DNA from: Candidatus Anstonellales archaeon | GTDB taxonomy: Archaea; Micrarchaeota; Micrarchaeia; Anstonellales; J096 | Assembly (NCBI GenBank): GCA_038890615.1 | Contig: JAWAFI010000001.1 | Span: forward strand, 465,536-529,535 | Direction of reading: 5' to 3' | DNA: 64,000 nt | Shown: one piece after another, positions 1 to 64,000 of the stretch | Layout of the letters: every line of letters begins with the position of its first letter | Position numbering within the stretch: position 1 is the first letter of the stretch | Made by a program: the position numbers and the translations under genes | Notes under the pieces: generated by a model | Database searches by the model: none | The model's input: the letters and a program-made list of their open reading frames with translations, nothing else | Told to the model about the DNA's origin: nothing

Positions 1-756
1 CACCTCTTTTTTGTCCCTCCTCTCAATATCCTCCTGCTTCCCATATTTTGTTATAGGGTCAAACTTCAGTAGCTCAGCAGCAGAGTAAAAAGGCACCTCA
101 AAGCGCTCTGCTATTAGCGCTATTGGGTAGGTGCCAATCTTGTTGACTAAAGACCCTGCTGAATTTATGGCATCAGCCCCTACAAGCACAAGGTCTGCCT
201 TGCGAAGGTAAAGGTGGGCTGCGTTGTCAACAACAAGGGTTGTATGTATGCCTTCTGCTGTAAGCTCCTTGGCTGTAATCCTTCCCTGGAACTTCGGCCT
301 TGTTTCTGTTGCAACAACCCTGAAGTTTTTACCCTGCCTGTATGCTTCCTTGAATATTGAAGTAACTGTTGAGGAATGGCAATGGGTAAGCACACGGTAG
401 TCCTCTTCTATCAACGATGCGCCATACTGTGCTATGAGCTCTTTTGAGCGAGCCATGCCCTTTTTCACTTCTTCGTAGTAGCTTGAAACTACAACTTTTG
501 CCCTCTCTACATTTGCACTCCTCTTCGCGCGCTCAAGAGCATTCCGGAGCACATTCCTTAGCATTGGCTCTGTTGGCCTTAGCTCTGCAACAGCATTGGC
601 AAATTCAATTAGCTCGCCAACAAACTGCTCCTTGCCCTTTTTTGAAGATTTTTTGGCAACAATTGAGAGCGCCCTAAGTCCCTCCATAGCCACATTCCTT
701 GCCCCCTGTATCTCCAAGTCTTTTATCTTCCTAAGTATAAGTTGCTCCTCTTCCAT
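1..756 (-). CDS. eIF-2B alpha/beta/delta (e2b2) family protein; candidate ribose-1,5-bisphosphate isomerase. The gene runs off the window start on its 3' side.
   Basis: Own minus-strand translation from ATG (rc of 754-756): MEEEQLILRKIKDLEIQGARNVAMEGL...VLTHCHSSTV...LVGADAINSAGSLVNKIGTYPIALIAERFEVPFYSAAE. The conserved Cys and GADAI..NKIGT core are typical of the family. It is absent from the ORF track because no stop lies inside the window. Confidence 0.7.
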   Translation of the reverse strand, partial: MEEEQLILRKIKDLEIQGARNVAMEGLRALSIVAKKSSKKGKEQFVGELIEFANAVAELRPTEPMLRNVLRNALERAKRSANVERAKVVVSSYYEEVKKGMARSKELIAQYGASLIEEDYRVLTHCHSSTVTSIFKEAYRQGKNFRVVATETRPKFQGRITAKELTAEGIHTTLVVDNAAHLYLRKADLVLVGADAINSAGSLVNKIGTYPIALIAERFEVPFYSAAELLKFDPITKYGKQEDIERRDKKEV

Positions 757-789
757 GCCCTTATAAAGAAACCTAATTTTTAAAAGGCA

Positions 790-1335
790 TTGTGTAACTC
801 ATTTATGCTTTTTATTACAGGGAACCCAGGAAAAGCAAAGGAAGCGCGCGAGATACTGGGCATAAGAATAGTACAGAAAGACATCGGGTTGCAAGAGATA
901 AGGGCTGATAGGGTAGAGGATGTTGCGCAAAGGAAGGCAGAGGATGCCTATTCTATCCTGAAGAAGCCTCTCATAGTGGAGGATTCAGGGCTTTTCATAA
1001 AGGCCCTGAACGGCTTCCCAGGCACTTGCTCTTCATATGTGTTCAAAACTATTGGGATAAAGGGAATACTCAAGCTTATGGAGGGGGTGAAGGACAGGAA
1101 GGCTGAGTTTAGGTGCGCTGTTGGCTATGCAAGCTCAAAGGGGATTAAGGTTTTTGTTGGCACTACAGAAGGCTCTATTGCTCTCCATCCAAAAGGGAAA
1201 AATGGGTTTGGCTTTGACCCTATTTTCATACCTGAAGGCTCCAAAAAAACCTATGCTGAAAGCATAGTTTTAAAAAACCTGAGTTCTCATAGGCATAACG
1301 CACTAAAGCAGCTCGCTTTATATATGAGGGATTAA
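790..1335 (+). CDS. Ham1/ITPase-family non-canonical purine NTP pyrophosphatase (likely true start MLFITGNPGKAKEA at 805)
   Basis: The FITGNPGKAKE N-terminus, the internal EDSGL and the GFGFDP motif are Ham1/RdgB hallmarks. Confidence 0.8.
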   Translation: MCNSFMLFITGNPGKAKEAREILGIRIVQKDIGLQEIRADRVEDVAQRKAEDAYSILKKPLIVEDSGLFIKALNGFPGTCSSYVFKTIGIKGILKLMEGVKDRKAEFRCAVGYASSKGIKVFVGTTEGSIALHPKGKNGFGFDPIFIPEGSKKTYAESIVLKNLSSHRHNALKQLALYMRD

Positions 1336-1788
1336 ATGGCAAGAATGCATAGCAAGAAGAAAGGCAAGAGCAGCAGGGGAGTTCCCAAAAGGGCTGTACC
1401 TGCAGAGTGGGCTTTGCCCAAGAAAGAAGTAGAAGCCATAATATTGAAGTTAGCAAAGCAGGGGAAGAGCGCAACCCAAATAGGGCTTGAGCTTAGGGAC
1501 AAGCATGGAATCCCTGATGTAAGGACAATCATAGGGATGCGCCTTAGGGCTTTCCTGCAAAAGGAAAATGCAGCGCACCAGATACCTGATGACCTTCTCA
1601 AGCTCATAGAGAAGGCAGTGAAGATGAGGAAGCACCTTAAGGCGCACAAAGGGGATGTGCACAACAAGTCAAAGCTGATCCGCGCTGAATCAAAGATAAG
1701 AAGGCTGGTTAAATATTACGTAAGGGAGGGAAAGCTCCCTGCAGGATGGAAGTACATTCCTGAAGAGGCAGCACTGCTGGTGAGATAA
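1336..1788 (+). CDS. rps15: 30S ribosomal protein S15 (uS15, S13e type)
   Basis: MARMHSKKKGKSSRG... is the archaeal/eukaryotic S13e-type N-terminus. It is 150 aa and forms an rps15-rps3ae pair. Confidence 0.9.
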   Translation: MARMHSKKKGKSSRGVPKRAVPAEWALPKKEVEAIILKLAKQGKSATQIGLELRDKHGIPDVRTIIGMRLRAFLQKENAAHQIPDDLLKLIEKAVKMRKHLKAHKGDVHNKSKLIRAESKIRRLVKYYVREGKLPAGWKYIPEEAALLVR

Positions 1789-2384
1789 TGGCAAAGATGG
1801 TTGACAAATGGAAGGCAAAGAAGTGGTATTCAGTACATGCGCCAAAATGGTTTTTTGATGGCAAGGAATTCGCTGAATTAATTTCCTCTGACGAGTCAAA
1901 CATAATTGGCAGGAAAATAGAGGCAAAGCTTTCTGATTTCATAGGCATGAAGGATGTTTCTGCTGTGTACAAGAGCCTTGTTTTCAGGGTTTCGGAGGTG
2001 TCTGCAAAGGCAGTTGGCACAGAGCTTATAGAGTACTCACTTTCCCCTGCCTATGTAAGGACTCTGGCAAGGAGGAGAAGGAGCCTTTTCTACGAGACAG
2101 TTGACGCTGAAACAAAGGATGGAGTAAAAGTAAGGGTGAAGGTAGTGGCAGTAGGGGGGAGCAGGCTAAGCCAGAACACCAAGAAAAACTTCAGGAACGA
2201 GATGCAGAAGATTATAAAGCAAGAGGTAGCCAAGTTCAGCCTACCTGATTTCGTTGATGAGTTCATAACGGGAAGGTTTTCAGGTGGCATCTACAACCAG
2301 CTCAAGAAGATAGCGCCTATTTTCGCATTTGAGCTCAGGAAGGTAGTTTTCAGCTACAACAAAGCCGAGGAAGGAAAGGATTAG
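1788..2384 (+). CDS. rps3ae: 30S ribosomal protein S3Ae (eS1)
   Basis: MAKMVDKWKAKKWYSVHAPKWF is the S3Ae signature. It is 198 aa and overlaps the rps15 stop. Confidence 0.9.
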   Translation: MAKMVDKWKAKKWYSVHAPKWFFDGKEFAELISSDESNIIGRKIEAKLSDFIGMKDVSAVYKSLVFRVSEVSAKAVGTELIEYSLSPAYVRTLARRRRSLFYETVDAETKDGVKVRVKVVAVGGSRLSQNTKKNFRNEMQKIIKQEVAKFSLPDFVDEFITGRFSGGIYNQLKKIAPIFAFELRKVVFSYNKAEEGKD

Positions 2385-2699
2385 ATGTTCGACCCCCGCT
2401 CAATGCAGAAGATGATGAAGCAAATGGGCATAAAGTCAGAACAGGTAGAAGCAGAGAGGGTAGTAATAGAGTGCAAGGATGAGAATATAGTAATAGAAAA
2501 GCCCTCAGTGGTGCAGATTAGCGCCCAGGGCCAGGAATTCTTCCAGGTAAGCGGGTCTATTAAGAAAGAAGCAAAGGTGAACGAAGAGGATGTAAAGCTG
2601 GTAATGGAAAAGGCAGGTGTTGATAGGGAAAAGGCAATCGAGGCGCTTTCAAACTCAGGAAGCATAGCAGAAGCCATAATCCTTTTAAAGCAATCCTGA
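2385..2699 (+). CDS. nac: Nascent polypeptide-associated complex alpha subunit (NAC domain plus C-terminal UBA)
   Basis: MMKQMG...VVIE...PSVVQISAQGQEFFQVSG is a NAC fold. The C-terminal EKAIEALSNSGSIAEAIILL is a UBA domain. Confidence 0.8.
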   Translation: MFDPRSMQKMMKQMGIKSEQVEAERVVIECKDENIVIEKPSVVQISAQGQEFFQVSGSIKKEAKVNEEDVKLVMEKAGVDREKAIEALSNSGSIAEAIILLKQS

Positions 2700-2710
2700 A
2701 TAAGCCATTC

Positions 2711-5056
2711 ATGACAATAAAATGGTTTTCTGAACTGAGAAAAGAGGATGTAGGCATAGTAGGGGGCAAGGGGGCGAACCTCGGAGAAATGAGCGCAGCA
2801 GGATTCCCAATACCTCTTGGGTTTGTGGTGACAGCTGAAGCCTACAGGCAATTCCTTGAGCACAACAAAATAGTACAGCCAATAAAGGGAATTCTGGACA
2901 TGCTTGATGTCAACAGTGCTAGCGACCTAAGCAGGGCTTCTGAAACAATAAAGAAGATGATAATTTCAGGTGAGATACCTAAGGAGATAGAAAGATCAAT
3001 ATTGCAGGCATACGAGAAGCTTTGCAGGGCAAGGAATGAGGAGGTGTTCGTTGCTGTAAGGAGCTCTGCGACTGCAGAGGACATACCTCAGGCGAGCTTT
3101 GCAGGCCAGCAGGCGTCATTTCTCAATGTAAGAGGGCCTGAGAATGTTGTTGCAGCTGTGAAGGAATGCTGGGCATCGTTATTTGAGCCAAGGGCAATAT
3201 TCTACAGGGTGCAGCATGGCTTCAAGCATATGGATGTGGCAATCGCAGTTGTTGTGCAGGAGATGGTAAACGCAGATAGGTCAGGAGTTGCTTTCACCGT
3301 AGACCCCCTAACTGGCGATGAAGATGTCATTGTGATAGAGGCAGCTTTTGGGCTTGGGGAGGTTGTTGTTGGAGGGCTTATAACGCCCGATACTTACAAA
3401 GTAAGGAAGAGCACGCTTTCGCTAATTGAGAAAAGGGCAGGTGTGCAGGATTTCATGATTGTGTGCAACGATCAGGGGAGGAACGAGAAGGAATACCTCT
3501 CAAAGGAAAGCGGTGGGAGGCAGAAGCTTAGGGATGAGGAGATACTGGCGCTTGCTGCAATAGTAAAGGATATAGAGGAGCACTACAAGTTTCCGCAGGA
3601 TATAGAGTGGGCCACTGAAAAAGGAAACATATTCATAGTGCAGTCAAGGCCAATAACCACACTTGCAAAGAAGGCAGATTACAAGCCTGCTGTTGAGGCA
3701 ACTGCTAAAAAGGAGGAAAAGGTAGAAGTGGAGTTTGAAGGCCCTTCCAAAAAAGAGGCGAAAAAAGAAGAGGTTTCATCTCAAGAGATAGTGCTTAAAG
3801 GGCTTGGTGCATCCCCTGGCTTCGCTACAGGTCCAGCAAAGGTGCTTAAGTCACAGCAAGAAATAGGCAAGATAGTGAGTGGGGATATACTTGTTGCAAA
3901 GATGACTAGCCCTGACTATGTACCTGCAATGAAAAAGGCGTGCGCCATTATCACTGATGAAGGTGGGATGACATCGCATGCAGCCATAGTAAGCAGGGAG
4001 CTTGGGATACCATGCGTGGTTGGCACAGGCAACGCAACTAGCTCCCTTAAAGAAGGGGAGATATTTACTGTTGATGGGACAAAAGGGCTTGTTTATATAG
4101 GGAAGAGGGTAGAGGTGAAAGAAGAGAAGGCAGTTAGCACAGGTAAGGTCATAACAGGGACTAAAATATATGTCAATGTGACAGACCCTGAAATTGCAGA
4201 AAGGGTTGCAAAGATGGATGTTGATGGGGTAGGGCTCTTAAGGGCTGAGTTCATGATCGCTTCTATGGGCAAGCATCCGCAGAAGTTTGTGGAAGAAGGG
4301 AAGCAGGATGAATTCATAGATAACCTTGCTTCCAACCTTAGGAGGATAGCAGCTGCTTTCTACCCAAGGCCTGTTGTTTACAGGGCAAATGACTTCAAAT
4401 CCAATGAGTACAGGAACCTTGAGGGAGGGAGCAAGTACGAGCAGGAAGAGGAGAACCCAATGATGGGGTACAGGGGGGCATTCAGGTACATTGATGATCC
4501 TTCTGTCTTCAGCATGGAGCTTAAGGCAATAAAAAAAGTAAGGGACGAATACAAGCTAAAGAACCTTTGGCTCATGATTCCTTTTGTAAGGACGGTCAAC
4601 GAGCTCAGGGTAATAAAGGAGATGATAGCCCAGCATGGGCTGAAAAGGGACAACGATTTCAAGCTCTGGATAATGGTTGAGGTGCCTAGCACTGTGTTCC
4701 TTATAGACAGGTTTTGCGAAGAGGGCATAGATGGCATTTCAATAGGCACCAATGATCTTACTCAGCTTGTGCTTGGCATAAGCAGGGACAACGCAAGGCT
4801 TGCGCGCGACTTTGATGAGAGGAACGAAGCAGTGCTCAGGGCAGTGGAGCAGGTTGTAAAGATCACAAGGAAGTATGGGGTCACTTCTTCGCTCTGCGGC
4901 CAGGCGCCATCAGTTTACCCTGAATTTGCAGCGCAGCTTGTCAACTTCGGCATAACAAGCGTTTCTGTCAATCCTGATGCTGCTGAAAGGACAAGAGCCA
5001 TAGTTGCCTCTGCTGAGATGAAACTGCTGCTTGAAAGGGCGAGAGATAATCAATGA
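2711..5056 (+). CDS. ppsA: Phosphoenolpyruvate synthase (pyruvate, water dikinase)
   Basis: It has an N-terminal PPDK_N ATP-grasp (GGKGANLGEM), a central phospho-His domain (GGMTSHAAIVSRELGIPCVVG) and a C-terminal PEP-utilising TIM barrel. A K/E-rich linker separates the domains. Confidence 0.9.
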   Translation: MTIKWFSELRKEDVGIVGGKGANLGEMSAAGFPIPLGFVVTAEAYRQFLEHNKIVQPIKGILDMLDVNSASDLSRASETIKKMIISGEIPKEIERSILQAYEKLCRARNEEVFVAVRSSATAEDIPQASFAGQQASFLNVRGPENVVAAVKECWASLFEPRAIFYRVQHGFKHMDVAIAVVVQEMVNADRSGVAFTVDPLTGDEDVIVIEAAFGLGEVVVGGLITPDTYKVRKSTLSLIEKRAGVQDFMIVCNDQGRNEKEYLSKESGGRQKLRDEEILALAAIVKDIEEHYKFPQDIEWATEKGNIFIVQSRPITTLAKKADYKPAVEATAKKEEKVEVEFEGPSKKEAKKEEVSSQEIVLKGLGASPGFATGPAKVLKSQQEIGKIVSGDILVAKMTSPDYVPAMKKACAIITDEGGMTSHAAIVSRELGIPCVVGTGNATSSLKEGEIFTVDGTKGLVYIGKRVEVKEEKAVSTGKVITGTKIYVNVTDPEIAERVAKMDVDGVGLLRAEFMIASMGKHPQKFVEEGKQDEFIDNLASNLRRIAAAFYPRPVVYRANDFKSNEYRNLEGGSKYEQEEENPMMGYRGAFRYIDDPSVFSMELKAIKKVRDEYKLKNLWLMIPFVRTVNELRVIKEMIAQHGLKRDNDFKLWIMVEVPSTVFLIDRFCEEGIDGISIGTNDLTQLVLGISRDNARLARDFDERNEAVLRAVEQVVKITRKYGVTSSLCGQAPSVYPEFAAQLVNFGITSVSVNPDAAERTRAIVASAEMKLLLERARDNQ

Positions 5057-5943
5057 GGATCCTGCTTCAGTTCCCTGAAGGCCTGAAGCCAGAGGCAAAG
5101 AAATATGCTGATGAGCTTGAGGCGCAGGGGCACATTGTAATCCTCCACTCATCCCCTTCTTACGGTGCATGCGATATCCCAATCGATGACGCGAAAAAGC
5201 TAGGGGCAGATAAGATAATCCATTTTGGGCATACAAGATACATAAAAGGTGATATTGGCATTGAGGTGGAGTATGTGCCAATAACAAAAGAGATGGATAT
5301 AGCACTGGTTGACAAGAGCATCCCTTTTCTTGAAGGGCACAAGGAATTCTCTCTGATTGCTACCTCTTCTTACCTAGGGCACTTGGAAAAAGTGAAGAAC
5401 AGGTACAATGAGCTCGGTAAAAAGGCAAACGTGCATAATGCCGATGTTGCATCACCTGGGCAGGTGCTTGGATGCGATGGAAGTGCTGCAAAGGACGCGT
5501 TGGTCGTATTCATAGGGGAAGGGCTTTTCCACCTAAAGGCTCTTGCAGGTAAGAAGGTTCTTTACATCCATCCTCCTTCTGGGAATATTGGCTGGGCAGA
5601 AGAAGAGCTTGAAAGGCATGCCAAAAGGAGGAAAGGGGCTCTTGCCAAAGCGCTTGAGGCAAAGACATTCGGCATTCTGGTGAGCACAAAGCCGGGCCAG
5701 TTTTCAATAGCAGCTGCTGAGCAGATTAAAGCAGAGCTTGGCGCGCTTGGCAGGGAAGCATACATAATAGCAGGGAATGAGCTTCTCCATTCATCAGTTT
5801 CAAACTATACATTCATAGATGCTTTCATAACAACTGCGTGCCCCCGCATGGCTGATGATGCAGAGGCTTTTGGCAAGCCAGTGCTTGACATAACCCTATG
5901 CAATGAGCTTATTGACCAGCTAAGGAATCACTTTGGAAAGTAG
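5053..5943 (+). CDS. dph2: Diphthamide biosynthesis protein Dph2 (2-(3-amino-3-carboxypropyl)histidine synthase)
   Basis: It shows the archaeal Dph2 three-domain pattern with conserved Cys (SSPSYGACD, TTACPRM). It overlaps ppsA by ATGA. Confidence 0.8.
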   Translation: MRILLQFPEGLKPEAKKYADELEAQGHIVILHSSPSYGACDIPIDDAKKLGADKIIHFGHTRYIKGDIGIEVEYVPITKEMDIALVDKSIPFLEGHKEFSLIATSSYLGHLEKVKNRYNELGKKANVHNADVASPGQVLGCDGSAAKDALVVFIGEGLFHLKALAGKKVLYIHPPSGNIGWAEEELERHAKRRKGALAKALEAKTFGILVSTKPGQFSIAAAEQIKAELGALGREAYIIAGNELLHSSVSNYTFIDAFITTACPRMADDAEAFGKPVLDITLCNELIDQLRNHFGK

Positions 5944-6560
5944 GTTTCAACCTTACTTCTGTCTATAAAGCTTGATATGTATCTTTCCTCTTCTTCAGTT
6001 TTTATTACAGGCTTGTCCGTCTTTTCAAAAGGAAGCATGTGCATATGGGTTATCTCTGGCTTCAACTCCTTGCAGTGGGAGATGTATTCTTGAGGGCTTT
6101 CACTCCAGAATCCTTGCGAAGGGTCGTAAAGTATCCTCTTTCCGTTGAGGTAAACTAAGAGTACTGCATGCTTTAGGTATTCAGTCCTACTTTCATGGCT
6201 CAACCCAAACACGACTATTGCTGGAAGGGCCTCAACACCCATGTCCCTTATCACTTGGAGGGCAACTGTTGCCTTTTCCATGCACTGCCCTGTGCCTGTT
6301 GTGAGCACCTCAAAAGAGCTGATAACTTGGTCATACTCGTAAGCATGCTCGCCGTTTATTGACCTAACCTTTATTGTAACTTTTTTTGCAATCTCCTCCA
6401 TTGTAATGTTCCTGTTTTCTGATTTGACATTTTTTGAGACCCATATGCGTATGTTGTTAGGCTGCCTCCCATTGTATATTTTAGTGTAGTAATTTTCGCT
6501 GATTGCGCAGGCAGCCAGCAGGATGATCGGCACAACACGCATGATCTTATGGAGCTTCAT
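5928..6560 (-). CDS. Secreted or membrane-anchored transglutaminase-like (Cys-His-Asp) domain protein. Start chosen at MKLHKIM.
   Basis: It has a signal/anchor MKLHKIMRVVPIILLAACA and a core GQCMEKATVALQVIRDMGVEA...HAVLLVY...YDPSQ resembling the transglutaminase-like cysteine protease triad. The upstream 30 aa of the listed ORF are Cys-rich noise. Confidence 0.45.
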   Translation of the reverse strand: MKLHKIMRVVPIILLAACAISENYYTKIYNGRQPNNIRIWVSKNVKSENRNITMEEIAKKVTIKVRSINGEHAYEYDQVISSFEVLTTGTGQCMEKATVALQVIRDMGVEALPAIVVFGLSHESRTEYLKHAVLLVYLNGKRILYDPSQGFWSESPQEYISHCKELKPEITHMHMLPFEKTDKPVIKTEEEERYISSFIDRSKVETYFPK

Positions 6561-6714
6561 ATTGCCACCCCATTCTGAATTCAGACAGCCCAAACAAACT
6601 CTTGCTCCAAGGGCTTTTTCCTGCCATGCTCGCCTATATATTATATGCATCCTTTTTTAATTATAACCTTTCTCAAACACAAAGCCTTTTAATACCCTAT
6701 CAGCAAAGCTTTTC

Positions 6715-7668
6715 ATGGGCAGCTCAGAGGCACTTAACTATTGTTGGTCATCACTGCCTAATGTTTCGCGCTCTTTTGCGCTTACCATCCCTTACATAGA
6801 TGAGAGCATAAGGGACAAGGTGATGCTCGGCTACCTTGAAGCAAGGATCCTTGACACAATAGAGGATTCAGACATAGAAAAGGGCATGAAGCTCAGGCTC
6901 ATGGACCTATGGCTTTCAGTGCTAGCTGTTGAAAGGTGGAACGACAATGTTGTAAGGGCAATTGAAAAGAACCTTGATGAGCTTTCATGCGTTTGCAAGT
7001 TCATAGGGAATGAATACTACAAAGGTCTGATGCAGAATGCAAAGAAGGTAATAGAGGTGCACAAGGAGATGGGTGCTGGATTCTGGAAGATATGCTACAG
7101 GTGGTTCAACGAGATGAAGGAAGGGATGAAGGAGTTCCTTTCAAGGAGGATAGAGACATTTGAAGACCTTGACAGATATACTTACTATGTTGCAGGAACA
7201 GTAGGCGGTTTTCTAACAGATTTGGTTGCCCTTGAGATAAAAGACAGCTCGGTTGTTGAGAGGCTTAAGGAGGATGCAGAGGATGTTGGCATGTTCCTGC
7301 AAAAGGTGAATGTTATAAGGGACTACAGGGTTGACACGCTTGAAGGAAGGCACTTCTGGCCTGCAAAGCTGCTTGGCAACTACAGCTACGATGACTTGCT
7401 AAAGGAGGAGAACATGAGGGATTCCCTCAGGATACTCTCTGCAATGGTCAAGGAGGCAAGGAGGCATGTGCAAAGGTGCGAGAGATACATAAGCTCAATC
7501 CCAGAGAGGCTCAAAGGTTACCGCTCCTTTGTTGCTATCAATTATCTTATGGCGCTCCGCACCCTTGAAAAGGTTGAAGGAAACCCTGCGCTCTTCCTTT
7601 CTCAAGAGCCAGTGAAGATAGGCAGGGATGAGGTAAGCAGGATAATAAAGGAAGTAACAAAGTCTTGA
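6715..7668 (+). CDS. Squalene/phytoene synthase family (head-to-head trans-isoprenyl diphosphate synthase)
   Basis: VSRSFALTI, YCxxVAGTVG (YTYYVAGTVGGF) and DxxED-like motifs are characteristic of SQS/CrtB/HpnD. Confidence 0.75.
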   Translation: MGSSEALNYCWSSLPNVSRSFALTIPYIDESIRDKVMLGYLEARILDTIEDSDIEKGMKLRLMDLWLSVLAVERWNDNVVRAIEKNLDELSCVCKFIGNEYYKGLMQNAKKVIEVHKEMGAGFWKICYRWFNEMKEGMKEFLSRRIETFEDLDRYTYYVAGTVGGFLTDLVALEIKDSSVVERLKEDAEDVGMFLQKVNVIRDYRVDTLEGRHFWPAKLLGNYSYDDLLKEENMRDSLRILSAMVKEARRHVQRCERYISSIPERLKGYRSFVAINYLMALRTLEKVEGNPALFLSQEPVKIGRDEVSRIIKEVTKS

Positions 7669-7810
7669 AAGCTAGGATGAGAAAAGCCTGCTCACAAATA
7701 AATTTAAAAATCTTTTTGCAGTTAATTAATCCTTATGGGAAGAATGGTCGCTAAGGAAAAAACCATTCATGCATCCACTATCCTTAGCACCAGCTTTTTC
7801 TTTTGCTTTA

Positions 7811-7830
7811 GCGGCTAGCCCCCTAGCCGC
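7811..7830 (+). terminator. Perfect palindromic hairpin GCGGCTAG-CCCC-CTAGCCGC followed by a T-rich tract; possible terminator for the upstream gene or part of a small structured RNA
   Basis: It has an 8-bp stem and a 4-nt loop. A downstream tccctctcttttct tract follows, and it lies in an ORF-free 245-nt intergenic region. Confidence 0.3.
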
Positions 7831-7913
7831 TGTACGTCCCTCTCTTTTCTAAATATGTTCTTGTGGTTTTTATCCACCTAATTTCCTAACTAGAAAAGCA
7901 AGAAGGTGATGCT

Positions 7914-8186
7914 GTGAATAAGGTTGTTGCAAACAAGAAAGACGAAGCTCCTGCGAAAAAGGCAGGCGCTGCTAGGTGGGACCAAAGGTCCTTGGACAAG
8001 TGGCACGAGAGGCTGAAAGCGATGAGCTTGGATGAGATTATAGAAGAGAAAAAGCAGCTCGAGAATGATCTGGGCTCAGGCTCAGCAAAGGAAAAGAAAA
8101 ATACAGAAGAAAAGCTTAAAGTTTTGGAGGATGTTGCATATGAAAAGATAGAAGAGATTACAGGCACTCACGGCTGGGGATGCTAA
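7914..8186 (+). CDS. Small K/E-rich hypothetical protein
   Basis: It is a 90-aa ORF with a charged coiled-coil-like sequence and no recognisable domain. Confidence 0.35.
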   Translation: MNKVVANKKDEAPAKKAGAARWDQRSLDKWHERLKAMSLDEIIEEKKQLENDLGSGSAKEKKNTEEKLKVLEDVAYEKIEEITGTHGWGC

Positions 8187-8198
8187 CCCTTTTCATCT

Positions 8199-8732
8199 CT
8201 AGCTGACGAGTGCCTTCAGCACATCATGTGCAACTTCAACTGGAATTGCAAGGAAGAATTCGGCATTCCCTGGGCTTTTTTCTGTTGCTGGAACCAGCAC
8301 TTTGCTTGGGTCGCACTTTACTAATTCATTTCCATTTACTGGGTCATGGCTTAATTCGTACATGGGCAGCCTCATATAAAGGTTTTCTGATATCTTCTTT
8401 TTGTATATATGCATAGGGTTAAGGGGTACATATACTTCTTCGTTCTTGACCTCTACCATCAGTGCTGCGTACTGATTTAAGAGGAATGGGCTTCTAGAAA
8501 GCAAATAAGCCTCTGCTTCACCCAACTCCATCACTGCATGTACTCCATTCTCATCGCATTTGCACACTCCCAATACCTTTCTTTCCAGCTTTTGTGGTGG
8601 CTGTTCAGGTTCAACCTTGTAGTACTTGAACACCGCGCTTGGAGAAAGAAAACGCATGTTCTTCACCTGCTCAGCCAGCTTAACTACCTCAAGCTTAGGT
8701 CCTTTAACTGCATTTTCCTTCATTATTTTCAC
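8199..8732 (-). CDS. Hypothetical protein; possible C-terminal part of a degraded IS630/Tc1-like transposase
   Basis: It is a 177-aa ORF overlapping the upstream HTH ORF by 29 nt in another frame. No clean DDE triad is visible. Confidence 0.35.
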   Translation of the reverse strand: MKIMKENAVKGPKLEVVKLAEQVKNMRFLSPSAVFKYYKVEPEQPPQKLERKVLGVCKCDENGVHAVMELGEAEAYLLSRSPFLLNQYAALMVEVKNEEVYVPLNPMHIYKKKISENLYMRLPMYELSHDPVNGNELVKCDPSKVLVPATEKSPGNAEFFLAIPVEVAHDVLKALVS

Positions 8733-8943
8733 CTCTAAGCATCCTTTTGTAGAGCCAATATTTTTGCACAGCCCTCCAAACAGTCATTCTGGATAAGCCA
8801 AACATGGATGAGAGCTGCCTGAATGAATAAGGCCTTGAGCAATAGGCATCAAGCAGGTTTTCCAAAACCTCAGGGGTTATTGAGCATTTCCTCCCCCGCC
8901 TGTGCCCAGCATTAAAAAGAGTTTTTATTTTTTCGTGAGCCAA
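8704..8943 (-). CDS. Helix-turn-helix protein resembling the N-terminal HTH of IS630-family transposases
   Basis: ITPEVLENLLDAYCSRPYSFRQLSSMFGLSRMTVWRAVQKY matches the HTH_Tnp/winged-helix transposase pattern. It is 79 aa only. Confidence 0.4.
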   Translation of the reverse strand: MAHEKIKTLFNAGHRRGRKCSITPEVLENLLDAYCSRPYSFRQLSSMFGLSRMTVWRAVQKYWLYKRMLRGENNEGKCS

Positions 8944-9115
8944 ACCTCTGCCATCAGCGGATTTCTAACCACCTTTTTGAAAGGTTTTTTTCTTCCATCA
9001 AGCTCACCTACTTTTATTATTAGTAGGGGATATCTTTTTAAATATGTGTCCCATTATTGGCCAAGCTAAGGATCTTTAGCCATTTCCCTAACAAAAGCCA
9101 AATCGTTTAAATATC

Positions 9116-10438
9116 TTGCATAGTGCATTAGCCATGAAAAGGTATTTGCCGTTTCTTATATTGGCGGTGGCAATATCTGCAATGGTTTTTTCAGCAGTGC
9201 AGATGGGCCATGAGCAGCCAATGGTGATTTACTACGATGGAGCGCATGTTGTGCAGAAAGAACAGCTTGCCATAAAAGACGGGAAAGCAGAAGCGCTTTT
9301 TTCCTACAACCCTGTAGCAAACACCGTTGTGGTGCTTTCGCCAACCGACTTCCTTTCCTACACCATCAAAACTGCCTCACAAAGAGTTGAGGGATTGGAA
9401 AGGGAAGTGGTTGCATACGATTCCAATGGCAAGGCATATGAGGGCACTATGATATCCAGCTCACCGCTCACTATAAGGACAAAGGAAGGTGTTGTGGTTG
9501 TGAGCGATATAGTGAGCCTGCTCTACAAGGGAATAGAGAGCCTTGATGATGAGAAGAAGCAGGCGCTTTTGCTTTTCTTCCAGCAGCAGAGCGGTTCTAT
9601 CGATGCTCTTTTCTCCTACATAACCCCAGACATAAGCTGGAAGCCGGTGCTTACCCTTGATGAAGGTGCAAAGATGGGGGTAAAGCTCTCTGCATCAGTG
9701 AGCAATTCAGGCGACCCTCTTAGCGGAAGGGTAAGGTTTGTTACCCAGCAGGTGCTCCCTTACAGCTCCTATTATAGGTATGCAAAGGCATACTCTGCCT
9801 ATAATTACGAAACAGGGGTGGCTTATGAATCTGCCTCTGCAATCTCGGCATTTGGGGAAAGGTATTCCTATGAGCCTAGCCATGATGTTCTGCTTGATGA
9901 AGGGACTACTTTAGTGCCACTGAAAGAAGGCACACAGGATTTCTATACATACTACAAGTTCGTAGTGCCTTCATACTCAAGCGAAATATTGCATCCAGGC
10001 AAGCATGTTGCGTTTAGGAACACTTTTGCCCCATTGCCTGCTGGATCAGAAGTGCAGTACCTTGTTGGCTCTGCATACATGAATACGCTTTCTCTTTCCA
10101 AAGACATACCAGTTGGGGAAGAGGTTGACTTGGAAGTGGCTTCTGCATTTGACATAACCGCAAACACTACTATTATTACTGATGAGCAGTCCTACAGCGG
10201 AAGGAGGACTAGATACCATGTTGTAATAACCAACTACAAGGACAGCAGAGTGCCTATCAGGGCTGCCTACCAGGGCTATGGGGATTGGAAAGTGCTTGCT
10301 GAAACCGCAGACCATGTAAAGGTAAACGCCAACGAGATATACTGGGAGTACACGCTTGGGAAAGGCGAGAAGGCTGAGCTTGATTTCACTATTGAGTATA
10401 TATACAACACAAAGCCTTACATACTACCAAGCCAATAG
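9116..10438 (+). CDS. Secreted or signal-anchored hypothetical protein, 440 aa
   Basis: It has an N-terminal TM/signal LPFLILAVAISAMVFSA and a Tyr/Ser-rich beta-type sequence. The likely true start is MKRYL at 9134, 25-30 nt after TATA cgtttaaatat. Confidence 0.5.
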   Translation: MHSALAMKRYLPFLILAVAISAMVFSAVQMGHEQPMVIYYDGAHVVQKEQLAIKDGKAEALFSYNPVANTVVVLSPTDFLSYTIKTASQRVEGLEREVVAYDSNGKAYEGTMISSSPLTIRTKEGVVVVSDIVSLLYKGIESLDDEKKQALLLFFQQQSGSIDALFSYITPDISWKPVLTLDEGAKMGVKLSASVSNSGDPLSGRVRFVTQQVLPYSSYYRYAKAYSAYNYETGVAYESASAISAFGERYSYEPSHDVLLDEGTTLVPLKEGTQDFYTYYKFVVPSYSSEILHPGKHVAFRNTFAPLPAGSEVQYLVGSAYMNTLSLSKDIPVGEEVDLEVASAFDITANTTIITDEQSYSGRRTRYHVVITNYKDSRVPIRAAYQGYGDWKVLAETADHVKVNANEIYWEYTLGKGEKAELDFTIEYIYNTKPYILPSQ

Positions 10439-10489
10439 ATTAAACCAATAATTTTCTTAACTTCCTTAATTTTTAGGAAAACCTAAATC

Positions 10490-11290
10490 CTAAATGGCAA
10501 GCAGGATTGCTTGGTATATCATGGCTGCAGCCATCCCTGGAATCAAGAGATAAGGGAGCGCAGGGGCGAATTCCCCCTTCTCAATCCTGCTGAACATAAC
10601 AACAATGCCTGACATGCAGCCTAATATGAAAATAAAGGAGTGGGGCATAGAAAGTTGGAGGAAAGAGCAGGCAATGGCAGTTGGCAAGGCTATATCGCCT
10701 GTCCCTAATGATATTGTAGATTCTTCACCCTTTATTTTCTCAGTGCTTGTTACCATCATAGACATCTCATGCTTTGCTATTGTCTGCGCCAGCTCTATCA
10801 TATGGCCTGTTTTCCTTACTGCTACATAGTCGTAGACAATAAGGGCTGCGCCAAGCCCTATGGCAAGCCAGTAGCTTATGCTTGAGCCGATAAGGGCGCC
10901 TATTCCTGCGCTAGCTAGCAGGGCTGTTGCATTTTTTAGCCTGAAGTCCCTTGCAAAGCTTACAGAGCTTGCCACTATCCCTGAGAAAAAGAGCGAAAAT
11001 AAGTAGTTAAGGCCCAAAGCGCTGAATAATGGGAAGAATGTTATGCTCATGCCTGCTGTGCTTGCCCCAATGTCAATAGCCCCATATATGAAAGAGAATT
11101 TCATCCTGTTTAAAATAATGAAGAAGAGAGTCCCAAACAGGAACGAGCCCCCTATTATCGCTGCCATTTCCCATTCATTGAATCCTTTTAAGGGATCTAT
11201 GTCTTCCGGAAGGGGCTTCAATGCAAAATAAAGGGTTATAAGGATGCCGAGCATTGCTGCAAGCGCATACTTAAGCAGCATTGAAAGCAT
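10490..11290 (-). CDS. Presenilin / signal-peptide-peptidase-like intramembrane aspartyl protease (peptidase A22 family)
   Basis: It is polytopic with YD (VYDYVAV), GxGD (LGTGDIALP) and PAL (APALPYL) motifs in the canonical order. Confidence 0.7.
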   Translation of the reverse strand: MLSMLLKYALAAMLGILITLYFALKPLPEDIDPLKGFNEWEMAAIIGGSFLFGTLFFIILNRMKFSFIYGAIDIGASTAGMSITFFPLFSALGLNYLFSLFFSGIVASSVSFARDFRLKNATALLASAGIGALIGSSISYWLAIGLGAALIVYDYVAVRKTGHMIELAQTIAKHEMSMMVTSTEKIKGEESTISLGTGDIALPTAIACSFLQLSMPHSFIFILGCMSGIVVMFSRIEKGEFAPALPYLLIPGMAAAMIYQAILLAI

Positions 11291-13311
11291 TAGCCGCCCT
11301 CTGTTATTGCGAAAAAGCCAGGGCTTTTCTCATATATTACTCCTTTCCTAGAAAGCTCAGAGATGAACCTTTCTACCTCCCTAGGTGTTATGCCCTGCCT
11401 TTCACCTTCCTGGACAATTTCCTCCCTTTTAGCCCCTCCTTTCTCCTTAGAAAGCTTTTCTATTATATCCTCTACTTTTTCTATCTTTTCGATGAAGCTC
11501 CTTGGAGCACCTGTTGCTATTATGTCTGAGTCTATCCTCCCTGTTGCCTGGTCAGTCATCACCTTTTTCATTACATCGTGCACAAGCCTTATTGCCACTT
11601 CTGCATCCCTTTCCTCCACTTCCTCGCTGAGCCTCATTTTCGCATTTGCTTCTGCCAGCCTTATGAGGCCCTCTATGTACCTTGGTGTTATTGGCACAGA
11701 GCCGCTTGACATCCCCATCTTCCTGAGCTCTATGTAGAAATCCTTTATCTTGTTCGCAGCAGCTTCAGTAAGCCGGGGCGAAATAGATTTCCTTGCATAA
11801 GCTATGTATTTCCTTAGCAATTCAGGGTCTATTGCACCTGCTGCCTGCTGCTCCTCTCCCTTAAGCGAGCGCATGTGTGTGCCAAGTATGTGATCTGCGA
11901 GCCTTGCGTCCTTCTCCTCATCCAGCACATCAAAAATTGGGAATATCAAGTCAAACCTTGAGAGAAGGGATGGAGGTATGTTGAACTGGTCTGCTATGTT
12001 CTTTGTCTGGTCAAACCTCCCATATTTTGGGTTTGCTGCAGCGAGAATGCCTGTCTTTGCTCCAAACCTGGTTACCATGCCTGCTTTTGCCACTGAGACT
12101 GTTTGCGTCTCCATGACCTCATGCAGGGCAGCCCTTTCATTCTCGTCTATCTTGTCAAACTCGTCTATTGTCACTATGCCTCCGCTCGCAAGCACAAGAG
12201 CCCCTGCTTTAAGCGTCCATCCGCCTTCGCTTAGCTCATCCCTTTCTGCGCTTGCTGTAAGCCCAACTCCGCTAACGCTCTTTCCGCTTACATAGATGCT
12301 CTTTGGGGCTATCTTGTTAACGCTTTCAAGAAACCTTGTTTTTGCGATGCCTGGGTCGCCAATAAGGAGTATATGCACATCGTCCCTTGCCTTCATGCCT
12401 CCAGGAAGCAGCTTTCCTTTTGTGCCTCCGAAAAGCATTAGCGCTATTGCATACTTTACTTCATCATGGCCGAATATCACAGGGGCAATTGATTGGGCTA
12501 TCCTGCTTTCTATGTTTGGCACCTTTGAGAGCTCCCTTATCCTTTTCTCATCCTCTTTTGTAAGCTCTATCTCTTCAAATTCCCTCTTTGTGCTAGTAAC
12601 TGAGCTTACCTCAACATATTTTGTGTAGGTGAGGGTTGGGCCTTTTGCCAATGGCTTCAACCTAAGCACCCCATTTACTATTATGTTTTCCCCTGGCACA
12701 ACCTTGTTCACCAAATCATCTATTAGCTGAAGCTCAATCTTTGCAGACGGCGTGCCACCCCTTACCCTTTCCACGAGCTCCTGCACCTCTGCCCTCTGTA
12801 TGTCTGTATAGGTGCTCTTCTCCTCCACAGGCTCAAGCGCCATCTTGTGGCAGGAGGGGCATTTCTTCGGCTGCACAAAGCTTTTTGTAACCTCAAGCCT
12901 AATTTCATTGTCGCAGAGCTTGCACTGGAAGGTTGCAAGCTTTATCCTATAAAGAACCTCCCCCCTCCTAGTCACTACTCCTTTGAATGCTATCATCTCT
13001 CCAATGTTCTTTGCCTTTATGCCCTCTATGAGCATGTCTTCCCCTGGGGCGTTCCTAAACCTGAGGTGGAGCTTCACCTCTTTCACAACAGGGCTTATGA
13101 AGGTAAGGCGCTGGAGCACTGCTTCTCCTGCCTCAATGACCTTGTCTGGGTTTTTTATGAGAAGGTCTGCAAGCTCTGGCTCAAACCTTTCAAGCTTCTT
13201 GTAATCAACATAGATGCTCTTCTCGTTTGGATAGGATGAGACAGCAGTGTCTATGTCCTGCTGGTAGTGCGTGCGCAGGAATTCTTCCAATTTTTGCTCA
13301 AGCTCCTCCAT
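11290..13311 (-). CDS. mcm: Minichromosome maintenance (MCM) replicative helicase
   Basis: It has a C4 zinc finger (CKLCDN...CPSCHK), Walker A GDPGIAKTRFL, Walker B DEFDKI and an arginine finger SRFDL. It is 673 aa. Confidence 0.95.
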   Translation of the reverse strand: MEELEQKLEEFLRTHYQQDIDTAVSSYPNEKSIYVDYKKLERFEPELADLLIKNPDKVIEAGEAVLQRLTFISPVVKEVKLHLRFRNAPGEDMLIEGIKAKNIGEMIAFKGVVTRRGEVLYRIKLATFQCKLCDNEIRLEVTKSFVQPKKCPSCHKMALEPVEEKSTYTDIQRAEVQELVERVRGGTPSAKIELQLIDDLVNKVVPGENIIVNGVLRLKPLAKGPTLTYTKYVEVSSVTSTKREFEEIELTKEDEKRIRELSKVPNIESRIAQSIAPVIFGHDEVKYAIALMLFGGTKGKLLPGGMKARDDVHILLIGDPGIAKTRFLESVNKIAPKSIYVSGKSVSGVGLTASAERDELSEGGWTLKAGALVLASGGIVTIDEFDKIDENERAALHEVMETQTVSVAKAGMVTRFGAKTGILAAANPKYGRFDQTKNIADQFNIPPSLLSRFDLIFPIFDVLDEEKDARLADHILGTHMRSLKGEEQQAAGAIDPELLRKYIAYARKSISPRLTEAAANKIKDFYIELRKMGMSSGSVPITPRYIEGLIRLAEANAKMRLSEEVEERDAEVAIRLVHDVMKKVMTDQATGRIDSDIIATGAPRSFIEKIEKVEDIIEKLSKEKGGAKREEIVQEGERQGITPREVERFISELSRKGVIYEKSPGFFAITEGG

Positions 13312-13498
13312 GCCACCATCTCAAAAATTTGTCAGCGTCAAGTCAACTCATCATTGCTCAGAGTCGTAACTTTCATCATCCTTTACCTATATGCACCAAG
13401 CACTTTAAAATCCTTTCCCAGCCCAATGGCCATTCTTCTTTCTTTGCATTAGCAGGGCTTTCCAAAATGCTTTAAAATACATACATTATATACTAAGC

Positions 13499-14071
13499 AT
13501 GGCATTAGAACTACTATTAGGAATTATTGCCCTTGTTATTGTTGGCTTGGCGCTTGTGCTCGTCCTTTGGGGTATATGGACATACAACAAGATAGTATCC
13601 CTGAAGAAAAAAGTAGAGGAAACATGGTCTATCATTGAAGTTCAGCTAAAAAGGAGGTACGATTTGATACCAAACCTTGTTGAAACAGTCAAGGGCTATA
13701 TGAAGCACGAGAGGGAAACCCTTACTAAAGTTACAGAGCTTAGGAGCGCAATAATGGCTGCTCCAACAAAGGAAGAAAGGATGAAGGCAGACAACATGCT
13801 TACTGCTACTCTCAAATCGCTTTTTGCTGTTGCTGAGAACTACCCTGCGCTTAGGGCAAACGAGAACTTCCTGAAGCTCCAGGAGTCGCTTGAAGACACA
13901 GAGAACAGGATTTCATACGCAAGGATGTCGTACAACTCAGTGGTAAGGGATTACAATACTTTCATAGCGCTCATCCCGAACAACATTGTAGCTTCTTTCC
14001 TTAATGCAAAACCAGAGCCTTTCTTTGAGGCAGGGGAAGAGGCAAAGAAAGCCCCAAAGGTTCAATTCTGA
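13499..14071 (+). CDS. lemA: LemA family membrane protein
   Basis: An N-terminal TM is followed by the LemA signature WSIIEVQLKRRYDLIPNLVETVKGY. Confidence 0.85.
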   Translation: MALELLLGIIALVIVGLALVLVLWGIWTYNKIVSLKKKVEETWSIIEVQLKRRYDLIPNLVETVKGYMKHERETLTKVTELRSAIMAAPTKEERMKADNMLTATLKSLFAVAENYPALRANENFLKLQESLEDTENRISYARMSYNSVVRDYNTFIALIPNNIVASFLNAKPEPFFEAGEEAKKAPKVQF

Positions 14072-14074
14072 TCC

Positions 14075-14506
14075 ATGCTGAGGTTTCCCACAAAAGAGGA
14101 GCAGAAAGAGCTTGCTAGGAAGGTTAAGGAATATTACGCCTCACTTTACCCTAGCGAGGAGATTTCAATTGAGGAAGAGGTGTTTACTCCTGAAGAGATA
14201 GGGGAGATGGAATACTTATATTCAGGTGAGCAGGTTATGGAAAGCATTGCTGGCAAGATAGAGGACTTAAAAGAGCTTGCAAAGAAGGGAATAACTCCTC
14301 ATATGGTGCTCATAAGCCAAAAGAGGAAGGGCAAGGAGGCAAGGATGGTGCTTGACGGCCATTTGAGGAGCATTTTTGCCTATTCATATGGAATAGCTTG
14401 GCCTGCATTCCTAGTAGTGCTTCCTCCAAAGGCAAGATCAGGCATTTCCTACCTGAAGCTAGGAAAGGTAAAAGAGGTCGTACAATTATTTAATCAGCGT
14501 ATATAA
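14075..14506 (+). CDS. Hypothetical protein; LemA-associated partner with C-terminal hydrophobic segment
   Basis: It is a 143-aa ORF 4 nt after lemA. It is acidic, with GIAWPAFLVVLPP near the C-terminus. Confidence 0.45.
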   Translation: MLRFPTKEEQKELARKVKEYYASLYPSEEISIEEEVFTPEEIGEMEYLYSGEQVMESIAGKIEDLKELAKKGITPHMVLISQKRKGKEARMVLDGHLRSIFAYSYGIAWPAFLVVLPPKARSGISYLKLGKVKEVVQLFNQRI

Positions 14507-14529
14507 TTATGGCTTTTGACGTTGAGTGT

Positions 14530-14707
14530 TATATTATTTATAAATATTTGTTACAAAATAAGGAAAAGGTTTAAAAAGAGCCCATTAATTTTGTGTATAG
14601 CCCTCCCCCTGAGGGTTGTTCTCCCAAAGAGAACTTTTGCGGGGCGTAAATGGCCGCCAAATAATGTTTTTGTGACGCCCCAAGTGGCGGCCGATTGAGG
14701 TGAATAG
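14530..14707 (+). promoter_or_regulatory. Promoter (TATA tttataaatatt about 14536-14548) and long structured 5' leader of the surface-protein gene, with hairpins, interleaved repeats and an SD
   Basis: Hairpin 1 is CCCTC/GAGGG at 14601-14615. Hairpin 2 is GTTCTC-CCAAA-GAGAAC at 14618-14634. Interleaved complementary 7-mers are GGGGCGT (14641-47), GGCCGCC (14652-58), ACGCCCC (14675-81) and GGCGGCC (14686-92). The SD GAGGTGA at 14695-14701 lies 7 nt before the ATG at 14708. Confidence 0.45.
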
Positions 14708-17344
14708 ATGAAAGGAATACAAAAGATTGGAGCGATAGTAGGAGGAACAGCCTTATTGGCTGGAGCAGCCTTTGCTGGGCTTGCCTTTGAGGATATGGAA
14801 TTGGTTAATCCCAATGGCCAGCCGACAGTGAAGGTAGTCGCAGGCGCAAAAGCCGCCATTAGCGACGGAATAGTGGCAGCAAACATAGCAACGAAGATAG
14901 CAAACTCTGCATACGGCAAGAAGACATACACAGCAACAGTGACAGGCCTTAGCTCAGTCACATGCACGGGAGGCGGAGCAGGAGGAACAGGCACATGCAC
15001 TGTGAAAGAGGGAAGCGAGAGCGTGACCCTTGACATAACAGTGCCTGGCTTGACAGGCTCAGCCCACAACTTCCAGATCCTCATAGGCGACTATGTGGAC
15101 AGGGAGCTGGAAAACAGGGAAAACTACAACACTGCAGACTGGTATGACACAACAACTTCAGAAACAAGCATAAATGCCCACCCATACTCTGATGGGAATG
15201 GAGGAACAGTGGCAGGGGCTTACTCAGATGTAGCTCTCTACAGGATTGATGGAGGCAAGTTCTCTGCATTTGCAGACAAGACAATAGTAGACCCAAGGAC
15301 TGCATCATCCTACACTGAATCGCAAGCAGTGTATGTTGCAGGCCAGGGGCAATACGATGAGGCAGAAGAAGACCTCACTGCATCAATGCAGGGCCTTATC
15401 TACCAGGTGAAGTTTGACGAGAACACTGACAACGGAATCCCAGTGTGCGACCCAAAAGACTCCAAATCAGCAAAGGACTACACAATGTGCGAGGACCACG
15501 ACAGGGTTGACAACCACAGGATGAAAGTTTGGTTCCTAGGCTCTGAGTGGGTAATAGTTGAGATGGAGCCAGCAACAGACACAATTGATGGGAGTGGTGT
15601 TAAAGTAGTTGCAGGAGGCTCTGTAACCCTTGCAAAAGAGAGCGTCTATGGATTCGTGAATGTTGGGGAATACCTTGATGCAGGGGAGATAAAGGTGAGG
15701 CTTGACGACATTACAGCAGGCGATGCAGCAGAGAACCAGAGGGCAGTCATTTCAGTGCTTGATGCAAACGGCCAGCCAACAGGAGTGCAGGACACAATAA
15801 CACCAGGAAGCACAAAGAAAGTTCTTGTTGGAGGCAAAGAGTACAGGATAAGGGTCTACCAGACAGCACCAGGTTACACATTTGGTGCGAAGTGGGCAGA
15901 AATGGCCTTGATAAGCGAGGAATTCACAATAACTGACCAGGAGTACATGGACGAGCCGAACGACCTCTGGAAGGCATCAGTGCTCTGGAAGAACAGGGAT
16001 GCTACAACAGACGATGGAAACAACAACAACGGATACGAAGAGCAGCCAGACTACTTGAGGGCAATCCTCTTGCAGAGGACTGACTTCAACGATGTGCTCT
16101 TCAAGGGCGATGTTGTAAACATCGTTGAGGACCCAGTTGCATTCAAGTTCGCCTTCAATGGATTGGACCTTACCTCAAGCGACTATGACAGGCTTCAGTT
16201 TAAGCTGAAGAAGACGCCGTTCTCAATAACCCTTACTGATAACTCAGTTGTTCCCTTGACAAATGTGGTTGAGATTACAACCTCAGAGAAAACAGCATTG
16301 GAAATGAAGAACGATGGATGCCCAGCAGGAACACCAACACCAGCAGGCCCAAGCGACAAGGCATACCTTGACCTTGACAACTCCATGCTCTACTTGAAGG
16401 AGTCATCCTCAAGCAGCAAGTATGTGCTAGCATGCGATAATACAGCTAACGCAAGTGACTACGCCTATCTTGTCTACTATTCTGCAGGAGACTACTACGA
16501 TCCAGGCGATCTTTGGACTTCTGATGACAGCGGGGGAATAATGGAATTGTTTGCAGATAACGACGAAATCTGGATTTATGTGCACGAGGACGCAGGAGGA
16601 GTTGCATCTGACGACCATGTTGCAGACGTGTGGGAAATAGATGGCTACTACGATGGCTCTAGCTGGAGCTTCCAGAATACACCCTGGACAGCAAATGACA
16701 AGGTATATTATTACAGCACTGGAGACACATACTATGGCTCTGACCTGATAGCAACAACTGGCGAAAAGGAAGAGGGCTATGTTTCCGAGAGGGGCTCTGT
16801 GTTTGTGTCTGAGACAGGCACAGCAATGGAGTTCAAGATTGCAAAGAAGCTCGGCCACTTGCTCTTCTCCTTGATGCCGAACGTTGAGGCAGGATCTGCA
16901 GAGTCAACAAGGGTTGTCCTCCACGAGGGAGAGCAGACCACAATAGGAGGAGTTACTGTAAAGGTCGTTTCAATTGATGAGCAGTTGAACCCATGCACTG
17001 TTGCAGGGGGCTCTGCAAGCTGCACTGTTGCAGGAACAGACGGCGTCTCTGCGGTCATAAGCCCAGAGAACAAGCACTCTGTTGATGTTGCAGTGCCGTA
17101 TGCAGTGAGCAACTTAGTGCTCCTTGACTCTGAGGCAGGAAGCGTGGGCGCAGTGATTTCAGTTGGAGGGCCTGCAGTAAACACAGTGACAGCAAACGCC
17201 TTGACAGGCAGCGATGTAACCCTCAGCAAGCCAGGCGACAAGGTTGTGAAGAAGATCGGCAGCACAATAGTTGTTGCTGGCTACACAGCCGAGGACACCA
17301 TGGAAGCAGGAAGGGACTTCTTGGCTGCACTCAAGAGCAACTGA
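14708..17344 (+). CDS. Large secreted acidic cell-surface protein, candidate S-layer protein (878 aa)
   Basis: It has a signal peptide MKGIQKIGAIVGGTALLAGAAFAGLA and a Thr/Gly/Asp/Val-rich beta-rich sequence. It also has a strong promoter, a long leader and an oligo-T terminator, consistent with a highly expressed surface protein. Confidence 0.55.
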   Translation: MKGIQKIGAIVGGTALLAGAAFAGLAFEDMELVNPNGQPTVKVVAGAKAAISDGIVAANIATKIANSAYGKKTYTATVTGLSSVTCTGGGAGGTGTCTVKEGSESVTLDITVPGLTGSAHNFQILIGDYVDRELENRENYNTADWYDTTTSETSINAHPYSDGNGGTVAGAYSDVALYRIDGGKFSAFADKTIVDPRTASSYTESQAVYVAGQGQYDEAEEDLTASMQGLIYQVKFDENTDNGIPVCDPKDSKSAKDYTMCEDHDRVDNHRMKVWFLGSEWVIVEMEPATDTIDGSGVKVVAGGSVTLAKESVYGFVNVGEYLDAGEIKVRLDDITAGDAAENQRAVISVLDANGQPTGVQDTITPGSTKKVLVGGKEYRIRVYQTAPGYTFGAKWAEMALISEEFTITDQEYMDEPNDLWKASVLWKNRDATTDDGNNNNGYEEQPDYLRAILLQRTDFNDVLFKGDVVNIVEDPVAFKFAFNGLDLTSSDYDRLQFKLKKTPFSITLTDNSVVPLTNVVEITTSEKTALEMKNDGCPAGTPTPAGPSDKAYLDLDNSMLYLKESSSSSKYVLACDNTANASDYAYLVYYSAGDYYDPGDLWTSDDSGGIMELFADNDEIWIYVHEDAGGVASDDHVADVWEIDGYYDGSSWSFQNTPWTANDKVYYYSTGDTYYGSDLIATTGEKEEGYVSERGSVFVSETGTAMEFKIAKKLGHLLFSLMPNVEAGSAESTRVVLHEGEQTTIGGVTVKVVSIDEQLNPCTVAGGSASCTVAGTDGVSAVISPENKHSVDVAVPYAVSNLVLLDSEAGSVGAVISVGGPAVNTVTANALTGSDVTLSKPGDKVVKKIGSTIVVAGYTAEDTMEAGRDFLAALKSN

Positions 17345-17345
17345 A

Positions 17346-17400
17346 GGCAAATCACCTAACCTTTTAATTTCCTTTTTCTTTTTCCCTTAAGCAAATTCTT
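17346..17400 (+). terminator. T-rich archaeal-type terminator region after the surface-protein gene
   Basis: ccttttaatttcctttttctttttccc lies immediately after the stop codon. Confidence 0.4.
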
Positions 17401-17411
17401 TTAAACCTTTA

Positions 17412-17960
17412 TTGCTTCCCTTATCCATGAATCTCTTAAAAGGCATATCCTCTGGCTCAGGGGATGTTGTAAATGCTGTGATAGAAGTGCCAAGGGGCTC
17501 AAGGAACAAGTACGAGTATGACAAGGAAGCTGGAGTTGTAAGGCTTGACAGGGTGCTCCATTCGCCGTTCTTCTACCCAACTGACTATGGCTTTATACCG
17601 CAAACTTGGTACGACGATGAAGACCCCCTTGACATAATGGTTTATACAAGGGACCCAACCTTCCCAGGATGCGTAGTAGAAGCAAGGGTTATAGGGATGA
17701 TGCGCATGGAGGACGAAAAAGGCACCGATGACAAGCTTATAGCTGTGCCTACTGGCGACCCTCTTTATGCAGACATACAGGACATAACAGACCTTCCTTC
17801 CTCACTGCTTGAGGAGATAGCCCACTTCTTTGAGAGATACAAGGACCTTGAGAAAGGCAAGAGCTCAAAGGTAAAGGGATGGTTTGACAAAAAGGATGCG
17901 CTGAAAGTGCTAGAGAAGGGAAGAAGGCTTTTTAAGAAGAAATATGCTGGTAGCGATTGA
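17412..17960 (+). CDS. ppa: Inorganic pyrophosphatase
   Basis: It has EVPRGSRNKYEYD and DEDPLDIMV, the family I PPase signature. Confidence 0.9.
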   Translation: MLPLSMNLLKGISSGSGDVVNAVIEVPRGSRNKYEYDKEAGVVRLDRVLHSPFFYPTDYGFIPQTWYDDEDPLDIMVYTRDPTFPGCVVEARVIGMMRMEDEKGTDDKLIAVPTGDPLYADIQDITDLPSSLLEEIAHFFERYKDLEKGKSSKVKGWFDKKDALKVLEKGRRLFKKKYAGSD

Positions 17961-18513
17961 AGGCATTGATGGGGCAGGCAAGGGAGTGCAGTGCTCCTTT
18001 TTCCACAGCCCATTCAAAAGGCTGTCATTCCCTTCAAGGAAATACGACCTTATAAGGAAATACCTCAACAAAGAGATTGAGATAAGGCCAGAAGCGATAT
18101 TCCTCCTTTATGCTTCAGACATAATTGACAGCATACTCAGCATTAACTTGAAAGAGAAATGGGTGTTAGACCGCTATGTCCAATCCACAGCTGCCTACGA
18201 GGTAAGCGGAGTGGGCTTCAAGAGGCAGAAGGAGATACTTAAGATGCTCCCCTACCCAAAGGCAGACATAGTGTTCCTCCTTGACATTGACCCAGAGATT
18301 TCAGTGGAAAGGATGTCAAGGGCAAACAAGAAGGCAGACCGCTACGAAAGGATAGAATACCTTTCCAAGGTGAGAGCCAACTACCTTGAGCTTGCAAAAG
18401 AGAGCTTTTTTGCAAAGCGCTGGGTTACAATCAATGCTGCGCAGTCCATTGAGAAGGTTCGTGATGAAATAAGGGGCCACATGCAAAGGCTTTTTAAGGA
18501 TTCAGAAGGTTAA
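17944..18513 (+). CDS. tmk: Thymidylate kinase-like protein with atypical P-loop
   Basis: It has the LVAIEGIDGAGKG N-terminal P-loop region and a DRY-like DRYV. Its length is typical of Tmk. The P-loop reads G-x4-G-K-G instead of GK[ST]. Confidence 0.65.
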   Translation: MLVAIEGIDGAGKGVQCSFFHSPFKRLSFPSRKYDLIRKYLNKEIEIRPEAIFLLYASDIIDSILSINLKEKWVLDRYVQSTAAYEVSGVGFKRQKEILKMLPYPKADIVFLLDIDPEISVERMSRANKKADRYERIEYLSKVRANYLELAKESFFAKRWVTINAAQSIEKVRDEIRGHMQRLFKDSEG

Positions 18514-18522
18514 ATTAGCACT

Positions 18523-18597
18523 GCTCCTGTAGTCTAGCCCGGACAAGGATACTGGCCTCTCGAGCCAGAGACCCGGGTTCAAATCCCGGCAGGAGCA
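18523..18597 (+). tRNA. tRNA-Glu (anticodon CUC)
   Basis: Hand fold: acceptor GCTCCTG/CAGGAGC, anticodon stem CTGGC/GCCAG with loop CTCTCGA, and T-arm CCGGG-TTCAAAT-CCCGG with discriminator A. The architecture matches archaeal tRNA-Glu. It is 75 nt with no encoded CCA. Confidence 0.85.
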
Positions 18598-18599
18598 CT

Positions 18600-19040
18600 C
18601 TACTTCTTCTGGAGCAATTTCACGTTCTTCAGCTTGAGCTTTATTGGGATTGGCACAGCCACCTCTATTGGCTCAACAGTGATGTCCTCCTTGGCAGCAT
18701 CTATCTTTATCACCTTGCCCTTCTCCCCTTTCATGCCCCCGCTCTTTATCTCTACAATGTCGCCTACCTCTATCTTCTCCTCCTTTGCTGGCTCAAGCAT
18801 AACCATCTTGAACAGCTCATCCTTGGAAATGCCCTTCCTGAGCAGGCCCTTCACATGCCTTACCTTGTTTATGAGCTTTATGACATTGTCTTCATCCTTT
18901 GCTTCAACGAATAGGTAACCCTTTACCCTGTCTATATAGGTAATTGAGTATATCTCTGCCCCAGTTGTCTTTACTCTTCCTTCAAGGGTGCTTGCAACAA
19001 TCTTCTCCTGCCCATAAGTTACTCTTATTGGGAATATCAT
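18600..19040 (-). CDS. spt5: Transcription elongation factor Spt5 (NusG homolog) with NGN and KOW domains
   Basis: IFPIRVTYGQEKIVA...GYLFVEA is the NGN domain and GDIVEIKSGGMKGEKGKV is the KOW motif. The conserved secE-nusG neighbourhood supports it. Confidence 0.85.
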   Translation of the reverse strand: MIFPIRVTYGQEKIVASTLEGRVKTTGAEIYSITYIDRVKGYLFVEAKDEDNVIKLINKVRHVKGLLRKGISKDELFKMVMLEPAKEEKIEVGDIVEIKSGGMKGEKGKVIKIDAAKEDITVEPIEVAVPIPIKLKLKNVKLLQKK

Positions 19041-19041
19041 G

Positions 19042-19224
19042 CTATCCTCCTGCGCTTGCTATTACTGAAATGAGAAGCCCGAGGAGCCCTATTGCTATCA
19101 TGCCAAGCCCTGAAACTTTTATCACAAGCCTTAGTTGGGTTGGAGTTGGCTTTGTTGATACGATAAGCACTCTCCTGACTCCAGCAATTGTCTTCTTTAT
19201 GCTTTCAATCCAGCTGCCGATCAT
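19042..19224 (-). CDS. secE: Preprotein translocase subunit SecE (Sec61 gamma)
   Basis: It is 60 aa with a basic N-terminus, KPT motif and a single C-terminal TM (GLGMIAIGLLGLLISVI). It lies directly upstream of spt5. Confidence 0.7.
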   Translation of the reverse strand: MIGSWIESIKKTIAGVRRVLIVSTKPTPTQLRLVIKVSGLGMIAIGLLGLLISVIASAGG

Positions 19225-20300
19225 CCTACCACATCTATATCTATATCCCCTACTTCCCTTATGCTGTCAACAGTGTATTCAGGGAACTTTACGCCTGCAA
19301 GCACTACAAGTACCCTCAAAGAATTCTTTTTCAGGTTTTCCTCTATTCTCGCTCCCCATATTATATGGGAGTTCTCCCTTATCCTATCTCCAACGCTTGC
19401 AACTATTGTTTCTGCCTCTTTCAAGCTCATGTCTTGCCCGCCTATTACATTTATGAGTGCCCTGCTTGATGTGCTTATGTCAGCGTCTAGCATTGGTGAA
19501 TTGAGAGCTGTCTCAACTGCAACCATTGCCCTTTCCTCCCCTTTTCCTTCCATTGATGCTTCACCAAGCCCTATCACAGCGTAGCCAGCGCTGCTGAGCA
19601 CAGTGGTCAAATCAGCGAAGTCAACATTAACAAGCCCTGCTTTTGTTATCATCTCAGTTATCCCTTTCACAGAGCCTGCAAGCACTTCATCTGAAACCTT
19701 GAAGGCAGTGTTCAAAGGCAAATCAGGCGCAATGGTTAGCAGCTTGTCGTTCCTTACTACTATGGTAGTATCAGAGCATTTCTTCAGCTCCTGCAATCCC
19801 TCCAATGCATTCTCCATTCTTACCTTCCCTTCTGCAGTAAAAGGAAGCGTAACTACTGAAACCACTAAAGCCCCTGCTTCCTTTGCCTTTTTCGCAATTA
19901 TAGGTGCGCTTCCTGTCCCAGTGCCTCCTCCCATCCCGCATGTTACGAAAACAAGGTTTGCGCCTGCTATTGCTTCCTTTATCTCATTTTCGCTCTCTTC
20001 AGCAGCCTGCTTCCCTACCTCTGGGTTGCTGCCTGCGCCCCTGCCTTTTGTAAGCTGCTTGCCAAGCAGTATCTTCTTGCTTGCCTTTATCTTAAGGAGG
20101 TGCTTTGCATCAGTGTTCATTGCAACTAGCTTTACTCCGTCAATCCCAAGCTCAAAAAGCCTGTTAAGCGTGTTGCAGCCGCTCCCTCCTGCGCCTACAA
20201 CCACCAAATTCGGCTTGCTTTCCTCTATGAACTTTAAAAGCTCCTCATCCTCTTTTGTAGAGGGGCTTATGCTTTCTACGATTTCATGCTCCATGGTCAC
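19221..20300 (-). CDS. ftsZ: Cell division GTPase FtsZ
   Basis: It has the tubulin signature GGGTGTG (GMGGGTGTGSAPIIA), the T7 loop and NLVVVGAGGSGCN. Confidence 0.95.
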   Translation of the reverse strand: MTMEHEIVESISPSTKEDEELLKFIEESKPNLVVVGAGGSGCNTLNRLFELGIDGVKLVAMNTDAKHLLKIKASKKILLGKQLTKGRGAGSNPEVGKQAAEESENEIKEAIAGANLVFVTCGMGGGTGTGSAPIIAKKAKEAGALVVSVVTLPFTAEGKVRMENALEGLQELKKCSDTTIVVRNDKLLTIAPDLPLNTAFKVSDEVLAGSVKGITEMITKAGLVNVDFADLTTVLSSAGYAVIGLGEASMEGKGEERAMVAVETALNSPMLDADISTSSRALINVIGGQDMSLKEAETIVASVGDRIRENSHIIWGARIEENLKKNSLRVLVVLAGVKFPEYTVDSIREVGDIDIDVVG

Positions 20301-20360
20301 ACCTGCTCTATGACTATGAACTACGCTATTAATTTAAATACTATCTTTTTTAAATTTATC

Positions 20361-21023
20361 ATGACGGAGGAAATGGAGCAGCAGGACAGGTTTAAGGAGC
20401 TAAGGGATGCTTTCAACGCCTTGGCAGCTTATCCCTCCATTACTGCAAGGAAGCAGGCAAAGGCAGCCATAAAGGCAATAAAGAAGGAGTACAACGAGGG
20501 CGATGCGCTTAAGAGGAACTTCATAATATACACAATACACCACAATCTTGCGCGCATTTCTGAGATAAAAGACATGAAGAGCGCAGAGTGGGCAAGGAAT
20601 GTGAAGAAGCTTGAAGGAGAGCAGGTTGCGCCTTACGTTTTCAGCTCTGTAACCTCCCATTTCAGCTCAGTTGAAGGGGCTATGGCCCTAATTGACTTGC
20701 TTTCAGAGCTTAAAGGCCCACTCCCGTCAAAGGTCCTTGCCTACCACCTTTCCTACTATTTAATGTTCCAATCCCTGCTTTTCAAGCTTCTCAGGAACCG
20801 CTGCCTTAAGGCATTGGGGGAAGCAAGGTCAACATACGCTTTGAGCGTGCTCCTCTCGCTAGCAGAGGCAGGGGTTGATGAGATTGAGAGGCCCCTTGCA
20901 GAGGCAATTTCGAGATGGAAGGAGCGCCTTGAGGGATCAAAGAGCAATGCAGCAAAAAGATGGCTAAGCTTGATTGAGGGATCATTCGGGGCTCAAGAAA
21001 AAAAGGAGGGGCCTTATTTTTAG
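20361..21023 (+). CDS. Alpha-helical hypothetical protein (start moved to MTEEMEQQ; the listed ORF start overlaps the ftsZ start)
   Basis: It is an ORF with no recognisable domain. TATA-like taatttaaatac lies about 25 nt upstream of the ATG at 20361, so it is probably leaderless. Confidence 0.4.
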   Translation: MTEEMEQQDRFKELRDAFNALAAYPSITARKQAKAAIKAIKKEYNEGDALKRNFIIYTIHHNLARISEIKDMKSAEWARNVKKLEGEQVAPYVFSSVTSHFSSVEGAMALIDLLSELKGPLPSKVLAYHLSYYLMFQSLLFKLLRNRCLKALGEARSTYALSVLLSLAEAGVDEIERPLAEAISRWKERLEGSKSNAAKRWLSLIEGSFGAQEKKEGPYF

Positions 21024-21532
21024 CGCTCGAACTCTATCTCCTCATCTATGTTTTCGTTCTGGTATTTGCCTTCGTAAGCCTTTGCCTCGCTGCTTAGCTT
21101 GATGAAAACAATCTGGGCAACCCTTGCGCTTCTTTTTAGAGTTATGCCCTTGTCGTTGTGCACTATTAGCATCATCTCGCTCCTTCCCTTGTAGCCAGGG
21201 TCCCAAAGGGCGCTGCTTATTGTTGCCCCTGACCTTACAAGTGATGACCTAGGCAAGGCCATTGCAGCGCAATCAGTAGGTATTGAAACAACCTCGTTCA
21301 CAACTATTTTGTATGCCCCCTTCTTCAGGTAGAGCTCCCCTGTTTCTGAGAAGTTAAGGGGTATGCAGTCGCTTATCTTCCTTTCGCTGTTGTCATAGTC
21401 TATTTTTCCAGGCGTGTCGTAAGAATACACCTCTTTAAGCGTGAGGTCAACCCCTGCTGGCTGGAACTGCTCATCCCCAATATGGCCGCTTATTATCCTT
21501 TTGCTCCTTATCTCCTTTTCAGTGAGTATCAT
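21020..21532 (-). CDS. dcd: dCTP deaminase (dUTPase superfamily)
   Basis: It has MILTEKEI and the dUTPase-fold motifs GxxDxGY-like (DPGYKGRSE). It is 170 aa. Confidence 0.8.
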   Translation of the reverse strand: MILTEKEIRSKRIISGHIGDEQFQPAGVDLTLKEVYSYDTPGKIDYDNSERKISDCIPLNFSETGELYLKKGAYKIVVNEVVSIPTDCAAMALPRSSLVRSGATISSALWDPGYKGRSEMMLIVHNDKGITLKRSARVAQIVFIKLSSEAKAYEGKYQNENIDEEIEFER

Positions 21533-22002
21533 CTTTCGTCCTCTGCTTCCCTAAACCATTCCCATGAGAATTCATAATCGAAGAGCTCCTCCTTTTTGAA
21601 GAACCTCTTTATTTCCTTCTCTGCTGTTTCCCTACTGTCGCTTGCGTGTATCAGGTTGGTTGAGGTGCTTATGGAAAAATCGCCCCTGATGGTGCCTGGC
21701 TCTGCCTTCCTTCCATTCGTTGCCCCTACTATTTTCCTCACAACCTCAACAGCCTCAGGCCCTTCAACTGCCATTGCCACTATGGGCCTTGAGGTTATGA
21801 ATTTTTCCAATGCCTTGTAGAATGGCTTGTTTAGGTGGTGGGCATAGTGCTCCTTGCTGATCTCAGGGCTTATCCTCATCATCTTGATTCCAACTATTTT
21901 AAGCGCCTTTGCCTCGAACCTGCTTATTATTCTCCCAATAAGCCCCCTCTCAACAGCATCCGGCTTCAGCAATACAAGGGTCCTTTCCATCATCTCGCCC
22001 AT
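21529..22002 (-). CDS. ndk: Nucleoside diphosphate kinase
   Basis: It has ERTLVLLKPDAVERGLIGRIISRFE and NLIHASDS with the active-site His. Confidence 0.95.
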   Translation of the reverse strand: MGEMMERTLVLLKPDAVERGLIGRIISRFEAKALKIVGIKMMRISPEISKEHYAHHLNKPFYKALEKFITSRPIVAMAVEGPEAVEVVRKIVGATNGRKAEPGTIRGDFSISTSTNLIHASDSRETAEKEIKRFFKKEELFDYEFSWEWFREAEDER

Positions 22003-22145
22003 TTCAAATACCTTCTCTGCCTCTTAAGCTTGAGCATATTCTTCTTGCACTTTGATGAGCAGAAGTAGAAAACTTCGCCTGTTTTTTGGCCGTAGAGGTA
22101 GCCGCTCCCTTTTCTGATCACTTTTCCACAAAGGCTGCACTTCAT
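21990..22145 (-). CDS. rpl24e: 50S ribosomal protein L24e (not in ORF track, 51 aa)
   Basis: Own translation of the minus strand from ATG (rc 22143-22145): MKCSLCGKVIRKGSGYLYGQKTGEVFYFCSSKCKKNMLKLKRQRRYLKWAR. It has the L24e zinc ribbon and overlaps the ndk start by 13 nt. It fits the canonical L7Ae-S28e-L24e-ndk operon. Confidence 0.8.
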   Translation of the reverse strand: MKCSLCGKVIRKGSGYLYGQKTGEVFYFCSSKCKKNMLKLKRQRRYLKWAR

Positions 22146-22146
22146 C

Positions 22147-22344
22147 TTACCTCGCCTTTATCTCCTTCGCTTCCCTTTCTGTGTCAGAAAGCACTATTAT
22201 CATGCCCTTCCTTACTGGGCCTTTTATGTTCCTTAGTATTACCCTGCCAGCGTTTTCGCCGTCAAGGATCTTGCATAGCGCCTGGTAAATCTCCCCGTAT
22301 ATGCCTGTCTTTCCCTTTATCTCAACTATCTCTGCGTAATTCAT
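22147..22344 (-). CDS. rps28e: 30S ribosomal protein S28e
   Basis: AEIVEIKGKTGIYGEIYQALCKILDGENAGRVILRNIKGPVRKGMIIVLSDTEREAK is the S28e signature. Confidence 0.9.
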   Translation of the reverse strand: MNYAEIVEIKGKTGIYGEIYQALCKILDGENAGRVILRNIKGPVRKGMIIVLSDTEREAKEIKAR

Positions 22345-22817
22345 TCTTTAGCCTCTTTTGACTCTTCTTCCTTCTTTTTTCTTGGGGTCCTTGGCTTCTT
22401 CTCTTTCTTCTCTTCCTTCTTTTCCTCTGCTGGCTGGGCTTCTTTCTTCTCCTCCTTCTTCTCCGGCTGGCTGAACCTCTTCATGATGTCAGTGAAAAGC
22501 TCCTTTGCCTCCCCTGGGTCATCAACAGATACAGATGAAGAGCCAACCTTCAGTCCTGCTGCTTGCCCTAGCTGGAGCTTCTCAGGGACATATACGCATG
22601 GTATGTTCCTCTCCTCGCACATTGAAGGGAGGTGCATTACTATCTCAGGCGGGCTTACATCCTCTGCGATAATCACTAGCTTTGCGCTTTTCCTCTCTAC
22701 GCTCTTTGTAACCTCATTTACTCCTTTCTTTACCCTTCCTGCCCTTTTTGCCACGCTCAGCATCTCCATGAGCTTTGGCAAAAGGTCTTCTGGCACCTTA
22801 TGCTTTACATTGGTCAT
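22341..22817 (-). CDS. rpl7ae: 50S ribosomal protein L7Ae (kink-turn binding) with an unusually long K/E-rich C-terminal tail
   Basis: KKGVNEVTKSVERKSAKLVIIAEDVSPPEIVMHLPSMCEERNIPCVYVPEKLQLGQAAG is the L7Ae core. The 158 aa exceed the usual ~120 because of a C-terminal KKEEKK repeat tail. Confidence 0.9.
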   Translation of the reverse strand: MTNVKHKVPEDLLPKLMEMLSVAKRAGRVKKGVNEVTKSVERKSAKLVIIAEDVSPPEIVMHLPSMCEERNIPCVYVPEKLQLGQAAGLKVGSSSVSVDDPGEAKELFTDIMKRFSQPEKKEEKKEAQPAEEKKEEKKEKKPRTPRKKKEEESKEAKE

Positions 22818-22888
22818 ATTTGATCCCTCATCTGTGTTCCTCTATACAAGAGCGGTGTTTTTAATCCTTTCGCCACCCTTGTTTTTTA

Positions 22889-22961
22889 GGGCCCGTGGTC
22901 CAACGGCTATGACGTCACCCTTACACGGTGAAGATTCCCGGTTCGAATCCGGGCGGGCCCA
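22889..22961 (+). tRNA. tRNA-Val (anticodon UAC)
   Basis: Hand fold: acceptor GGGCCCG/CGGGCCC, anticodon stem TCACC/GGTGA with loop CTTACAC, and T-arm CCCGG-TTCGAAT-CCGGG with discriminator A. It is 73 nt. Confidence 0.85.
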
Positions 22962-22962
22962 T

Positions 22963-23166
22963 ATGGAAATAGAAAGGGTAAAGAGAGACATAGCAAAGTT
23001 CTATGCTAACTTGGCGAAGGTGAAGCGCAGGGCAAAGGCGGTTGAGATGGCAGAGCGCTATGCAAAGGACGCAGAATACTTTTTGGAGAAAGGCGAGATT
23101 GAAAGCGCCTTTGGGGCAATAGAGTATGCCCATGGCCTACTTGACGGCTTTCTGCTTTCTTCCTAG
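22963..23166 (+). CDS. Small helical hypothetical protein (67 aa), the only plausible coding part of listed ORF 22483..23166
   Basis: ATG lies 2 nt after tRNA-Val: MEIERVKRDIAKFYANLAKVKRRAKAVEMAERYAKDAEYFLEKGEIESAFGAIEYAHGLLDGFL. Confidence 0.35.
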   Translation: MEIERVKRDIAKFYANLAKVKRRAKAVEMAERYAKDAEYFLEKGEIESAFGAIEYAHGLLDGFLLSS

Positions 23167-23463
23167 CTTTGCTTCTTTCCTAACTTCCTTTAGCTTGTTC
23201 TTGCCATAAACCTCAATGCCTTTAACTAGCGATGCAAGCGCAAGCATGCTATCTTCCCCTTTCAGCTCAAGCATCCTTTTGACTGCAGCCGCCCTTTCCT
23301 TATCGCTCAGGCTCGCCCATACAGCGCCCATAAGCGTGTATTCTGGAAAACCGGTTTTGCCTTTGCAATTCCTGAGCTCCTTTTCAATCCTCTCATCTGC
23401 TTTCCCGCCTGTAATCAAGGCATTCAGAAAATTGCTTATTTCCTTTTCCCTATACATGTTCAC
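23137..23463 (-). CDS. Hypothetical protein, 108 aa
   Basis: It is an ORF with a basic C-terminus and no recognisable domain. Confidence 0.4.
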   Translation of the reverse strand: MNMYREKEISNFLNALITGGKADERIEKELRNCKGKTGFPEYTLMGAVWASLSDKERAAAVKRMLELKGEDSMLALASLVKGIEVYGKNKLKEVRKEAKLGRKQKAVK

Positions 23464-23534
23464 ATCCCCGCATAAAGCTGGCCTGTACTACTTATAGCCA
23501 AAACCATTTTAAACATATGCTCGCCTAGGTTTCC

Positions 23535-23801
23535 ATGGAGATAAACAAGCAGCATAAATGCAGCGCATGCGGAAAGGAATTGTTTGCTTCAGTCAGCACT
23601 GACATAGAGCTTACTGAGATTTCACTTGTAGGCAGATGCCCTTTCTGCAGCTCGAGCATTGTGCTCACTTTTGTTGCGATCCCTGACTCTACAAAACCGA
23701 AAGAAGAGAAGATCGAGCCCCTTTCAATAGACGAGAGCTTGGTAGAGGACCAAGTGGAGCCATCAGTAATTGGCGACATACTTGACGAAGACCAGATTTA
23801 G
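23535..23801 (+). CDS. Small zinc-ribbon protein (CxxC...CxxC) with an acidic tail
   Basis: It has CSACGKE...CPFCSSS as two Cys pairs and an acidic C-terminus. It is 88 aa. Confidence 0.4.
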   Translation: MEINKQHKCSACGKELFASVSTDIELTEISLVGRCPFCSSSIVLTFVAIPDSTKPKEEKIEPLSIDESLVEDQVEPSVIGDILDEDQI

Positions 23802-24288
23802 GCTTACCTCAAAAGGAAGGCAATGGCTTTCAGAGCCGCTTGGAAGGGCGATCAGCGAAGAGGAGCTCCAAACGCTAAAGGGGAGGGACATAATTGCAAT
23901 AGGGGACATATCTGCTTACCTCCTGATAAAAGCAGGAATAGCGCCTAAAGTTGCTGTCTTTGATTTTAAGAGCAGGAGGGATGAGGTTGAGCCAAAGGTT
24001 GCCCAGCTCCTACGGGAAAGATACCCGAACCCTATCTTGATTGAAAACCCCCCAGGAAGCTTTTCAGAAAACTTTTTCTTAGTTGCAAGGAAGGCAATAG
24101 CTGAGCAAAGGGGCATATTCGTAAAAGGGGAGGAAGACCTGCTAGGCATTGCTTTCTTCATTGAGGCCCCTGAAGGATGGGTTGTTGTGTATGGCCAAGA
24201 TAGGAAATTCGTTGTAATTGAGATAAGCCCTGAATTCAAGGCAGAGGTAGGAAGGCGGCTTTCAGAGGCATTTGAACCTGGGCTCTAA
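23770..24288 (+). CDS. DUF359-like protein; candidate GTP-dependent dephospho-CoA kinase (archaeal type)
   Basis: IIAIGDISAYLLIKAGIAPKVAVFDFKSRRDEV resembles the DUF359 core (GDxxs...vDgktkR). The start is uncertain, and the listed ORF overlaps the zinc-ribbon ORF. Confidence 0.45.
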   Translation: MATYLTKTRFRLTSKGRQWLSEPLGRAISEEELQTLKGRDIIAIGDISAYLLIKAGIAPKVAVFDFKSRRDEVEPKVAQLLRERYPNPILIENPPGSFSENFFLVARKAIAEQRGIFVKGEEDLLGIAFFIEAPEGWVVVYGQDRKFVVIEISPEFKAEVGRRLSEAFEPGL

Positions 24289-24409
24289 GAATGAAACACT
24301 TATAAACATCTCCTTAAATAGATAATCCATGAACGGGGGAAAGATGCTTCTACTTCTTTTAATATGAGTAGGGGTTTTATTTGCACAGGCAGAAGTCGCC
24401 TATTGGACT

Positions 24410-25384
24410 GTGGTTGTTGAGGGCTCCCAATTTCCTTGGATGTTTATGAGCCCTACTCCTACTTTTAGAGACAACAACCCATTGATGGAAACTAGAGGAT
24501 CAATAGAGGGTGATTTTTCTGAAATCTGGGCAGTTGGAAAACTGAACAACGAGCACGCTAAGACTACTGTTGAATCTGAAGAGCCATTTATAGTGAATAC
24601 CTACTACGGAAAGGGCGCAAGCACCTATGTTTCTGACATCATAGAAGATTACATAGAGCAACTTGACGATGAAGGTTCATTGCAAAAAGGCAACTTCTAC
24701 TTCTGCTATGGCTATTGCGGTGATTATCCTTACTACTATGTGCTTATAGTTGGCTACGAGTCTTATGGCAGAATGGTTGAATGGTACGACTATATAATCT
24801 ACAACGGCGGGGGGGTAGAGATAGCTTTGCCTGATAAAAAAGTTGTGCCAGGCATAGGCATGACCAAAACCTTCAGGGACCTTATACTAAAGGTTCAAAG
24901 CAGCGCAGGCCAAGTAGCAATGTCAAAGGGGCTTGGTTCTTTGAGCCTTCTGGGCAGGAACACTGTATATAGCATCAATGCAAGGGCAAAACAGAGGTTT
25001 TCTTCTACTGCAGGCACAACGCTTCCATGGTTTGCCTACTTAATATTCTTTGAAGACAGAGAAATGAGCGGCAGATACACAAGGCCATCATTTTTTAGCC
25101 CAATATCTTTGATTCTGGCAAGCCATGCAATGCAGAGCCCAGCAGGATTGGCTATAAAAAGAAGCTCATTCACGTGCGTGGGTGAGTTACTTGACGCCAA
25201 AGCAATACCTCCTGGATACTCTAGCTACGCTTCAACGAGGTTCTCAGGAAAAGGAGGTACAACAAATTATGTGATCTACTACAACTCTTTTGGGTTTAGC
25301 GATTGCATAATAATGTACGACCTTCCAGTATGGGCTTCCTTCCATACATGGATGCTGATGAATGAGATGTATCCTATGACCTGA
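24410..25384 (+). CDS. Tyr/Gly/Ser-rich hypothetical protein, 324 aa (start uncertain: GTG at 24410 or ATG at about 24440)
   Basis: It is a long ORF with unusual aromatic-rich composition (YYVLIVGYESYGRMVEWYDYIIYNGGG) and no recognisable domain. Confidence 0.4.
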   Translation: MVVEGSQFPWMFMSPTPTFRDNNPLMETRGSIEGDFSEIWAVGKLNNEHAKTTVESEEPFIVNTYYGKGASTYVSDIIEDYIEQLDDEGSLQKGNFYFCYGYCGDYPYYYVLIVGYESYGRMVEWYDYIIYNGGGVEIALPDKKVVPGIGMTKTFRDLILKVQSSAGQVAMSKGLGSLSLLGRNTVYSINARAKQRFSSTAGTTLPWFAYLIFFEDREMSGRYTRPSFFSPISLILASHAMQSPAGLAIKRSSFTCVGELLDAKAIPPGYSSYASTRFSGKGGTTNYVIYYNSFGFSDCIIMYDLPVWASFHTWMLMNEMYPMT

Positions 25385-25423
25385 CAATATAAACTCAACT
25401 ACTAACCTTTTAACTTGGCTTTT

Positions 25424-25600
25424 TTACCCGCTTCCTTTTCCGCTGAAGTAGAGCACTGCAGCAGCTGCTGCAGAAGCAACAACTGCCATGCCTGCTATTG
25501 TAAGCAGGTCTGTGTTTGGGTAATACTGATAATAAAAGTAGGTTATTGCAATGCCTAGAAGAATGCCCACAACTATCCTTAAATAATCAATGGCGTTCAT
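25424..25600 (-). CDS. Small membrane protein (58 aa), not in ORF track
   Basis: Own translation: MNAIDYLRIVVGILLGIAITYFYYQYYPNTDLLTIAGMAVVASAAAAAVLYFSGKGSG. It has two predicted TM helices. Its start codon abuts the stop of the PRC-barrel gene. Confidence 0.35.
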   Translation of the reverse strand: MNAIDYLRIVVGILLGIAITYFYYQYYPNTDLLTIAGMAVVASAAAAAVLYFSGKGSG

Positions 25601-25843
25601 CTATGGGTTCTGCCCTTTCGTAACAACAATTACGTCCTCAACTGACTTTACATTCTTGTAGATGACGCTCTTCTCCTTGATCACATCCCTTGCCTTCTCC
25701 TTTGATGTAGGGAGCTGCTCAAGGAGTATCCTTGTAACCTCACCTGATTCAATGTCAAGTATGAAATCCTGGGCTGTGCCCAAAAACTTCCCTCCGTCTG
25801 TAAAGACATCCATGCCATAAAGCTTTGACAATCGCACAGTCAT
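25601..25843 (-). CDS. PRC-barrel domain protein
   Basis: MTVRLSKLYGMDVFTDGGKFLGTAQDFILDIESGEVTRILL is a PRC-barrel pattern. It is 80 aa. Confidence 0.65.
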   Translation of the reverse strand: MTVRLSKLYGMDVFTDGGKFLGTAQDFILDIESGEVTRILLEQLPTSKEKARDVIKEKSVIYKNVKSVEDVIVVTKGQNP

Positions 25844-25934
25844 CTGCTCACCTGCTATTTATTGGCTATGCCCTTTTTAAATATTATGCTTTGCCTCCCA
25901 AAAGGATTAAAAATATGCTAGCGCTATTCTTTCC

Positions 25935-26966
25935 ATGAAAAAGAAGGACTACCTTTCAAGAGAGGTTAGGCACATTGACATAATGAAGTTCGATTCTGCT
26001 GAGATAATAAGGCAATATGAAAATACAGCATTCCAGGCAAGGAACCTTGCCAGGGCTGCCCACATCTATGACAGGATGCTTGCTGACAAGGACTGCAAGA
26101 TTATTCTCTGCTTAGCTGGTTCCCTTTTCAGCGCAGGGCTAAAAAAGGTAGTGCACACTATGGTAAAAAGCAACATGGTTGATGCAATAGTTTCAACAGG
26201 GGCAATAATTGTTGACCAGGACTTCTTTGAGGCCTTAGGGTTCAAGCATTACATAGGGAGCCCAAGGGTTGATGATGATGATCTCTATAAAAAACACATA
26301 GACAGGATCTATGACACATTCATAGATGAGGATGAGCTTAGGGTTTGCGACATGACTGTGGCAAGGATAGCAGACAGCCTAGAGCCAAAGCCCTACTCTT
26401 CAAGGGAGTTCATAAGGGAGATGGGAGCCTACCTTAAAAAAGAAGGAAAAGCAGATGGCTCTGTTGTTGGCGAGGCATACAAGCAAGGGGTGCCTATATT
26501 CGTTCCAGCCTTCTCTGACTGCAGCGCTGGCTTTGGTCTGGTTTACCATCAGCATAAGAGAGGCGATAAGCCAAAAGTGGCAATAGATTCTGCAAAGGAC
26601 TTTTTTGAGCTCACAAAGATAAAGGTTGCTTCAAAGGACACAGGGCTTCTTATGATAGGTGGAGGGGTTCCAAAGAACTTTGCGCAGGACATAACAGTTG
26701 CTGCTGACATATTGACAGGAAGCTCTAGGATGCATAAGTATGCTGTGCAGATAACAGTTGCTGATGAGAGAGACGGAGGCCTTTCTGGCTCCACCCTTAA
26801 GGAGGCGCACTCTTGGGGAAAGGTTGATGATGTTTATGAGCAGATGGTTTTTGCAGAGGCAACTCTTGCAATGCCTTTGCTTGTGAGCTATGCCTACCAC
26901 AGGGGCAACTGGAAGAAAAGGCCAAGGATGCGCTTCAGCTCATTACTTGATGAAGGGAAGATTTAA
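25935..26966 (+). CDS. dys: Deoxyhypusine synthase
   Basis: MVDAIVSTGAIIVDQDFFEALGF and the GGGVPKNF and SxGxxK regions match the DHS family. It is 343 aa. Confidence 0.9.
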   Translation: MKKKDYLSREVRHIDIMKFDSAEIIRQYENTAFQARNLARAAHIYDRMLADKDCKIILCLAGSLFSAGLKKVVHTMVKSNMVDAIVSTGAIIVDQDFFEALGFKHYIGSPRVDDDDLYKKHIDRIYDTFIDEDELRVCDMTVARIADSLEPKPYSSREFIREMGAYLKKEGKADGSVVGEAYKQGVPIFVPAFSDCSAGFGLVYHQHKRGDKPKVAIDSAKDFFELTKIKVASKDTGLLMIGGGVPKNFAQDITVAADILTGSSRMHKYAVQITVADERDGGLSGSTLKEAHSWGKVDDVYEQMVFAEATLAMPLLVSYAYHRGNWKKRPRMRFSSLLDEGKI

Positions 26967-28039
26967 GCTTTCCTTGCCTTTTCAGCTTCTTCAATCCTTT
27001 CAACTGCTATCCCTATTGCAGCATCCCTGGGGAAGCCACCCCTCTCTAGTATCTTATCAGTGTTCCTCCTTACCCTGTCCTTTACTAGCTCAAATGTCTC
27101 TTCAATCGTTTTGCCCTTAAGCTCAGCATAGGATGTTATTACCCCTCCTGCATTGGCTATTATGTCAGGGACAATCAGCACTCCTTTTTGGTGGAGCTTC
27201 TTCTCTATTTCGTAAGGCACAGGTATGTTCGCTGCCTCAACTATTATGCGTGCCCTTACCTTCTCATAATTATTTTCATTTATAACATTGGGCCTTGCGC
27301 CTGGTATGAGCACATCAACATCCAAGCCAAAGAGCTCTTCTGCAGGAAGCTTCTTGCCATCACAATAAACAACGCTCCCCTTTTCCCTCTTCGCCTTTTC
27401 AAGGTCATATGCATTTATCCCATTTTCATTGTATATTGCTCCTTGCGAATCGCTTACAGCAACAACTTTTGCCCCTAATTCGTTTGCCCTTCTTACAGCA
27501 GCCTTGCCAACAACCCCAAAGCCCTCAATGGCTACTGTTGAGCCGCTTGTTTCCATGCCCTTGAATTTAAGCGCAACATCCATTGCCTCTATAACCCCAA
27601 AACCTGTTGTGCCTATCTCGTGCGGGAGCCCCCCCATTGTAAACGGCTTCCCTGTTACATTTTCCAGCCCAACCTCATCAGCAACTATTGCCATATCCTT
27701 TTCGCTCATGTTCATGTCCGGCCCTGGTATGTAAAGCTCAGGCACAAATTCCTTTATCATCCTAGAAAAAGCCCTTATGAGCTTTGGCTTGCTGGCTCCT
27801 GCAGGGCTGCCTGCAATGCCTGCCTTTGCGCCACCAAAAGGAAGCTCTGCAAGGGCGTTCTTGTAGCTCATTGCCTCCGCAAGCCTCTGCACTTCATTAA
27901 GAGTTAGGTTCGGCACAAACCTTATCCCTCCTTTGCCAGGCCCTCTTGCTGTGCTGTGCACAACCAAAAACCCATGCATCCATGTGTTCTTGTCATGCAG
28001 CTCAACCTTGTATTCAGCTTCCATATTCCCACCTTTCAA
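26963..28039 (-). CDS. gdh: Glu/Leu/Phe/Val-family amino-acid dehydrogenase (glutamate dehydrogenase-like)
   Basis: It has GPGKGGIRF, the conserved Lys region, and the NAD-binding GFGVVG (AIEGFGVVGKAA). Confidence 0.85.
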   Translation of the reverse strand: MKGGNMEAEYKVELHDKNTWMHGFLVVHSTARGPGKGGIRFVPNLTLNEVQRLAEAMSYKNALAELPFGGAKAGIAGSPAGASKPKLIRAFSRMIKEFVPELYIPGPDMNMSEKDMAIVADEVGLENVTGKPFTMGGLPHEIGTTGFGVIEAMDVALKFKGMETSGSTVAIEGFGVVGKAAVRRANELGAKVVAVSDSQGAIYNENGINAYDLEKAKREKGSVVYCDGKKLPAEELFGLDVDVLIPGARPNVINENNYEKVRARIIVEAANIPVPYEIEKKLHQKGVLIVPDIIANAGGVITSYAELKGKTIEETFELVKDRVRRNTDKILERGGFPRDAAIGIAVERIEEAEKARKA

Positions 28040-28051
28040 ACTTCAACTATT

Positions 28052-29038
28052 CTATGCGCTTTGTTTATAAACATGCTTTTCCACAGTGCATTCAACGCAT
28101 ACCTTATTCTTGCTTGGGCTGTAGCTTTTCACTGGCCTCCACCTGCACTCTGCCTTTGCGCCGAGCTTTGCTATCCTGCCTTCCAGCATTTTGACCCTAT
28201 TGTTTTCTGTGCCTTTTTCCCAGAATGAATAAATAACCAGCTTGCCCTTTCTTTTTAGCATCTCTACCGCCTCCTCTATAAATTCCTCTGAATTTGCAGG
28301 AAGGGGCATAATAACATAACTGGCCCAGCCCTTCCATTCGTGCGCCTTTTCCCTGACATCCCCTTCAACTGCAACAGCATTGCATTTTGCCCTTTCAATC
28401 CCTTTGCGCATGCATTCCACTGCATCCTTGTTCAGCTCAATGCCTACTGCTTTTGCTTTCCTGTGCTTTGCAATCTCAATCACATAAGGCCCTGCTCCTG
28501 CGAACATAACCATAACGTTGCTACCTTTTCTTATTTTCTCAACAACCCTTTTTCTTTCTTCTGCCATCCTTGGCGAAAAATGGACTTTTGCAATGTCAAC
28601 ATAGATCCAGCAGCCATTCTCCTTGTGCCAGGTTGTTGTTCTCTTCTCGCCTGCAATGTGCTCAAGCTTCCTAACCCTATATTCCCCCTCAACAGCGCTT
28701 GCCTTCTTAAAGACACCCTTCACATTCTTATGGAACCTAAGTATGCCCTCAGCAACTTTTTTTGCGCTAACGCCTTTTGGCAACTCAACAACGCAGAGGT
28801 CGCCTATGATCTCATAGCGCACAGGAGCTCCTACTAGCTCCTTTACTGGGAGCCTCTTTTTTTTCTTCCTTCCATCCCTCTCAACATCCCCCTCTGCCCC
28901 TTTCACCAAAGGGAAATATACCCATTCAGAATCCCTTTCAACAAAGTAATCAGCATTTAGGATGCCCTTGCGCAAAAGCTCCCTCCTCACATTCTCTGCG
29001 TCCTTTGGCGCAGCTTTCCTGAAGCTTATTCTATCCAT
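28052..29038 (-). CDS. trm5: tRNA (guanine37-N1)-methyltransferase Trm5 (Met-10+ / TYW2 family)
   Basis: It has the SAM-binding VMVMFAGAGPYVIEIAK and NAV...D motifs, with the Trm5 length and domain order. Confidence 0.75.
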   Translation of the reverse strand: MDRISFRKAAPKDAENVRRELLRKGILNADYFVERDSEWVYFPLVKGAEGDVERDGRKKKKRLPVKELVGAPVRYEIIGDLCVVELPKGVSAKKVAEGILRFHKNVKGVFKKASAVEGEYRVRKLEHIAGEKRTTTWHKENGCWIYVDIAKVHFSPRMAEERKRVVEKIRKGSNVMVMFAGAGPYVIEIAKHRKAKAVGIELNKDAVECMRKGIERAKCNAVAVEGDVREKAHEWKGWASYVIMPLPANSEEFIEEAVEMLKRKGKLVIYSFWEKGTENNRVKMLEGRIAKLGAKAECRWRPVKSYSPSKNKVCVECTVEKHVYKQSA

Positions 29039-31653
29039 ATCTCTGGCTTCCCGGGTATTGCCTTGCCGCTGTCCTTCCCGAGCTTGACTTTGCAGCCGAA
29101 CTCCTTTTTCAGCAGAGGAATGGCGCTCTTTATCAGCTCTTCTTCCTCTTCTTTTGTTGCCCTTGTGGGGCTCCTTGCTATCCGTTGGGCGATTTTGGCA
29201 TCCTCAATCTTAACCTCCCCCATTGCCTTCATCCCCTTCTCAGCTGCAAGGTTGGCAAGCTGCCTTTTCCATCCCCCTGCAACTCCAAGCCTTATTAGCG
29301 CTGGCTTCTTCCCTGTTATCTCAATTACTTTCTGCACATCCTTTAAGAGCTCTTTTATTGCCTCTTCGTTTTCAATTGCCTTCTGGTCAACCTCTTCTGC
29401 ATTGGGCCAAGTTGCGGAGCAAACTGATGCCCCTTTCACAATACCTTTCTTGCGCAGGTTGGCCCATACAATCTCAGCAGTGAACGGCGCAAATGGGCTT
29501 ATGGCAACGCTCCATTTAGCCAGAAATTCTCCTAAGTTGGGCTTCTTCTTCCTCCTCTCATACCACCTCAGCTCGCTGTAAACCTCGTAGAAAAGCTTCT
29601 GGAGGGCATCCCTGTATTCAAAGGATTCCATGTTTTTCTCTGCCCCTGCAATAGCCCTGTTAAGCACGCTGTATATATACCTGTCAATGCTGTCCTTTTC
29701 TGAAACCCGCGCTTTTTTGCTTAGCTTTATGAAGTAAGAAAGCCTTTCCTTTATGCCTGCTGCATCAGGCCCGCTGAAGTTTGCGTCATCCTCAAGAGTT
29801 GCGCTGCCAACTGCAGCTATCCTTATGCTGTCAGCGCCGTATCCCTTTACAGCCTTCCTTAAAGGCAGTATGTTGCCTAAGCTCTTGCTCATCTTCTTGC
29901 CATCCATTAGCACAAAGCCATTGCTTACAATCTGCTTTGGCCAGTGCTCCTTCCCAAAGACTGCAACATGGTTGAATACAAAGAAAGGCAGGTGGTTCAT
30001 TAATAGGTCTGAGGCGCTGTGCCTTGAGTCAACAGGGTACCAATAAAGGAATTCCTTCCTCATCCCTTCCCACCCTGGCTTCCCTTCTCCCTTGCCTAGC
30101 ATTACATAGTCAAAAAGCTGGTCGTCCACTTCCTTAAGGTCAATATCTTTTATCAGATGGGCTATTGTGTAGTAAGCCATGTATATTGTTGAATCAGAAA
30201 GGGCGTCAATCATCTTCTTCCTGTCGAATATGAAGCGCGTTCCCAACCCGCTGCTCCTTGTTACTGGCTTTTCCCTAAGCCAATCTATTGCGTATTCCAT
30301 CCTTTTCCTTGCATTTTCAGGCACAACCCTCATCTCTGCAAAGCACTCCTTTGCTGCCTTTTTCCATTCAGGGTTGGCATAATCTATGAACCACTGGTCC
30401 TCAAATACCTTTACTATTGCCTTTTCCCCGCACCTGCATTGCACAGGAGAGGCAAGCACATACGCCTTGAGCGCCTTGCCTTCATTGAGAAGCTTATCCT
30501 TTACATAATCCCTTGCCTCCTCAACAGGCATACCTTCCATCCCTTTCACTAACATCTTTCCCTGCTTCAGCTCCTTCATATAAACCTCTTTTGTAAGTGC
30601 CTCAAGCCTTTCATCTGCGCTTGATGCTATCCCCTGCCTTCCCACTTCCTTTGCGCAGTCAATAGGGCTTTCTATTATCTTTATTGGCTCAATCCCAAGC
30701 CCTGCTTCCTTGAGCGCTGCATAGTCATATGGCGCATGGGCAGGCACGCTCATCACTGCTCCAGTGCCCCACTCAGGGTCTACAAAAGGCGCGCTGAAAG
30801 CCCTTACAATGTTGCCAAGAGGGCTCCTGAACTCCTGCTCTACAAGCTCCTTTCCGCTAACCTTCCCGACAACTTTAACCTCAAGCTGGCCCTCAAGGTT
30901 CTTCACTGCTTTCTCCGCAACTATATACTTCTTCCCATTGACCTCAACAACAGCGTAATCCTCTGCTTCCTTTACCCAGAGGTTTGTAACCCCGTAAATG
31001 GTTTCAGGCCTGTACGTTGATGCAAGCAAAGCCCCTTGCTTTGTTTCAAAGCTAATGAGCACAACCTCTTCCAGCTCTGGGTCAACATCCCCCTTTGTGT
31101 CATGTGCGCTTAGCACATTCCTGTCCTTTGGGCAGTAGGCAAGGGGGTATTTCCCTTTCTTAAGGTAGCCCTTCTCAGCAAGCTTCCTGAACTGCCATTC
31201 TATAAACCTGTTGAACCTCTTGTCAGATGTGTAGAACTTTCTCCTCCAGTCTATGCTGTATCCTATCTCATGCATTCCTTTCTCTATCTCCTTTGAGAAA
31301 TACTTGACAAGCTTCTTTGGGTCTGTAAGCTTGGGGAAAAGCGCTTCTTCAATCCCAAATATATCCTTGAATATCCTAAGAAGCTCATGGTCCTTTTCCT
31401 TAACCCTTTTTGCCATTGCCAATATTGGAGTGCCTGTTACATGGAAGCCCATAGGGAAAAGCACATTGTACCCCTTTGCCCTAAGATAGCGAGCATATAT
31501 GTCTGTTATGGTATAAGTCCTTCCATGCCCTATGTGCTGCGGTGAGTTTGGGTATGGAAATGCTGCAGTTATGAGCTTTTTTGGCCTGCTGTCTGGTATT
31601 GCCTCAAAAAGGCCCATTGATGCCCATGCGCGCATTACGCTTTTTTCATTCAT
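29026..31653 (-). CDS. leuS: Leucyl-tRNA synthetase
   Basis: It has HIGH (PHIGHGRTY) and KMSKS (KMSKSLGN) motifs, a class Ia editing domain, and the archaeal LeuRS pattern. It is 875 aa. Confidence 0.95.
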   Translation of the reverse strand: MNEKSVMRAWASMGLFEAIPDSRPKKLITAAFPYPNSPQHIGHGRTYTITDIYARYLRAKGYNVLFPMGFHVTGTPILAMAKRVKEKDHELLRIFKDIFGIEEALFPKLTDPKKLVKYFSKEIEKGMHEIGYSIDWRRKFYTSDKRFNRFIEWQFRKLAEKGYLKKGKYPLAYCPKDRNVLSAHDTKGDVDPELEEVVLISFETKQGALLASTYRPETIYGVTNLWVKEAEDYAVVEVNGKKYIVAEKAVKNLEGQLEVKVVGKVSGKELVEQEFRSPLGNIVRAFSAPFVDPEWGTGAVMSVPAHAPYDYAALKEAGLGIEPIKIIESPIDCAKEVGRQGIASSADERLEALTKEVYMKELKQGKMLVKGMEGMPVEEARDYVKDKLLNEGKALKAYVLASPVQCRCGEKAIVKVFEDQWFIDYANPEWKKAAKECFAEMRVVPENARKRMEYAIDWLREKPVTRSSGLGTRFIFDRKKMIDALSDSTIYMAYYTIAHLIKDIDLKEVDDQLFDYVMLGKGEGKPGWEGMRKEFLYWYPVDSRHSASDLLMNHLPFFVFNHVAVFGKEHWPKQIVSNGFVLMDGKKMSKSLGNILPLRKAVKGYGADSIRIAAVGSATLEDDANFSGPDAAGIKERLSYFIKLSKKARVSEKDSIDRYIYSVLNRAIAGAEKNMESFEYRDALQKLFYEVYSELRWYERRKKKPNLGEFLAKWSVAISPFAPFTAEIVWANLRKKGIVKGASVCSATWPNAEEVDQKAIENEEAIKELLKDVQKVIEITGKKPALIRLGVAGGWKRQLANLAAEKGMKAMGEVKIEDAKIAQRIARSPTRATKEEEEELIKSAIPLLKKEFGCKVKLGKDSGKAIPGKPEIWIE

Positions 31654-31705
31654 GGAAATTCCATAAGGGCTAACTTTAAATACTTTGCCTGTGCTTTCTC
31701 TATTG
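31654..31705. promoter_or_regulatory. Short divergent promoter region between leuS and the six-gene membrane operon (TATA-like ctttaaatac at about 31672-31681)
   Basis: The A/T box lies about 26 nt upstream of the ATG at 31706, consistent with a leaderless transcript. The listed ORF start at 31685 is a TTG inside this box. Confidence 0.35.
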
Positions 31706-32941
31706 ATGCCTTTGCTTATGCAGGCGCTTGCGCCTCCGATTAACGAAGTTACAATTGCAGCGTTCCTGCTATCTTTCTCAATAGTGGTCGCTTACTACCT
31801 TCTAGACAAGGCATGGGAGGCTTTAAGAGGGGGAGCAGGAGCTACCTCTCCATTTACTATACCTGCCAAGAGGGAGATGAATGAATTCTTCGTAACGGTG
31901 CTCATATTCGCATTCTTCAGCATCTTGGTCTTCCTGATGGATACTGTTGTTTCTGCTTTTGTATGCGGCTCAACCACCGGCTGCAATGTGATAGAGATTG
32001 CGCATTTCTATTTGATAAGGCTTCAGGCGCTCCTTGTTAGCCAGTTCACCATAACATACCTTACTGAAACTGTTTTCGGCTTCTTTGGCTACTTAGGAGT
32101 AGGCGGCAAGCCAGACATCCTTTCATTTGTGCCATTTGGCTACAACTTAGCCCCTTTTGCTCCTCTTGGGCTCCCAACAAGCCTCCTGCTTAGGATAATA
32201 GATTTAATAGAAATGGAGCTTGGGGCAACGGTTACTAAGGTTATACTGCTTTACATAATATCCTTTGCAGTTCCTTACCACTTGCTTCCTTTGGGGTTCT
32301 TCATGCGTGCAATACCCTTTACAAGGAAAACAGGGAGCATGGTAATAGCTCTTTGCATCTCTGCGTATTTCGTATACCCTTTCAGCGTAATATACGGAAC
32401 TTCGCTGGTTGTTGACTATATGAATGCAGAATCTCCATCAACGCTTTACCAAATATACGATGCTACTGCAAGCATGATGGGCAGCTTTCTCAATCTTTTC
32501 TCAGGATGGACTTATAATACAGAGTTCTTCACTTCGCTAAACACCAACATAAAAGCATGGGAAGGGGCGCTTCAGGATTATGGAAATGCAATAACTAACC
32601 CTGCTGACCCTGTTGGGAGCAGGGAAGGGGGGCTTGCAACAAAATACCAGCTTGAGTACGAAGACAAGCTTGGCGCTGCAGCAAGCGACCCTGCTTACTC
32701 AATAGGGATAGGGGTTTTAGGCCTTTTCCTTTCAATCCTCGCCAGGCCACTCTTAGTGGTTGAGCTTGTAACAGGGTTCTACAGGATGGTGGTGGTGCTG
32801 GGTATATACACCGCTCTCCAGTTTACAGGTGTGGTTGCGAGCACCTTTTTCGAGATTGTGCTTACAATAACTGCTTTCAGGGCAATCTCAGAGCTTCTCA
32901 GCGGAGAGATGGCGCTTTTTGGGATGGGGAGGCTGACTTGA
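31706..32941 (+). CDS. Paralogous polytopic membrane protein, member 1 of 6 (uncharacterised family)
   Basis: It is multi-TM. It has the shared loop motif LLPLGFFMRAIPFTRKTGSMVIALCISAYFVYPF and the C-terminal tail ...GMGRLT. Its stop is fused to the next start (TGAATG). Confidence 0.6.
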   Translation: MPLLMQALAPPINEVTIAAFLLSFSIVVAYYLLDKAWEALRGGAGATSPFTIPAKREMNEFFVTVLIFAFFSILVFLMDTVVSAFVCGSTTGCNVIEIAHFYLIRLQALLVSQFTITYLTETVFGFFGYLGVGGKPDILSFVPFGYNLAPFAPLGLPTSLLLRIIDLIEMELGATVTKVILLYIISFAVPYHLLPLGFFMRAIPFTRKTGSMVIALCISAYFVYPFSVIYGTSLVVDYMNAESPSTLYQIYDATASMMGSFLNLFSGWTYNTEFFTSLNTNIKAWEGALQDYGNAITNPADPVGSREGGLATKYQLEYEDKLGAAASDPAYSIGIGVLGLFLSILARPLLVVELVTGFYRMVVVLGIYTALQFTGVVASTFFEIVLTITAFRAISELLSGEMALFGMGRLT

Positions 32942-33925
32942 ATGTTCGAGGTTTTCATCGCAGCAGCAGCGCTCCTGATGGTTGCATACATAGCAGTGCT
33001 CTACATGGCTGGCTCCTTTATGCAGAAGCCAGAATGGCACGCAATGGCAAAGGACCAGCTAAGGGAGCTTTTCCTAGCCTGCCTAATAACTATGTCAGCA
33101 GGCGCCATGATATCAATATGCAACTACCTTGGGATAATATGGCTCCAAAGCTACTTCCCTAGCTACTCCATAGTGCAGAATGACCTTGGCAAGACAACCT
33201 CTGCCCAGCTTGAGCAAATAATATTCAAATCCCTCATACCTATGATAGCGCGCATAGGTAGCATAGACATGCTCACTACAACCGCATCAAGCTACTATGC
33301 AGCAGCAGGCCCGGGAAAGTGGAGGTTTGACTTCAAGGTTTTCAATGCAGCAGGGGACAGGTTCCTGCAGATAATAGGTATACTTGAGTTCACTCTTTCA
33401 ATAACGCTTGCAAGCCTTTTCATACAATCAGCAGTTCTTGACATGGCTTACCAGGTTTCAATGGAGATAATGCTCCCTTTGGGTGCTGTGCTGTTGTTCT
33501 TCCCAGTGCTAAGGAAGTCAGGGAAATTTATAGTAGCATTAGCAATAGCGTATGGCTTCTTTGCGCCATTCATATACAGCATGACGCTTGCATCCATAGG
33601 GGATTTTTTCGCAATGAAGTCAGCTTCGAGCCCTGCAATCAATATACCATTCATAGGAGCATATGACTTTTGGGACATCTACTCAACCCCATTTATAAGG
33701 ATAAGTGAGCCCTTCCTGATTTTTCTCCCAACAGGCCATGTTTTTGTGCTTGTATACTCAAACCTGTTCGCAGAAGCCGGAAAAGTGCTTTTCATAACAG
33801 TGCTTTGCCCTGCCTTGGTTTCAATAATAACAGTTTCAACAATAAGGCCGCTTGCTGATTTCATAGAGGCGCAGTCGTTTTTGATAGACACAAGGATGAT
33901 ATCTGGGCCAAGCATAGGTGGTTGA
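32942..33925 (+). CDS. Paralogous polytopic membrane protein, member 2 of 6
   Basis: It has the motif MLPLGAVLLFFPVLRKSGKFIVALAIAYGFFAPF and the tail ...SGPSIGG. It is translationally coupled on both sides. Confidence 0.6.
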   Translation: MFEVFIAAAALLMVAYIAVLYMAGSFMQKPEWHAMAKDQLRELFLACLITMSAGAMISICNYLGIIWLQSYFPSYSIVQNDLGKTTSAQLEQIIFKSLIPMIARIGSIDMLTTTASSYYAAAGPGKWRFDFKVFNAAGDRFLQIIGILEFTLSITLASLFIQSAVLDMAYQVSMEIMLPLGAVLLFFPVLRKSGKFIVALAIAYGFFAPFIYSMTLASIGDFFAMKSASSPAINIPFIGAYDFWDIYSTPFIRISEPFLIFLPTGHVFVLVYSNLFAEAGKVLFITVLCPALVSIITVSTIRPLADFIEAQSFLIDTRMISGPSIGG

Positions 33926-35185
33926 ATGCCAGCGCAGCCGTACATTGAATTTGTTTTGCAGGCATACCAGAACTACCTGCCTTTAGCCCCTCCTTTGATC
34001 CTCCTGTCGCTTGGGCTCATAGCGCTTACCCAAGCAGTAGGGAGGTTCTTGAACATGAACCAGCTCATTGTGTGGGGCAAGCTTGAGCTTTTTGAGCTTT
34101 TCTTCTCTGCTTTTATACTCCTCATATTCCCATTTGCCCTTGGCTCCATGAATGAGATAGCAGCTACGGTAATTACTTCTCTTCCATATGGGCCAGACAT
34201 ATGCCCAAATGCCCAGCAGGCAACAATACCCTGCCACATAGCTTATGCAAAGCAGTTCCTGAATTCAATGTTCATAGAGCTCGACTATGTAATTTTCAGG
34301 CAGCTTGCTTGGTATTCTGTTATAAGCTTGCTCACAAACACAGAGATTTCCTTGGAGGTTGGGATGATATCAAAGCCATGGGCGCCTTTCATGATTTTCC
34401 ATGCCAAAGAGCTAATAATAAGGGACACAGTGCAGCATATGTTTACATTCATGCTGGCTTTAAAGGTCATTGAGAACACCTTTGCTTTCATATCCCTTTT
34501 CTTTTTCCCGCTAATGCTCATAGGTGGGGTTTTGCTCAGGATACTAAAGTATACAAGGAGGCTTGGTGGCCTGCTAATAGCAATAGCGCTGGTGTCGCAT
34601 TACATAACCCCAATACCTTTCATAGTGGGCGGCATGCTTTACAACCAGTACAGGATAGACCAAGGCTTGCCGTACAGTGACTTAAAACCAGTGCTCTACA
34701 AAGCCAAAACAACCTCTTCCACAGGGGTGCCGGCAATACTTGACTTAAAAGACAATGACATTTATGATAGCTGGAAGAAAAGCTACGAGTCGCAATCGCA
34801 GGGCCAGGCGATTGATTACACAACAAGCAATATGCAATACCAGCTTAAAGATAATTTGGTCATAGAGCCATACGTTGACCCACATGATGCTTCTTCAGTG
34901 TCTTCAGGAATAGCATCATTTCTACTTGAAGCAATTTCATTCACAAAATACCTGAGCTTGTACGTTTTCACAGCAGGCTTCGGGCAGGGCGAATCTATAG
35001 TAGACTTCATATATGGGATTGACTTAGTTAAAAAAGGAGGCGCCCTTGATGTAAGCGGTACAGTGCTGGCGTATGTTTTCTTCTTTACATTCATTTCACT
35101 ACTCTCATCAATAGCTGCAGTAAGGAGCCTTTCAGAGACATTTGGCGGGGATTCAGAGATAGCAGGGCTTACGAGGCTGATATGA
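33926..35185 (+). CDS. Paralogous polytopic membrane protein, member 3 of 6
   Basis: It has the motif FFPLMLIGGVLLRILKYTRRLGGLLIAIALVSHYITPIPF and the tail ...GLTRLI. Its stop overlaps the next start (ATGA). Confidence 0.6.
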   Translation: MPAQPYIEFVLQAYQNYLPLAPPLILLSLGLIALTQAVGRFLNMNQLIVWGKLELFELFFSAFILLIFPFALGSMNEIAATVITSLPYGPDICPNAQQATIPCHIAYAKQFLNSMFIELDYVIFRQLAWYSVISLLTNTEISLEVGMISKPWAPFMIFHAKELIIRDTVQHMFTFMLALKVIENTFAFISLFFFPLMLIGGVLLRILKYTRRLGGLLIAIALVSHYITPIPFIVGGMLYNQYRIDQGLPYSDLKPVLYKAKTTSSTGVPAILDLKDNDIYDSWKKSYESQSQGQAIDYTTSNMQYQLKDNLVIEPYVDPHDASSVSSGIASFLLEAISFTKYLSLYVFTAGFGQGESIVDFIYGIDLVKKGGALDVSGTVLAYVFFFTFISLLSSIAAVRSLSETFGGDSEIAGLTRLI

Positions 35186-36369
35186 TGAGGCTAATGCACC
35201 TAATCCTCCTTCTTCTCTTGCCTGCCCTCTCAGCACAGCAGACAAACAACATACAAGAAATAACATCAAGCACCATTGATGAGAAGGCATGGAGCCAAAC
35301 AATAGAGAGCCACTTGCTTCTCCAGATAATAACAAACAACTGCCAGGCAGGGCCGAGCCTTGACATGCACAGCCAATTCTTGACGCTTTCAGCAGCTGTT
35401 TTGATCACTATGCTTTCGCTGCTAATATTCCTATACTTGCTCTCTTACATAACCGATTCTGTTACAATCAGGAGCGTTGTGCAGTACGAGTTTTACTCTG
35501 TGTTCATGACAACCTTCCTCCTTTTCGCCCTTCTTGAAGTCCTTTACCTTACAATCAACCCGGTTTATGAGAAGCTTGGCATACAGGAGAAGGCATTCAG
35601 CTACTCCAACAAGATAGTTGTGAGGCTTTTCACTACGCTTGGCGCTTTCAGCGGCACCTCTTTAGTGTTAAGCGCAATAGAATCCTTAAGGATAAGCATA
35701 AGCTTCAGGATTGTGCCTTTCTCTTTCTCAGCATCTTCATTCGTGAAGCCCATGACTGACTCTGTTGGCTTCATATCCCAGCTAACCAGCTTGGCAGTTA
35801 CAGAATGGCTTGTCAAGGCAGCGCTGCTGTGCCTGATGTTCAATTACTCTTTCCCTCTGCTCATACCCATTGGGCTCTTCCTTAGGGCCATACCAATATT
35901 CAGGGGGGCAGGCAACTCAATAATAGCAGCATCACTTGGGTTCTTCTTCATATTCCCGCTTCTTCTTGCAGTAAACGATGACATAGATGCCAAGATGTCG
36001 CTTATACTGCGCGAGAGGGAGACAATGGACAGGGCAGTGGCAGTAGTAAAGGATGTCGCAGGGGATTCTGCATTCTCAGTAAACAACGCAACAGGGGAGG
36101 AGCTTTCTGGCTGGCTGGAGAAACTCTACAACCTGCTTTTCAGGGCTATATTTTTCCCTTCGCAGCAAACTCCTATCGACCAAGGGGGCATATGGCTCTG
36201 GGAAAAGGTGTTCTACCCTCTTTTCATACTGCGCTTTGTGTATTACTTCTTTGTTCTCAGCGCCATATTCCCGTTTATAAACATTTCAGTGCTAATAGCT
36301 GCAATAAAGGAGATAGGCCAGTGGCTTGATGCTGATGTAAAGCTTGATGTTTTCATGAGGTTGATATAG
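35182..36369 (+). CDS. Paralogous polytopic membrane protein, member 4 of 6 (has cleavable-looking signal peptide)
   Basis: It has the N-terminus MMRLMHLILLLLLPALSAQQ, the motif LLIPIGLFLRAIPIFRGAGNSIIAASLGFFFIFPLL, and the tail ...VFMRLI. Confidence 0.6.
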   Translation: MMRLMHLILLLLLPALSAQQTNNIQEITSSTIDEKAWSQTIESHLLLQIITNNCQAGPSLDMHSQFLTLSAAVLITMLSLLIFLYLLSYITDSVTIRSVVQYEFYSVFMTTFLLFALLEVLYLTINPVYEKLGIQEKAFSYSNKIVVRLFTTLGAFSGTSLVLSAIESLRISISFRIVPFSFSASSFVKPMTDSVGFISQLTSLAVTEWLVKAALLCLMFNYSFPLLIPIGLFLRAIPIFRGAGNSIIAASLGFFFIFPLLLAVNDDIDAKMSLILRERETMDRAVAVVKDVAGDSAFSVNNATGEELSGWLEKLYNLLFRAIFFPSQQTPIDQGGIWLWEKVFYPLFILRFVYYFFVLSAIFPFINISVLIAAIKEIGQWLDADVKLDVFMRLI

Positions 36370-37593
36370 ATGGCATCGCTTGCAGAATTACAAGGCACTT
36401 TGCTTGCCCAGCTCATGCCTGCCTATGCAGCCCTCTACAATTACGAGCCGCTTGCTCAGTCGCAGGTATGCGGCGACCCTGCTGGCTTTGTGAATTCCCT
36501 TATGCCCCCTGTTGGGGAGGTCCTGCTCCTTTCAGTGGCTATAATTGTTTTCCTATACCTGCTTTCAAGGATCCTGGCAAACCCAATGCTGGAATCATAC
36601 GTGAAGCTTGAGCTCCAAGAGATTCTCATAACCTGCCTTATATTCATATTCTTTGGGCTGATGATACCTATCCCATGCGTTCCTGCATCTTTCCTTAGCG
36701 TGCCCCCGGCTTATTCATCGAACACAATGATTCTTGATGGAGCTGTCTACCTTTCAGAGGTAGGGTCAAACTACCTGCTGCTCGGCTACTTCTTCTCAAC
36801 GCTTATGTATTACATAATATCCTTTTACTCTGTAATAATAAACGCTGCGCCCCTTGTTGGGACAGTAGTTGCGCCATTGCAGGGGCTTTCAGCAGTAATA
36901 TCCCCTGTGTTCTCAACAGTTGCCACTACCTTAGGCACTGGCGTAGTAATAAACTTCGCCTACCTGCTATTCTATGATTTCATGACCTACTCTTTCTTGA
37001 AGGCAATGCTACCTATAGGGCTCTTGCTGAGGTGCTTCACGATCACAAAGAAGGCAGGGAGCGCAATAATAGCGCTCTGCCTTTCATTCTATGTGCTGTT
37101 CCCATTCCTGCTTACTTTGGAGCATTCCATTGTAATGAACTCAGGCTATGGAAATTCATTAAACATGATACTTAGGAACGTCTGGTCAACTACTAAATAT
37201 GTAAGTGATGCAATAATACCCGGCCCATCTAAGCTTGAGCCAGGAGAGGAGCTTAAAGAATGGATAGAAAAAGGCGCCAATCCAATAATCTATGGCCTTG
37301 GGACCGCTCCTTTCCTTGCGACATTTGTTTTCCAGTTTGTTGCTGCCCTTGGCTTTATGCCAATAACAAAGCTGATAGCCCCTGCAGTGCTTGGCCAATG
37401 GATGGCATCAATAGTTGCAATACCTGCGCACATGATTGCTGCGGAGATGCTTATAACCACTTCAGTGTACGTTTTCATCAACTCAGTGATATTCCCTGCA
37501 CTAAACACGCTCGTGCTCGTTGGCGCTGCGGCATCCTTTGCCCAGCTGCTAGGAGTTCAGCTTGATGTTTCAAACCTTACGAGGCTGATATGA
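36370..37593 (+). CDS. Paralogous polytopic membrane protein, member 5 of 6
   Basis: It has the motif MLPIGLLLRCFTITKKAGSAIIALCLSFYVLFPFL and the tail ...SNLTRLI. It overlaps the next start by ATGA. Confidence 0.6.
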   Translation: MASLAELQGTLLAQLMPAYAALYNYEPLAQSQVCGDPAGFVNSLMPPVGEVLLLSVAIIVFLYLLSRILANPMLESYVKLELQEILITCLIFIFFGLMIPIPCVPASFLSVPPAYSSNTMILDGAVYLSEVGSNYLLLGYFFSTLMYYIISFYSVIINAAPLVGTVVAPLQGLSAVISPVFSTVATTLGTGVVINFAYLLFYDFMTYSFLKAMLPIGLLLRCFTITKKAGSAIIALCLSFYVLFPFLLTLEHSIVMNSGYGNSLNMILRNVWSTTKYVSDAIIPGPSKLEPGEELKEWIEKGANPIIYGLGTAPFLATFVFQFVAALGFMPITKLIAPAVLGQWMASIVAIPAHMIAAEMLITTSVYVFINSVIFPALNTLVLVGAAASFAQLLGVQLDVSNLTRLI

Positions 37594-38573
37594 TGCTGAT
37601 GATCTGGCTCAACATTTCGATTGCAATAATAGCGACGATTTTCATAGCCTCCCTCTTAGTATATATGATAGGGAAGGGGTTTATGATCCCCCAGCTGGAG
37701 TCCATTGCAAAGAAGGAAATGATATATGTGGTCTCCACTGTGCTCCTGCTCATATTCATAGAGTTGCTAGTGGTAGAGCTTGAAGGAATGCTAGTGGCAA
37801 TAATGGAGCCATACATAACACAGCTTCTTGCTGTATACGGCCAGCCAGCCCCTTCAGGCCAGCTTACGCTCATAGACATGAGCATAATGTTTATGGGAGG
37901 CCCATACAACTGCCTTGTGACTAAAATACTTCCGCCAGTGGCAGCGCTTGCATCCGACTTAAGCACAATATTCAAGGCAAAGGTTGAGGTTCCAATGCCC
38001 AACCCAAGCGGCTTTGGCGGGGTGGGGAACATCCTTGACCTCCTAAATTACTTCATAGGTGCATCTGTTGTTTTTGTTCTTGCTTATTTCTTCCTTACAA
38101 ACCTATTGCTGCTTTTCAAGCACCTTTCACTTCCATTGTTCATCCCGCTTGGCATAATATTAAGGGCATTTTCACCTACAAGGGGAGCAGGTGCATACAT
38201 ACTTGCCTTTTCAATAGTAGGTTACTTTGTAATGCCTCTTACGTACTCCATAATTTCCCTTATATTGGGGATTTCTTTTGGCGCAGCAGGGATTTGCCAG
38301 CCAATAGACATACCACCCTACCTCCTTATGACGCTGAATTCAGGCAGCCCGCAGACAGAAGCAGAGCAGATGGCCATAAGGACTCTCCAGTCATCAGGGG
38401 TGATGAGCAATGTGGCAGATTCAATAGATAAGATAATAATGGGGCTCTTCATGTACCTCTGCTCAATACCTTTCATAACCCTTACCGTAGGTCTTACAAC
38501 AGTCCTTTTCCTTTCTGCTGTGTTTGGGATAAACCTGCCTGAGGTAGGAAGGGGGCTAGTGAAGCTTATTTGA
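37590..38573 (+). CDS. Paralogous polytopic membrane protein, member 6 of 6
   Basis: It has the motif FIPLGIILRAFSPTRGAGAYILAFSIVGYFVMPL and the tail ...RGLVKLI. It ends 59 nt before the tuf start. Confidence 0.6.
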   Translation: MMLMIWLNISIAIIATIFIASLLVYMIGKGFMIPQLESIAKKEMIYVVSTVLLLIFIELLVVELEGMLVAIMEPYITQLLAVYGQPAPSGQLTLIDMSIMFMGGPYNCLVTKILPPVAALASDLSTIFKAKVEVPMPNPSGFGGVGNILDLLNYFIGASVVFVLAYFFLTNLLLLFKHLSLPLFIPLGIILRAFSPTRGAGAYILAFSIVGYFVMPLTYSIISLILGISFGAAGICQPIDIPPYLLMTLNSGSPQTEAEQMAIRTLQSSGVMSNVADSIDKIIMGLFMYLCSIPFITLTVGLTTVLFLSAVFGINLPEVGRGLVKLI

Positions 38574-38632
38574 GCCCAGCGAAACATTTAAAAATATTGG
38601 CGACTATGCTTTTCCAGCTAAAGGTGTTTTCT
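38574..38632 (+). promoter_or_regulatory. tuf promoter and RBS (TATA-like catttaaaaatatt at 38584-38597; SD aggtg at 38622-38626)
   Basis: An A/T box and SD lie immediately upstream of the MAKKEH ATG at 38633. Confidence 0.4.
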
Positions 38633-39904
38633 ATGGCGAAAAAGGAGCACTTAAATGTAGTGTTCATTGGACATGTTGATGCAGGCAAGTCAACAACAGT
38701 GGGAAGGATGCTGCTTGACACAGGTAAGATAAGCCAGCAGGTTATAGACAAGCTGAGGGAAGAGGCAGAGAGGCTCGGAAAAGCAACATTTGAATTTGCT
38801 TTCTTGATGGACACCCTTAAGGAGGAGAGGGAAAGGGGTGTTACCATTGATGTTTCTCACCAAGAGTTTGAGACAGACAAGTTTTACATAACCATTATAG
38901 ATGCCCCTGGCCACAGGGACTTCGTAAAGAATATGATAACAGGCACTAGCCAAGCAGATGCTGCAGTGCTAGTGGTTTCTGCAAAAGACGGGGTGCAGCC
39001 CCAGACAAAGGAGCACGCCTTCTTGGCGAAAGTTCTTGGGGTAAACCAGCTCATAGTGCTTATGAACAAGATGGACGCAGTTGATTACAAAGAAGATGTG
39101 TACAAGAAGGTTAAGGCAGAGGTAGAGGCGCTCCTAAAGTCTATAGGGTATGACCCAAGCAAGGTGCCTTTTGTTGCAGGCTCCTCTTTTGCAGGGGAGA
39201 ACATAGGAAAGCCAGGCACCAAGATGCCATGGTACAAGGGGCCAACGCTTTATCAGGCGCTTGATTCACTTTCAGTTCCTGTTGCACCGGTTGACAAGCC
39301 CCTTAGGATACCAGTGGAGGATGTCCTTACCATTACTGGCCATGGAACTGTAATTGTAGGAAGGGTTGAGACAGGCAGGCTCAAGCCAGGCGACAACATA
39401 GTAATAAACCCAGGAGGGATTAAAACAGACGTAAAGAGAATAGAGATGCACCACCAGGAGCTAAAGGAAGCAGTTGCAGGAGACAATATAGGGTTTAATG
39501 TGAAAGGGGTTGATAAGGGTGCAATAAAAAGAGGGTTTGTGGTAGGAGCTCCAGGGGCAGAGCCTACAGTTGCAGAGGAATTCACAGCCCAGATAGTTGT
39601 GCTTAACCACCCAACTGCCATAAGCGTTGGCTACACCCCTGTATTCCATGTCAGGACAGCACAGTTCCCTGCAACAATAGTTGAGATACTGGAAAAGAAG
39701 GATCCTAAGTCAGGCGAAGTGCTGCAGAAGAACCCAGACCACATAAAAACAGGGGATGCAGCTGTAATAAGGGTGAAGCCTCTTAAGAGCGTAGTTGTTG
39801 AAAAGTTCCAGCAGTTCCCTGGGCTAGGAAGGTTTGCCATAAGGGATATGGGCCAGACTGTTGCAGCAGGCATAGTTTTGGATGTAAAGCCAAAGCAACA
39901 GTGA
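38633..39904 (+). CDS. tuf: Translation elongation factor 1-alpha (EF-1alpha / aEF-Tu)
   Basis: It has MAKKEHLNVVFIGHVDAGKST, DAPGHRDF and NKMD GTPase motifs. The true start is the internal ATG of the listed ORF 38570. Confidence 0.95.
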   Translation: MAKKEHLNVVFIGHVDAGKSTTVGRMLLDTGKISQQVIDKLREEAERLGKATFEFAFLMDTLKEERERGVTIDVSHQEFETDKFYITIIDAPGHRDFVKNMITGTSQADAAVLVVSAKDGVQPQTKEHAFLAKVLGVNQLIVLMNKMDAVDYKEDVYKKVKAEVEALLKSIGYDPSKVPFVAGSSFAGENIGKPGTKMPWYKGPTLYQALDSLSVPVAPVDKPLRIPVEDVLTITGHGTVIVGRVETGRLKPGDNIVINPGGIKTDVKRIEMHHQELKEAVAGDNIGFNVKGVDKGAIKRGFVVGAPGAEPTVAEEFTAQIVVLNHPTAISVGYTPVFHVRTAQFPATIVEILEKKDPKSGEVLQKNPDHIKTGDAAVIRVKPLKSVVVEKFQQFPGLGRFAIRDMGQTVAAGIVLDVKPKQQ

Positions 39905-39908
39905 TGGG

Positions 39909-40214
39909 ATGAGCCAGGCAAGGATACTCCTTACAGGAGAGAGCCCAAAAGACATTGAGAGCGTAATATCCCAGATAGTTGAGATAGCAAAGGCCCTTGA
40001 CATGAAAGTCAAGGGCCCTGTCGCGCTTCCAAGGAAGAAGCTTAAAATTGTGACAAGGAGGACTCCTTGCGGTGACGGCTCAGACACCTACGAGACATGG
40101 GAGAAGAGGCTTTCCAAAAGGTTCATAGATGTAGAAGGAAGCGAGAAGGTAATAAAGCAGATACTCAGGGTTAAGGTGCCAGAGGGCGTTTTCGTAAAGA
40201 TACTGCTTAAATAA
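39909..40214 (+). CDS. rps10: 30S ribosomal protein S10 (uS10)
   Basis: RILLTGESPKDIESVISQIVEIAKALDMKVKGPVALPRKKLKIVTRRTPCGDG is the S10 signature. tuf-rps10 gene order is conserved. Confidence 0.9.
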   Translation: MSQARILLTGESPKDIESVISQIVEIAKALDMKVKGPVALPRKKLKIVTRRTPCGDGSDTYETWEKRLSKRFIDVEGSEKVIKQILRVKVPEGVFVKILLK

Positions 40215-40423
40215 ATTGCTCTCTTCTTGTTTTCTCCCAGGTTTTCAAGAAGTCCTTAAATCGCTTTTTGTCAGTTTCTTTCCAAGGAGCCAGATCAACT
40301 GCATCATATAAGCTCACACCTTTTTCTTCAGCTATTTCTGTTAGCTTTGCAAATGCCTGGCCTGGGGGATTGCACAATATACCGACAACATAGATTTATT
40401 AATATTAAGCTTTAATCAAATAT

Positions 40424-41215
40424 ATGGGTATTTTTTGGAAAAAAAATAAGAAAGAGGAAAATCAAAAGCCAAGAAGGAAACCTTTCAATACCTTTCAGGT
40501 TTCAGAGAAAATCCCTACAGAAGAAGAACTCAAAGAGGAATTTAGGGGGCTTTACAGCTTTATACTACTAGAAAGAGTTAGGGCTAGAAATTTGTCAGAT
40601 CCAGCTGTAACAAAGGAAGCAATTGAGAGGGCAAGGGAAGGAATAGAAAACTTCCCTTCTTCAGAATCATCCGCTAAGCACATCTCATCTTCATTCAAGC
40701 TGCTTTATGAATATACTGAGAAACTCCCTCACTATCTTTCCAATGCTGATTTGCTTGCCATCTTAAGCTGCATCTTGGCTTACAAAAAACACCTATTATC
40801 CTCAGATAATGGCGAAGAGCACAAAAAAGTTATTTCTTTGATAGAGCTTATTCTCAAAAGGATGGGCAAATTGTTTTTAGAAAGAAGCAAAGATTGGAAG
40901 CTAACAAGGAGGATAGGGCAAAATCCTGACATAGAAAAGGTGAATAAATTGCTTTCTTGCCAACTTGAGCTTATTCCTCAGAAAAGCATGCCTACTGACT
41001 TTAATGTAAGCAAACAAAACTTAGAGAAGGTTTTTGGTGCGCTTGAGCGCTCAGCAGAGATATCAGCTCAGCTGCTAAGCATGCCAGAAGAAGAGCTAAG
41101 CAAGGACAGCAAAGGATATGGGGAATCATTAGGCCTTATTTCAGAAATATTTTTAAGGGCCTCCAATGCCTTTTCTCGGTATAAAATATCTGAGGTAATC
41201 CAAAAGCATTTTTAA
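40424..41215 (+). CDS. Hypothetical alpha-helical protein, 263 aa, in a visibly AT-richer block
   Basis: It is a long ORF with no recognisable domain. A sharp drop in GC is visible from about 40230 to about 41230. Confidence 0.4.
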   Translation: MGIFWKKNKKEENQKPRRKPFNTFQVSEKIPTEEELKEEFRGLYSFILLERVRARNLSDPAVTKEAIERAREGIENFPSSESSAKHISSSFKLLYEYTEKLPHYLSNADLLAILSCILAYKKHLLSSDNGEEHKKVISLIELILKRMGKLFLERSKDWKLTRRIGQNPDIEKVNKLLSCQLELIPQKSMPTDFNVSKQNLEKVFGALERSAEISAQLLSMPEEELSKDSKGYGESLGLISEIFLRASNAFSRYKISEVIQKHF

Positions 41216-41246
41216 CCTTGCTTTCTTAACTAAAACGGGTGGTTTT

Positions 41247-41408
41247 ATGGAGAAGGTGTATGGAAAGCTAATCTTCAACGATGGCAACAATATCTCTATG
41301 CGCGAAGGGGAGATATCCTTTGGCAACGAAGCCTTCGTTAAAGTAGAATCCAACGGAAAGGTTGAGTGGATAAACACCCGCTCTGTTGTAAGGATAGAAA
41401 AGCTCTAA
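41247..41408 (+). CDS. Small hypothetical protein (53 aa), not in ORF track
   Basis: Own translation: MEKVYGKLIFNDGNNISMREGEISFGNEAFVKVESNGKVEWINTRSVVRIEKL. An SD-like gggtgg sits 5 nt upstream. Confidence 0.3.
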   Translation: MEKVYGKLIFNDGNNISMREGEISFGNEAFVKVESNGKVEWINTRSVVRIEKL

Positions 41409-41426
41409 ATAGGAGGAAAGGGAAAA

Positions 41427-42026
41427 ATGAGGTACAGCGCAACGCTCTTAGGGCTAATAGCATTCTGCTTCCTGCTCCAGCTCTTGATTCCAGGGCTTAC
41501 AGAGGCGCTTTATTTTGAGCCATCCAAGGTCTTCTCAGAACCGTGGAGATGGATAAGCAGCATGTTCCTCCATGGGGGGTTCATGCACATATTCTTAAAT
41601 GGTTTTGCTCTGCTCATGTTCGGGCCCATAGTAGAAAGGAAGCTTTCAGCCAGCCAGTTCTTGGCTCTTTATTTTGCCTCAGGCATAGCTGGCTCCCTCT
41701 TTTATTACCTAAGCATAGTTGCAGGGATAATCCCTCCTATCCCTGCGTTGGGGGCAAGCGGAGCAATATATGGCATTCTCGGCGCAGCAGCAGTCCTTTT
41801 TCCAGATATGGTAGTGTATACATACTTTGTCCCATTAAGGATGAGATATGCAGCAATCCTATGGGCTTTCTTAGCCCTAATAGGCTCTTTTGATGCAGGC
41901 TCTGGAATTGCCAGCGCAGCCCATCTTGGGGGCCTTGTAGTAGGCTACCTTATGGCTAAGCACTACAAAAGTAAGGAGGATGACCTCATTTATTTTTACC
42001 AAGAAATTCCGCCAGAAGTGCTTTAG
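41427..42026 (+). CDS. Rhomboid-family intramembrane serine protease
   Basis: It has the catalytic GASGAIYG serine motif, the AHLGG histidine, 6 TM helices, and the rhomboid FLHGGFMH motif. Confidence 0.8.
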   Translation: MRYSATLLGLIAFCFLLQLLIPGLTEALYFEPSKVFSEPWRWISSMFLHGGFMHIFLNGFALLMFGPIVERKLSASQFLALYFASGIAGSLFYYLSIVAGIIPPIPALGASGAIYGILGAAAVLFPDMVVYTYFVPLRMRYAAILWAFLALIGSFDAGSGIASAAHLGGLVVGYLMAKHYKSKEDDLIYFYQEIPPEVL

Positions 42027-42477
42027 CTTTTTTGCTCATCCTCTTTTTTGCGTATTCCTCAAATTCTCTCTCAACCCTGTATTCGTGTGCTTGGAGCACC
42101 ATGTCCAAAAGGTTCATGTCCCTTACAAACTTGGCAAGCTTTGTCTTGCCTTCCCTATATTCTTTCATCAGCTTAACCCCATCCTTGCCAATCAGGGGCT
42201 CAATCTCCTTTTCTGCCTTCCTTTCAAGCGAGTCCTTCTCCTTGCTTTTTGCGTCAAAAGGTGTTATGTCGCCTGTGATTGCCTCTGCCAAGTCATGCAG
42301 AAGGGCCATTTCCACTGCCTTCTCTCTGTTTGCCTTAAACTCCTTTGCAAATGCATAGCAGAGGACTGCAGTGCTGAAAGAGTGGTCTGCAATGCTCTCA
42401 ACCTCTGCCTTTATGTGCCTGGTCCACCCTCTTCTCTCTGTTTTCTTAAGGGCTAAGATTATTTTCCAGATGCTCAT
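41986..42477 (-). CDS. YfbR-like HD-domain 5'-(deoxy)nucleotidase (start moved to MSIWKII, overlapping the rbcL stop by ATGA)
   Basis: RRGWTRHIKAEVESIADHSFSTAVLCYAFA...ALLHDLAEAITGDITPFD matches the H...HD...D metal site of the YfbR/HDDC2 family. Confidence 0.75.
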   Translation of the reverse strand: MSIWKIILALKKTERRGWTRHIKAEVESIADHSFSTAVLCYAFAKEFKANREKAVEMALLHDLAEAITGDITPFDAKSKEKDSLERKAEKEIEPLIGKDGVKLMKEYREGKTKLAKFVRDMNLLDMVLQAHEYRVEREFEEYAKKRMSKKAKALLAEFLGKNK

Positions 42478-43739
42478 ATTTTCTTGTGCCAAAGGTAGTA
42501 CACCTGCTTCCCTCCCCATTTTTCGAGTGCAACTGCAAGCTCCTTGCATTCCTTTGCCTTTTCCTTAAGTGTTATGCCTTCTGCCACTGCATCTACTGCT
42601 GCCCTCATTGCTTTAGCCCCTGCTTCTGTGCCTTGCGGATGGCCATGCACCCCTCCCCCTCCTTGGAAAACAAAATCAGTTGAGTTGAAGGCATTCACAA
42701 CATCATAAACCTTGGTTGGATATAGGCCTCCTGAGGCAACAGGGAAAACTGGCTTTATGCCATTCTTCCTTTCAACCAAAGAGGAGTATTGTTTCCTTAC
42801 TTCTTCTTTATTAGCATGCATCTTTCCTGCACCATGGTCTATATGGAGCTGGTCAACCCCCATTAGCCTGAATATCTTCGCCCAAACATGCATCTTTACC
42901 ATATTGCCCCCTCCTTCTGTGAATACACCATGCATAGCCCTGTGAGCATGGATTGGCAGTATGTTTTGGTCCCTTACCATCTGCACTGCAGAGAAGCCGC
43001 AGGTGAAGAGGTCAAGCATAATCATGTTGCCTCCATGCTCCTTAACGAAATCTGCCCTTTTCAGCATCACATCTGCATTTGCTGTTATGTTAGGGGAGTA
43101 AAGCTTTTTCTCCCCTGTTTCTTCCTCTGCCCTGTCAAGCGCCTCCAATGTCTTCACAACCCTTTCCTCAAACTTGCAGAACTTCTGGTCTGTAAGGTTC
43201 TCATCATCCTTTACGAAGTCAATGCCTCCTCTCCATGCCATCTCTGCCACTTCTGCGAATTTCTTTGCGCTAAGCCCAAGCTTTGGCTTTATTATAGTGC
43301 CAACATGGGGCCTCCTGCTCTTCGTTGTCCCAAGATACCTTCTAATCCCTTCCATCCCTTCCTTTGGGCCAGGGAACTTTTTTTCGTACTTTTGGGGCAA
43401 ATAGATGTCATCAAGCACAAGCCAATCTGCCTCTTTAACCCCAAAGACATTGCCAGAAATAGATGATAGCAGCTGAGGGATGCTTCTTTTCTCAAAGAGC
43501 CCAATAGGATATGCTATAGCCATGCTCACTACGCCCTTTTCCTTCCTCAGCTTGAAGACCTTTGCTCCAAACTTTTCTACAATCTGCCTTGAAGATGTCC
43601 ATACCTCTGTCCATGTCCCCACTGAGCTTTCTGCTGCTATAATCTCTGCTATCTTTTCAGCAGGCTGGGAGCTCTTAGCCCTGAAGAAAACCACCAGATG
43701 CTCATCATCCGGCTCAAAACCAAGCTTTATGTAGCCCAT
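42474..43739 (-). CDS. rbcL: Ribulose-1,5-bisphosphate carboxylase large subunit, form III (archaeal type)
   Basis: It has GGIDFVKDDENL (carbamylated Lys in KDDE), IHAHRAMHG and GGGVHGHP loop 6. It is 421 aa, and no small subunit is present. Confidence 0.95.
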   Translation of the reverse strand: MGYIKLGFEPDDEHLVVFFRAKSSQPAEKIAEIIAAESSVGTWTEVWTSSRQIVEKFGAKVFKLRKEKGVVSMAIAYPIGLFEKRSIPQLLSSISGNVFGVKEADWLVLDDIYLPQKYEKKFPGPKEGMEGIRRYLGTTKSRRPHVGTIIKPKLGLSAKKFAEVAEMAWRGGIDFVKDDENLTDQKFCKFEERVVKTLEALDRAEEETGEKKLYSPNITANADVMLKRADFVKEHGGNMIMLDLFTCGFSAVQMVRDQNILPIHAHRAMHGVFTEGGGNMVKMHVWAKIFRLMGVDQLHIDHGAGKMHANKEEVRKQYSSLVERKNGIKPVFPVASGGLYPTKVYDVVNAFNSTDFVFQGGGGVHGHPQGTEAGAKAMRAAVDAVAEGITLKEKAKECKELAVALEKWGGKQVYYLWHKKI

Positions 43740-43789
43740 AATTACCCCTATTGCTTTTGAACTTCAATTATTAAAAAGATTATTAAGCA

Positions 43790-44998
43790 CTAGCCAGTTA
43801 TTAAAGGCTTAAGGAGCCTTAATATCTGGGGCCTTCCAGCCACAACCTTGGCAACTACTGGCGCATAGTCCCCTTTCATAACCAAGTCAAGCTCAGGGGC
43901 TCCAATCTCTCCTATTATGTGGTTAAGGTCATCATCGCTTATGTGCTCAAGCACCTTTCTCAGCCTTAGCCTCTTCTCATACTTCTTACCTGCTGTTTCT
44001 TTCCACGCCCTCTCATATTCTCTGAGGAGGTTGGCAGAGAAGTCCTTCTTTTCAAATGCTTTTGCAGCAGTAGAGGCAGCAAGAACCCCTGCCTCCATTG
44101 CCATTGCTATCCCCCCGCCATGTATTGGGTCCACCTGCCTTGCAGCAGTGCCTATCACCATAAAGTTGTCCTTTACAAATTCATCAAGCAAACCCCCTAC
44201 GCTTATCACACCTCCAAAATCTTCCAATGTTGAAGCATCCCTTAGCTGGGGATGGTTTTCTATGAACCTGTCAAGCAAGGGCTTTGGAGCAGCCCCAGGA
44301 ATGCCACCTAGCTTTTTCCACTTGTCAAGCATAGCCCCTATGCCTATGCCAACGTTTGCCTTCCTGCTTGCCTTAGGGAATATCCAAACATAGCCTCTCG
44401 GTGCTATTTCATTGCCAAAGTATAACTCTATTAAATTCTCGTGGTCATATGGCTTCATCTCGTATTCATAGCAGGTGTCAACATCATATAGCCTTGCCAC
44501 TGCCTTAAACCCTGCTTTCCTTGCTAGCCATGCCTCCATTCCTTCAGCAGAAACAATGAGCTTGGCCCTTATCTCATCTTCTTTTTCATTGTGCCTTATC
44601 TTTACCCCTGCAATCTTTCCATTTTCTTTTATCAATTCATAAGCCTCTGTATACATCCTTACCTTTGCGCCAGCATCTATTGCAAGCTCTGCTAGCCACT
44701 TGTCAAAGAAGCGCCTCTCCAAAACCCATCCTTTGGTGTCTTTTCCTTTCCATACAATTGATTTCCCATTAGGTGCGACAACTTTCGCCCCTACTATTTC
44801 AGTGGAGTAGACCTGCTTTGGCAAATCAAGCCCTTCTTTTATCACCTCCCTTTCGCCCAGCCCTTCACCGCACCTTACAGGTATGCCGACATCTTTCCTC
44901 TTGTCAACCACTATTACCCCAAGCCCGCTCTTTGCAGCAACCCTTGCAAAAGTGGAGCCAGCAGGCCCTGCCCCTATTACTACTATGTCAGCCTCCAT
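43790..44998 (-). CDS. ggr: Digeranylgeranylglycerophospholipid (geranylgeranyl) reductase (start moved to MEADIVVIGAG)
   Basis: It has the FAD-binding VVIGAGPAGS, a GGR-family C-terminal domain, and is about 400 aa. Confidence 0.9.
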   Translation of the reverse strand: MEADIVVIGAGPAGSTFARVAAKSGLGVIVVDKRKDVGIPVRCGEGLGEREVIKEGLDLPKQVYSTEIVGAKVVAPNGKSIVWKGKDTKGWVLERRFFDKWLAELAIDAGAKVRMYTEAYELIKENGKIAGVKIRHNEKEDEIRAKLIVSAEGMEAWLARKAGFKAVARLYDVDTCYEYEMKPYDHENLIELYFGNEIAPRGYVWIFPKASRKANVGIGIGAMLDKWKKLGGIPGAAPKPLLDRFIENHPQLRDASTLEDFGGVISVGGLLDEFVKDNFMVIGTAARQVDPIHGGGIAMAMEAGVLAASTAAKAFEKKDFSANLLREYERAWKETAGKKYEKRLRLRKVLEHISDDDLNHIIGEIGAPELDLVMKGDYAPVVAKVVAGRPQILRLLKPLITG

Positions 44999-45000
44999 AA

Positions 45001-45219
45001 TCACACCTGCAAGTCCTTTTCCCCTAGCTCCTTGATGCTCTTTACCCCTTTGTGCATTGTTATTACATTGGCAGGGCAGGCCTTTACGCAAAGCCCGCAG
45101 TCAGTGCATTTTTCAGGGATTATTTTCATCCTGTTGCCTGAATAGACTATTGCCTGCGTTGGGCATACTGCTGAGCATCCAACACACACTATGCAAGCAT
45201 CATGCTTAATAGTTATCAT
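45001..45219 (-). CDS. fdx: 2x[4Fe-4S] ferredoxin, co-transcribed upstream of ggr
   Basis: It has CIVCVGCSAVCP and CTDCGLCVKACP cluster motifs. It is 72 aa, and its stop lies 2 nt before the ggr start. Confidence 0.85.
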   Translation of the reverse strand: MITIKHDACIVCVGCSAVCPTQAIVYSGNRMKIIPEKCTDCGLCVKACPANVITMHKGVKSIKELGEKDLQV

Positions 45220-45267
45220 GAGGTAGATTCTGCCAAATGTTTTTAAATGGTTTGCCTATTCCCTTCT

Positions 45268-47577
45268 ATGGCAGAAAAGGGCCTAACACTTAAGCAGGTT
45301 GAGCAGAGCAGGGAAAGGCACGGAAGGAATATAATTGAGGAGAGGCAGAAGACGCTGCTCCACTTCATTGCAGACCAGTTCAGGAATACTGTGCTCTATC
45401 TGCTCATTGCAGCAGTTGCCATCTCGTTCTTTATAGGCGAGGAGCTTGAGGCAATAGGGATAGGTGCTGCAATAGTTCTTACCATTGCCTTTGGAACTTA
45501 CCTTGAGTACACAGCAGACAGGAGCGTTAGGGAGCTAAAAAAGTACATGGCAGAAGAGGTTGTTGTGATTAGGGATGGCAAGAGGCAGCTCATAAAGGCA
45601 GAGGAGCTGGTAGTTGGGGATGCAGTGCTTATGGAGGAAGGGCAGAGGGTAGCAGCTGACATGAAGCTCATTAGCGGCTTTGTTGAGGCTGATGAATCAC
45701 TGCTTACCGGGGAATCAAAGCCAGTTGAGAAGAAGAAAGGCGACCTTCTTTTTTCTGGGAGCAGGATAGTAGAGGGCTCAGGCACAGCTCTTGTAACTGC
45801 TGTAGGCCCTAAGAGCTCTGCAGGAAGGATTGCAGGTAGCTTAGGCAGCCTTGAGAAAGAGAAGACAAACATAGAGGCAATGCTAGAGGATTTGGGCAGG
45901 AAGATAAGCTATTTTGGCATAGCAGTGATGCTTTTTACAATATTTATATCACTGCTTGCTGGGAAGCCAATTGAGCAGGCTTTTTTATTCTCTATAGCTC
46001 TTGCAGTCGCGGTAGTTCCAGAAGGGCTCGTTACAGTTCTAACAATTGTGCTTGCCTTAGGCGTTAGGGAGATGGCAAACCACATGGCCCTTGTGAAAAA
46101 GATGAGGGCAGTTGAGGAGATAGGGCACATCACAGCGCTTGTTACTGACAAGACAGGTACGCTCACCTATGGAAAGATGAAGCTTGCTGCATTCATAGCG
46201 AATGGGAAAAGGTATCCCCCTGCTGAAATCCCGCAGGAATGGAAAGAAGCAATTGCTGCATGCACACAGGTAGAGGAGACAGACAAGGGCCTTGTTGGCA
46301 ATGAGACAGACAGGGCAATAGTAGAAGGACTGGGAATAAGCCTTAAGGGGATAAAGAAAAGCGTTGTCCTATTGCGACCTTTCAGCAGCACAACCCGCTC
46401 AATGTCAGTCAAGTATAAAGGCAGGGTAATCACAAAAGGGGCCCCAGAGTCAGTTGGGATAAATGCCTCTGATTATGAATCATTAGGCAGGGTGCTTGGG
46501 ATAAAATACGGCAGAAAGGAAGGCATAATAATACTTGAGGATCCAATAAGGGAGCAGGCCCCAGAAGCAGTGCGCAAGCTCCAGCAGGGAGGGGTAAAGG
46601 TAATAGTAGTGACAGGTGACGCATTAGGGACCGCCTCTGCTGTTGCAGACAAGGTAGGCATTTCGGGTAAGGCCGTGCTTTGGGAGGATATAAGAAGGAT
46701 GGATGATGAAAAGCTTGCTGAGCGCTTGGGCTCAATAGGCGTTATTGCAAGGTGCCCCCCAGAAGGGAAGCTAAGGGTAGTTGAGGCACTGCTTAGGGCA
46801 GGTGAGAGGGTGGCTGTATCTGGAGATGGAGTTAATGATGCGCTTGCTCTTAAGAGGGCAAATGTTTCGCTTGTGATGGGAAGCACAGGGACTGCAGTGA
46901 GCAAAGAGATAGCGGACATAGTCCTCCTTGATGACAACATGAGCACCATAGAGGGAGCAGTGAATTATGGCAAGCTCGTTTACAGGAATGTGCTTAATTT
47001 CATAAGGTTCCAACTAACCACCAATGTTGCGCTTGTGGCTTTCATACTGCTTTCATTCTTCTTTTCCCAGAATTACCCCCTTACTGCTCTCCAGTTGCTT
47101 TTCATAAACATAATAGTTGACGGCCCTCCTGCACTTGCGCTTGGGTTTGAAAGGTCAGAGGCAATAACAGAGAAGCCTAAGCTTGACAGGAAGCTAGCAA
47201 GGAGCATAATCCTAGCCGGCCTCTTCATGGCCATCCTTTCTTTCATATGGCACGCCATCGCCCCTTATGAAAAGAAGATTACCTACGCATTCTTGAGCAT
47301 TGCCTCTCTCCAGCTTTTCCATGCATTCAATTGCAGGTCAATGAAGAAAAGCTTTTATGAGGGCTCCAACAATGTGCTGCTAACCACATTTGTTGTTATA
47401 ATGGTTGTTTTAGTGCTTACCTTGTTCGATCCTATTGCTCCTTTCTTCTCCACAGTTCAGCTTTCTCTGCAGGAGATTGCGCTTATATTCATTTCCTCAA
47501 CTGCAGTGCTCGGCTATGGCGAGATAGAGAAGCTTTTCCTTAACAAAAATCAAGGAAGCAGCGAAGCCAGCGGGTAG
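45268..47577 (+). CDS. P-type cation-transporting ATPase (type II-like)
   Basis: It has DKTGTLT phosphorylation, TGES, GDGVNDA and PEGL motifs. The listed ATG at 45247 lies inside the TATA-like ttttaaatgg, so the ATG at 45268 (MAEKGLTLKQ) is the likely leaderless start. Confidence 0.9.
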   Translation: MAEKGLTLKQVEQSRERHGRNIIEERQKTLLHFIADQFRNTVLYLLIAAVAISFFIGEELEAIGIGAAIVLTIAFGTYLEYTADRSVRELKKYMAEEVVVIRDGKRQLIKAEELVVGDAVLMEEGQRVAADMKLISGFVEADESLLTGESKPVEKKKGDLLFSGSRIVEGSGTALVTAVGPKSSAGRIAGSLGSLEKEKTNIEAMLEDLGRKISYFGIAVMLFTIFISLLAGKPIEQAFLFSIALAVAVVPEGLVTVLTIVLALGVREMANHMALVKKMRAVEEIGHITALVTDKTGTLTYGKMKLAAFIANGKRYPPAEIPQEWKEAIAACTQVEETDKGLVGNETDRAIVEGLGISLKGIKKSVVLLRPFSSTTRSMSVKYKGRVITKGAPESVGINASDYESLGRVLGIKYGRKEGIIILEDPIREQAPEAVRKLQQGGVKVIVVTGDALGTASAVADKVGISGKAVLWEDIRRMDDEKLAERLGSIGVIARCPPEGKLRVVEALLRAGERVAVSGDGVNDALALKRANVSLVMGSTGTAVSKEIADIVLLDDNMSTIEGAVNYGKLVYRNVLNFIRFQLTTNVALVAFILLSFFFSQNYPLTALQLLFINIIVDGPPALALGFERSEAITEKPKLDRKLARSIILAGLFMAILSFIWHAIAPYEKKITYAFLSIASLQLFHAFNCRSMKKSFYEGSNNVLLTTFVVIMVVLVLTLFDPIAPFFSTVQLSLQEIALIFISSTAVLGYGEIEKLFLNKNQGSSEASG

Positions 47578-48641
47578 CCTTCTAATTTCCACCGTTTTTC
47601 CTTGAGCCATTCCTTACCGAGCCTTACTATCAGCGCGTGGAATTCCTTGTAGAGCTTAGCATTGCGCGGCAGGGCAGATACGAAGAGCCATGCGTAGTCA
47701 TCATAGGTTTTTCTCTTTATGCCATGCACCTCAAGCATCCTCCTTGTATAAGCATCAACAACAAAGTACGGCTTTCCATAAGCATACAAGAGGATGGAGT
47801 CAGCAGTCTCAGGCCCAACCCCTTCCAGGGCAAGGAGCTCTTCCCTTCCTGCGCTTCTCCTATGCGCTAGGAAAAACCTTGCTATCTTTTTTATCCGCTT
47901 TGCTTTCTGCCTGTAGTAGCCAGAGCTTCTTATTGCTTCCTCTACTGCTTTTAGCTTAGCATTTGCAAGCTTTTCAGGCCTCAGCAGGTCAACTCTTTTT
48001 AGCTCTGCTATCGCCTTTTCTACATTGGACCATGCAGTATTCTGTGTTAGAATTGCCCCAACCATCACCTCAAACCTTGTTTTTGCAGGCCACCATCCCT
48101 GAGGGCCATAATAGGAAAAAAGAACCTTGTAAGCATTCCTAACAAAGGCCTTTTCTCGCACGCTTTCTTTCAGCTCTTTGCTCCAATCAACCTTTTCGCC
48201 CCTGCCTGCCTTGAACATTTTAATCACTTTTTTTGCTGCTTCCTTTGCGCTTATTCCTGTAGTGTCAACCTCAATCGCTTTTGCATAATTCTGCTTTGCT
48301 TTAAGAAAGCAGTAGTCAAGCATCTCTGCTTCAACGTTGATCTCAACCTTTTTAACGCTGTAGCCCCTTTCCCTAAGCCTTCTCCTGAGTTCATCAGGAT
48401 GGCACCTCAATACAACAGCTGTTTTTTCCCCAAAGTTGGCTTCGCACAAAACATGCCCTTCCTTGACACCTTCAAGCCTCTTCATTGATTTCCTAAGGGC
48501 TTCTACGCTAACCTCCCCTTTTTTGATAAGCCCTGCTTTTTTTGCAACATCTGCGCTGCTTATGTAACTTTGCCCAAGGGCCTTTGCAACCTCTTTTGTC
48601 ACTGAGGTTTTACCTGTCCCAACTGAGCCGGTTATTATCAT
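47550..48641 (-). CDS. Fusion protein: N-terminal Fap7/adenylate-kinase-like P-loop NTPase plus C-terminal endonuclease-III-like HhH-GPD domain (start moved to MIITGSVGTGKTS)
   Basis: The N-terminus has the Walker A GSVGTGKTS and a short AK-like core. The C-terminus has LLALEGVGPETADSILLYAYGKPYFVVDAYTRRML, the HhH-GPD hallmark. Confidence 0.6.
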   Translation of the reverse strand: MIITGSVGTGKTSVTKEVAKALGQSYISSADVAKKAGLIKKGEVSVEALRKSMKRLEGVKEGHVLCEANFGEKTAVVLRCHPDELRRRLRERGYSVKKVEINVEAEMLDYCFLKAKQNYAKAIEVDTTGISAKEAAKKVIKMFKAGRGEKVDWSKELKESVREKAFVRNAYKVLFSYYGPQGWWPAKTRFEVMVGAILTQNTAWSNVEKAIAELKRVDLLRPEKLANAKLKAVEEAIRSSGYYRQKAKRIKKIARFFLAHRRSAGREELLALEGVGPETADSILLYAYGKPYFVVDAYTRRMLEVHGIKRKTYDDYAWLFVSALPRNAKLYKEFHALIVRLGKEWLKEKRWKLEGYPLASLLP

Positions 48642-48958
48642 ATGAACCTTGTCCCGCAAGAAGGGCATTGGGTTAGGTAGGCCTCGCTCCTGTAGCCGCA
48701 GATAGGGCATACATAAATGCTCCTTGTCTTGTACCTTTCTGCTGCGAAATCATACTTGCACTTCTTGCACCTTTCTGCATCAAGCTCATTCAGCTCCTTG
48801 CAGTTTGGGCACCTCAATTTGAACATAGTGCTTATATGCGTTCCGCACTTTGGGCACCTTTTCATGTCCAATGTTATTGCTGTGCCGCAATCAGGGCATT
48901 TGTAGGTCTTGCCCTTTTTTGGCAGAATAAAATCAAATAGACCTTCTAAAAGCCCCAT
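48638..48958 (-). CDS. Multi-zinc-ribbon protein (six CxxC pairs), 106 aa
   Basis: It has CPDCG, CPKCG, CPNC, CKKC, CPICG and CPSCG pairs. Its stop lies 3 nt before the downstream kinase/HhH start. Confidence 0.5.
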   Translation of the reverse strand: MGLLEGLFDFILPKKGKTYKCPDCGTAITLDMKRCPKCGTHISTMFKLRCPNCKELNELDAERCKKCKYDFAAERYKTRSIYVCPICGYRSEAYLTQCPSCGTRFI

Positions 48959-49949
48959 AAAGCGCTCCTAAAAGTATGAATGCAGCCCCGCAGGCAGGCG
49001 ATGTGCCTTCAGTAGAGCTTGTTCCCCCACTAGTACCTGTTCCGCTACCCCCTCCACTGCCTCCTGTGCTTCCTGTGCCCCCATTGCCTGTGCCTCCTCC
49101 TATTATGCCACCAATCCCTTGGCACTTTTCATTATAAGAAGCAACTGCATTGCTTAGTGTTGAAAAATCAGACTCCTGCACTGTGCCTGCCTTTATCCTT
49201 GTCCTTATCTCGCTTTCCAAAGAGGAATCGAATTGATTGTTGCAATCCTGCTGCTTTGTCTGCATTATGCTCTCAAAGCGCTGCCAGTTGCCAACGCAGG
49301 CATCAACTTCACTGCTGTAAGTGGCAAGCCTACCTTCTATGTTGGTAACTGCAGAGAATCCCTCTTGAAGCTTGCATTGGGCAACCATGTCTTCTATGTT
49401 TATAAGCTCTGCCTTTATGCCATCAAGGTGGTCGAGTGCATTGCATTCTTTGTTTTTGCCCTTCTGCTCTATCTTTGAGATCTCACCCCTTGCTTTTGCA
49501 ACCTTCTGGAGTATCTGCTGCTCAAGCGCTGTTGCCCAGTGCTCAAAACTTAAGGAGAATGTTTTTAGATACTGATACTGCCCTTCCTCAACTTTAAGCT
49601 GTATCAAGTCTGAGCTGTAAGTGCCATTGCCTTTCCCTCCAAGCTTCAGTGGAAGAACTAGGTTGCATGTTTTTCCTGAAGCCCCTACTGTGCAGAGGAG
49701 CTTGTATTCCCCCCATTCTTCCAAGTAAGTATCGTATAGCCGGTAATACACAGGAGTTGACTTCCCAGGAGAGCTGAACTGGAGCCCAACATCTATTGTT
49801 GCAGGCCCTCCGTTGTCAGCGCAGTTGTTCACCAATGCATTTCCAGTGCCGCCGCTTGTCCCAAGTATTTTCAAAGTTACCTCCATTGGGAACCCTGTTT
49901 GGGAATAAGCCAAAGAGAACAAAAGAACCAAGGCAAGCATTTTTTTCAT
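48933..49949 (-). CDS. Secreted cell-surface protein with Gly/Thr-rich linker and C-terminal TM anchor (sortase-like sorting signal candidate)
   Basis: It has the signal MKKMLALVLLFSLAYSQTG. The C-terminus is GGGTGNGGTGSTGGSGGGSGTGTSGGTSSTEGTSPACGAAFILLGALYGAFRRSI, in the order linker, hydrophobic stretch, then RR. Confidence 0.5.
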   Translation of the reverse strand: MKKMLALVLLFSLAYSQTGFPMEVTLKILGTSGGTGNALVNNCADNGGPATIDVGLQFSSPGKSTPVYYRLYDTYLEEWGEYKLLCTVGASGKTCNLVLPLKLGGKGNGTYSSDLIQLKVEEGQYQYLKTFSLSFEHWATALEQQILQKVAKARGEISKIEQKGKNKECNALDHLDGIKAELINIEDMVAQCKLQEGFSAVTNIEGRLATYSSEVDACVGNWQRFESIMQTKQQDCNNQFDSSLESEIRTRIKAGTVQESDFSTLSNAVASYNEKCQGIGGIIGGGTGNGGTGSTGGSGGGSGTGTSGGTSSTEGTSPACGAAFILLGALYGAFRRSI

Positions 49950-49982
49950 GCGTATTATTAAAAAAAGAGTATTAAATAGCTT

Positions 49983-50591
49983 ATGCTTGCAGCGCTTTTT
50001 TCAGGAGGCAAGGACAGCACGCTTGCAGCGATATGGGCAACAATGCAGGGCTTTGATGTCACGCTAATTACTATAAAGCCAAAGCCTTACTCAATGCTTT
50101 TCCACCATCCAAACCTCCATCTAACTCCTATCCAGGCGAAACTCATGGGGCTTAAGCACAAGTTTGTTGCTTCCAAAGGGAAGGATGAAGAAGCCCTTAA
50201 GAAAGCACTGAAAGGCTTTGAAGGGGTTGTTTCAGGAGCAATAGAAAGCGAGTACCAGCGCAGGATAATAGAGGAAATTGCAGAAGGGCTTGGAATTCCT
50301 TCCTATGCTCCTCTCTGGCACAAGGGCGTCCTTGAAGACGTGAGTAGCCACATGGAGGCTTATGTTTCTGCAGTAAGCGCAGATGGCTTAGGCAAGGAAT
50401 GCCTAGCAAAAAAGTTTCCAGTGAATAGCCTTCCCAAAGGGGTCCACCCTGCGTTTGAAGGAGGGGAAGGGGAAACCTTAGTATGCTATGCGCCCTTGTT
50501 TTCAAAGCGCATAGTGGTTGGCAAGTGGAGGATAGAGTGGGATGGCATAAGGGGGGTTGCCTCTGCTGAAAAGTGGCATCTTCTGCCTTAG
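49983..50591 (+). CDS. dph6: Diphthine-ammonia ligase (Dph6-type PP-loop ATP pyrophosphatase, MJ0570 family)
   Basis: It has MLAALFSGGKDST PP-loop, E..Y and GEGGE motifs. It is 202 aa. Confidence 0.75.
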   Translation: MLAALFSGGKDSTLAAIWATMQGFDVTLITIKPKPYSMLFHHPNLHLTPIQAKLMGLKHKFVASKGKDEEALKKALKGFEGVVSGAIESEYQRRIIEEIAEGLGIPSYAPLWHKGVLEDVSSHMEAYVSAVSADGLGKECLAKKFPVNSLPKGVHPAFEGGEGETLVCYAPLFSKRIVVGKWRIEWDGIRGVASAEKWHLLP

Positions 50592-52128
50592 CCAGAAAAA
50601 TCTTTTGTGGAAAAAGTTAAAAGATATGTTTTTAAAAAGAAGGAACGAGTTTATACACATGGAGCAAGCTAGCAAGGATGAGAAAAGGCAAACCACAAAG
50701 CCCTCAGCCAAGAGCTTTTTTAAAAAGGCGAAGAAGGTTGCTGCGGTTGCCATGTTTTCCTCGTTTATTTTGAGCTTTGCTTCCTTTAGTTGCTTAAATT
50801 ATTTATTGCATGAGGACAGGGCCGGGAAAAAAAGGTACGAAAGGATAGTCGCTGAAAGAGAGAAAAGATTGGACGAAAAATGGTTTGCAGAGATCAGCGA
50901 AGGCAGGATTCCAAAAGAGCTTGCAAAGGCAAGCATAGAGATTGATGAAGTTGGGCAAAGGTACCAGCTTGAGGGCATAATAAAGTCCTACACAAGCTCT
51001 GTTGACCTGAAAAATGCTGAGTCGCCGGAGATCTTTATAGAGCTAAAAGAAAAAGGGGAAACAAAGCTTGTTACGCTTAAGGATGCCAAAGAGATGGAGG
51101 GCTCCATTAACGCAAGGTTGGAAGCACAGATAGAGGAAACCCGCTCATTGTTGGGCTACATTAAAAAATTAAAGGAAGAAGGGAAATACAAAGAAGCAGA
51201 AGAGGCCTTTGTAAGGCTTTCAGATTACCAGAAGGAGATCGACAAAAATGTTGAGGAATTAAAAAAATTTGAATATATATACAACCAATTCCTGAAGGTC
51301 TTTGACGCTTTGGATTTGCTTTTCTCCACTCCGTGCAGCTTTATGGATGGGTTATCATGGGGGCATTTTGTTATCGCAAGGTCTCCGAAGTTTGTGCTAA
51401 GCTTTGATGAAGAAAAAGATGAGCTTACAGGAAAGTTTAGGACTGCCTCTGCGCATGAAAACGAGGTTATAAGGATAAACATAAAATTCTTTGAGGAGAA
51501 GTCGGATGAGCCCTTTAATCTTGCATCTGTAATCGTTCACGAAGCAGCCCACCTATATTTCGACTACGGCCAAATAAATGAGAAGAAGCACCCTTATTCA
51601 GCGCTTGCAAAAACAAAGCTGAAAATATTAGAATGGGACCTAAACCTTTTCGGAGGGCTATACAATCTTTTTGGAAATAAGGAAATCTCAGATAGAACCG
51701 AAGAAGCTTATTCAAGCATCCTTTCTGAGTCAAAAAGGATTGATGAGGACAGCTCTGTTTTGGTAAGCGCCAGGTACATGGAGATGCGTACAACCTACAT
51801 AGAAAAGCTTTTCTTCAGGGATTTTACAAAGAACTATGAAATTCCTCCTGAAAAGCTTGATTGCCTGTTTGCTTACGAAAAAATTCGCTATCCTGTGCAC
51901 AAGAAGAAGGAAGCAGATTTTCTGATTTTCCTGAATTCATTGGAAGAAATTAGGGGTCTTTCTTTTTTGGCTGCTCTGAATTTTTGCTTCCTATGGATTT
52001 TCATTTTAGCGGCTGAGCGCGTAAACAGCTTCTACCAATTAATAAAAGAGCTTATGGGCGCTGGAAAATCTGGGATTAAGCAGAGTGGCAACTCTCTTGA
52101 AGAGAAGTCAAAGGAGCAAGGGCCATAA
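50557..52128 (+). CDS. Membrane-anchored hypothetical protein with HExxH zinc-metallopeptidase-like motif (start possibly MEQASKDE at about 50659)
   Basis: VIVHEAAHLYF (HEAAH at 51538-51552), an N-terminal TM (VAAVAMFSSFILSFASF), a long coiled-coil region, and a visibly AT-rich sequence. Confidence 0.45.
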   Translation: MPLLKSGIFCLSQKNLLWKKLKDMFLKRRNEFIHMEQASKDEKRQTTKPSAKSFFKKAKKVAAVAMFSSFILSFASFSCLNYLLHEDRAGKKRYERIVAEREKRLDEKWFAEISEGRIPKELAKASIEIDEVGQRYQLEGIIKSYTSSVDLKNAESPEIFIELKEKGETKLVTLKDAKEMEGSINARLEAQIEETRSLLGYIKKLKEEGKYKEAEEAFVRLSDYQKEIDKNVEELKKFEYIYNQFLKVFDALDLLFSTPCSFMDGLSWGHFVIARSPKFVLSFDEEKDELTGKFRTASAHENEVIRINIKFFEEKSDEPFNLASVIVHEAAHLYFDYGQINEKKHPYSALAKTKLKILEWDLNLFGGLYNLFGNKEISDRTEEAYSSILSESKRIDEDSSVLVSARYMEMRTTYIEKLFFRDFTKNYEIPPEKLDCLFAYEKIRYPVHKKKEADFLIFLNSLEEIRGLSFLAALNFCFLWIFILAAERVNSFYQLIKELMGAGKSGIKQSGNSLEEKSKEQGP

Positions 52129-52165
52129 GGGAGGTAAAGCAATAAATCCCTTTGCATAGTATATT

Positions 52166-52717
52166 ATGGCGCTCAGGTTCCTTGCTGATGAGATGCTCAA
52201 GAAATTGGCCAAGTGGCTTAGGGTTTTTGGGGTTAATATAGAATATGATTTTGTAGTTGGAAAAACTGATAGGGAGATCATAGAATACGCTAGGAAGAAA
52301 AGATTAATATTTCTTACAAAGGACATGAGGCTGGAGCCCTCTCTTAGGAAAAGAAAGATAAGGCATTTTCTAGTCCACTTCAATGATATAGATGACCAGA
52401 TTGCAGATGTGCTCAGTGCCTTTGGCATAAAGCCTGACTTAAATAAGACAAGGTGCCCGTTCTGCAATGGCATTTTGTACATTACCAAAAAAGCAAGGGA
52501 ATCAGAGGCGCCAGCAGGTGTTAGAAAGAAGAGGAGAAAGTTTTGGAGATGCAGGAAATGCAAAAAGGTTTATTGGAAAGGGGGGCACTGGAAAAACATA
52601 GAAAGGAGGATAAGGAAGGTGCGCACAAGATTAGCCACCAACAGCCTCAAACCTTCTGAGCCCAAAGTTCCACATGAGCGCAAGGAGCAAGGTGCTAAGC
52701 AGGGCCATCACAGCTGA
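52166..52717 (+). CDS. Mut7-C RNase domain (DUF82, PIN-like) protein with C-terminal zinc ribbon
   Basis: MALRFLADEMLKKLAKWLRVFGVNIEYD is the DUF82/Mut7-C N-terminal signature. CPFCNG...CRKCKK is a zinc ribbon. The tail is basic. Confidence 0.75.
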   Translation: MALRFLADEMLKKLAKWLRVFGVNIEYDFVVGKTDREIIEYARKKRLIFLTKDMRLEPSLRKRKIRHFLVHFNDIDDQIADVLSAFGIKPDLNKTRCPFCNGILYITKKARESEAPAGVRKKRRKFWRCRKCKKVYWKGGHWKNIERRIRKVRTRLATNSLKPSEPKVPHERKEQGAKQGHHS

Positions 52718-53401
52718 TGGAAGAAGGGGGCCGCAGTCATTGCTTATGAGCGCTTCAACAGGCAGCGCAGCAACAAAGGCAATCGGTATTATGAAAGAGA
52801 AGAGCACCTGGAATGCTCCCTTGAGGTCGCCAAGGGGCATGTTGCCATACCTAACGAGCGCCCATCCAACCCTCATCAGCGGCTTTGCGACCTTGTCAAA
52901 TACAAGGTAAGTGGCAAGCATTATATTTAGCAGGTTGAACATTATTAAAGCGCCAAGGAGTATCATTACTAAAAAGCAGGCAGTAATCTCCACTCCTGTG
53001 TAGGCGGCGAATGAAAATAGCGCAATCGCGTTAAGCATAAACTGTATTATTCCATAAGGAAACAGGTTCAGGCCGTACATGTAGAAAAGCGGGTGCAGTG
53101 GCTTTGTAAGAATGTTTGAAAGCAGCTTCCTACCTTCCTTCTCAAACCATATCCATATGTCCCAGTATCCCAGCGCATCCATAAATGCAAACATCATGCT
53201 GTAGGACATTGAAAGAATGGTCAGGTATTCAAAGCTCCACCCTGAAAGAAGGTTTTTTCCCCCTCCTGTGACAACATACCACATCGCAGGTGTTATGAAA
53301 ACCCCTATAAGAAGGGTCATTACAGAGTAAACAAGCTCTATGCGGTACTGTTCATACCTTTTCAGGGAATTCAAAAGGAAACGGTAGGCTATTTTAATCA
53401 T
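52631..53401 (-). CDS. ABC-2 family transporter permease (paralog B)
   Basis: It has 6 TM and the C-terminal ...FGLRRFEAVGG, paralogous to the upstream permease (...FEAQGG). The operon includes an ABC ATPase. Confidence 0.6.
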   Translation of the reverse strand: MIKIAYRFLLNSLKRYEQYRIELVYSVMTLLIGVFITPAMWYVVTGGGKNLLSGWSFEYLTILSMSYSMMFAFMDALGYWDIWIWFEKEGRKLLSNILTKPLHPLFYMYGLNLFPYGIIQFMLNAIALFSFAAYTGVEITACFLVMILLGALIMFNLLNIMLATYLVFDKVAKPLMRVGWALVRYGNMPLGDLKGAFQVLFSFIIPIAFVAALPVEALISNDCGPLLPSAVMALLSTLLLALMWNFGLRRFEAVGG

Positions 53402-54139
53402 TTATCCACCCTGCGCCTCAAACACTTTCCATCCTTTATTGTGGAGCACAAAGCCTGCAGAGCCTATAACTAAGCTCCATGCCGCCAGGGCAACGTAGGA
53501 CTCTACCGGGAGATACCCATGGAGAACTGCCTCAACCAAAAAGAAGCCCTTGTGCACAAAAGGGGTTAGTGAAAGGATGCCAAGCATTGCAGGGGCTGCG
53601 AGATATAGCGGGAACATCCTCCCTCCAGTGAGGAGGTCGCTGAACCAGACAACGACCCTTATGCCCCATGTTGTGTGCGTGAAGAAGGTAAAACCGCTTA
53701 TGAGATATGCCAACGAAGCCTCAAGCATCAATGCAAAAGGCACTGAGACAATAAGCACAGGTATACTTACCCATATGCCTAGCATGTGGAGCGCTAAAAT
53801 TCCAACTGCAGCTCCGCTCAGGTAGGGGAGTGCCATTTCACCCAAATCATAGGAAAGCCTGAAAAGGAAAGCGTCAACAGGCTTGGCAAACTGCACATCC
53901 CAACCTTTCCTAATTGCTGTCTGATAGTTGGAGCTTATGGTGTTGTATATGTCCCCTGTAGGGAGAAGCAGGTTGACCACTATGAAGTATGGAAGGAAGT
54001 CGCTACTCGTAAGAAGCCTCCATATTGCGTAAAGAACAACTATGCTTATTAAATAGTAAAGCAGGTCACCCACTATACCTTCTCTGTACTCAAGGTTTTC
54101 CTTAACACCCGCTATGAAAGCCCCTATATACCTTCTCAT
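53402..54139 (-). CDS. ABC-2 family transporter permease (paralog A)
   Basis: It has 6 TM with the same family tail, abuts the next permease, and overlaps the ATPase stop by 4 nt. Confidence 0.6.
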   Translation of the reverse strand: MRRYIGAFIAGVKENLEYREGIVGDLLYYLISIVVLYAIWRLLTSSDFLPYFIVVNLLLPTGDIYNTISSNYQTAIRKGWDVQFAKPVDAFLFRLSYDLGEMALPYLSGAAVGILALHMLGIWVSIPVLIVSVPFALMLEASLAYLISGFTFFTHTTWGIRVVVWFSDLLTGGRMFPLYLAAPAMLGILSLTPFVHKGFFLVEAVLHGYLPVESYVALAAWSLVIGSAGFVLHNKGWKVFEAQGG

Positions 54140-55110
54140 CTGTTACCCTTGTATATCTTTTTCACAATCTCCTCAAGCTCTGGCTCCCTTACGCTTAACG
54201 ACTTCAGCTCATATGCTTTCATTAGCATGTTTAAAGCATCAATCTCCCTTGTTTTTTGCACCTTCCCTGCCACAACATGCCCATTTAGCCTCAGTCCATA
54301 CTTTTTTCCAAGCTTAAGTGCTGCCTTGCTGTCTTTTTGCGAGAGCGTTACTGCCTCTATGTCAACGGTGTTCTCAAATTTTCTCTTCAGTTCTTTTGTT
54401 GGCCCATCCCAAACAATTGAGCCTTCCTTTAGCACTATGCTCCTTTTGCACATGAGCTCTATCTCGCTAAGGTTGTGGGTGGTCATGATTATGGTAACCC
54501 CTTCCCTTCTGTTTATGCTTAAGAGGAAGTCCTGCACAGACTCCTTGACAACTGCATCAAGCCCTATTGTTGGCTCATCAAGGAAAACTACCTTGGGCTT
54601 GTGGAGGAAAATACACCCAATCTCTGCCCTCATCCTCTGCCCGAGCGAAAGCTTTCTTACTGGAACTTCATAGAGCTCATCAAGCCCGAGCATCTTGCCG
54701 AAGAACTTTACCCTTTGGTCAAATAAAGAGTCGCTCAACCCGTAGATGTCCTTCATAAGCAGGTACGAATCAATTACTTTTATGTCAAAAACAAGGTTTG
54801 AGCGGTTGCCGAAGAGGACCCCTATGCGCCTCAGGTATTCTGCCTTTCTCTTCCAAGGTATTTCACCAAGCACCTTTGCTTCCCCTGCATCAGCAACAAG
54901 AACCCCTGAAAGGATTTTGACAAGCGTTGTTTTTCCAGAGCCGTTGGCGCCTATGAGGCCCACGAACTCCCCCTTTTCAACAGAGAAGCTTATGCCCTTG
55001 AGCGCCTCCATCTTCTTCCATCTGTTGAACAAGCCCAACAATCCTTGCTTGCCTGATGGGACGTTGTAGTATTTTCTTAGCCCTCTTATGTTAATTACTT
55101 GCATTAACAT
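54136..55110 (-). CDS. ABC transporter ATP-binding protein
   Basis: It has Walker A GANGSGKTT, the signature LSLGQRMR, Walker B VVFLDEPT and an H-loop. Confidence 0.9.
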   Translation of the reverse strand: MLMQVINIRGLRKYYNVPSGKQGLLGLFNRWKKMEALKGISFSVEKGEFVGLIGANGSGKTTLVKILSGVLVADAGEAKVLGEIPWKRKAEYLRRIGVLFGNRSNLVFDIKVIDSYLLMKDIYGLSDSLFDQRVKFFGKMLGLDELYEVPVRKLSLGQRMRAEIGCIFLHKPKVVFLDEPTIGLDAVVKESVQDFLLSINRREGVTIIMTTHNLSEIELMCKRSIVLKEGSIVWDGPTKELKRKFENTVDIEAVTLSQKDSKAALKLGKKYGLRLNGHVVAGKVQKTREIDALNMLMKAYELKSLSVREPELEEIVKKIYKGNR

Positions 55111-55135
55111 ACTTCATAGCAAATATTAATATTCT

Positions 55136-55459
55136 TTGCCACTTAGTTTTATGAAGCATTCTATTGTTTATATAACCACGGATTCTGAAAAGGAGGCAGA
55201 GAAAATAGCAAAGCTCCTTTTGCGCAGAAGGCTTATTGCGTGCGCCAACATCTTCCCTTGCAAGAGCTTCTTCTGGTGGAACAATAGGATCGCCAAGCAG
55301 AAGGAGTTTATTTTGATATGCAAAACAGAGAATTCCAAGCTTAGTCGAATAAGGGAAGAGGTTAAGAAGGCCCACAACTATGAAATACCTTGCATCTCAG
55401 CAATAGGTTTTTATCCAAACAAAGAGTATGGGCAGTGGCTTGAAAAGCAGCTCAAATAA
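55136..55459 (+). CDS. cutA: CutA1 divalent-cation tolerance protein
   Basis: It has the HSIVYITTDSEKEAEKIAKLLLRRRLIACANI CutA fold signature. It is about 100 aa. Confidence 0.8.
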   Translation: MPLSFMKHSIVYITTDSEKEAEKIAKLLLRRRLIACANIFPCKSFFWWNNRIAKQKEFILICKTENSKLSRIREEVKKAHNYEIPCISAIGFYPNKEYGQWLEKQLK

Positions 55460-56387
55460 GCTTTCTTTCTAAAGTGCTGTCCTTCCTTTGCAGAAGCACA
55501 ACCCTTGAGGGCTCGTGCTCATCAACAACCCTGTAACTGCTTAGCATCTCAAGCTTCTGCGCCCATTCCCTTACTTCGCTGTGCTCCGGGGAATTATCCC
55601 TTCTTAGCCTTTCCCTTGATTGGCCCAAGACCATGTAGGATTTTACTTCAACAAAATCAGCCCTGCTCATATCCACCAGCTTTGCGAATTCATCTATGTA
55701 AGCATCATTCCATCCTTTTATCAATGTTATCCTTATCACCCTGCGCACAGGAAGCTCAATTGAAAGGGTTTTAAGCAGCCTCTGCCAGCCATCAGGGTAT
55801 ACAGAGCGGTTTATAAGCTTGAAAAGTTTTTCATTTGGTGCGCTTAGCGATATGTAAAGCTGGGAAGGCATCTCCTCAAGCTTTGCAAGCTTTTCCGGCT
55901 CCATTCCGTTTGTAACTACAAAGATTGTTTTTGCCCCCCTTCGCTTGAGCTCCTTTATCAGCGCCCCGAGCTTTGAGTAGAGAAGGGGCTCTCCAGAAAG
56001 GCTTATTGCCCAGTGCTCAGGGAACTCACAGTAAGCTTCTTTGAAAATTTTTTCATTCGTATCTTTGTTGCCACCATACCCAGAAAGAAGGTTCTTCCTT
56101 CCTGCAAGGGCTCCTTCTATAATGACATCCGGCTCATCCTCCTCAAACTCGCTTAGCTTCATCCACTCCATTGGCCGCCAGCAGTAGATGCAGTTGTTTT
56201 GGCAATATGCAACAGCAGGGCTAATCTCAGCGCACCTATGGCTTTTTATATTATAGAATTTCTGCTTGTAGCAATAGCCTTTCCCTGTTATGGCTTTCTT
56301 TGTCCAGAGGCACACGCTTACCCCGCTGCTTTTCCCTATTAGCCTGTATATGCTTTGGAATTTCTTCCTTGTTCGCTCATCCATCAT
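55452..56387 (-). CDS. taw1: tRNA 4-demethylwyosine synthase Taw1/TYW1 (radical SAM). Start moved to MMDERTRKKF.
   Basis: It has the radical-SAM CQNNCIYCWR (Cx3Cx2C) and the TYW1 architecture. The listed ORF's first 28 aa overlap the upstream phosphoesterase gene. Confidence 0.8.
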   Translation of the reverse strand: MMDERTRKKFQSIYRLIGKSSGVSVCLWTKKAITGKGYCYKQKFYNIKSHRCAEISPAVAYCQNNCIYCWRPMEWMKLSEFEEDEPDVIIEGALAGRKNLLSGYGGNKDTNEKIFKEAYCEFPEHWAISLSGEPLLYSKLGALIKELKRRGAKTIFVVTNGMEPEKLAKLEEMPSQLYISLSAPNEKLFKLINRSVYPDGWQRLLKTLSIELPVRRVIRITLIKGWNDAYIDEFAKLVDMSRADFVEVKSYMVLGQSRERLRRDNSPEHSEVREWAQKLEMLSSYRVVDEHEPSRVVLLQRKDSTLERKLI

Positions 56388-57013
56388 AGCTTCCTGAATT
56401 TCACTTCTATCTTGCTTCCAACATCTATTATTGCGCACCTTAGCTTCATTGCAGGGGGTAGGTTCACGCAAAGCGTTTCGCCGACCTTTTTCTTTCCCTC
56501 AATCTCGTGCACGTGGCCGAAGAGCGCAAGGCTGGGCTTCCTTAGGTCTATTATCTTGCGCACGCTCCTGCTGCCAGCATGAATGTCATCTACCTCATCA
56601 AGCACCCCAAATGGAGGGCTGTGGAGCACTAGGATGCTTTCCTCGCTTATGGGCAGGTTCTTCATCTGCCTGTATATCTCCTCTTCACTTAGCTCCCCTA
56701 CGGTGTTGTAAGGCGTTGGGCTTGAATAGCCGAACCCAACGAAGCTTAAGCCCTTAATCTTCATTTCCTTGTTGTGGAGCAGTGCATTATGGCGCTTTGC
56801 GATCTCAAGTATTGCAGGAGGGTCGTTGTTGCCAGGCACGAATAAGCAGTTTTCTGCTGTTTCAAAGAACTCCTCCGCGAAATCAGGAGGCCCGTTGTTT
56901 GTTAAGTCACCGCATACTACAGCGTAATCGTAGTCTTTTCCTGCCTTCCATCTGCCAATTCTCTTTATGACTTGCTCCTCTGCATGTATGTCTGCAAGGG
57001 CAAGTAGCTTCAT
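56384..57013 (-). CDS. Calcineurin-like metallophosphoesterase
   Basis: It has the LALADIHA, GDLTNNG, GNND and LHSPP/GHVH metal-ligand motifs. Confidence 0.8.
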   Translation of the reverse strand: MKLLALADIHAEEQVIKRIGRWKAGKDYDYAVVCGDLTNNGPPDFAEEFFETAENCLFVPGNNDPPAILEIAKRHNALLHNKEMKIKGLSFVGFGYSSPTPYNTVGELSEEEIYRQMKNLPISEESILVLHSPPFGVLDEVDDIHAGSRSVRKIIDLRKPSLALFGHVHEIEGKKKVGETLCVNLPPAMKLRCAIIDVGSKIEVKFRKL

Positions 57014-57858
57014 TCCCTCAGCTCCTTGAACCTTTCCTGCAGAGCAGCATTAAGCTTGTCTGCAATATAAGCTCCTTTGTATGCGTCTGCCTTTGCTGCT
57101 ATTGCTATCTTGGCAGCAACTGCCCTTGCCATCTTTCCTTTGTTGCTCCTTTTAACCATGCTTACAAAGGGGTGGTTGAAAATGACACCGTGCTTCGGCG
57201 GGTTGCCCCTTTTATTGTTCCTAAGGAAAGTGAAAAGCGCGTTCTCTGCGCCAAGAAGCTGGATAGTGCTTGCAGGCATCACCGCAAGCTTTTCCAGGGA
57301 GCCTGCTATGCTTATGAGCTGGGCTGCGATTGCTGGAGTAGCAACCTCTGAAACGTTCGGCGCCAATGCCTTCATTAGTTTTTCCATGTAAGCCTGAAGC
57401 TCCTGCTTTTTCTGCTTTATAAACAAAGTAGTATTCGCAACGCTCCTTATTGCTTCAAGGTCCTCAGGGCTTAGGTCTATGCCCATGCTGCTCTTCCTTT
57501 CCTTTCCATCGAGAACGAACTCAAGGTATTTGTCCTTGTCAAGCTTGAGCTCAGGGTAATAGAGCGAATACATTTCGGTGAGGCGCTCAAAAAGCATCGT
57601 CTCAATCTGGTTGTGCTCACCCACTGCCCTGCTAAGGTAGTTTATAAGGAAGCTCCTTGTCCTTATCTCTTCCTTTGCCTTTTCCTTTGCCTTCTTTATC
57701 CACTGCTGCCTCTTGTCCCTTCCTTCTTTATTATGTTTCCACGCTAGTCTTTCATCTGCCCAAGAAGGCCTGCTGCCCCTTTCCCTAAATCTTTTATTTC
57801 TTCCTTTTTTCCATCGGTCTTTCTTCCCCATTGAAAACACCTTAATTGAGCCTGCCAA
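57010..57858 (-). CDS. nop5: Nop5/Nop56-family C/D box sRNP protein consisting only of NOSIC and Nop domains (no fibrillarin-binding N-domain)
   Basis: It has LFERLTEMYSLYYPEL (NOSIC) and the Nop domain ...AAQLISIAGSLEKLAVMPASTIQLLGAENALF...KHGVIFNHP. The N-terminal 60 aa are K/R-rich instead of the usual NTD. Confidence 0.8.
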   Translation of the reverse strand: MAGSIKVFSMGKKDRWKKGRNKRFRERGSRPSWADERLAWKHNKEGRDKRQQWIKKAKEKAKEEIRTRSFLINYLSRAVGEHNQIETMLFERLTEMYSLYYPELKLDKDKYLEFVLDGKERKSSMGIDLSPEDLEAIRSVANTTLFIKQKKQELQAYMEKLMKALAPNVSEVATPAIAAQLISIAGSLEKLAVMPASTIQLLGAENALFTFLRNNKRGNPPKHGVIFNHPFVSMVKRSNKGKMARAVAAKIAIAAKADAYKGAYIADKLNAALQERFKELRE

Positions 57859-57930
57859 AAAGGCACTATAAGGTATGGTGCATTTATTTTAAATAGCTTG
57901 CCATAGGACTTATGGTAAAGAGGTGGTTTA

Positions 57931-58941
57931 TTGGAGGGCTCAGGGAAAGCTGGCTATAAAATATGCGAGAGGCTTTATGGGGATAAAGCTGAATTTATAT
58001 GCGGAGGGCTCTTTTCAGGTGTTGAGCAAAAATTGGATGCTTTGCTAAGAAGCATTGATTTTGAATGGAGCTCCTTCAACTTTGAGACCATAATACCTAA
58101 CTCAGTAATGATTAAAGAGGAGGAATTCTTGCATATTTCAAAAAAGAGCATAAAGGCTGAGCTCAACGAATACATCTCTTCGCTTATAGAGGAAAAAGCA
58201 GGGAAGGAAAGGAGTATAGAGATGCCTGATGTCTTCCTATCCCTCAATTTTAGGAATGGCAGGTTTAAGGCAAGGCCTGCGCCTCTTTACATCTTTGGCA
58301 GGTATAAAAAAGAGGCAGGGATTGCTCAAAGCAGATGGATTTCCCCTGATGGGAGCTATAAACACCCTTCTGTAGAAGAATTAGTAGGGGAAAGGGCTAA
58401 GGTGCTATTCAATGGCAAGGGATACAAGCTCCATGCTTCTGGAAGGGAGGACATAGATGCTAGGAACACAGCAGGTAGGCCTTTTGTGCTTGAGTTGAGT
58501 GAAGCACGCAAAAGGAAGAATCCAGAGATGCTTAATGGGGTGTTTGGTGGGGTTGAAATATCTGACGCAAAGTTCCTGCCGTTCAGCGCAGTAACCCTTG
58601 TTTCTGATTCCCACTTTGACAAAACATACAAGGCAAAGCTAGACCAGAGCGTTGAGCCATTTTCCTTTGAGAACATAGCCATAGCCCAAAAGACTCCAGA
58701 AAGGGTGAAGCATAGGAGGGCTGACATCATAAGGGAGAGGGTTGTGTTCAATGCCCGCTCGGTTGGGCCTGATGAGGTTGAGATAACAGCAGAGGCAGGC
58801 ACTTACATAAAAGAATTCATAAGCGGGGACGGGGGGCGCACAACACCCTCCCTATCCGAGCTTCTCGGCAGGCAGCTAAGGTGCACTGCGCTTGAGGTTG
58901 TGCGCATAGAAGATGATTTCCTAAGGCACTTGGGGCTTTGA
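57931..58941 (+). CDS. pus10: tRNA pseudouridine synthase Pus10 (archaeal Psi54/55)
   Basis: It has an N-terminal Cys pair (CERLYGDKAEFIC) THUMP-like region and a catalytic core GREDIDARNTAGRPFVLEL typical of Pus10. Confidence 0.7.
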   Translation: MEGSGKAGYKICERLYGDKAEFICGGLFSGVEQKLDALLRSIDFEWSSFNFETIIPNSVMIKEEEFLHISKKSIKAELNEYISSLIEEKAGKERSIEMPDVFLSLNFRNGRFKARPAPLYIFGRYKKEAGIAQSRWISPDGSYKHPSVEELVGERAKVLFNGKGYKLHASGREDIDARNTAGRPFVLELSEARKRKNPEMLNGVFGGVEISDAKFLPFSAVTLVSDSHFDKTYKAKLDQSVEPFSFENIAIAQKTPERVKHRRADIIRERVVFNARSVGPDEVEITAEAGTYIKEFISGDGGRTTPSLSELLGRQLRCTALEVVRIEDDFLRHLGL

Positions 58942-58983
58942 TTCCTGCGAAGCTATTTAAACACCCTCTAACAAAATCCTAAC

Positions 58984-59802
58984 ATGCTTGACATACTTAT
59001 ACAACATGTGGCGATGCCTTTCGAGGAGGTAAGAATAGTGCTTTCCCTGCTCATGATAGGGGCAGGGGCCTACTTTGACATAAAGCAGGATAGGGAGATA
59101 CCTGACATGCTTGTGTACGGCTCGTTGGCTGTTTCAGCCCTAATGGCCTTGCTCCTTCCTTTTGAGCTTCTTTTATATGCAGCAGTTGTTGCCTTGCTGG
59201 TTGGGGTTTTTGGCTACATGGCTTATAAATCAGGGCAGCTTGGAAGCGCTGATGTCTTGATGTTTGTTGCGCTCTGCCTTATGCTTCCAATACATCCTTC
59301 ATTCCTAAGCATGCCTGTCAACGTGCCATTCTTTTTCAGCGCATACATTTTCGCAAGCGTGCTTTTCATACTTTATCAGTTAATTTCAATAGTCCCAGTA
59401 ATATTAGAAGATCCTTCTAATGCAAAAAAGGAGGCTCTTATAATCCTAGTACCATACCTAATCTTCGTTTATTTCTACTTCACGACCCCAATATTCTCAT
59501 TTGCCTACTTCATGCTTTTTACCTTGGTAGTGCTCTTTGCAGTGTTCTTCTATGCCTACAAGGACCAGATAATGAAATCCTTTGTTGTTGAAATACCGCT
59601 GAGTAAGGCAGAGGAAGAGGTTGCTGCAGCAGAATACCTAAGCGTAAAGGTGAACAGGGTGATAACAAAGGATGATATAGAGCTCCTGAAGAAGAAAAGG
59701 ATAAAGAAAGTGAAGATATACAAGTATGCGCCTTTCCTTCCCTTCCTTTTTGCAGGCGTGGTGCTTGGCCTCCTAATAAGTCCTCTTTCCTTCATGTATT
59801 AA
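58984..59802 (+). CDS. Type IV prepilin / preflagellin peptidase (A24 family) with C-terminal soluble extension
   Basis: The first catalytic Asp is in GAGAYFDIKQDREIPD and the second in GQLGSADVLMF (G-x-G-D-V/A-K/L-like). It is polytopic and has a C-terminal lysine-rich domain. Confidence 0.65.
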   Translation: MLDILIQHVAMPFEEVRIVLSLLMIGAGAYFDIKQDREIPDMLVYGSLAVSALMALLLPFELLLYAAVVALLVGVFGYMAYKSGQLGSADVLMFVALCLMLPIHPSFLSMPVNVPFFFSAYIFASVLFILYQLISIVPVILEDPSNAKKEALIILVPYLIFVYFYFTTPIFSFAYFMLFTLVVLFAVFFYAYKDQIMKSFVVEIPLSKAEEEVAAAEYLSVKVNRVITKDDIELLKKKRIKKVKIYKYAPFLPFLFAGVVLGLLISPLSFMY

Positions 59803-59857
59803 GCAAGCTTACCCACCCTGCTATGCACCACATTTTTAACCTTTTCCTTATAAAATT

Positions 59858-62119
59858 ATGGCAGCTTTGTTTAAGATGGGGTGGTTGGCAATCTCATTAT
59901 TGCTCCTCATAGGCTCTGCGAACAGCAGCGGCTGTACTATAAGCCCAAGCTCTGCATCTCTCTTTTATGGAGAAACCAAAGAATTTAGCATAACGTGCTC
60001 AGCAGGTGATTGCAGCAGCGTGCTTTCTGAGCCCTTCACAATAGAAACACCCCATTCATTTTCCGCTCGCCTTATCATACCATACGGTAAGTTCTCCCTT
60101 ACAACCTCTCCAACAGGCCAAGGAGAGGATTCTGGCATAGTGAAAGCAAAAGCAACTGCCGAGAACGGCTCAGCAGTGGAATGCACTGCCAACGTTTCAA
60201 TAACCGACACAAAAAACATAACGTGCAGCCTATACGATTTATGGCTCAGCAAAGGAGTAACTACAACAGAAGAGGTTCAATGTTTTGAGTGCATTGCTGG
60301 CCAATGCCGCCCTGTTTTTGGCGGCTGCCAAGAGGCAGTTTCAAAGCCTTTTGCATGGGTCATTAAGCCCAACTCTAATGGAATATCATTAACACCACTC
60401 GACAACTACAATACAGAGGTTGAGATTACTGCAACAGAGGACGTAGGGGAGGATAGGATAATTGAGGCGAGCAGCAGGGACATAGACAACAACTTAGTGT
60501 CATGCTCAGCAACGATACACCAGTACAGGGAGAGAGTTGAGAAGTGCATGGTTATGCCCATCTCCTACTCCTTGCTTTCCCAAACCCCTTCTGTAACCTA
60601 TGGAACAAGATGCGTTGATCCCTCTGGGCTTATAAAAGAGTGCGATAAAGGCCACAGCATAAGGGCAATAGGCCTTTCTTCCCAAAGCTCCCAGCAGATA
60701 ACGCTGCCGTTGGTTGAGCTGAACAAAAGGCCGATAGGGGGCTATCTTATAGTTGCAGAAGATGGAGAATGCTCCTCTTACTTCCATCCTATAATAGCTG
60801 CACCTTTGCCCAACCTAAAGTTCAAGCCGCAATGCACAAAGGACGAGGATTGCAGCAAAGGCAAATGCATTGACGGACTCTGCAGGTTTGAGCAGTGCAG
60901 CATCAAGCCAATAGAAAGGGGCTCTGTAAAATTCTGCTACGAGCAAGAAGGATGCACTCCTACAATCCATTCTTCAACCATGGATAAATTTCTCATGGTT
61001 CCTCTATTTTACACAATAAAGGGCGACAAAGTTTACATCTTAGAAGTTGGTGGTGGTCCACAATCGCGCATAGGTGTTATGGACATATCAGACCCAGCCA
61101 ACCCTAAGCTCCTTTATCAAACCTCACTGCTTAGCTGCGGGGATAGTAAAACGATGGTTGGAATGAGTAGTGTCTCAAATGATAATAAGATAGCTTTTTT
61201 CAATAGGTGTGGCAATCATATAATGATTTATGATACAAGCTCATTTAGAGAATGTGCAGGGGCTCTTCTTGGTCTAATAGTTAGGCCTGAGATCGTAAAA
61301 CTTCAATCAGGAAGATACATATTTGGAGACCTTTTTTACCTTTCAGCTAATGATGAGGCTATACAAGATATGGAGAAGATAGGTATAGATTATGATTATT
61401 GTAGGCCTACATCAATATTTTCAAGCTCAGGCGGTCCAACTAGTTCATCACCAAAGACAGAATCACCAGGGGCTATTGATATAAAGCGGCCACCATATGG
61501 CATGGTAAGAGCATTTGAATATAATGGGCGCACTTACCTCCTTGCACTTGCTTATTCTAATTCTCGTAATGATCCAGATGCAGATGGAGCTATAGGGCTT
61601 TACGATATAACAGATTTTTCCCCATTTTCTAACTCACCGCATCTAGGAATAATAAAAATTTTTGACAAAAAAGAATTCAAGATGGTTGCTACTACTGCAT
61701 CAGCTGTGCGTGATGGAAAGATTTATGTAATGGCCCAAAAACAGCAAGGTGATTATGGTTATAGGCTTTATGTGTTTGACATGAATGGCAATGAATTGGC
61801 TGGCTCCTTAGATTATTGGGATAGCATTCCGTATCTGTTAAGTGTAGATAGCAAATATGCTTATGTATCTTTTATAAGTTCAATACCCATAAAAATAATT
61901 GAATTGGAAACTATGAAGACCATTCCTCTTCCAGATAGATTTGCTCAACACGCTGTACAGGAAGGCTATACTCCCTCTATTACTTATTACCTTATAGGTA
62001 GAGAAAAGAACAACAAGCACTATTTCTTAGTGCCTATATTTTATAAAAATAATGATGGCACACTCTTCTCTACTGTATACACCTCTTTTGAGCTGGTTGA
62101 GGAATGCATTTACATTTAA
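59858..62119 (+). CDS. Large Cys-rich secreted protein (753 aa) with C-terminal beta-propeller-like (LVIVD-like) repeats
   Basis: It has the signal MAALFKMGWLAISLLLLIGSANSSG, 40+ Cys, and repeats such as GGGPQSRIGVMDISDPANPKLLY. The 3' half is visibly AT-rich. Confidence 0.5.
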   Translation: MAALFKMGWLAISLLLLIGSANSSGCTISPSSASLFYGETKEFSITCSAGDCSSVLSEPFTIETPHSFSARLIIPYGKFSLTTSPTGQGEDSGIVKAKATAENGSAVECTANVSITDTKNITCSLYDLWLSKGVTTTEEVQCFECIAGQCRPVFGGCQEAVSKPFAWVIKPNSNGISLTPLDNYNTEVEITATEDVGEDRIIEASSRDIDNNLVSCSATIHQYRERVEKCMVMPISYSLLSQTPSVTYGTRCVDPSGLIKECDKGHSIRAIGLSSQSSQQITLPLVELNKRPIGGYLIVAEDGECSSYFHPIIAAPLPNLKFKPQCTKDEDCSKGKCIDGLCRFEQCSIKPIERGSVKFCYEQEGCTPTIHSSTMDKFLMVPLFYTIKGDKVYILEVGGGPQSRIGVMDISDPANPKLLYQTSLLSCGDSKTMVGMSSVSNDNKIAFFNRCGNHIMIYDTSSFRECAGALLGLIVRPEIVKLQSGRYIFGDLFYLSANDEAIQDMEKIGIDYDYCRPTSIFSSSGGPTSSSPKTESPGAIDIKRPPYGMVRAFEYNGRTYLLALAYSNSRNDPDADGAIGLYDITDFSPFSNSPHLGIIKIFDKKEFKMVATTASAVRDGKIYVMAQKQQGDYGYRLYVFDMNGNELAGSLDYWDSIPYLLSVDSKYAYVSFISSIPIKIIELETMKTIPLPDRFAQHAVQEGYTPSITYYLIGREKNNKHYFLVPIFYKNNDGTLFSTVYTSFELVEECIYI

Positions 62120-62451
62120 GTGAGCACTGGCATCAACCCCTTCAGCCCTTTTTAAACAAAGCAATTCAAAAGATTAAGGCGATCAGCATGATAGAGGACG
62201 AGCTTGTTCATTGGTGGAAGGACGAGCAGGGAGGATACAAGAAAACCTTTGTTAGGATAGAGAGCGACCCCCCACGGGAAGAGAATGGGTTTCCTAGGGA
62301 TGGATTCATCTACTTAAAAGTTGTCAATGGTGAGCAATCAGCATTCATAAAGCTCAGCGTCGGCGAAGCCCTGTACCTTTCAGCCCAGCTTGAGCACATT
62401 TCGAAGATGATGCTCTACCAGAAGAGGCAGCTTTGGAATTCAAAGTTTTAG
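62104..62451 (+). CDS. Hypothetical protein (weak; overlaps convergent ncsA 3' end)
   Basis: It is a 115-aa ORF with no recognisable domain. Confidence 0.25.
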   Translation: MHLHLSEHWHQPLQPFLNKAIQKIKAISMIEDELVHWWKDEQGGYKKTFVRIESDPPREENGFPRDGFIYLKVVNGEQSAFIKLSVGEALYLSAQLEHISKMMLYQKRQLWNSKF

Positions 62452-63325
62452 TCATTTTGCAGAACATACAGAGCTCATTGTTGGTCGGCTCGCCGCATTT
62501 TTTGCATTTTGAGATGCTTGAATGCTCAGTTGGCTTCATCCGTTCAGCTATGCTCTCAAATGATCGTGCCATCCTTAGCTTTGTGCCAGGGAATTTTTCC
62601 TCAAGCCTGTTTAGCTCCTCCCTTATGTACTTTCGCATCCCCAAATATGAGTATGGGCATTCTGCAAGGTGGCACTCAATGCCCTTGACCAAGGCGTATA
62701 TTGCTACCTCCCTTTCAGGAATGTTCATTAATGGCCTTATGCGCGGTATGAAGCCTTCATCACTTACTGAAGGGTAAAAGAAGCGCACTGCCCTGTCTGG
62801 CTCGTTCCTCGTAAGGTTTAGCATCAGCGTCTGCACAACATCATCAAGGTTGTGGCCTATTGCTATCTTCGTTGCCCCAATTTCCTTTGCTCCTTTGTTT
62901 AAGAGATATCTCCTCACAACCCCGCAGTAGGAACACGCTTCCTTGTACCTCTGGTCCACTGTCTCTGCAAAGCTGCTTGCCTTTATTATTTTCAGCGTGA
63001 CCCCTATCCTCCTGCATAGCTTCCTAAGCTCTGCAATGCTCTTGTCTCTATAGCCCTTTATACCTTCGTCAATGCATAGCGCAACAACCTCAAAAGGCAT
63101 TTTTTTGGTGAGCTTCTTAAGGATGTAAAGCATTACTGAGCTGTCCTTCCCTCCAGAAACGCCTACAGCTACTATATCACCTTTCCTTATCATTGAATGC
63201 TCCCGGATAGTGCTGAAAACCCTTTTTTCAAAATAACCAGTAAAATGCCTCTCGCAAAGGCTTTGCCCTGTGTAAAGAAGGTTTATTATTGCCCTTTTCC
63301 CGCACCTTGAGCACTCAGCCACCAT
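62354..63325 (-). CDS. ncsA: tRNA 2-thiolation protein NcsA/TtuA (PP-loop ATPase with zinc fingers)
   Basis: It has N-terminal CSRCGK...C..H, PP-loop GVSGGKDSS, the internal CSYCG and C-terminal CKKCGE...CMFC zinc fingers. Confidence 0.85.
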   Translation of the reverse strand: MVAECSRCGKRAIINLLYTGQSLCERHFTGYFEKRVFSTIREHSMIRKGDIVAVGVSGGKDSSVMLYILKKLTKKMPFEVVALCIDEGIKGYRDKSIAELRKLCRRIGVTLKIIKASSFAETVDQRYKEACSYCGVVRRYLLNKGAKEIGATKIAIGHNLDDVVQTLMLNLTRNEPDRAVRFFYPSVSDEGFIPRIRPLMNIPEREVAIYALVKGIECHLAECPYSYLGMRKYIREELNRLEEKFPGTKLRMARSFESIAERMKPTEHSSISKCKKCGEPTNNELCMFCKMTKTLNSKAASSGRASSSKCAQAGLKGTGLRRR

Positions 63326-63503
63326 AAACCACCTTGATTATCTCAACCTTATCCCCTTCACCAACCTTCTCATCATCTGTGGCTAATTTTCCATTGACCT
63401 TGACTATGTGCTCCTCCCTACTAAGCCCTAACTTCTGCATCAGCTGGAGCACGCTTCCCCTGAACCTCAGCTTCCTTTTCTTTCCGTCAACACTGGCAAT
63501 CAT
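63315..63503 (-). CDS. ThiS/MoaD-like ubiquitin-fold sulfur-carrier protein (SAMP/TtuB-like) ending in Gly-Gly
   Basis: It is 62 aa with the beta-grasp pattern and C-terminal ...KVVYGG. It lies immediately upstream of ncsA and is translationally overlapped with it. Confidence 0.7.
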   Translation of the reverse strand: MIASVDGKKRKLRFRGSVLQLMQKLGLSREEHIVKVNGKLATDDEKVGEGDKVEIIKVVYGG

Positions 63504-63537
63504 AACCCTTTTATTCCTATCAGTGTTTTAAATCCTT

Positions 63538-64000
63538 ATGAAAATTCTTGGAATTGCAGGAAGGGAGATAATCAATTCGAGGGGGAAAGCTGCTTTTGAG
63601 GCAGAGATAATTACAGATGAAGGCATTTTCAGGGGCGCAGCCCCAAGCGGGGCTTCAACAGGTAGGAATGAAGCAGTTGAGAAAAGGGATGGTGGCAGAA
63701 GATGGGCAGGCAGCGGCTTCATGGGCTCGCTTTCAAGGCTTAAGCAAATTGGCAAAAAGCTAGTTGGCAAGGAATTCAGGACTTTAAATGAGTTTGACAG
63801 CGCCCTCATAAAAATTGATGGCACAAAGGGCAAGTCAAGGCTGGGCTCTGAATTGACAACTGCGCTGTCAGCTGCATTCTTCAAGGCGCAATGCCCAAAG
63901 CCAAAAAAGATGCCGATACCTATGTTCAACATAATAAATGGAGGGGTGCATGGGGGGAGTGGGTTGGCAATACAGGAGTTCATGGCAGTGCCTCAGGAGA
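63538..64000 (+). CDS. eno: Enolase, 5' part (gene runs off window end)
   Basis: Own translation: MKILGIAGREIINSRGKAAFEAEIITDEGIFRGAAPSGASTGRNEAVEKRDGG... is the enolase N-terminal signature. It is absent from the ORF track because there is no in-window stop. Confidence 0.85.
   Translation, partial: MKILGIAGREIINSRGKAAFEAEIITDEGIFRGAAPSGASTGRNEAVEKRDGGRRWAGSGFMGSLSRLKQIGKKLVGKEFRTLNEFDSALIKIDGTKGKSRLGSELTTALSAAFFKAQCPKPKKMPIPMFNIINGGVHGGSGLAIQEFMAVPQE

Follow-up and report, generated by a model that had tools for sequence, protein, structure and literature searches.

The gene considered here lies at 14708..17344 on the + strand of the window, by which we mean the whole 64,000-nt stretch of DNA that was analysed, taken from the metagenome-assembled genome (MAG) of a small DPANN archaeon (Micrarchaeota, order Anstonellales). 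Its product is an 878-aa protein of 93.5 kDa with a pI of 4.33, and composition analysis places a hydrophobic, signal-peptide-like segment at residues 7-24 of the N-terminus. Its match to Pfam PF05124 (S_layer_C) is confined to residues 36-75 and scores 31.2 bits (cut-off 23.9); against TIGR01564 the protein scores 23.8 bits, slightly below the cut-off of 25. A protein search identified 125 homologs in Micrarchaeota, many of them named S-layer protein; a second search, from the Micrarchaeales homolog L038, gave no match named Ca. Micrarchaeum harzensis or ARMAN-2. On account of the archaeal genome context and the S-layer family matches, we assign ORF 14708-17344 as the S-layer protein gene of a Micrarchaeota archaeon, and the secreted, acidic S-layer product proposed in the preliminary description of this DNA stands. 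The S-layer protein (SLP) of Ca. Micrarchaeum harzensis, a putative counterpart, forms the surface lattice and dominates the envelope; its gene is the third most highly expressed and the protein is the most abundant in the cell (bioRxiv 10.1101/2021.04.28.441871). The S-layer mRNA is probably the most abundant mRNA of the cell. Past the stop codon, T-tracts on the + strand (T4 at 17362-65, T5 at 17373-77, and T5 at 17379-83) constitute, by sequence only, a plausible archaeal oligo-T terminator.

The leader upstream of the ATG at 14708 contains two hairpins followed by two interleaved helices, all on the + strand. Hairpin H1 (14599..14617) has the core CCCTC 14601-05 / GAGGG 14611-15, which the flanking A-U and G-U pairs bring to 7 bp, and a CCCCU loop, with an energy of -9.5 kcal/mol. 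Hairpin H2 (14618..14634, -6.5 kcal/mol) joins GTTCTC 14618-23 to GAGAAC 14629-34 across CCAAA. A UUUU tract (14635..14638) and an intervening GC (14639-40) lead to strand A (GGGGCGU, 14641..14647), the 5' strand of helix S1, which is followed by loop L1 (AAA, 14648..14650) and by strand B, the 5' strand of helix S2 (14651..14659, core GGCCGCC 14652-58, with U14651 and A14659 optional). Loop L2 (AAUAAUGUUUUUGUG, 14660..14674) separates B from A' (ACGCCCC, 14675..14681), and loop L3 (AAG, 14682..14684) separates A' from B' (14685..14693, core GGCGGCC 14686-92). A pairs with A' at 14675-81 and B with B', where S2 can be extended to 9 bp (14651-59 / 14685-93); each helix is stable in the window, at -12.4 kcal/mol for S1 and -15.2 kcal/mol for S2. 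The Shine-Dalgarno (SD) sequence GAGGUGA (14697..14703) lies outside this knot. The preliminary description had reported the hairpins, the four 7-mers, the SD, and the ATG, and we recovered all of them at the same coordinates, within a leader that is long and structured as it had proposed. Its 3-nt gap between the knot and the SD holds if the extra G14693-U14651 pair is counted, but the gap is 4 nt when measured from the B' core.

An archaeal host implies a promoter of the BRE/TATA type, and two TATA-like boxes precede the leader on the + strand. The first (TTTATAAAT, 14537..14546), whose octamer type serves as a TATA box at other loci, is a possible upstream promoter with a transcription start site (TSS) that would fall near 14568. 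The second (TTTAAAAA, 14570-77) is preceded by a BRE-like purine-rich GGAAAAGG, the two together spanning 14562..14577, and its predicted TSS is at ~14599-14600, so that the predicted +1 coincides with the start of H1 at 14599. The S-layer loci of other species share a common layout of BRE/TATA, hairpin at the predicted +1, knot, spacer, and SD: a hairpin is present at the H1 position in nearly all of them, one or two hairpins lie between the TSS and the knot, and nearly all carry the same SD. Because the first hairpin begins no more than 4 nt from TATA+30 in 61 of 65 loci, the box at 14570-77 is favored over the first one, which lies 32 nt too far upstream for this rule, and we predict a leader of ~108 nt with its TSS near 14599/14600. 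The sequence TTTAAAAA is also the sole TATA candidate at five loci (L003, L013, L060, L078, and L079), each time ~30 nt ahead of H1. The A/T promoter box at 14536-14548 of the preliminary description does resemble a TATA box, but 14562-77 fits the conserved spacing better, and the ~140-nt leader proposed from it shortens accordingly.

Taken by itself, the single window sequence provides modest, suggestive evidence for the knot. Scored for interleaved helices, the leader reaches 44 at best, a value attained by 0 of 2000 dinucleotide shuffles (27.7 +/- 4.9); two unrelated 110-nt tiles among the 2324 of the window also score 44. The nested minimum free energy (MFE) fold of the leader consists of H1, H2, and S2 with z = -1.38, a value that is uninformative by itself because nested folding cannot see a knot. 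What settles the knot as real is conservation with covariation rather than single-sequence statistics.

The A-B-A'-B' order recurs just 5' of the SD, with differing helix sequences, in 65 of 79 assessable S-layer loci, which are species representatives of other Micrarchaeota with protein identities of 32-47%. The closest relative (L081, 50% protein identity) has the knot as well, built from GGGGC/GCCCC and UAACCGCC/GGCGGUUA. Pair counts were taken from a gap-free alignment, A4, composed of real 14-nt blocks and constant linkers; we note that its anchoring is partly structure-aware, which biases the core columns toward pairing. In this alignment 92.9% of core cells are paired, against 72.2% in shuffles and 30-44% when the partner strand is slid. 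Changes on both sides of a pair occur in 13 of 15 pairs (214 cells; 37-49 cells in the slid controls). For S1, 90% of cells are paired over 64 distinct sequences, with both-sided changes in five of seven pairs; for S2 the corresponding values are 95.5% and eight of eight, and S2 remains 93.8% paired on an independent covariance-model alignment. Pairing drops to background directly beyond the helix cores within the scored 14-nt blocks. G-U cells outnumber A-C cells by 37 to 9, an excess that identifies the selected molecule as RNA of the + strand. Two other alignments were set aside for pair counting: the plain MAFFT alignment A2, in which helix registers were inconsistent (the window, L016, L017, and L075) and which served only as the seed for the covariance model R1, and the model alignment A3, in which S2 was well aligned and S1 ragged, which led us to build A4. 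Over 778 kb, both strands included, covariance-model matches lie only directly upstream of S-layer ORFs, with one match in the window. A metagenome scan with TTGGGCCN{3,16}CCGCCGNTAAT returned 120 matches, all by chance and none with the full motif, and is uninformative on distribution. The element is absent from some S-layer genes with ~20-nt leaders, including members of the same order (L045 and L204-206), and is therefore dispensable for S-layer expression as such. A lack of conservation or covariation in related genomes had been set beforehand as the refuting outcome; the comparisons clearly favor the structure and make us highly confident that the conserved pseudoknot-type RNA structure is real.

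Conservation extends to unpaired positions. Directly after helix B, at the start of L2, lies the motif G-N-U-A-A-Y-Y-N-U-U-N-U, whose favored positions occur at frequencies of G 80%, U 85%, A 83%, A 86%, U 86%, U 78%, and U 82% among the 65 loci; in the window an A replaces the G and 1 nt is inserted. The four positions directly 5' of strand A are U in 58-77% of the 65 loci, a U-rich consensus to which the window (UUGC at 14637-40) is only a partial, loose match, and the nucleotide directly 5' of B' is A in 69% of loci. Across species, L1 is A-rich with a median of 8 nt (range 0-63 nt), L2 has a median of 16 nt, and L3 a median of 5 nt (range 1-56 nt). L3 measures 1-2 nt in six species, too short for the classical coaxial H-type geometry over a 7-bp S1, and L1 measures 0-1 nt in seven. 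The two are never both so short in one species: those with L1 of at most 1 nt all have L3 of at least 5 nt, and those with L3 of at most 2 nt all have L1 of at least 4 nt, in a sample that is small and has little power. The long L2 permits non-coaxial packing. An extension of S1 by L1:L2 pairing was rejected, as columns 11-14 with 49-52 pair at the background level. A K-turn within the knot was likewise rejected, since G is not conserved at the second position upstream of B'.

The strands follow the order 5'-S1a, S2a, S1b, S2b-3' in the window and in the 65 loci. Because the two helices share no nucleotides, S1 and S2 most likely form together, as an H-type pseudoknot, and not alternately. The preliminary description had paired A with A' and B with B', and both are conserved RNA pairings with compensatory changes. 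It had also suggested that the knot could gate ribosome access, and here the comparison is unfavorable: the SD lies outside both helices at all loci, the start codon is never within them, the knot-to-ATG distance varies from 13 to 60 nt (median 20 nt), and no alternative fold that would mask the SD is evident. Gating is unsupported, given an SD that is never in the structure and a variable spacing. Sequestration of the SD by B or A' would involve only 3-5 bp, and only in the one sub-clade where B is UCACCGCC, and was rejected as a mechanism of general validity. The U-tract of L2 was considered as an archaeal attenuator and rejected: it is not universal (L015 and L012 lack it), and no helix could form before its transcription. 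Mimicry of the 16S rRNA 530-loop pseudoknot was set aside as well: the conserved GNUAAU lies in a different loop, and no Rfam SSU model matches.

As an explanation of the whole, we propose, at about even odds, that the leader is a constitutive folded element that would act in the stability or expression of the S-layer mRNA. That its role would be stability or expression rather than sensing is read from the anatomy of the element, and we would place this just short of an even chance. Transcription would start ~30 nt after the TATA box at 14570-77, at the base of H1, to give an mRNA with a base-paired 5' end, and the knot would fold constitutively into a defined tertiary structure. The knot and the 5'-terminal hairpin would then serve high expression of the message by shielding it from 5'-end-dependent or 5'-to-3' exonucleolytic decay, and/or by keeping the adjacent A-rich spacer and the SD unpaired, with no hiding of the SD.

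Long structured 5' leaders and 5'-terminal hairpins stabilize highly expressed bacterial mRNAs, S-layer mRNAs included; examples are the leaders of Lactobacillus slpA, Thermus thermophilus slpA, and E. coli ompA. The leader described here resembles them in serving a highly expressed envelope gene, in its length of at least 100 nt, in its hairpin at the (here predicted) 5' end, and in its strong unpaired SD. It differs in its archaeal BRE/TATA promoter and in the RNases it would meet, and whereas the bacterial leaders have hairpins without a family-wide knot or loop motif, the pseudoknot and its junction sequence are kept here phylum-wide. A second likeness is to the xrRNAs of flaviviruses and plant viruses, in which a stem-loop whose loop pairs downstream forms a compact knot; such a knot could block a 5'-to-3' exonuclease upstream of the RNA to be preserved. 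For the present element, a ring around the 5' end and nuclease resistance would be hypothetical, and there is no sequence similarity; the exonuclease here would be archaeal aRNase J or aCPSF2 rather than Xrn1. We note that the first leader hairpins of some clades (L015, L012, and L076) resemble, by eye, archaeal K-turn/L7Ae 5' UTR elements, with a C-stem, a 3-nt bulge, tandem GA, and an NC-stem. In the window, H1 is a plain hairpin whose 5' strand has no GA, and the knot has no tandem G-A pairs.

The sequence of L2 is conserved across the phylum, which is needless for a generic stabilizer and suggests that a protein, ligand, ribosome, or nuclease recognizes the loop specifically. A tentative idea, to which we assign roughly one chance in four, is that the knot represents a previously undescribed class of cis-acting RNA in archaea and has a partner molecule specific to it. 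A protein- or ligand-binding regulator is the serious rival to a role in stability or expression. In such a scheme, which we consider possible but clearly less probable than the stabilizing element, the knot would be a regulatory receptor, either the operator of an RNA-binding protein (for feedback or envelope stress) or a small riboswitch aptamer, and binding to it would adjust how well the S-layer mRNA is translated or how stable it is. Aptamers are commonly built as small H-type pseudoknots, and the six or seven conserved unpaired positions cluster in the junction right after helix B, accompanied by the favored A before B' and the U-rich positions before A. The knot core is also compact (~55 nt), with hairpin insertions only at peripheral loop positions, and it is strictly associated with one gene, near its SD. 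These properties, namely ~50-60 nt, two interleaved helices, a conserved junction, and a 5' UTR position by the SD, are shared with the preQ1-II/III, SAM-II, SAM-V, fluoride, and guanidine-III aptamers. However, pseudoknot riboswitches usually have their SD within, or directly adjoining, the 3' helix strand or a loop, so that ligand binding hides it, and the middle loop measures 0-1 nt in the small ones, as compared to the median of 16 nt here; with an SD always outside and at variable spacing, no expression platform is recognizable. No Rfam model, riboswitch or other, matches in sequence or structure even at E <= 10: in Rfam 15 the sole match to window positions 14480-14760 at that threshold is whalefall-1, on the opposite strand, with 12.7 bits against a gathering score of 37, and no family overlaps the leader at 16 other loci. 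Pseudoknotted ribosomal-protein operators such as the E. coli rpsO/S15 and alpha-operon/S4 leaders offer a parallel for a leader pseudoknot near the ribosome binding site that is possibly recognized by a protein. In those systems the SD or start codon is part of the knot, which mimics rRNA, whereas here the SD is outside, the gene is not ribosomal, and Rfam rRNA models have no local match in the leader. An S-layer structural gene would further be an unusual riboswitch target, neither a candidate ligand nor a conserved neighboring regulator gene is evident, and some lineages have lost the element.

It is improbable that, instead of a pseudoknot, A:A' and B:B' are alternative hairpins that exclude each other, as in a thermometer, a co-transcriptional device, or another conformational switch. 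Nested folding allows only one helix at a time, the two energies in the window are similar, and the very short L3 or L1 of some species strains classical pseudoknot geometry. Against this, nothing forces exclusion between helices without shared nucleotides, the accessibility of the SD, of the start codon, and of any recognizable signal is the same in either state, and both helices are equally stringently conserved in every species. That L1 and L3 are never both very short fits simultaneous formation, within the small power of that sample.

Less probable again, and very improbable in itself, is a reading in which the leader constitutes or gives rise to a stable small RNA of its own, or in which the AT-rich L2 acts at the DNA level, for example as an additional internal promoter or as a site bound by a protein. 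L2 (G-N-TAAT-Y-N-TTNT) does lie ~55 nt before the ATG, where a weak TATA box could fit, and bacterial S-layer genes often have several promoters. But L2 is a poor match to the strong TATA boxes of these genomes, both helices covary, which takes a transcript that runs from A through B', the surplus of G-U cells relative to A-C cells reflects RNA-level selection on the + strand, and the interval from the knot to the SD is too short to hold a promoter of its own. Finally, the interleaved 7-mers might have arisen by chance in intergenic DNA of patchy GC content, as the two equally scoring tiles and the weak nested-fold z-score could suggest; this reading is contradicted by the shuffles and refuted by the compensatory changes and the identical placement of the arrangement in 65 other species, and we give it almost no weight.

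Archaea have few known structured mRNA elements that act in cis; our literature search found no paper describing this one and no such element described for DPANN archaea. The present element shows strong covariation in more than 60 species and is a candidate new Rfam family. It is tied to one gene, the builder of the surface through which obligate symbionts contact their hosts, and it provides a concrete way into the study of mRNA decay and of control after transcription in this uncultivated phylum. As an annotation aid, it marks the true start of the S-layer gene, which gene callers sometimes extend through the leader. Should it turn out to block exonucleases or to enhance expression, the element could find use in archaeal expression systems. 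If the knot does have a specific molecular partner, it might be the first sensor dedicated to an S-layer, a riboswitch or protein operator that would let a host-dependent DPANN cell tune its surface coat; in the other version, it would be an xrRNA-like fold acting as a physical barrier to archaeal 5'-to-3' exonucleases a short distance before the ribosome binding site.

The open reading frame at 14708–17344 (+ strand) encodes an 878-aa protein of 93.5 kDa and pI 4.33 with a hydrophobic segment at its N-terminus, and the product is 100% identical to a hypothetical protein from a "Candidatus Anstonellales archaeon" MAG (Micrarchaeota, DPANN). Its neighbors encode MCM, LemA, inorganic pyrophosphatase, and dTMP kinase, from which we conclude that the genome is archaeal. 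There are 125 homologs at 32–50% identity, many of them named S-layer protein. The Pfam model S_layer_C matches the N-terminal part above threshold (31.2 bits against 23.9), and TIGR01564, at 23.8 bits, is slightly below its cutoff of 25. A protein of the S-layer type is the most abundant one in the cultivated Ca. Micrarchaeum harzensis, where its gene is third in expression rank (bioRxiv 10.1101/2021.04.28.441871).

Reading the sequence confirmed all of the motifs that the preliminary description had listed on the + strand of the leader. Hairpins H1 (CCCTC, 14601–14605, with GAGGG, 14611–14615) and H2 (GTTCTC, 14618–14623, with GAGAAC, 14629–14634) are followed by strands A (GGGGCGT, 14641–14647), B (GGCCGCC, 14652–14658), A′ (ACGCCCC, 14675–14681), and B′ (GGCGGCC, 14686–14692), the Shine-Dalgarno (SD) sequence GAGGTGA (14697–14703), and the ATG at 14708. 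A pairs with A′ (helix S1) and B with B′ (helix S2), leaving loops L1, L2, and L3 between successive strands. The distance to the SD had been put at 3 nt, which holds when an optional G14693–U14651 pair is counted; from the B′ core it is 4 nt. Mechanical open reading frames of 60 aa (14516–14698, +) and 177 aa (14551–15084, −) run across the leader and were treated as non-coding. Taken as a single sequence, the interleaved repeat exceeds chance only moderately. The window leader has an interleaved-helix score of 44, compared with 27.7 ± 4.9 in 2000 dinucleotide shuffles, 0 of which reached 44; the same score is obtained by 2 unrelated tiles of 2324 in the window. These 110-nt tiles start at 5536 on the − strand and at 13971 on the + strand; they are probably due to chance, and the covariance model has no match in either. 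Nested folding is unable to represent a knot; it gave z = −1.38 for the leader.

For comparison, 170–230 nt 5′ of each start codon were read at 80 S-layer-homolog loci from species-representative genomes. Most have A-B-A′-B′ directly 5′ of the SD, with helices that differ in sequence; of the 79 representative loci that could be assessed, 65 have the element. This count includes L001, where it was found by eye (GGAGAC/GUCUCC and AGCCGC/GCGGCU). S1 and S2 are, respectively, UUGGGGCC/GGCCCCAA and AAGCCGCC/GGCGGCUU in L004, CAGGGCA/UGCCCUG and AUGUCGUC/GACGACAU in L008, UGGGCCA/UGGCCCA and UGCAUCGUC/GGCGAUGCA in L013, UGGGGCA/UGCCCCA and UCCUGUUGCC/GGCAACAGGG in L076, and CGGCCC/GGGCCG and CUAUCGAG/CUCGAUAG in L057. 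In L081, the closest relative fetched (50% protein identity), the helices are GGGGC/GCCCC and UAACCGCC/GGCGGUUA, and L3 contains an additional hairpin. At L203, the deposited gene call starts at 601 and runs through the leader and knot (about 650–707), and the real start is at 722 (MKLNLKKIGA after GGTGA); L006 and L011 have in-frame upstream ATGs able to cause the same miscall.

Because MAFFT alone put some helices out of register, we used a three-step structure-anchored alignment: a covariance model (R1) was built with S2 only; S2 was anchored by the R1 alignment (A3) and S1 by the G that opens the G-run and the C that closes the C-run; and real 14-nt blocks around each strand were then aligned gap-free, with constant linkers replacing the variable loops (A4). 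Across the 14 positions per block, the cores pair at 91–100% (S1 columns 5–9, S2 columns 30–36), falling to ∼70% one position outside and to 20–45% further out. In the 15-pair core, 92.9% of cells are paired, compared with 72.2 ± 0.9% in column shuffles and 30–44% when partners are slid by 1–3 columns. Changes on both sides occur in 13 of the 15 pairs, compensatory cells number 214 against 37–49 in the slid controls, and the covariation score is 0.572 against 0.07–0.12. S2 alone on A3 is 93.8% paired with 105 compensatory cells. Structure-aware anchoring favors pairing in the core, but the sharp drop outside the cores and the varied pair types speak for a genuine signal. G-U cells exceed A-C cells (37 vs 9), which fits selection on the + strand RNA rather than on a DNA palindrome.

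Over the window and the 80 loci (714 kb, both strands), R1 matches only directly 5′ of S-layer ORFs and on the coding strand, with exactly one copy in the window (14637–14696); placement in S-layer leaders is thus exclusive within the DNA searched, namely S-layer neighborhoods and the 64-kb window. No Rfam 15 family matches the leader: the sole match at E ≤ 10 in 14480–14760 is whalefall-1, on the opposite strand and below threshold (12.7 bits; gathering score 37), and the leaders of 16 other loci have no overlapping Rfam match. No description of the motif came up in full-text literature searches, and the matches returned by a metagenome scan for it were due to chance. The segment AGCCGCC-G-(G/U)-UAAU of several leaders (strand B and L2 in L010 and L078; 14652–14666 in the window) resembles the archaeal 16S rRNA 530-loop, AGCCGCCGCGGUAAU. 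The 530-loop is part of a pseudoknot. In the leaders, the conserved GNUAAU occupies another loop of the knot, and the Rfam rRNA models have no local match.

The leaders share one order: a purine-rich BRE and a strong TATA box (TTTATAAA, TTTAAATA, or TTTAAAAA), then, after ∼30 nt, one or two hairpins, a stretch rich in U, the knot, a spacer that is often A-rich, GAGGUGA, and the start codon. At 61 of 65 loci, the first hairpin begins no more than 4 nt from TATA+30. In the window, this spacing rule picks GGAAAAGG-TTTAAAAA (14562–14577), so the predicted transcription start is 14599/14600, the first paired base of H1, with a leader of ∼108 nt; the 5′ end of the mRNA would thus be paired. The box proposed earlier, TTTATAAAT (14537–14546), is TATA-like and may serve as an additional promoter, with a predicted start near 14568 and a leader of ∼140 nt, although the spacing favors 14562–14577. 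The downstream pyrophosphatase gene, whose listed ORF starts with TTG at 17412, has a TATA-like TTTTAAAC (17399–17406) 5′ of ATG 17427. Because this box is only ∼21 nt before the ATG, the mRNA would probably have little or no leader, unlike the S-layer mRNA with its long one. A K-turn pattern (C-stem, 3-nt bulge, tandem GA, NC-stem) is seen in the first leader hairpin of several clades, as in L015 (2871–2904; CCC-UAU-GA-GGGGUGC...GUGCCCC-GA-GGG), L012 (2805–2840; AACUUC-GAU-GA-GAG...CUC-GA-GAGGUU), L076 (2784–2819), and L008 (2862–2892), which would imply L7Ae binding to those S-layer leaders; H1 of the window, unlike these, is a plain hairpin.

Median knot dimensions are 7 bp for S1, 8 bp for S2, and 8, 16, and 5 nt for L1, L2, and L3. 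U is favored at the four positions immediately 5′ of strand A (58–77%), A immediately precedes B′ in 69% of loci, and L2 opens with the 12-nt sequence G-N-U-A-A-Y-Y-N-U-U-N-U, seven positions of which are conserved at 78–86%. Hairpin insertions of 20–60 nt occur by lineage in L1 (L025, L056, L066), distal L2 (L010, L011, L022, L027, L082), and L3 (L081, L010, L011, L082), and L082 has insertions in all three loops; none interrupts the first 12 nt of L2. The knot's 3′ edge is 13–60 nt from the start codon (median 20), and the SD is never within the knot.

The leader RNA thus has a conserved structure of two interleaved helices with no nucleotides in common, and a conserved junction sequence. 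Non-overlapping helices are not forced to exclude each other, so we infer that both are formed at once, giving a pseudoknot. Most economically, the element would be a constitutively folded module that supports very high expression, and a role in stability or expression has close to an even chance of being correct. Such a module would shield the message from 5′-end-dependent or 5′-to-3′ decay and/or insulate the ribosome binding site from upstream sequence. The earlier suggestion that the leader gates ribosome access lacks a mechanism, because the SD is free throughout and the distance from knot to ATG varies. By analogy, the element would work like four known kinds without being a member of any. 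Bacterial S-layer/ompA-type stabilizing leaders have the same logic and a 5′-terminal hairpin but lack the conserved knot. Small pseudoknot riboswitches are alike in size and topology, whereas the Micrarchaeota element has no Rfam match, no SD-containing expression platform, and a long L2. The xrRNAs also form a loop-to-3′-strand knot, and the Micrarchaeota knot is placed where an exonuclease block may be possible. Ribosomal-protein operator pseudoknots, unlike this element, hold the SD or start codon inside the knot.

The loop sequence is kept phylum-wide while protein identity is only 32–47%; such conservation beyond that of the protein points to a defined tertiary fold or to a specific partner. 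It speaks for the knot as a receptor for a specific protein or ligand, which we consider possible but somewhat doubtful. A switch between alternating hairpins is improbable: the window helices are each stable alone (lone-hairpin energies of −12.4 and −15.2 kcal/mol), but they do not overlap and nothing imposes exclusion. A separate small RNA or DNA-level signal and chance are, even taken jointly, very unlikely. For the folded leader module itself, loop conservation cuts against a purely generic stabilizer, as do the S-layer genes with no knot and ∼20-nt leaders, which include those of the Anstonellales relatives L045 and L204–L206 and the paralogs L043 and L044 of MAG CAWBTT01, where only one of three S-layer homologs (L030) has the knot. 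These absences point to repeated loss or replacement of the element. It is apparently an RNA family not described so far, of the structured mRNA leader element kind, and it marks a subset of S-layer genes, possibly the major one.

Follow-up and report, generated by a model that had tools for sequence, protein, structure and literature searches.

The six-gene array and its family

The window (the whole 64-kb stretch of DNA that was analysed) contains a tandem array of six ORFs that encode full-length paralogs, here called P1 to P6 by array position. The array and the element preceding it are laid out as follows:

31675..31683, + strand: TATA-box-like element CTTTAAATA, read from the sequence, in the 52-nt gap between the divergent LeuRS and P1 genes
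31685-38573, + strand: six-paralog ORF array
31685..32941, + strand: P1, position 1, 418 aa from TTG 31685 (family HMM E=5e-44)
32942..33925, + strand: P2, position 2, 327 aa (family HMM E=1e-24)
33926..35185, + strand: P3, position 3, 419 aa (family HMM E=2e-59)
35182..36369, + strand: P4, position 4, 395 aa (family HMM E=2e-35)
36370..37593, + strand: P5, position 5, 407 aa (family HMM E=1e-37)
37590..38573, + strand: P6, position 6, 327 aa

The more likely start of P1 is the ATG at 31706, which gives 411 aa, as in the NCBI record (hypothetical protein QW035_02860, 411 aa). The TATA-like CTTTAAATA lies 23 nt upstream of this ATG and is likely the promoter of a six-gene operon; EF-1alpha, downstream of the array, has a separate TATA-like element. 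That the operon and EF-1alpha each have a TATA-like element is one of the points in favour of the array being one functional unit. Adjacent genes of the array either adjoin directly, as at the P1 stop and P2 start, or share 4 nt (P3/P4 and P5/P6), and the six genes are predicted to be translationally coupled. P4 has a signal-peptide-like N-terminus and an additional N-terminal outer segment; a signal peptide and N-terminal extension recur in several relatives.

The family comprises 2,670 representative clusters (E<=1e-3), the named sources being almost all Micrarchaeota (DPANN). Relatives of P3 occur in 233 GTDB species representatives, and the best 80 of these 233 are all Micrarchaeota-type MAGs. 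The six-paralog family is unannotated: neither Pfam, NCBIfam nor PHROG has a match to it, and we found no published description of it in the literature. At E<=1, NCBIfam returned a single chance-level match (NF004695, 'hypothetical protein', with P4 at E=0.068), and no window paralog matched any Ced component.

Exactly six tandem, same-strand copies were present in 69 of 81 genome loci, the other 12 arrays being broken by contig ends or gene-calling artefacts. The P3 ortholog was always third, and the 69 complete arrays showed no expansions, losses or shuffling. This constancy strengthens the earlier idea of the proteins as subunits of one assembly. The array stands alone beside LeuRS or AspRS both in the window and in all 80 loci retrieved with P3; no ATPase, pilin or further accessory gene turned up in the ±10 kb around those 80 arrays or anywhere in the window. 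That the genes are cargo of a mobile element (virus or plasmid) was rejected: IMG/VR contigs held no family relative, PHROG gave no match, no relative occurred among 72,556 plasmids, and the flanking genes are conserved housekeeping genes.

Homology and predicted placement of the Arg-rich loop and C-terminal tails

The original prediction drew attention to a mid-protein loop motif and to conserved C-terminal tails. All six quoted motif strings were found exactly in the translations, where the prediction had placed them, and the two elements map to the following positions:

32282..32383, + strand: P1 loop motif LLPLGFFMRAIPFTRKTGSMVIALCISAYFVYPF, aa 200-233, at the turn of membrane helices 3 and 4
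33470..33571, + strand: P2 loop motif MLPLGAVLLFFPVLRKSGKFIVALAIAYGFFAPF, aa 177-210, without the first Arg
34502..34621, + strand: P3 loop motif FFPLMLIGGVLLRILKYTRRLGGLLIAIALVSHYITPIPF, aa 193-232
35860..35961, + strand: P4 loop motif LIPIGLFLRAIPIFRGAGNSIIAASLGFFFIFPL, aa 227-260
37006..37107, + strand: P5 loop motif MLPIGLLLRCFTITKKAGSAIIALCLSFYVLFPF, aa 213-246
38139..38240, + strand: P6 loop motif FIPLGIILRAFSPTRGAGAYILAFSIVGYFVMPL, aa 184-217
32897..32938, + strand: P1 C-terminal tail LSGEMALFGMGRLT, ends GMGRLT
33881..33922, + strand: P2 C-terminal tail LIDTRMISGPSIGG, DTRMI, then an 8-residue extension that position-2 orthologs share
35141..35182, + strand: P3 C-terminal tail FGGDSEIAGLTRLI, ends GLTRLI
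36325..36366, + strand: P4 C-terminal tail LDADVKLDVFMRLI, ends VFMRLI
37549..37590, + strand: P5 C-terminal tail LGVQLDVSNLTRLI, ends NLTRLI
38529..38570, + strand: P6 C-terminal tail INLPEVGRGLVKLI, ends GLVKLI

The six proteins are true full-length paralogs. Comparison of the six orthogroup alignments by hhalign gave probabilities of 99.7-100% (E 1e-25 to 1e-41), whereas unrelated membrane proteins from the same loci reached less than 9% in profile-profile comparison. BLASTP between paralogs gave E values of 4e-13 to 2e-2 in 14 of 15 pairs, with P3-P4 at E=0.65. An aligned segment covered the motif in 13 pairs; the P3-P4 alignment comprised the C-terminal tail only, and the best P2-P5 segment was N-terminal.

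The formula first proposed for the loop, P-x-G-x-x-L-R-x-x-P-x-x-R-x-x-G, correctly identified a shared element, but neither of its two Pro residues is conserved and its first Arg is missing from P2. Across the family the core is G-x-x-[LF]-R-x-[FI]-x-[FPL]-T-R-[KR]-x-G(G), then ...A...P. In the family alignment of 140 sequences (P3 numbering), three positions never vary (G201, G214 and P229) and three others, R205, R211 and A219, are each kept in at least 90%. A loose regular expression for the loop matched five of the six proteins, and at least five matched in 0 of 2,000 residue shuffles.

AlphaFold2 (AF2) models of two of the proteins (pLDDT 82.2 for P3 and 86.3; pTM 0.76 and 0.81) share one helix layout, a membrane core of five helices with a helical outer bundle, and place the motif at the same structural position. 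Around the motif, the P3 model has a helix (154-206), a turn (207-210) and a second helix (211-227), and in the P6 model the helix breaks at residue 194, within the motif. The motif is positionally homologous, occupying the same turn of hydrophobic helices 3 and 4 in all six proteins rather than different membrane segments, and the similarity is far above what composition produces. A merely compositional likeness, in which hydrophobic helices flanking a basic turn resemble one another and the motif is not homologous, had some initial appeal: all six proteins are highly hydrophobic, word-based searches were flooded by hydrophobic matches, and an iterative search seeded with a small pilin drifted into the family, indicating that such sequences cross-match easily. 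This explanation is vanishingly improbable against the common structural position of the motif, and it is ruled out by the residue conservation, the hhalign probabilities of every orthogroup pair and the shuffle test.

The AF2 models, hydropathy, and the distribution of charge, cysteines and sequons agree in indicating a polytopic protein of the cytoplasmic membrane, with five or more helices and much of its mass outside the cytoplasm. The 10-residue motif loop carries a net charge of +2 to +3 and no acidic residues, whereas both long loops have a net negative charge and contain the cysteines and N-x-S/T sites. The original prediction suggested that the motif is a cytoplasmic or re-entrant loop; the cytoplasmic part is supported, in that these charges fit the positive-inside rule. 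Statistics of charge, cysteines and glycosylation sites together suggest that the Arg-rich loop and the C-terminal tail share the cytoplasmic face. Each subunit would thus have its N-terminus outside, five core membrane helices and its C-terminus inside. Helices 2, 3 and 4 would reach outward and, with one extra helix, form the extracellular bundle, followed by a variable outer insert before the C-terminus returns inside. The cytoplasmic face would comprise the Arg-rich turn (G-x-x-L-R-...-T-R-K-x-G-G), a short W-A-K-x-E turn joining helices 1 and 2, and the tail, with the consensus ...G-G-D/E-x-E-I-x-G-L-x-R/K-L-I. The outer loops differ strongly among the paralogs, and one family member carries N-terminal Ig/SprB repeats.

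The conserved tails noted for five of the six proteins are true C-termini in P1, P3, P4, P5 and P6, and P2 carries the same element internally; with DTRMI before its 8-residue extension, all six proteins have the tail element. An ending of the form [RKH][LIVMFA][LIVMFTA] was found in 340 of 345 proteins at positions 1, 3, 4, 5 and 6 (69 genomes), compared with 16 of 636 other long ORFs. P3 is the best conserved among the orthogroups and ends in GGDxEIAGLTRLI. In both models the tail forms a short helix, at residues 413-418 (P3) and 316-326 (P6). The tail signature is specific to each array position and strongly conserved there, which makes it plausible that the tail serves as a docking signal, as had been suggested. 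The parallel suggestion of a sorting signal, if of the archaeosortase/PGF-CTERM kind, finds no support: the tail lies beyond the last membrane helix, at the very end of the protein, and no terminal hydrophobic helix and basic stub lie behind the signature.

ATPase linkage in relatives and comparison with known systems

The original prediction was confined to the six proteins; a wider setting emerged in the phylum-wide range of the family, linkage to a VirB4-type ATPase in relatives, and a weak resemblance to the VirB6 fold.

A long gene cluster containing the array is shared by at least 10 distinct genomes (loci L001, L083, L085, L086, L088-L091, L100 and L101). Membrane proteins of ~630 and ~243 aa precede the six paralogs, which are followed by a 276/274-aa paralog pair, a 501-aa ATPase, and proteins of 98, ~120, ~242, ~50 and ~780 aa, beyond which TopoVI-B/PNO1 synteny is conserved. 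L001 ends within the array, so that the upstream part of its cluster alone is visible. The ATPase is in the operon in all nine arrays with a downstream flank (the other loci named above), seven of which were retrieved via the ATPase itself and two via family members; position 5 of these arrays is recognisably orthologous to P5. No ATPase lies within the 64 kb of the window, so that its link to the window's own array is an inference; the genome would then carry the ATPase module elsewhere.

The cluster ATPase matches DUF87 (1e-14), AAA_10 (9e-14) and P-loop_TraG (5e-10). Among NCBIfam models it scores highest against CedD (1.8e-20; 73 bits, cut-off 600), followed by VirB4 CD1110 (2.5e-19) and CedB (2e-17; 63 bits, cut-off 700), and it also matches PDB chains of VirB4 and HerA and plasmid VirB4/TraC/DUF87 genes, 408 of 529 of which are on conjugative plasmids. 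By these profile scores, it is a member of the superfamily but not an equivalog. Its sequence is at least 69% identical over more than 120 clusters. Loci that extend far enough upstream also encode a small protein, which combines a signal peptide with two membrane helices. The 123-aa version in L084 matched PF04956 TrbC (TrbC/VirB2) below threshold (E=1.5e-5; 25.6 bits, cut-off 27.9; model positions 9-98 of 98), and the L001 ortholog gave no TrbC match. On that one sub-threshold Pfam match, the protein is possibly a conjugative-type pilin.

These neighbours invite comparison with VirB6/TrbL, the polytopic inner-membrane platform of type IV secretion represented by TrwI of plasmid R388 (PDB 7o3v chain F). 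The family resembles VirB6 in being polytopic with long helices that project from the membrane, and in the VirB4-type ATPase and small VirB2-like protein of related Micrarchaeota operons. PF04610 at E<=1 matched none of the six window proteins, ten diverse family members or six paralogs of an ATPase-linked array, and recovered the positive control TrwI at 4.9e-50. Against an 8-sequence TrwI-type profile, which is shallow and drawn from one clade, the family and each orthogroup reached hhalign probabilities of at most 1.9%. An HMM search of PDB sequences found no VirB6, and Foldseek against the PDB gave no match at E<0.1; a fold-match list placed the CedA1 pilin at rank 9 and DotA (Dot/Icm T4SS) at rank 14. 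The predicted models may have a weak fold resemblance to VirB6. Sequence and profile similarity are absent, six distinct paralogs stand in place of one gene, the Arg-loop and R/K-L-I tail have no recognised VirB6 counterpart, and the Micrarchaeota system is chromosomal and phylum-wide, not plasmid-borne. The solved VirB6 (TrwI, R388 structure) is reportedly a pentamer, a subunit number that does not match the proposed six-paralog assembly.

The best Foldseek matches were Tweety homologs (TTYH1-3; E=0.1-0.3, TM-score <0.2, not significant). TTYH proteins have their N-terminus outside and their C-terminus inside, and they too show five membrane helices with helix extensions forming an outer bundle. 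Since the likeness is confined to gross architecture and TTYH proteins are eukaryotic and of unrelated context, we treat it as an architectural analogy only.

Multiplied or domesticated machines of related type are known. The Rickettsiales vir homolog (rvh) T4SS has, in Rickettsia, five VirB6 paralogs, RvhB6a-e, which are divergent and share a short conserved core alone, and its genes are distributed over several genomic islets (PMC2653234). It resembles the present case in combining a reduced-genome, host-dependent organism and a vertically inherited T4SS with multiplication of a VirB6-like component, and its scattered islets parallel the split arrangement in the window. It differs in its recognisable TrbL/VirB6 domain, far longer proteins (674-1154 aa), bacterial diderm setting and five rather than six copies. 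Ced and Ted are archaeal chromosomal, domesticated T4SS derivatives for DNA import, comprising a polytopic VirB6-like protein (CedA/TedA), a pilin (CedA1/TedC) and a VirB4-like ATPase (CedB/TedB); the paper describing them makes no mention of DPANN (PMC9905601). The models of CedD, VirB4 and CedB give the Micrarchaeota ATPase its highest scores, but no Ced model reached cut-off, CedA/TedA is a single gene rather than six paralogs, and the Micrarchaeota cluster has ~10 further conserved uncharacterised genes. Patescibacteria (CPR), which are ultra-small episymbionts, carry a near-universal chromosomal, VirB4-centred T4SS with highly divergent VirB6 homologs, and one strain is reported to need virB6 in order to grow as an epibiont (PMC12102498). 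By lifestyle, the Micrarchaeota cluster would be the archaeal counterpart, although the patescibacterial system is bacterial, has parts recognisable by MPF-FATA/VirB6 profiles, and has no six-fold paralogy described.

A candidate envelope complex and its alternatives

The six neighbouring genes very likely encode a single complex, conserved but new to the literature, which may form the membrane core of a conjugation-like transport machine for life on a host. We propose, with confidence evenly balanced, that the ancient paralogs form an obligate hetero-oligomer, most simply with one copy of each, that acts as the VirB6-like platform or channel in a T4SS/Ced-like envelope machine, one carried on the chromosome and inherited vertically. 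The conserved cytoplasmic face would hold the ring in a fixed subunit order, dock a cytoplasmic partner, or both; the most likely partner would be the hexameric ATPase of VirB4/HerA type whose gene shares an operon with the array in many other Micrarchaeota. Macromolecules would pass through such a machine between symbiont and host (or partner). A more specific version is doubtful: a pseudo-six-fold heterohexameric translocon in which each Arg-loop and tail grips one ATPase protomer and the outer bundles build a stalk or tube through the pseudo-periplasm, giving a symbiont-side conduit for the uptake of DNA or other macromolecules from the host.

The complex might instead be autonomous, with operon linkage to the ATPase in Micrarchaeales-type genomes being secondary; it could then be a passive channel or nutrient-uptake pore, an S-layer/pseudo-periplasm scaffold, or a docking platform for host-derived nanotubes. 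We judge this somewhat unlikely. In the window and in 80 other genomes the array does form an operon of its own among housekeeping genes, with no ATPase in the vicinity, and the large variable outer parts, together with the Ig/SprB repeats of one member, suggest surface functions. In addition, cryo-tomography of the micrarchaeon ARM-1 revealed a 21-nm barrel-shaped envelope platform that receives host nanotubes (bioRxiv 10.1101/2024.05.20.594898); six ~40 kDa subunits alone would be unlikely to make such a barrel. The loop, tail and helix 1-2 turn, all predicted to be cytoplasmic, are more conserved than the outer parts, which points to a conserved intracellular partner, and both the nine-of-nine operon linkage and the strong conservation of the ATPase speak against autonomy. 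It is very improbable that the paralogs act singly, as homo-oligomeric transporters or receptors for different substrates in a merely duplicated gene family. Transporter paralogs often occur in tandem arrays, and the strongly divergent outer loops would suit different substrates, but copy number would then be expected to vary, whereas the number, order and position signatures are fixed phylum-wide. The predicted translational coupling and the lack of a match to any transporter family or fold also argue against independent action.

The VirB6-like platform, if correct, bears on how DPANN archaea are supplied with compounds that they cannot make. Where Micrarchaeota meet their hosts, tubes and platforms have been seen by cryo-tomography. 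The module is new to annotation, and no structural match is strong enough to name its fold; as a strictly conserved, phylum-wide membrane module of six subunits, it is a concrete candidate for the host-contact proteins. If the translocon version is true, it may be part of the docking platform seen by cryo-tomography, and would correspond, in DPANN, to the T4SS on which Patescibacteria depend for epibiotic growth. If the ATPase link holds, Micrarchaeota would possess a domesticated conjugation-like machine with its VirB6-like core multiplied six-fold, in parallel to Rickettsia, with its five VirB6 paralogs, and to the bacterial episymbionts of the CPR, in which a T4SS is near-universal. The array would also offer a natural test case for the evolution of a homo-oligomeric platform into a hetero-oligomer of fixed order.

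The six-gene array and its surroundings

Mapping of the open reading frames placed six head-to-tail genes, P1 to P6, on the plus strand between a divergent leucyl-tRNA synthetase gene and EF-1alpha/ribosomal protein S10.

Array, flanking features and tRNA genes of the window
18523-18598: tRNA-Glu
22889-22961: tRNA-Val
29026-31653, minus: leucyl-tRNA synthetase (LeuRS), divergent upstream neighbor of P1
31675-31683: TATA-like element CTTTAAATA, ahead of P1
31685-32941, plus: P1; the more likely start is ATG 31706, per the NCBI record
32942-33925, plus: P2
33926-35185, plus: P3
35182-36369, plus: P4
36370-37593, plus: P5
37590-38573, plus: P6
38587-38597: TATA-like element TTTAAAAATA, ahead of EF-1alpha
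from 38633, plus: EF-1alpha/ribosomal protein S10, downstream neighbor of P6

Consecutive stop and start codons from P1 through P6 either abutted or shared 4 nt. With this packing, and with TATA-like elements preceding both P1 and EF-1alpha, the six genes look like a single, separate transcription unit. As called mechanically, the EF-1alpha ORF (38570-39904) began at TTG 38570 and overlapped P6; its true start is almost certainly ATG 38633 (MAKKEHLNVVFIGHVDAGKST). Public records for two of the six proteins (QW035_02860/02870) both read 'hypothetical protein' and give the source as Candidatus Anstonellales archaeon, which belongs to class Micrarchaeia of the DPANN phylum Micrarchaeota/Microcaldota. 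None of the six had a meaningful match in Pfam, NCBIfam or PHROGs. A profile search of the PDB sequence set returned nothing beyond a chance match to Alternative Complex III (E=0.14).

Elsewhere in the window, an 878-aa ORF (14708-17344, plus strand) matched the S-layer-like outer domain PF05124 at its N-terminus (E=2e-7) and is a candidate S-layer protein of this micrarchaeon. Three plus-strand ORFs of 753, 523 and 440 aa (59858-62119, 50557-52128 and 9116-10438) had neither a Pfam match at E<=1e-3 nor similarity to the accessory proteins of the ATPase-linked cluster described below. A RuBisCO large-subunit homolog (42474-43739, minus strand) carried both Pfam domains (E=2e-78 and 6e-32) and is presumably of the form III/nucleotide-salvage type, which is common in DPANN archaea. 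The window also encodes MCM, PEP synthase/PPDK, a P-type ATPase, geranylgeranyl reductase, glutamate dehydrogenase and a rhomboid protease.

Shared loop, terminal tail and common architecture

The original prediction held that the six proteins share a mid-protein loop, P-x-G-x-x-L-R-x-x-P-x-x-R-x-x-G, and that five of them have C-termini of the form hydrophobic-R/K-L-I/T. All six quoted loop strings were found exactly, and at the coordinates given for them, in the translations, and the C-terminal form was confirmed for five proteins; P2 has an equivalent element, TRMI, followed by eight additional residues. The loop itself stood, but the consensus had to be amended slightly: neither of its two internal prolines is conserved, and the first arginine is missing from P2. 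Across the family (P3 numbering), G201, G214 and P229 are invariant, and R205, R211 and A219 are present in at least 90% of sequences.

The six proteins are true paralogs. BLASTP connected 14 of the 15 pairs at E values from 4e-13 to 2e-2, with P3-P4 reaching only 0.65, and an aligned segment spanned the motif in 13 of the 15; the P3-P4 alignment was confined to the C-terminal tail, and the best P2-P5 segment was N-terminal. Comparison of the six ortholog alignments by hhalign gave probabilities of 99.7-100% over their length (E 1e-25 to 1e-41), against less than 9% for other membrane proteins of related loci. The occurrence of the motif in five of the six proteins was matched in 0 of 2,000 residue shuffles. 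The similarity is therefore not compositional and, because the motif forms the turn joining the third and fourth membrane helices in both structure models, it is positionally homologous.

The AlphaFold2 models of P3 (pLDDT 82.2, pTM 0.76) and P6 (pLDDT 86.3, pTM 0.81) follow a common plan, which opens with a hairpin of two long N-terminal helices. A third, non-membrane helix follows, and then a very long helix that ends at the motif turn. Beyond the turn come an outward helix, a variable insert, the last membrane helix, and a short terminal helix formed by the conserved tail. The insert is short in P6; in P3 it is long and was modelled poorly. Hydropathy indicated five core membrane helices, with the hydrophobic C-terminal part longer in P1 and P5. 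Some family members are extended at the N-terminus and have a signal peptide.

Charges were compared across 69 orthologs per array position. At positions 3 and 6, the 10-residue motif loop carried a net charge of +2 to +3 and was nearly devoid of acidic residues; at position 2, which lacks the first arginine, it was near neutral. The two long regions were net negative and hold cysteines and N-x-S/T sites. By the positive-inside rule, this distribution would place the N-terminus outside and the C-terminus inside. The cytoplasmic face would then carry the tail, the motif loop and the 'W-A-K-x-E' turn that joins helices 1 and 2, and helices 2, 3 and 4 would be prolonged outward as a helical bundle. 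Conservation in the family would thus be highest in its intracellular parts. A cytoplasmic location of the loop, one of the two options originally proposed, is likely, and a docking role for the tail is plausible, but the suggestion of a sorting signal was not upheld.

P3 orthologs carry a Cys...Pro-Cys-His signature in the first outer region (C93, C103, H104; window 34199-34237). In 22 position-3 sequences, C93 and H104 were invariant and C103 was present in at least 90%; these residues could form a disulfide or bind a metal within the extracellular bundle. One retrieved family member, P0102 (662 aa), has Ig-like and SprB repeats at residues 26-151, N-terminal to the family domain, which suggests that some subunits display adhesin-like modules at the cell surface.

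Family extent and the two genomic settings

The extent of the family was gauged by searching a profile exhaustively against 1.84 billion representative proteins; 2,670 clusters reached E<=1e-3, of which 1,469 reached E<=1e-10. The exhaustive search was needed because hydrophobic words swamped the candidate list of word-indexed searches, which yielded only 4 and 13 matches with family alignments. Among the best 150 clusters, the loop (…G-x-x-L-R-x-x-x-F-T-R-K-x-G-G…) and the extreme C-terminus (…G-D-T-x-L-A-G-L-S-R/K-L/F-V/I) were strikingly conserved. Named sources were Micrarchaeota 'hypothetical protein' entries, save one Marsarchaeota-labelled cluster and four Iainarchaeum-labelled loci. 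The array contigs of loci L083 (GCA_023485525.1), L022, L064, L067 and L076 bear the submitters' labels Candidatus Marsarchaeota or Candidatus (I)ainarchaeum. Marsarchaeota is a TACK lineage; either these labels or bins are wrong, or the family is slightly wider than Micrarchaeota. Viral contigs and plasmids both lacked the family, and the searchable literature yielded no paper on it or on a T4SS-like or Ced-like system in Micrarchaeota.

Scanning one genome per GTDB species identified P3 relatives in 233 species, the best 80 of which were used for locus comparison. When all ORFs were scored with a family HMM, 69 of 81 loci had six tandem members on one strand, no more and no fewer; in the remaining 12, the array was truncated at contig ends or split by frameshifts. 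The third place was always occupied by the P3 ortholog, and alignment by array position resolved six distinct orthogroups, each with one conserved tail type.

Conserved C-terminal tail by array position
Position 1: GGE-x-E-I-x-G-L-T-K-x-V
Position 2: T-K-F-I and a few residues
Position 3: GGD-I-E-I-A-G-L-T-R/H-L-I
Position 4: D-V-N-x-x-S-F-x-K-x-I
Position 5: GEE-V-D-I-S-S-L-T-R-M-I
Position 6: F-G-G-N-I-P-E-I-G-R-G-L-V-K-L-I

A basic-hydrophobic-hydrophobic end was present in 340 of 345 proteins from positions 1, 3, 4, 5 and 6, versus 2.5% of other long ORFs. We have very high confidence that the six genes are a real, conserved functional unit. Their fixed number and order, translational coupling and position-specific signatures are as expected if the products form a single hetero-oligomer in which each subunit has a set place.

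The array is a stand-alone unit amid housekeeping genes in the window and in every one of the 80 loci retrieved by way of P3. A divergent aminoacyl-tRNA synthetase lies upstream (LeuRS in 24 loci, by flank clustering; AspRS in 25), and PIN-like and RNA-ligase-like genes lie downstream. The divergent pairing with LeuRS is conserved: LeuRS was within 10 kb of the array in 34 of 82 sources, mostly directly upstream. A Trm5-like methyltransferase often follows the array-paired LeuRS; in the window the pairing lies at 29026-31653 (minus strand) and 31654-31705. No ATPase module was found in the 64-kb window or near the 80 stand-alone arrays, and the window has no TopoVI-B/PNO1 synteny block.

A second, very constant arrangement was found in at least ten distinct genomes (loci L001, L083, L085, L086, L088-L091, L100 and L101), reached through distant-branch family members and later through the ATPase itself. 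In this large branch of the phylum, the six genes are linked in an operon to a VirB4/HerA-type ATPase.

Gene order of the ATPase-linked cluster, as far as contigs reach
1: 123-129-aa protein with a signal peptide and two membrane helices
2: polytopic protein of ~630 aa
3: membrane protein of ~243 aa
4: six paralogs
5: paralogous 276/274-aa pair, two membrane helices and a soluble domain
6: 501-aa ATPase
7: conserved proteins of 98, ~120 (zinc ribbon and membrane helices), ~242 (coiled coil), ~50 and ~780 aa
8: topoisomerase VI-B, PNO1-like KH protein, eIF2-gamma, S6e and CDC48

A split arrangement was sought in nine ATPase-centred or family-centred loci, all of which were contiguous. The conserved housekeeping flank, and the absence of the family from mobile sequences, argue for vertical inheritance of the cluster on the chromosome. 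Between stand-alone and ATPase-linked arrays, positional orthology was clear only at position 5 and partly at position 3, the others being too divergent. The accessory proteins (~630, ~243, 276/274, ~120 and ~780 aa) were considered as further family members and excluded (hhalign <=8.5%). The archaeal MoxR/vWA 'secretion' neighborhood of Makarova et al. 2015 was also considered and is unrelated.

Possible relation to conjugation-type machines

The 501-aa ATPase has DUF87/HerA-central, AAA_10 and P-loop_TraG domains. Its best model scores were to CedD, VirB4-CD1110, CedB, VirB4 and TraC, all far under cut-offs; it also matched solved HerA and VirB4 chains, and VirB4/TraC/DUF87 genes from 529 plasmids, including 408 conjugative ones. 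Its identity was at least 69% over more than 120 clusters, versus ~25% among orthologs of the six membrane proteins. Just after the ATPase gene (L088 9989-11506), a 98-99-aa protein (L088 11516-11815; same pair in L082-L089) was matched by the ATPase profile at E ~1e-19. This protein looks like an ATPase domain, probably the C-terminal helical part, encoded as a separate copy. The paralogous pair of ~275 aa (L088 8309-9139 and 9141-9965; also in L082-L101) combines an N-terminal two-helix membrane hairpin with a soluble domain; neither matched any family, and both are candidate VirB3/VirB8-like adaptors.

A small protein of L084 matched the TrbC/VirB2 pilin model over the model's full length (E=1.5e-5). 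The assignment as a VirB2-like pilin is tentative, because this match is slightly below the curated cut-off and the L001 ortholog had no TrbC match. In this one genome, a DUF2079 membrane protein and a MoxR-type AAA ATPase (L084 1694-4087) lie just upstream of the pilin-like gene. An iterative pilin-seeded search drew in the whole six-paralog family, a homology that would have echoed the published VirB2-VirB6 similarity. We rejected it as profile drift, because the seed matches were marginal (E 0.004-0.006) and hhalign gave less than 2%.

At minimum, conjugation-derived machines consist of a pilin and a VirB4-type ATPase together with polytopic membrane proteins. The archaeal DNA importers Ced and Ted are among them, and their channel proteins CedA/TedA are VirB6-like (PMC9905601). 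For 22 family members, PF04610 (VirB6) gave no match at E<=1 (control TrwI of R388, 4.9e-50), and hhalign of an eight-sequence TrwI-type profile from plasmid records against the family or any orthogroup gave a probability of at most 1.9%. By fold, the link to VirB6 is suggestive but weak: DotA of the Dot/Icm T4SS ranked 14th (246 residues aligned), and the Aeropyrum CedA1 pilin ranked 9th among the same matches. As the sequence tests fail and the fold resemblance is weak, the family is not classed here as VirB6. The hint from the fold and the evidence of operon context come from independent analyses that agree in direction, and we take 'works like VirB6' to be the most fitting analogy for its function. 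A precedent for multiplying this component in a host-dependent organism is Rickettsia, with five divergent paralogs of VirB6 and T4SS genes scattered in islets (PMC2653234). A parallel in lifestyle comes from Patescibacteria, where a chromosomal T4SS is almost universal, and VirB6 is highly divergent and reported to be essential for epibiotic growth in one strain (PMC12102498).

We propose that the six proteins would assemble into one hetero-oligomer, most simply a hexamer with a fixed subunit order. Their cytoplasmic Arg-loops and position-specific tails may make inter-subunit contacts, ATPase contacts or both; HerA/VirB4 ATPases are hexamers, which makes a 6:6 match attractive. The outer helical bundles would form a stalk or channel, and the machine would, like T4SS, Ced and Ted, carry DNA or other macromolecules through the envelope. 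We consider the case for this mechanism as a whole evenly balanced. For the window its weakest step is that the six genes have no ATPase module within 64 kb. In the main rival reading, they would encode an autonomous envelope complex, for example part of a platform that receives host nanotubes. Such a platform has been described in micrarchaeon ARM-1 (bioRxiv 10.1101/2024.05.20.594898). With the same family joined to an ATPase in the second arrangement, we think an autonomous complex possible though rather unlikely.

If the translocation machine is the true explanation, DPANN archaea would possess a conjugation-derived machine whose platform is built from six paralogs; should the VirB6 analogy not hold, the six-subunit complex would be a new kind of archaeal membrane assembly.

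Follow-up and report, generated by a model that had tools for sequence, protein, structure and literature searches.

A form III RuBisCO large-subunit gene (rbcL) and a gene for an HD_3-family phosphohydrolase (hereafter HD) overlap in a 64,000-nt stretch of the genome of a Candidatus Anstonellales archaeon, one of the Micrarchaeota (hereafter the window), where both genes are under purifying selection. The genome also encodes the canonical partners of RuBisCO in the AMP pathway, and the linkage between rbcL and HD is not conserved among other form III loci. The pairing is best seen as an arrangement particular to this lineage, occurring in a highly compact genome, and not as a conserved salvage module. 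The explanation that we regard as probable is that an ordinary III-b-type RuBisCO works in the known AMP pathway with HD as an incidental or loosely related neighbor, and we infer that no functional dependency links HD to RuBisCO. The relevant features, in window coordinates, are as follows.

Positions -1723..-137 (5928-7514 of contig L085), minus strand: deoA, AMP phosphorylase, 528 aa, lying 137 nt beyond the left window edge.
Positions 1..756, minus strand: e2b2-family ribose-1,5-bisphosphate isomerase gene, 5' 756 nt (298 aa in full), its 3' end cut by the window edge.
Positions 41427..42026, plus strand: rhomboid protease gene (Pfam Rhomboid, 2.4e-31), convergent with HD.
Positions 41986..42477, minus strand: HD, an HD_3 (HDDC2/YGK1/YfbR-family) metal-dependent phosphohydrolase, 163 aa from ATG 42477, identified by Pfam, PDB and fold comparisons.
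Positions 42474..42477, minus strand: ATGA stop/start overlap of rbcL and HD, read from the sequence and kept in the relative L002.
Positions 42474..43739, minus strand: rbcL, form III (III-b-type) RuBisCO large subunit, 421 aa, identified by Pfam, NCBIfam and PDB matches.
Positions 43740..43789, minus strand: AT-rich spacer of 50 nt between a geranylgeranyl reductase gene and rbcL, read from the sequence.

The first-pass annotation had recognized rbcL as a form III gene from its KDDE motif and the lack of a small subunit, and profile, structure and alignment comparisons bear this out. The product matches PF02788 (RuBisCO_large_N; 5.6e-32) and PF00016 (RuBisCO_large; 1.8e-78) in Pfam, and its closest solved structure is the form III enzyme of Pyrococcus horikoshii (2CWX; 7e-102). 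The top NCBIfam family is rubisco_III (TIGR03326), at 456.9 bits and below the equivalog cutoff of 497.45, while the PRK04208 subfamily model is passed (446 bits, cutoff 438) and the form II and form IV models score far below form III, at 260 and 236 bits, respectively. Across 42 aligned homologues, no variation is seen in the FVKDDENL motif or at the remaining catalytic positions, specifically E37, T42, W43, N97, K151, K153, K177, D179, E180, H266, R267, H299, K306, S336, G338 and G361-363; H270, in the HRAMH motif, is likewise present. We take the spinach-numbered counterparts of the catalytic residues to be E60, T65, W66, N123, K175, K177, K201, D203 and E204, together with H294, R295, H298, H327, K334, S379, G381, G403 and G404. 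The enzyme is predicted to act as a carboxylase on RuBP.

Pfam annotation of the regions around rbcL, covering 10 kb on its upstream side and the ~8.2 kb that remain downstream before the contig ends, showed no small-subunit or PRK gene. Alignment to the P. horikoshii form III enzyme and 41 homologues reveals neither the 29-aa insertion that marks II/III RuBisCO nor the 11-aa insertion that marks III-like RuBisCO (PMC6389311). By its sequence, the protein belongs to form III, and within it to III-b as defined by Jaffe et al. 2019, a type already known from Micrarchaeota (PMC6389311). It differs from known AMP-pathway RuBisCOs in sitting on a long branch, no other lineage being more than 60% identical to it (the near-identical L002 aside), and in scoring too low for the NCBIfam form III equivalog. 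Loop 6 and the stretch following the HRAMH motif hold its divergent residues. Comparison with L002 gives dN/dS = 0.06 for rbcL, a sign of purifying selection.

AMP phosphorylase converts an NMP and Pi to a base and ribose-1,5-bisphosphate, and the gene for this enzyme lies just beyond the window. The first-pass annotation was literally right that the window holds no deoA, yet the gene begins 137 nt outside, where it was read from contig L085, whose sequence matches the window exactly for 11,335 nt. Gene absence from a window can be such an edge effect. The deoA product scores 620 bits against TIGR03327 (AMP_phos), above the cutoff of 535, and the deoA start is overlapped, as ATGA, by the stop of the adjacent e2b2 gene, so that the genome has a route to ribose-1,5-bisphosphate. 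The e2b2 candidate noticed earlier at the left edge is itself real, its best NCBIfam family being the R15P isomerase TIGR00511 at 259 bits, short of the 314-bit cutoff. The e2b2 and deoA products are 45-49% and 44-48% identical, respectively, to those encoded beside rbcL in other archaea.

The AMP, or pentose-bisphosphate, pathway of DeoA, E2b2 and form III RuBisCO is known from Thermococcus kodakarensis (Sato 2007; Aono 2012) and from CPR and DPANN genomes (Wrighton 2016, PMC5113843; Jaffe 2019, PMC6389311). As in that pathway, all three enzymes are encoded here, the RuBisCO with every catalytic residue and without a small subunit. The arrangement differs, as rbcL lies 41.7 kb from the deoA/e2b2 pair, whereas these genes lie within 10 kb of rbcL in roughly 40-50% of other loci. 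This comparison rests on a survey of 160 other form III RuBisCO loci, 80 GTDB-representative and 80 metagenome (~2.0 Mb); a single RuBisCO protein used as query found no match among the metagenome contigs, and an alignment query was used for the metagenome loci. Within 10 kb of rbcL, deoA and e2b2 each occurred in 42 of the 80 GTDB-representative loci, and in 32 and 31, respectively, of the 80 metagenome loci (74 and 73 of 160 overall). In five Micrarchaeota loci, rbcL stood alone among unrelated neighbors, and a published survey likewise reports that RuBisCO neighbors are not conserved in DPANN (PMC8407392).

These genes bear directly on the role that the first-pass annotation had suggested for HD, namely that of a 5'-nucleotidase turning NMPs into nucleosides, from which a nucleoside phosphorylase and a ribose-1-phosphate kinase would make R15P for RuBisCO, with the coupling of the two genes pacing both enzymes. 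With deoA present, NMPs can be converted to ribose-1,5-bisphosphate directly, in one step that keeps the 5'-phosphate, and a nucleotidase feeder is therefore unnecessary; a 5'-nucleotidase would use the substrate of AMP phosphorylase and so be a competitor and not a supplier. Moreover, the ORFs of the 64-kb window (checked in part by Pfam scans and for the rest by eye) and the 7.6-kb left flank yielded neither a recognizable nucleoside phosphorylase nor a recognizable ribose-1-phosphate kinase. What speaks for a feeder is the overlapping, co-directional layout of rbcL and HD, kept in L002, and the existence of HD_3 genes and enzymes elsewhere that are taken up below. On balance, a feeder role for HD is quite unlikely, and of the salvage module proposed at first, the pathway genes stand and the membership of HD is not supported.

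The overlap itself is clear in the sequence. The end of rbcL reads ...AAA ATA TGA and HD begins ATG AGC..., with the HD ATG at 42477..42475 and the rbcL TGA at 42476..42474. The HD reading frame stays open upstream of this ATG, and the start of the gene is accordingly uncertain: NCBI calls TTG 42492 (168 aa), the Logan assembly gene call is ATG 42522 (177 aa), and a start at 42549 (187 aa) is ruled out by a stop codon in L002. All candidate starts fall within the 3' end of rbcL, and HD translation would begin inside the last 4-49 nt of that gene. The translational coupling claimed at first stands as an ATGA overlap. However, 18 of the 36 co-directional neighbor pairs in the window overlap or abut, eight of them by exactly 4 nt, and they include such unrelated pairs as PEP synthase/diphthamide synthase, MCM/signal-peptide peptidase and TYW1/phosphoesterase/Nop5. 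With half of the co-directional pairs overlapping or abutting, the 4-nt overlap of rbcL and HD is not above chance here, and such an overlap has little functional weight in genomes this compact.

Read by eye, the spacer upstream of rbcL contains a GGGG element resembling a Shine-Dalgarno sequence as well as TATA-like TTAATAAT / TTTTTAATAA, and it is a putative promoter from which rbcL and HD are very probably co-transcribed. At the other end, the unit is bounded by the rhomboid gene, whose 3' end overlaps that of HD by 41 nt; in L002, a convergent partial gene takes the place of the rhomboid gene downstream of HD.

Because the HD frame is open for ~24 codons upstream of the ATG, we asked whether a programmed frameshift might fuse RuBisCO to HD. 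The idea was discarded on three grounds: no slippery heptamer is kept between the window and L002; all three substitutions in the stretch are synonymous for rbcL and two of the three are non-synonymous in the HD frame; and a stop codon stands further upstream in the HD frame of L002. Likewise, an RNA element at the locus was rejected for want of any Rfam match, and a recently transferred island was rejected on composition, as the GC content of 0.46-0.47 equals the window mean (0.457) and reveals no anomaly.

The earlier placement of HD in a YfbR-like nucleotidase lineage, and not in a non-nucleotidase HD family, proved sound, with HDDC2 as the nearer relative. The protein matches Pfam HD_3 at 1e-32 (113.8 bits against a gathering cutoff of 22.5) and the YfbR-like family at 3.7e-9. 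Its PDB matches are led by HDDC2 (1.7e-19) and include PH0347, PF0395 and YGK1, with YfbR reaching only E 3e-3. The AF2 model (pLDDT 91.5) aligns in Foldseek with HDDC2 at TM 0.85 and with YfbR at TM 0.77. Identity in the alignment is 29% to HDDC2 and 22% to YfbR, and HD reaches 23.2 bits with the NCBIfam YfbR equivalog NF003009, whose cutoff is 122. The closest archaeal solved HD_3 structures, PH0347 (2CQZ; E 6e-17) and PF0395 (1XX7; E 1.5e-14), align at TM ~0.72 and are without assigned function. From its sequence and predicted fold, HD is placed within the HDDC2/YGK1/YfbR nucleotidase lineage, which it resembles in fold, size (~160-200 aa) and substrate and catalytic residues. Purifying selection is again evident (dN/dS = 0.08 against L002). 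A role in a defence system was also considered and rejected, no PADLOC match being found.

Residues R15, W18, H32, H61, D62, E65 and D70 of HD align with R18, W19, H33, H68, D69, E72 and D77 of YfbR, and R15, W18, E65 and D70 are invariant or nearly so in the alignment of relatives. The metal ligands of YfbR are H33, H68, D69 and D137 (PMC8177086). In HD, the mononuclear H...HD...D site is incomplete: H32, H61 and D62 are kept, while the fourth ligand is N123 in place of the canonical Asp (YfbR D137, HDDC2 D143, YGK1 D159), and L002 has Asn as well. The Asn ligand lies in an FVRDMNLLDM motif common to 13 of 38 HD relatives, and a search for characterized proteins among these 13 variants found none. 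The residue change, the low YfbR equivalog score and the sequence identities given above set HD apart from the characterized family members.

Hydrolysis of dNMPs is the activity of YfbR and YGK1, ribonucleotides being kept out of YfbR by Trp19 (PMC8177086). Judging from the shared residues, HD is most probably a nucleoside 5'-monophosphatase that prefers deoxyribonucleotides. Deoxyribonucleotides are preferred or required by these characterized relatives, and the sugar of such nucleotides cannot feed RuBisCO; together with the retained Trp, the specificity of YfbR and YGK1 for dNMPs speaks against ribonucleotide substrates for HD and hence against a feeder role. The family does hold an exception, as the HDDC2 homologue of T. 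brucei is a broad-specificity 5'-nucleotidase that hydrolyses ribonucleotides (PMC5098729), an observation that favors a feeder and goes against the preferred explanation.

The pairing of rbcL with HD_3 seen in the window is absent from the 160 other form III loci, which also counts against a feeder. Among these, a clear HD_3 gene was found only in L028, at a distance of 9.5 kb, and a weak one in L061; a six-frame recheck did not change this. The sole relative with the same rbcL-HD arrangement is L002, which is 92% identical, and between L002 and the window the arrangement has persisted across a dS of ~1 or more. The closest relatives of HD, other members of the Asn sub-clade included, occur in unrelated contexts without RuBisCO.

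Besides the near-identical L002, the nearest lineage is L003, whose RuBisCO is 60% identical and sister to that of the window in a neighbor-joining tree built without reference sequences. In L003, an HD_3 gene and a NUDIX gene (MutT/NudG-like) are paired as an operon within 350 nt of rbcL, which is a second observation that runs against the preferred explanation and in favor of a feeder. Its HD_3 protein, at 29% identity to HD, is non-orthologous and is encoded in a convergent unit on the strand opposite to rbcL, which weakens its value to that reading. HD_3 genes have a background density of roughly one per Mb of flanking sequence, so that the L003 adjacency is unlikely to have arisen by chance (~0.01 over the three relatives examined, a post hoc figure), and some real, lineage-specific association of rbcL with HD_3 may therefore exist.

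Such an association would fit a reading in which HD is a dNMP-specific partner, serving a deoxy branch of scavenging or shielding AMP phosphorylase from dNMPs, and forms a lineage-specific catabolism unit with RuBisCO. The L003 NUDIX enzyme ((d)NTP to (d)NMP) and HD ((d)NMP to nucleoside) would then belong to the same branch. The conserved residues matching those of dNMP-specific YfbR (R18, W19, D77 and E72; PMC8177086) agree with this, as does the NUDIX and HD_3 operon abutting rbcL in L003, and HD_3 adjoins rbcL in two of the four lineages of a small RuBisCO sub-clade against ~1 in 160 elsewhere, a post hoc statistic on a tiny sample. Against it, the HD proteins of the window and L003 are not orthologous, that of L003 sits in a separate, convergent transcription unit, and no deoxyribose-handling genes were seen nearby. 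Enrichment of NUDIX genes beside rbcL was examined as a pattern in its own right and rejected, with 8 of ~164 loci being near expectation. A dedicated dNMP partner is, on this evidence, unlikely.

RuBisCO-ancillary phosphatases are familiar from the HAD family, where CbbY and CbbZ are examples. By analogy, HD might remove xylulose-1,5-bisphosphate, 2-phosphoglycolate or excess RuBP, with the Asn ligand reflecting a change of substrate. The overlap of HD with rbcL, the shift from H...HD...D to H...HD...N in a conserved sub-clade and the divergence of the RuBisCO around loop 6 could all be read in this way. Yet HD keeps all of the YfbR nucleotide-binding residues, other members of the Asn sub-clade lie in contexts without RuBisCO, and a literature search gave no precedent for an HD_3 sugar-bisphosphate phosphatase, leaving a sugar-phosphate substrate very improbable. 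A broader conjecture, which we consider a long shot, is that HD_3 enzymes, the H...HD...N variant among them, have been recruited more than once as dedicated partners by a small and rapidly evolving group of DPANN form III RuBisCOs, the sub-clade that includes those of the window, L002 and L003. The recruited enzymes may remove dNMPs or inhibitory sugar phosphates that poison the route through AMP phosphorylase, R15P isomerase and RuBisCO, and would be HD-fold analogues of the HAD-type ancillary phosphatases.

Under the preferred explanation, in which HD is an incidental or loosely related neighbor, AMP phosphorylase would release ribose-1,5-bisphosphate from NMPs, the e2b2 product would isomerize it to RuBP, and RuBisCO would combine RuBP with CO2 to give two molecules of 3-phosphoglycerate, without HD being needed to feed it. 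Any shared theme would be loose at most, with RNA-derived NMPs passing to RuBisCO and DNA-derived dNMPs to the HD enzyme.

The item worth a bench test is the conserved replacement of Asp by Asn in the HD metal site, a change absent from all characterized family members. Had HD belonged to a true module, the archaeal pentose-bisphosphate pathway would have gained a new point of entry in host-dependent DPANN archaea. Instead, the evidence points to a complete, already described AMP pathway in which rbcL merely stands apart from its partners.

The window's form III RuBisCO gene, rbcL, is directly followed by an HD_3 phosphohydrolase gene, and the first-pass annotation had read the pair as a nucleoside/AMP salvage module in which an HD 5'-nucleotidase feeds RuBisCO. 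The features that bear on this reading include:

42474..43739, minus: rbcL, form III RuBisCO, 421 aa (ORF and domain matches)
42800..42930, minus: divergent RuBisCO stretch, residues about 271-309, at positions where conservation among 41 homologues is at least 85-100%
43740..43789: 50-nt AT-rich spacer upstream of rbcL, with TATA-like elements and a GGGG ribosome-binding motif
42109..42111, minus: Asn123 of the HD protein, at the fourth canonical metal ligand position (alignment)
-1723..-137 in window coordinates (5928-7514 of L085, an overlapping contig from the same sample), minus: deoA, AMP phosphorylase, 528 aa (TIGR03327, 620 bits vs. a cutoff of 535)

The RuBisCO had been described as a form III enzyme with a KDDE carbamylation site and no small subunit. 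Both large-subunit domains are present (Pfam), and form III is the top NCBIfam model at 456.9 bits, slightly below its equivalog cutoff of 497; the large-subunit subfamily cutoff is exceeded, and the models for forms II and IV trail far behind. Among solved structures, form III RuBisCO of Pyrococcus horikoshii comes nearest and that of T. kodakarensis second, with the M. burtonii II/III enzyme far more distant. The KDDE site and all other positions for catalysis and substrate binding are invariant columns in an alignment with 41 homologues, and no small-subunit or PRK gene was found among the Pfam-annotated genes flanking rbcL. These domains, models and residues, together with an identical protein deposited as a MAG protein from a 558-kb contig of Candidatus Anstonellales (Micrarchaeota, DPANN), thus confirm the description. 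Published work already describes form III-b RuBisCO from Micrarchaeota as well as its link to deoA and e2b2 (PMC6389311; PMC5113843), and the window enzyme is a long-branch member. Its divergent residues (for example, A271G, A272V, R275E, H279N, G280M, G301D and E308H) lie after the HRAMH motif, where GVFTEGGGNMVKM replaces the usual AAFxRNxKHGISM, and in loop 6, where GKMHAN replaces GKMEGx, with every catalytic residue intact. The close relative L002, whose RuBisCO is 92% identical, has the same post-HRAMH residues and a near-identical loop 6 (GKMHAD), and dN/dS for RuBisCO is 0.06.

The reported ATGA stop/start overlap can be read directly in the sequence: the end of rbcL (...AAA ATA TGA) overlaps the ATG AGC of the HD ORF, which ends at 41986 on the minus strand. 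The HD reading frame stays open 5' of ATG 42477, and annotations offer alternative starts at TTG 42492 (NCBI) and ATG 42522 (another gene caller). The longest start (187 aa) was ruled out by an intervening stop codon in L002. Upstream of the TTG, the window and L002 differ by three substitutions, each of them silent in rbcL, whereas two would change the amino acid if the HD frame were translated there. This pattern and the L002 stop codon place the true start at 42477 or 42492, both of which fall within the 3' end of rbcL. A single transcript starting from the AT-rich spacer would carry both genes. On it, translation of the HD protein probably begins either at the ATGA, through reinitiation, or 15 nt further upstream at the TTG, which is preceded by a GGTG motif at -12..-9. 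The same spacer divides rbcL from the genes directly upstream (43790..45219, minus), a 72-aa 2x[4Fe-4S] ferredoxin gene and, 2 nt later, a geranylgeranyl reductase-family gene; the pair looks like one for archaeal lipid saturation.

Gene packing in the window is extreme. Half of the co-directional neighbour pairs (18/36) overlap or abut, by exactly 4 nt in eight cases, and these include unrelated genes such as PEP synthase/diphthamide synthase, MCM/signal-peptide peptidase, and TYW1/metallophosphoesterase/Nop5. The ATGA junction is therefore typical of this genome, and it tells little about shared function. Elsewhere, 31706..38573 (plus) holds six tightly packed, mostly abutting genes for multi-pass membrane proteins of 327-419 aa, several of which end alike (...LTRLI, ...MRLI, ...GRLT, ...VKLI); the four with Pfam records have no Pfam match, the remaining two were read by eye, and the genes may constitute a paralogous array. 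At 47550..48710 (minus), one ORF encodes an AAA_18/adenylate-kinase-like P-loop domain and, fused with it, a DNA glycosylase domain of the HhH-GPD type (Pfam, NCBIfam).

Looking up the neighbouring ITPase gene led to L085, which shares 11,335 nt with the window at full identity and reaches 7.6 kb further left. The earlier statement that the window lacks deoA is correct and reflects an edge effect: the AMP phosphorylase gene lies just past the left edge, beginning 137 nt outside. The proposed e2b2 homologue at 1..756 proved sound, being complete on L085 (298 aa) with R15P isomerase TIGR00511 as its top family (259 bits vs. a cutoff of 314). Both proteins share 44-49% full-length identity with the deoA and e2b2 products flanking rbcL in other archaea. 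Given a deoA that passes its cutoff, the best family of e2b2 and these identities, the genome therefore encodes the complete published AMP pathway of RuBisCO, R15P isomerase and AMP phosphorylase. The e2b2 stop overlaps the deoA start as ATGA, so the canonical genes form a coupled pair of their own, 41.7 kb from rbcL. Nucleotide-pool genes are scattered through the window, and none adjoins rbcL:

805..1335: ITPase, beside e2b2
17427..18513: inorganic pyrophosphatase overlapping dTMP kinase
21020..22002: dUTPase/dCTP-deaminase-family gene overlapping nucleoside-diphosphate kinase

Conservation of the rbcL-HD pairing was surveyed in 160 form III loci, 80 of them taken from species-representative genomes and the other 80 metagenomic, with no more than 10 kb of flank apiece (about 2.0 Mb). 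Unbiased clustering of flanking ORFs in the representative genomes gave AMP phosphorylase and e2b2 (each 42/80) as by far the commonest neighbours, and the metagenome loci had them in 32/80 and 31/80, respectively. Searching these loci with an HD-family HMM, first over called ORFs and then over all six-frame segments, turned up just a single clear HD_3 gene, in L028 at 9.5 kb from rbcL, plus a weak match in L061. In five Micrarchaeota loci rbcL lies among unrelated genes, in line with a published account of RuBisCO neighbourhoods in DPANN as unconserved (PMC8407392). Likewise, RuBisCO was absent around the closest HD relatives with usable contigs, where neighbours are unrelated and two contexts are clearly bacterial.

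The pairing was found in two relatives only, L002, which keeps the ATGA overlap, and L003, whose RuBisCO (60% identical) is a sister lineage in an NJ tree. In L003, HD_3 and MutT/NudG-like NUDIX genes form a convergent two-gene unit adjoining rbcL. The window HD protein is 29% identical to that of L003 vs. 40-49% to bacterial and eukaryotic homologues, so the two are not orthologues. A genuine link specific to this lineage may exist: HD_3 genes occur in the flanks at about one per Mb, which puts the chance of one within 350 nt of the L003 RuBisCO at ~0.01, a post hoc figure from one locus that is weakened by non-orthology and opposite orientation. Downstream of rbcL, the next two lineages of the RuBisCO sub-clade carry other genes instead, one AlaX-like and one with a metallo-beta-lactamase fold. 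NUDIX genes lie directly beside form III rbcL in three DPANN-like loci (L003 2819-3758, L084 11238-11732 and L149 2287-2730), of which L003 pairs NUDIX with HD_3; within 10 kb of rbcL they occur in 8 of about 164 loci, near expectation.

Against Pfam, the HD protein scores well for HD_3 (1e-32) and weakly for YfbR-like. Its nearest solved relatives are human HDDC2 (1.7e-19), archaeal PH0347 and PF0395 (both uncharacterised) and yeast YGK1, with E. coli YfbR only a marginal sequence match; a confident AlphaFold model (pLDDT 91.5) gives TM 0.85 on HDDC2 and 0.77 on YfbR. In a residue alignment including YfbR from E. coli K-12, R15, W18, H32, H61, D62, E65 and D70 correspond to YfbR R18, W19, H33, H68, D69, E72 and D77. 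YfbR binds a single metal ion through H33, H68, D69 and D137, its W19 is a steric block to ribonucleotides, its R18 and D77 make contact with the deoxyribose, and mutation of any of these residues inactivates it (PMC8177086). dNMPs are substrates of YfbR and YGK1 (PMC8177086), and a T. brucei HDDC2 homologue has a broader range, yet is most active on deoxypyrimidine nucleotides (PMC5098729). One defining family feature is lacking: where YfbR has D137 (D143 in HDDC2, which is mutated in PDB 4L1J), the window HD protein has Asn123, and that of L002 likewise has Asn. Asn occupies this fourth ligand position in none of the characterised members. The HD protein is a new member of the known HDDC2/YfbR/YGK1 family, with a variant metal ligand. 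The motif holding Asn123, FVRDMNLLDM, is common to 13 of 38 relatives, and the Asn variants form a conserved sub-clade. This sub-clade, together with purifying selection on the HD gene (dN/dS 0.08 vs. L002), shows that the protein is functional. Among HD proteins it falls in the nucleoside-monophosphatase lineage, and its gene is both conserved and under selection.

Because AMP phosphorylase turns NMPs straight into ribose-1,5-bisphosphate, RuBisCO needs no 5'-nucleotidase to feed it, and such an enzyme would draw on the substrate that AMP phosphorylase uses. The presence of AMP phosphorylase, the unconserved pairing, the commonplace overlaps and the dNMP-type residues all speak against the HD nucleotidase as a RuBisCO feeder, and support for the salvage-module reading goes no further than a loose thematic link between genes that, like their overlap, are real. 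No report tying HD_3 nucleotidases to the pentose-bisphosphate pathway emerged from literature searches, and a dedicated RuBisCO-pathway partnership within the window's sub-clade is quite improbable. Since its Trp is conserved and characterised relatives are specific for dNMPs, the HD protein most likely dephosphorylates deoxyribonucleotides, a predicted activity that would serve pool control or the catabolism of DNA-derived nucleotides.
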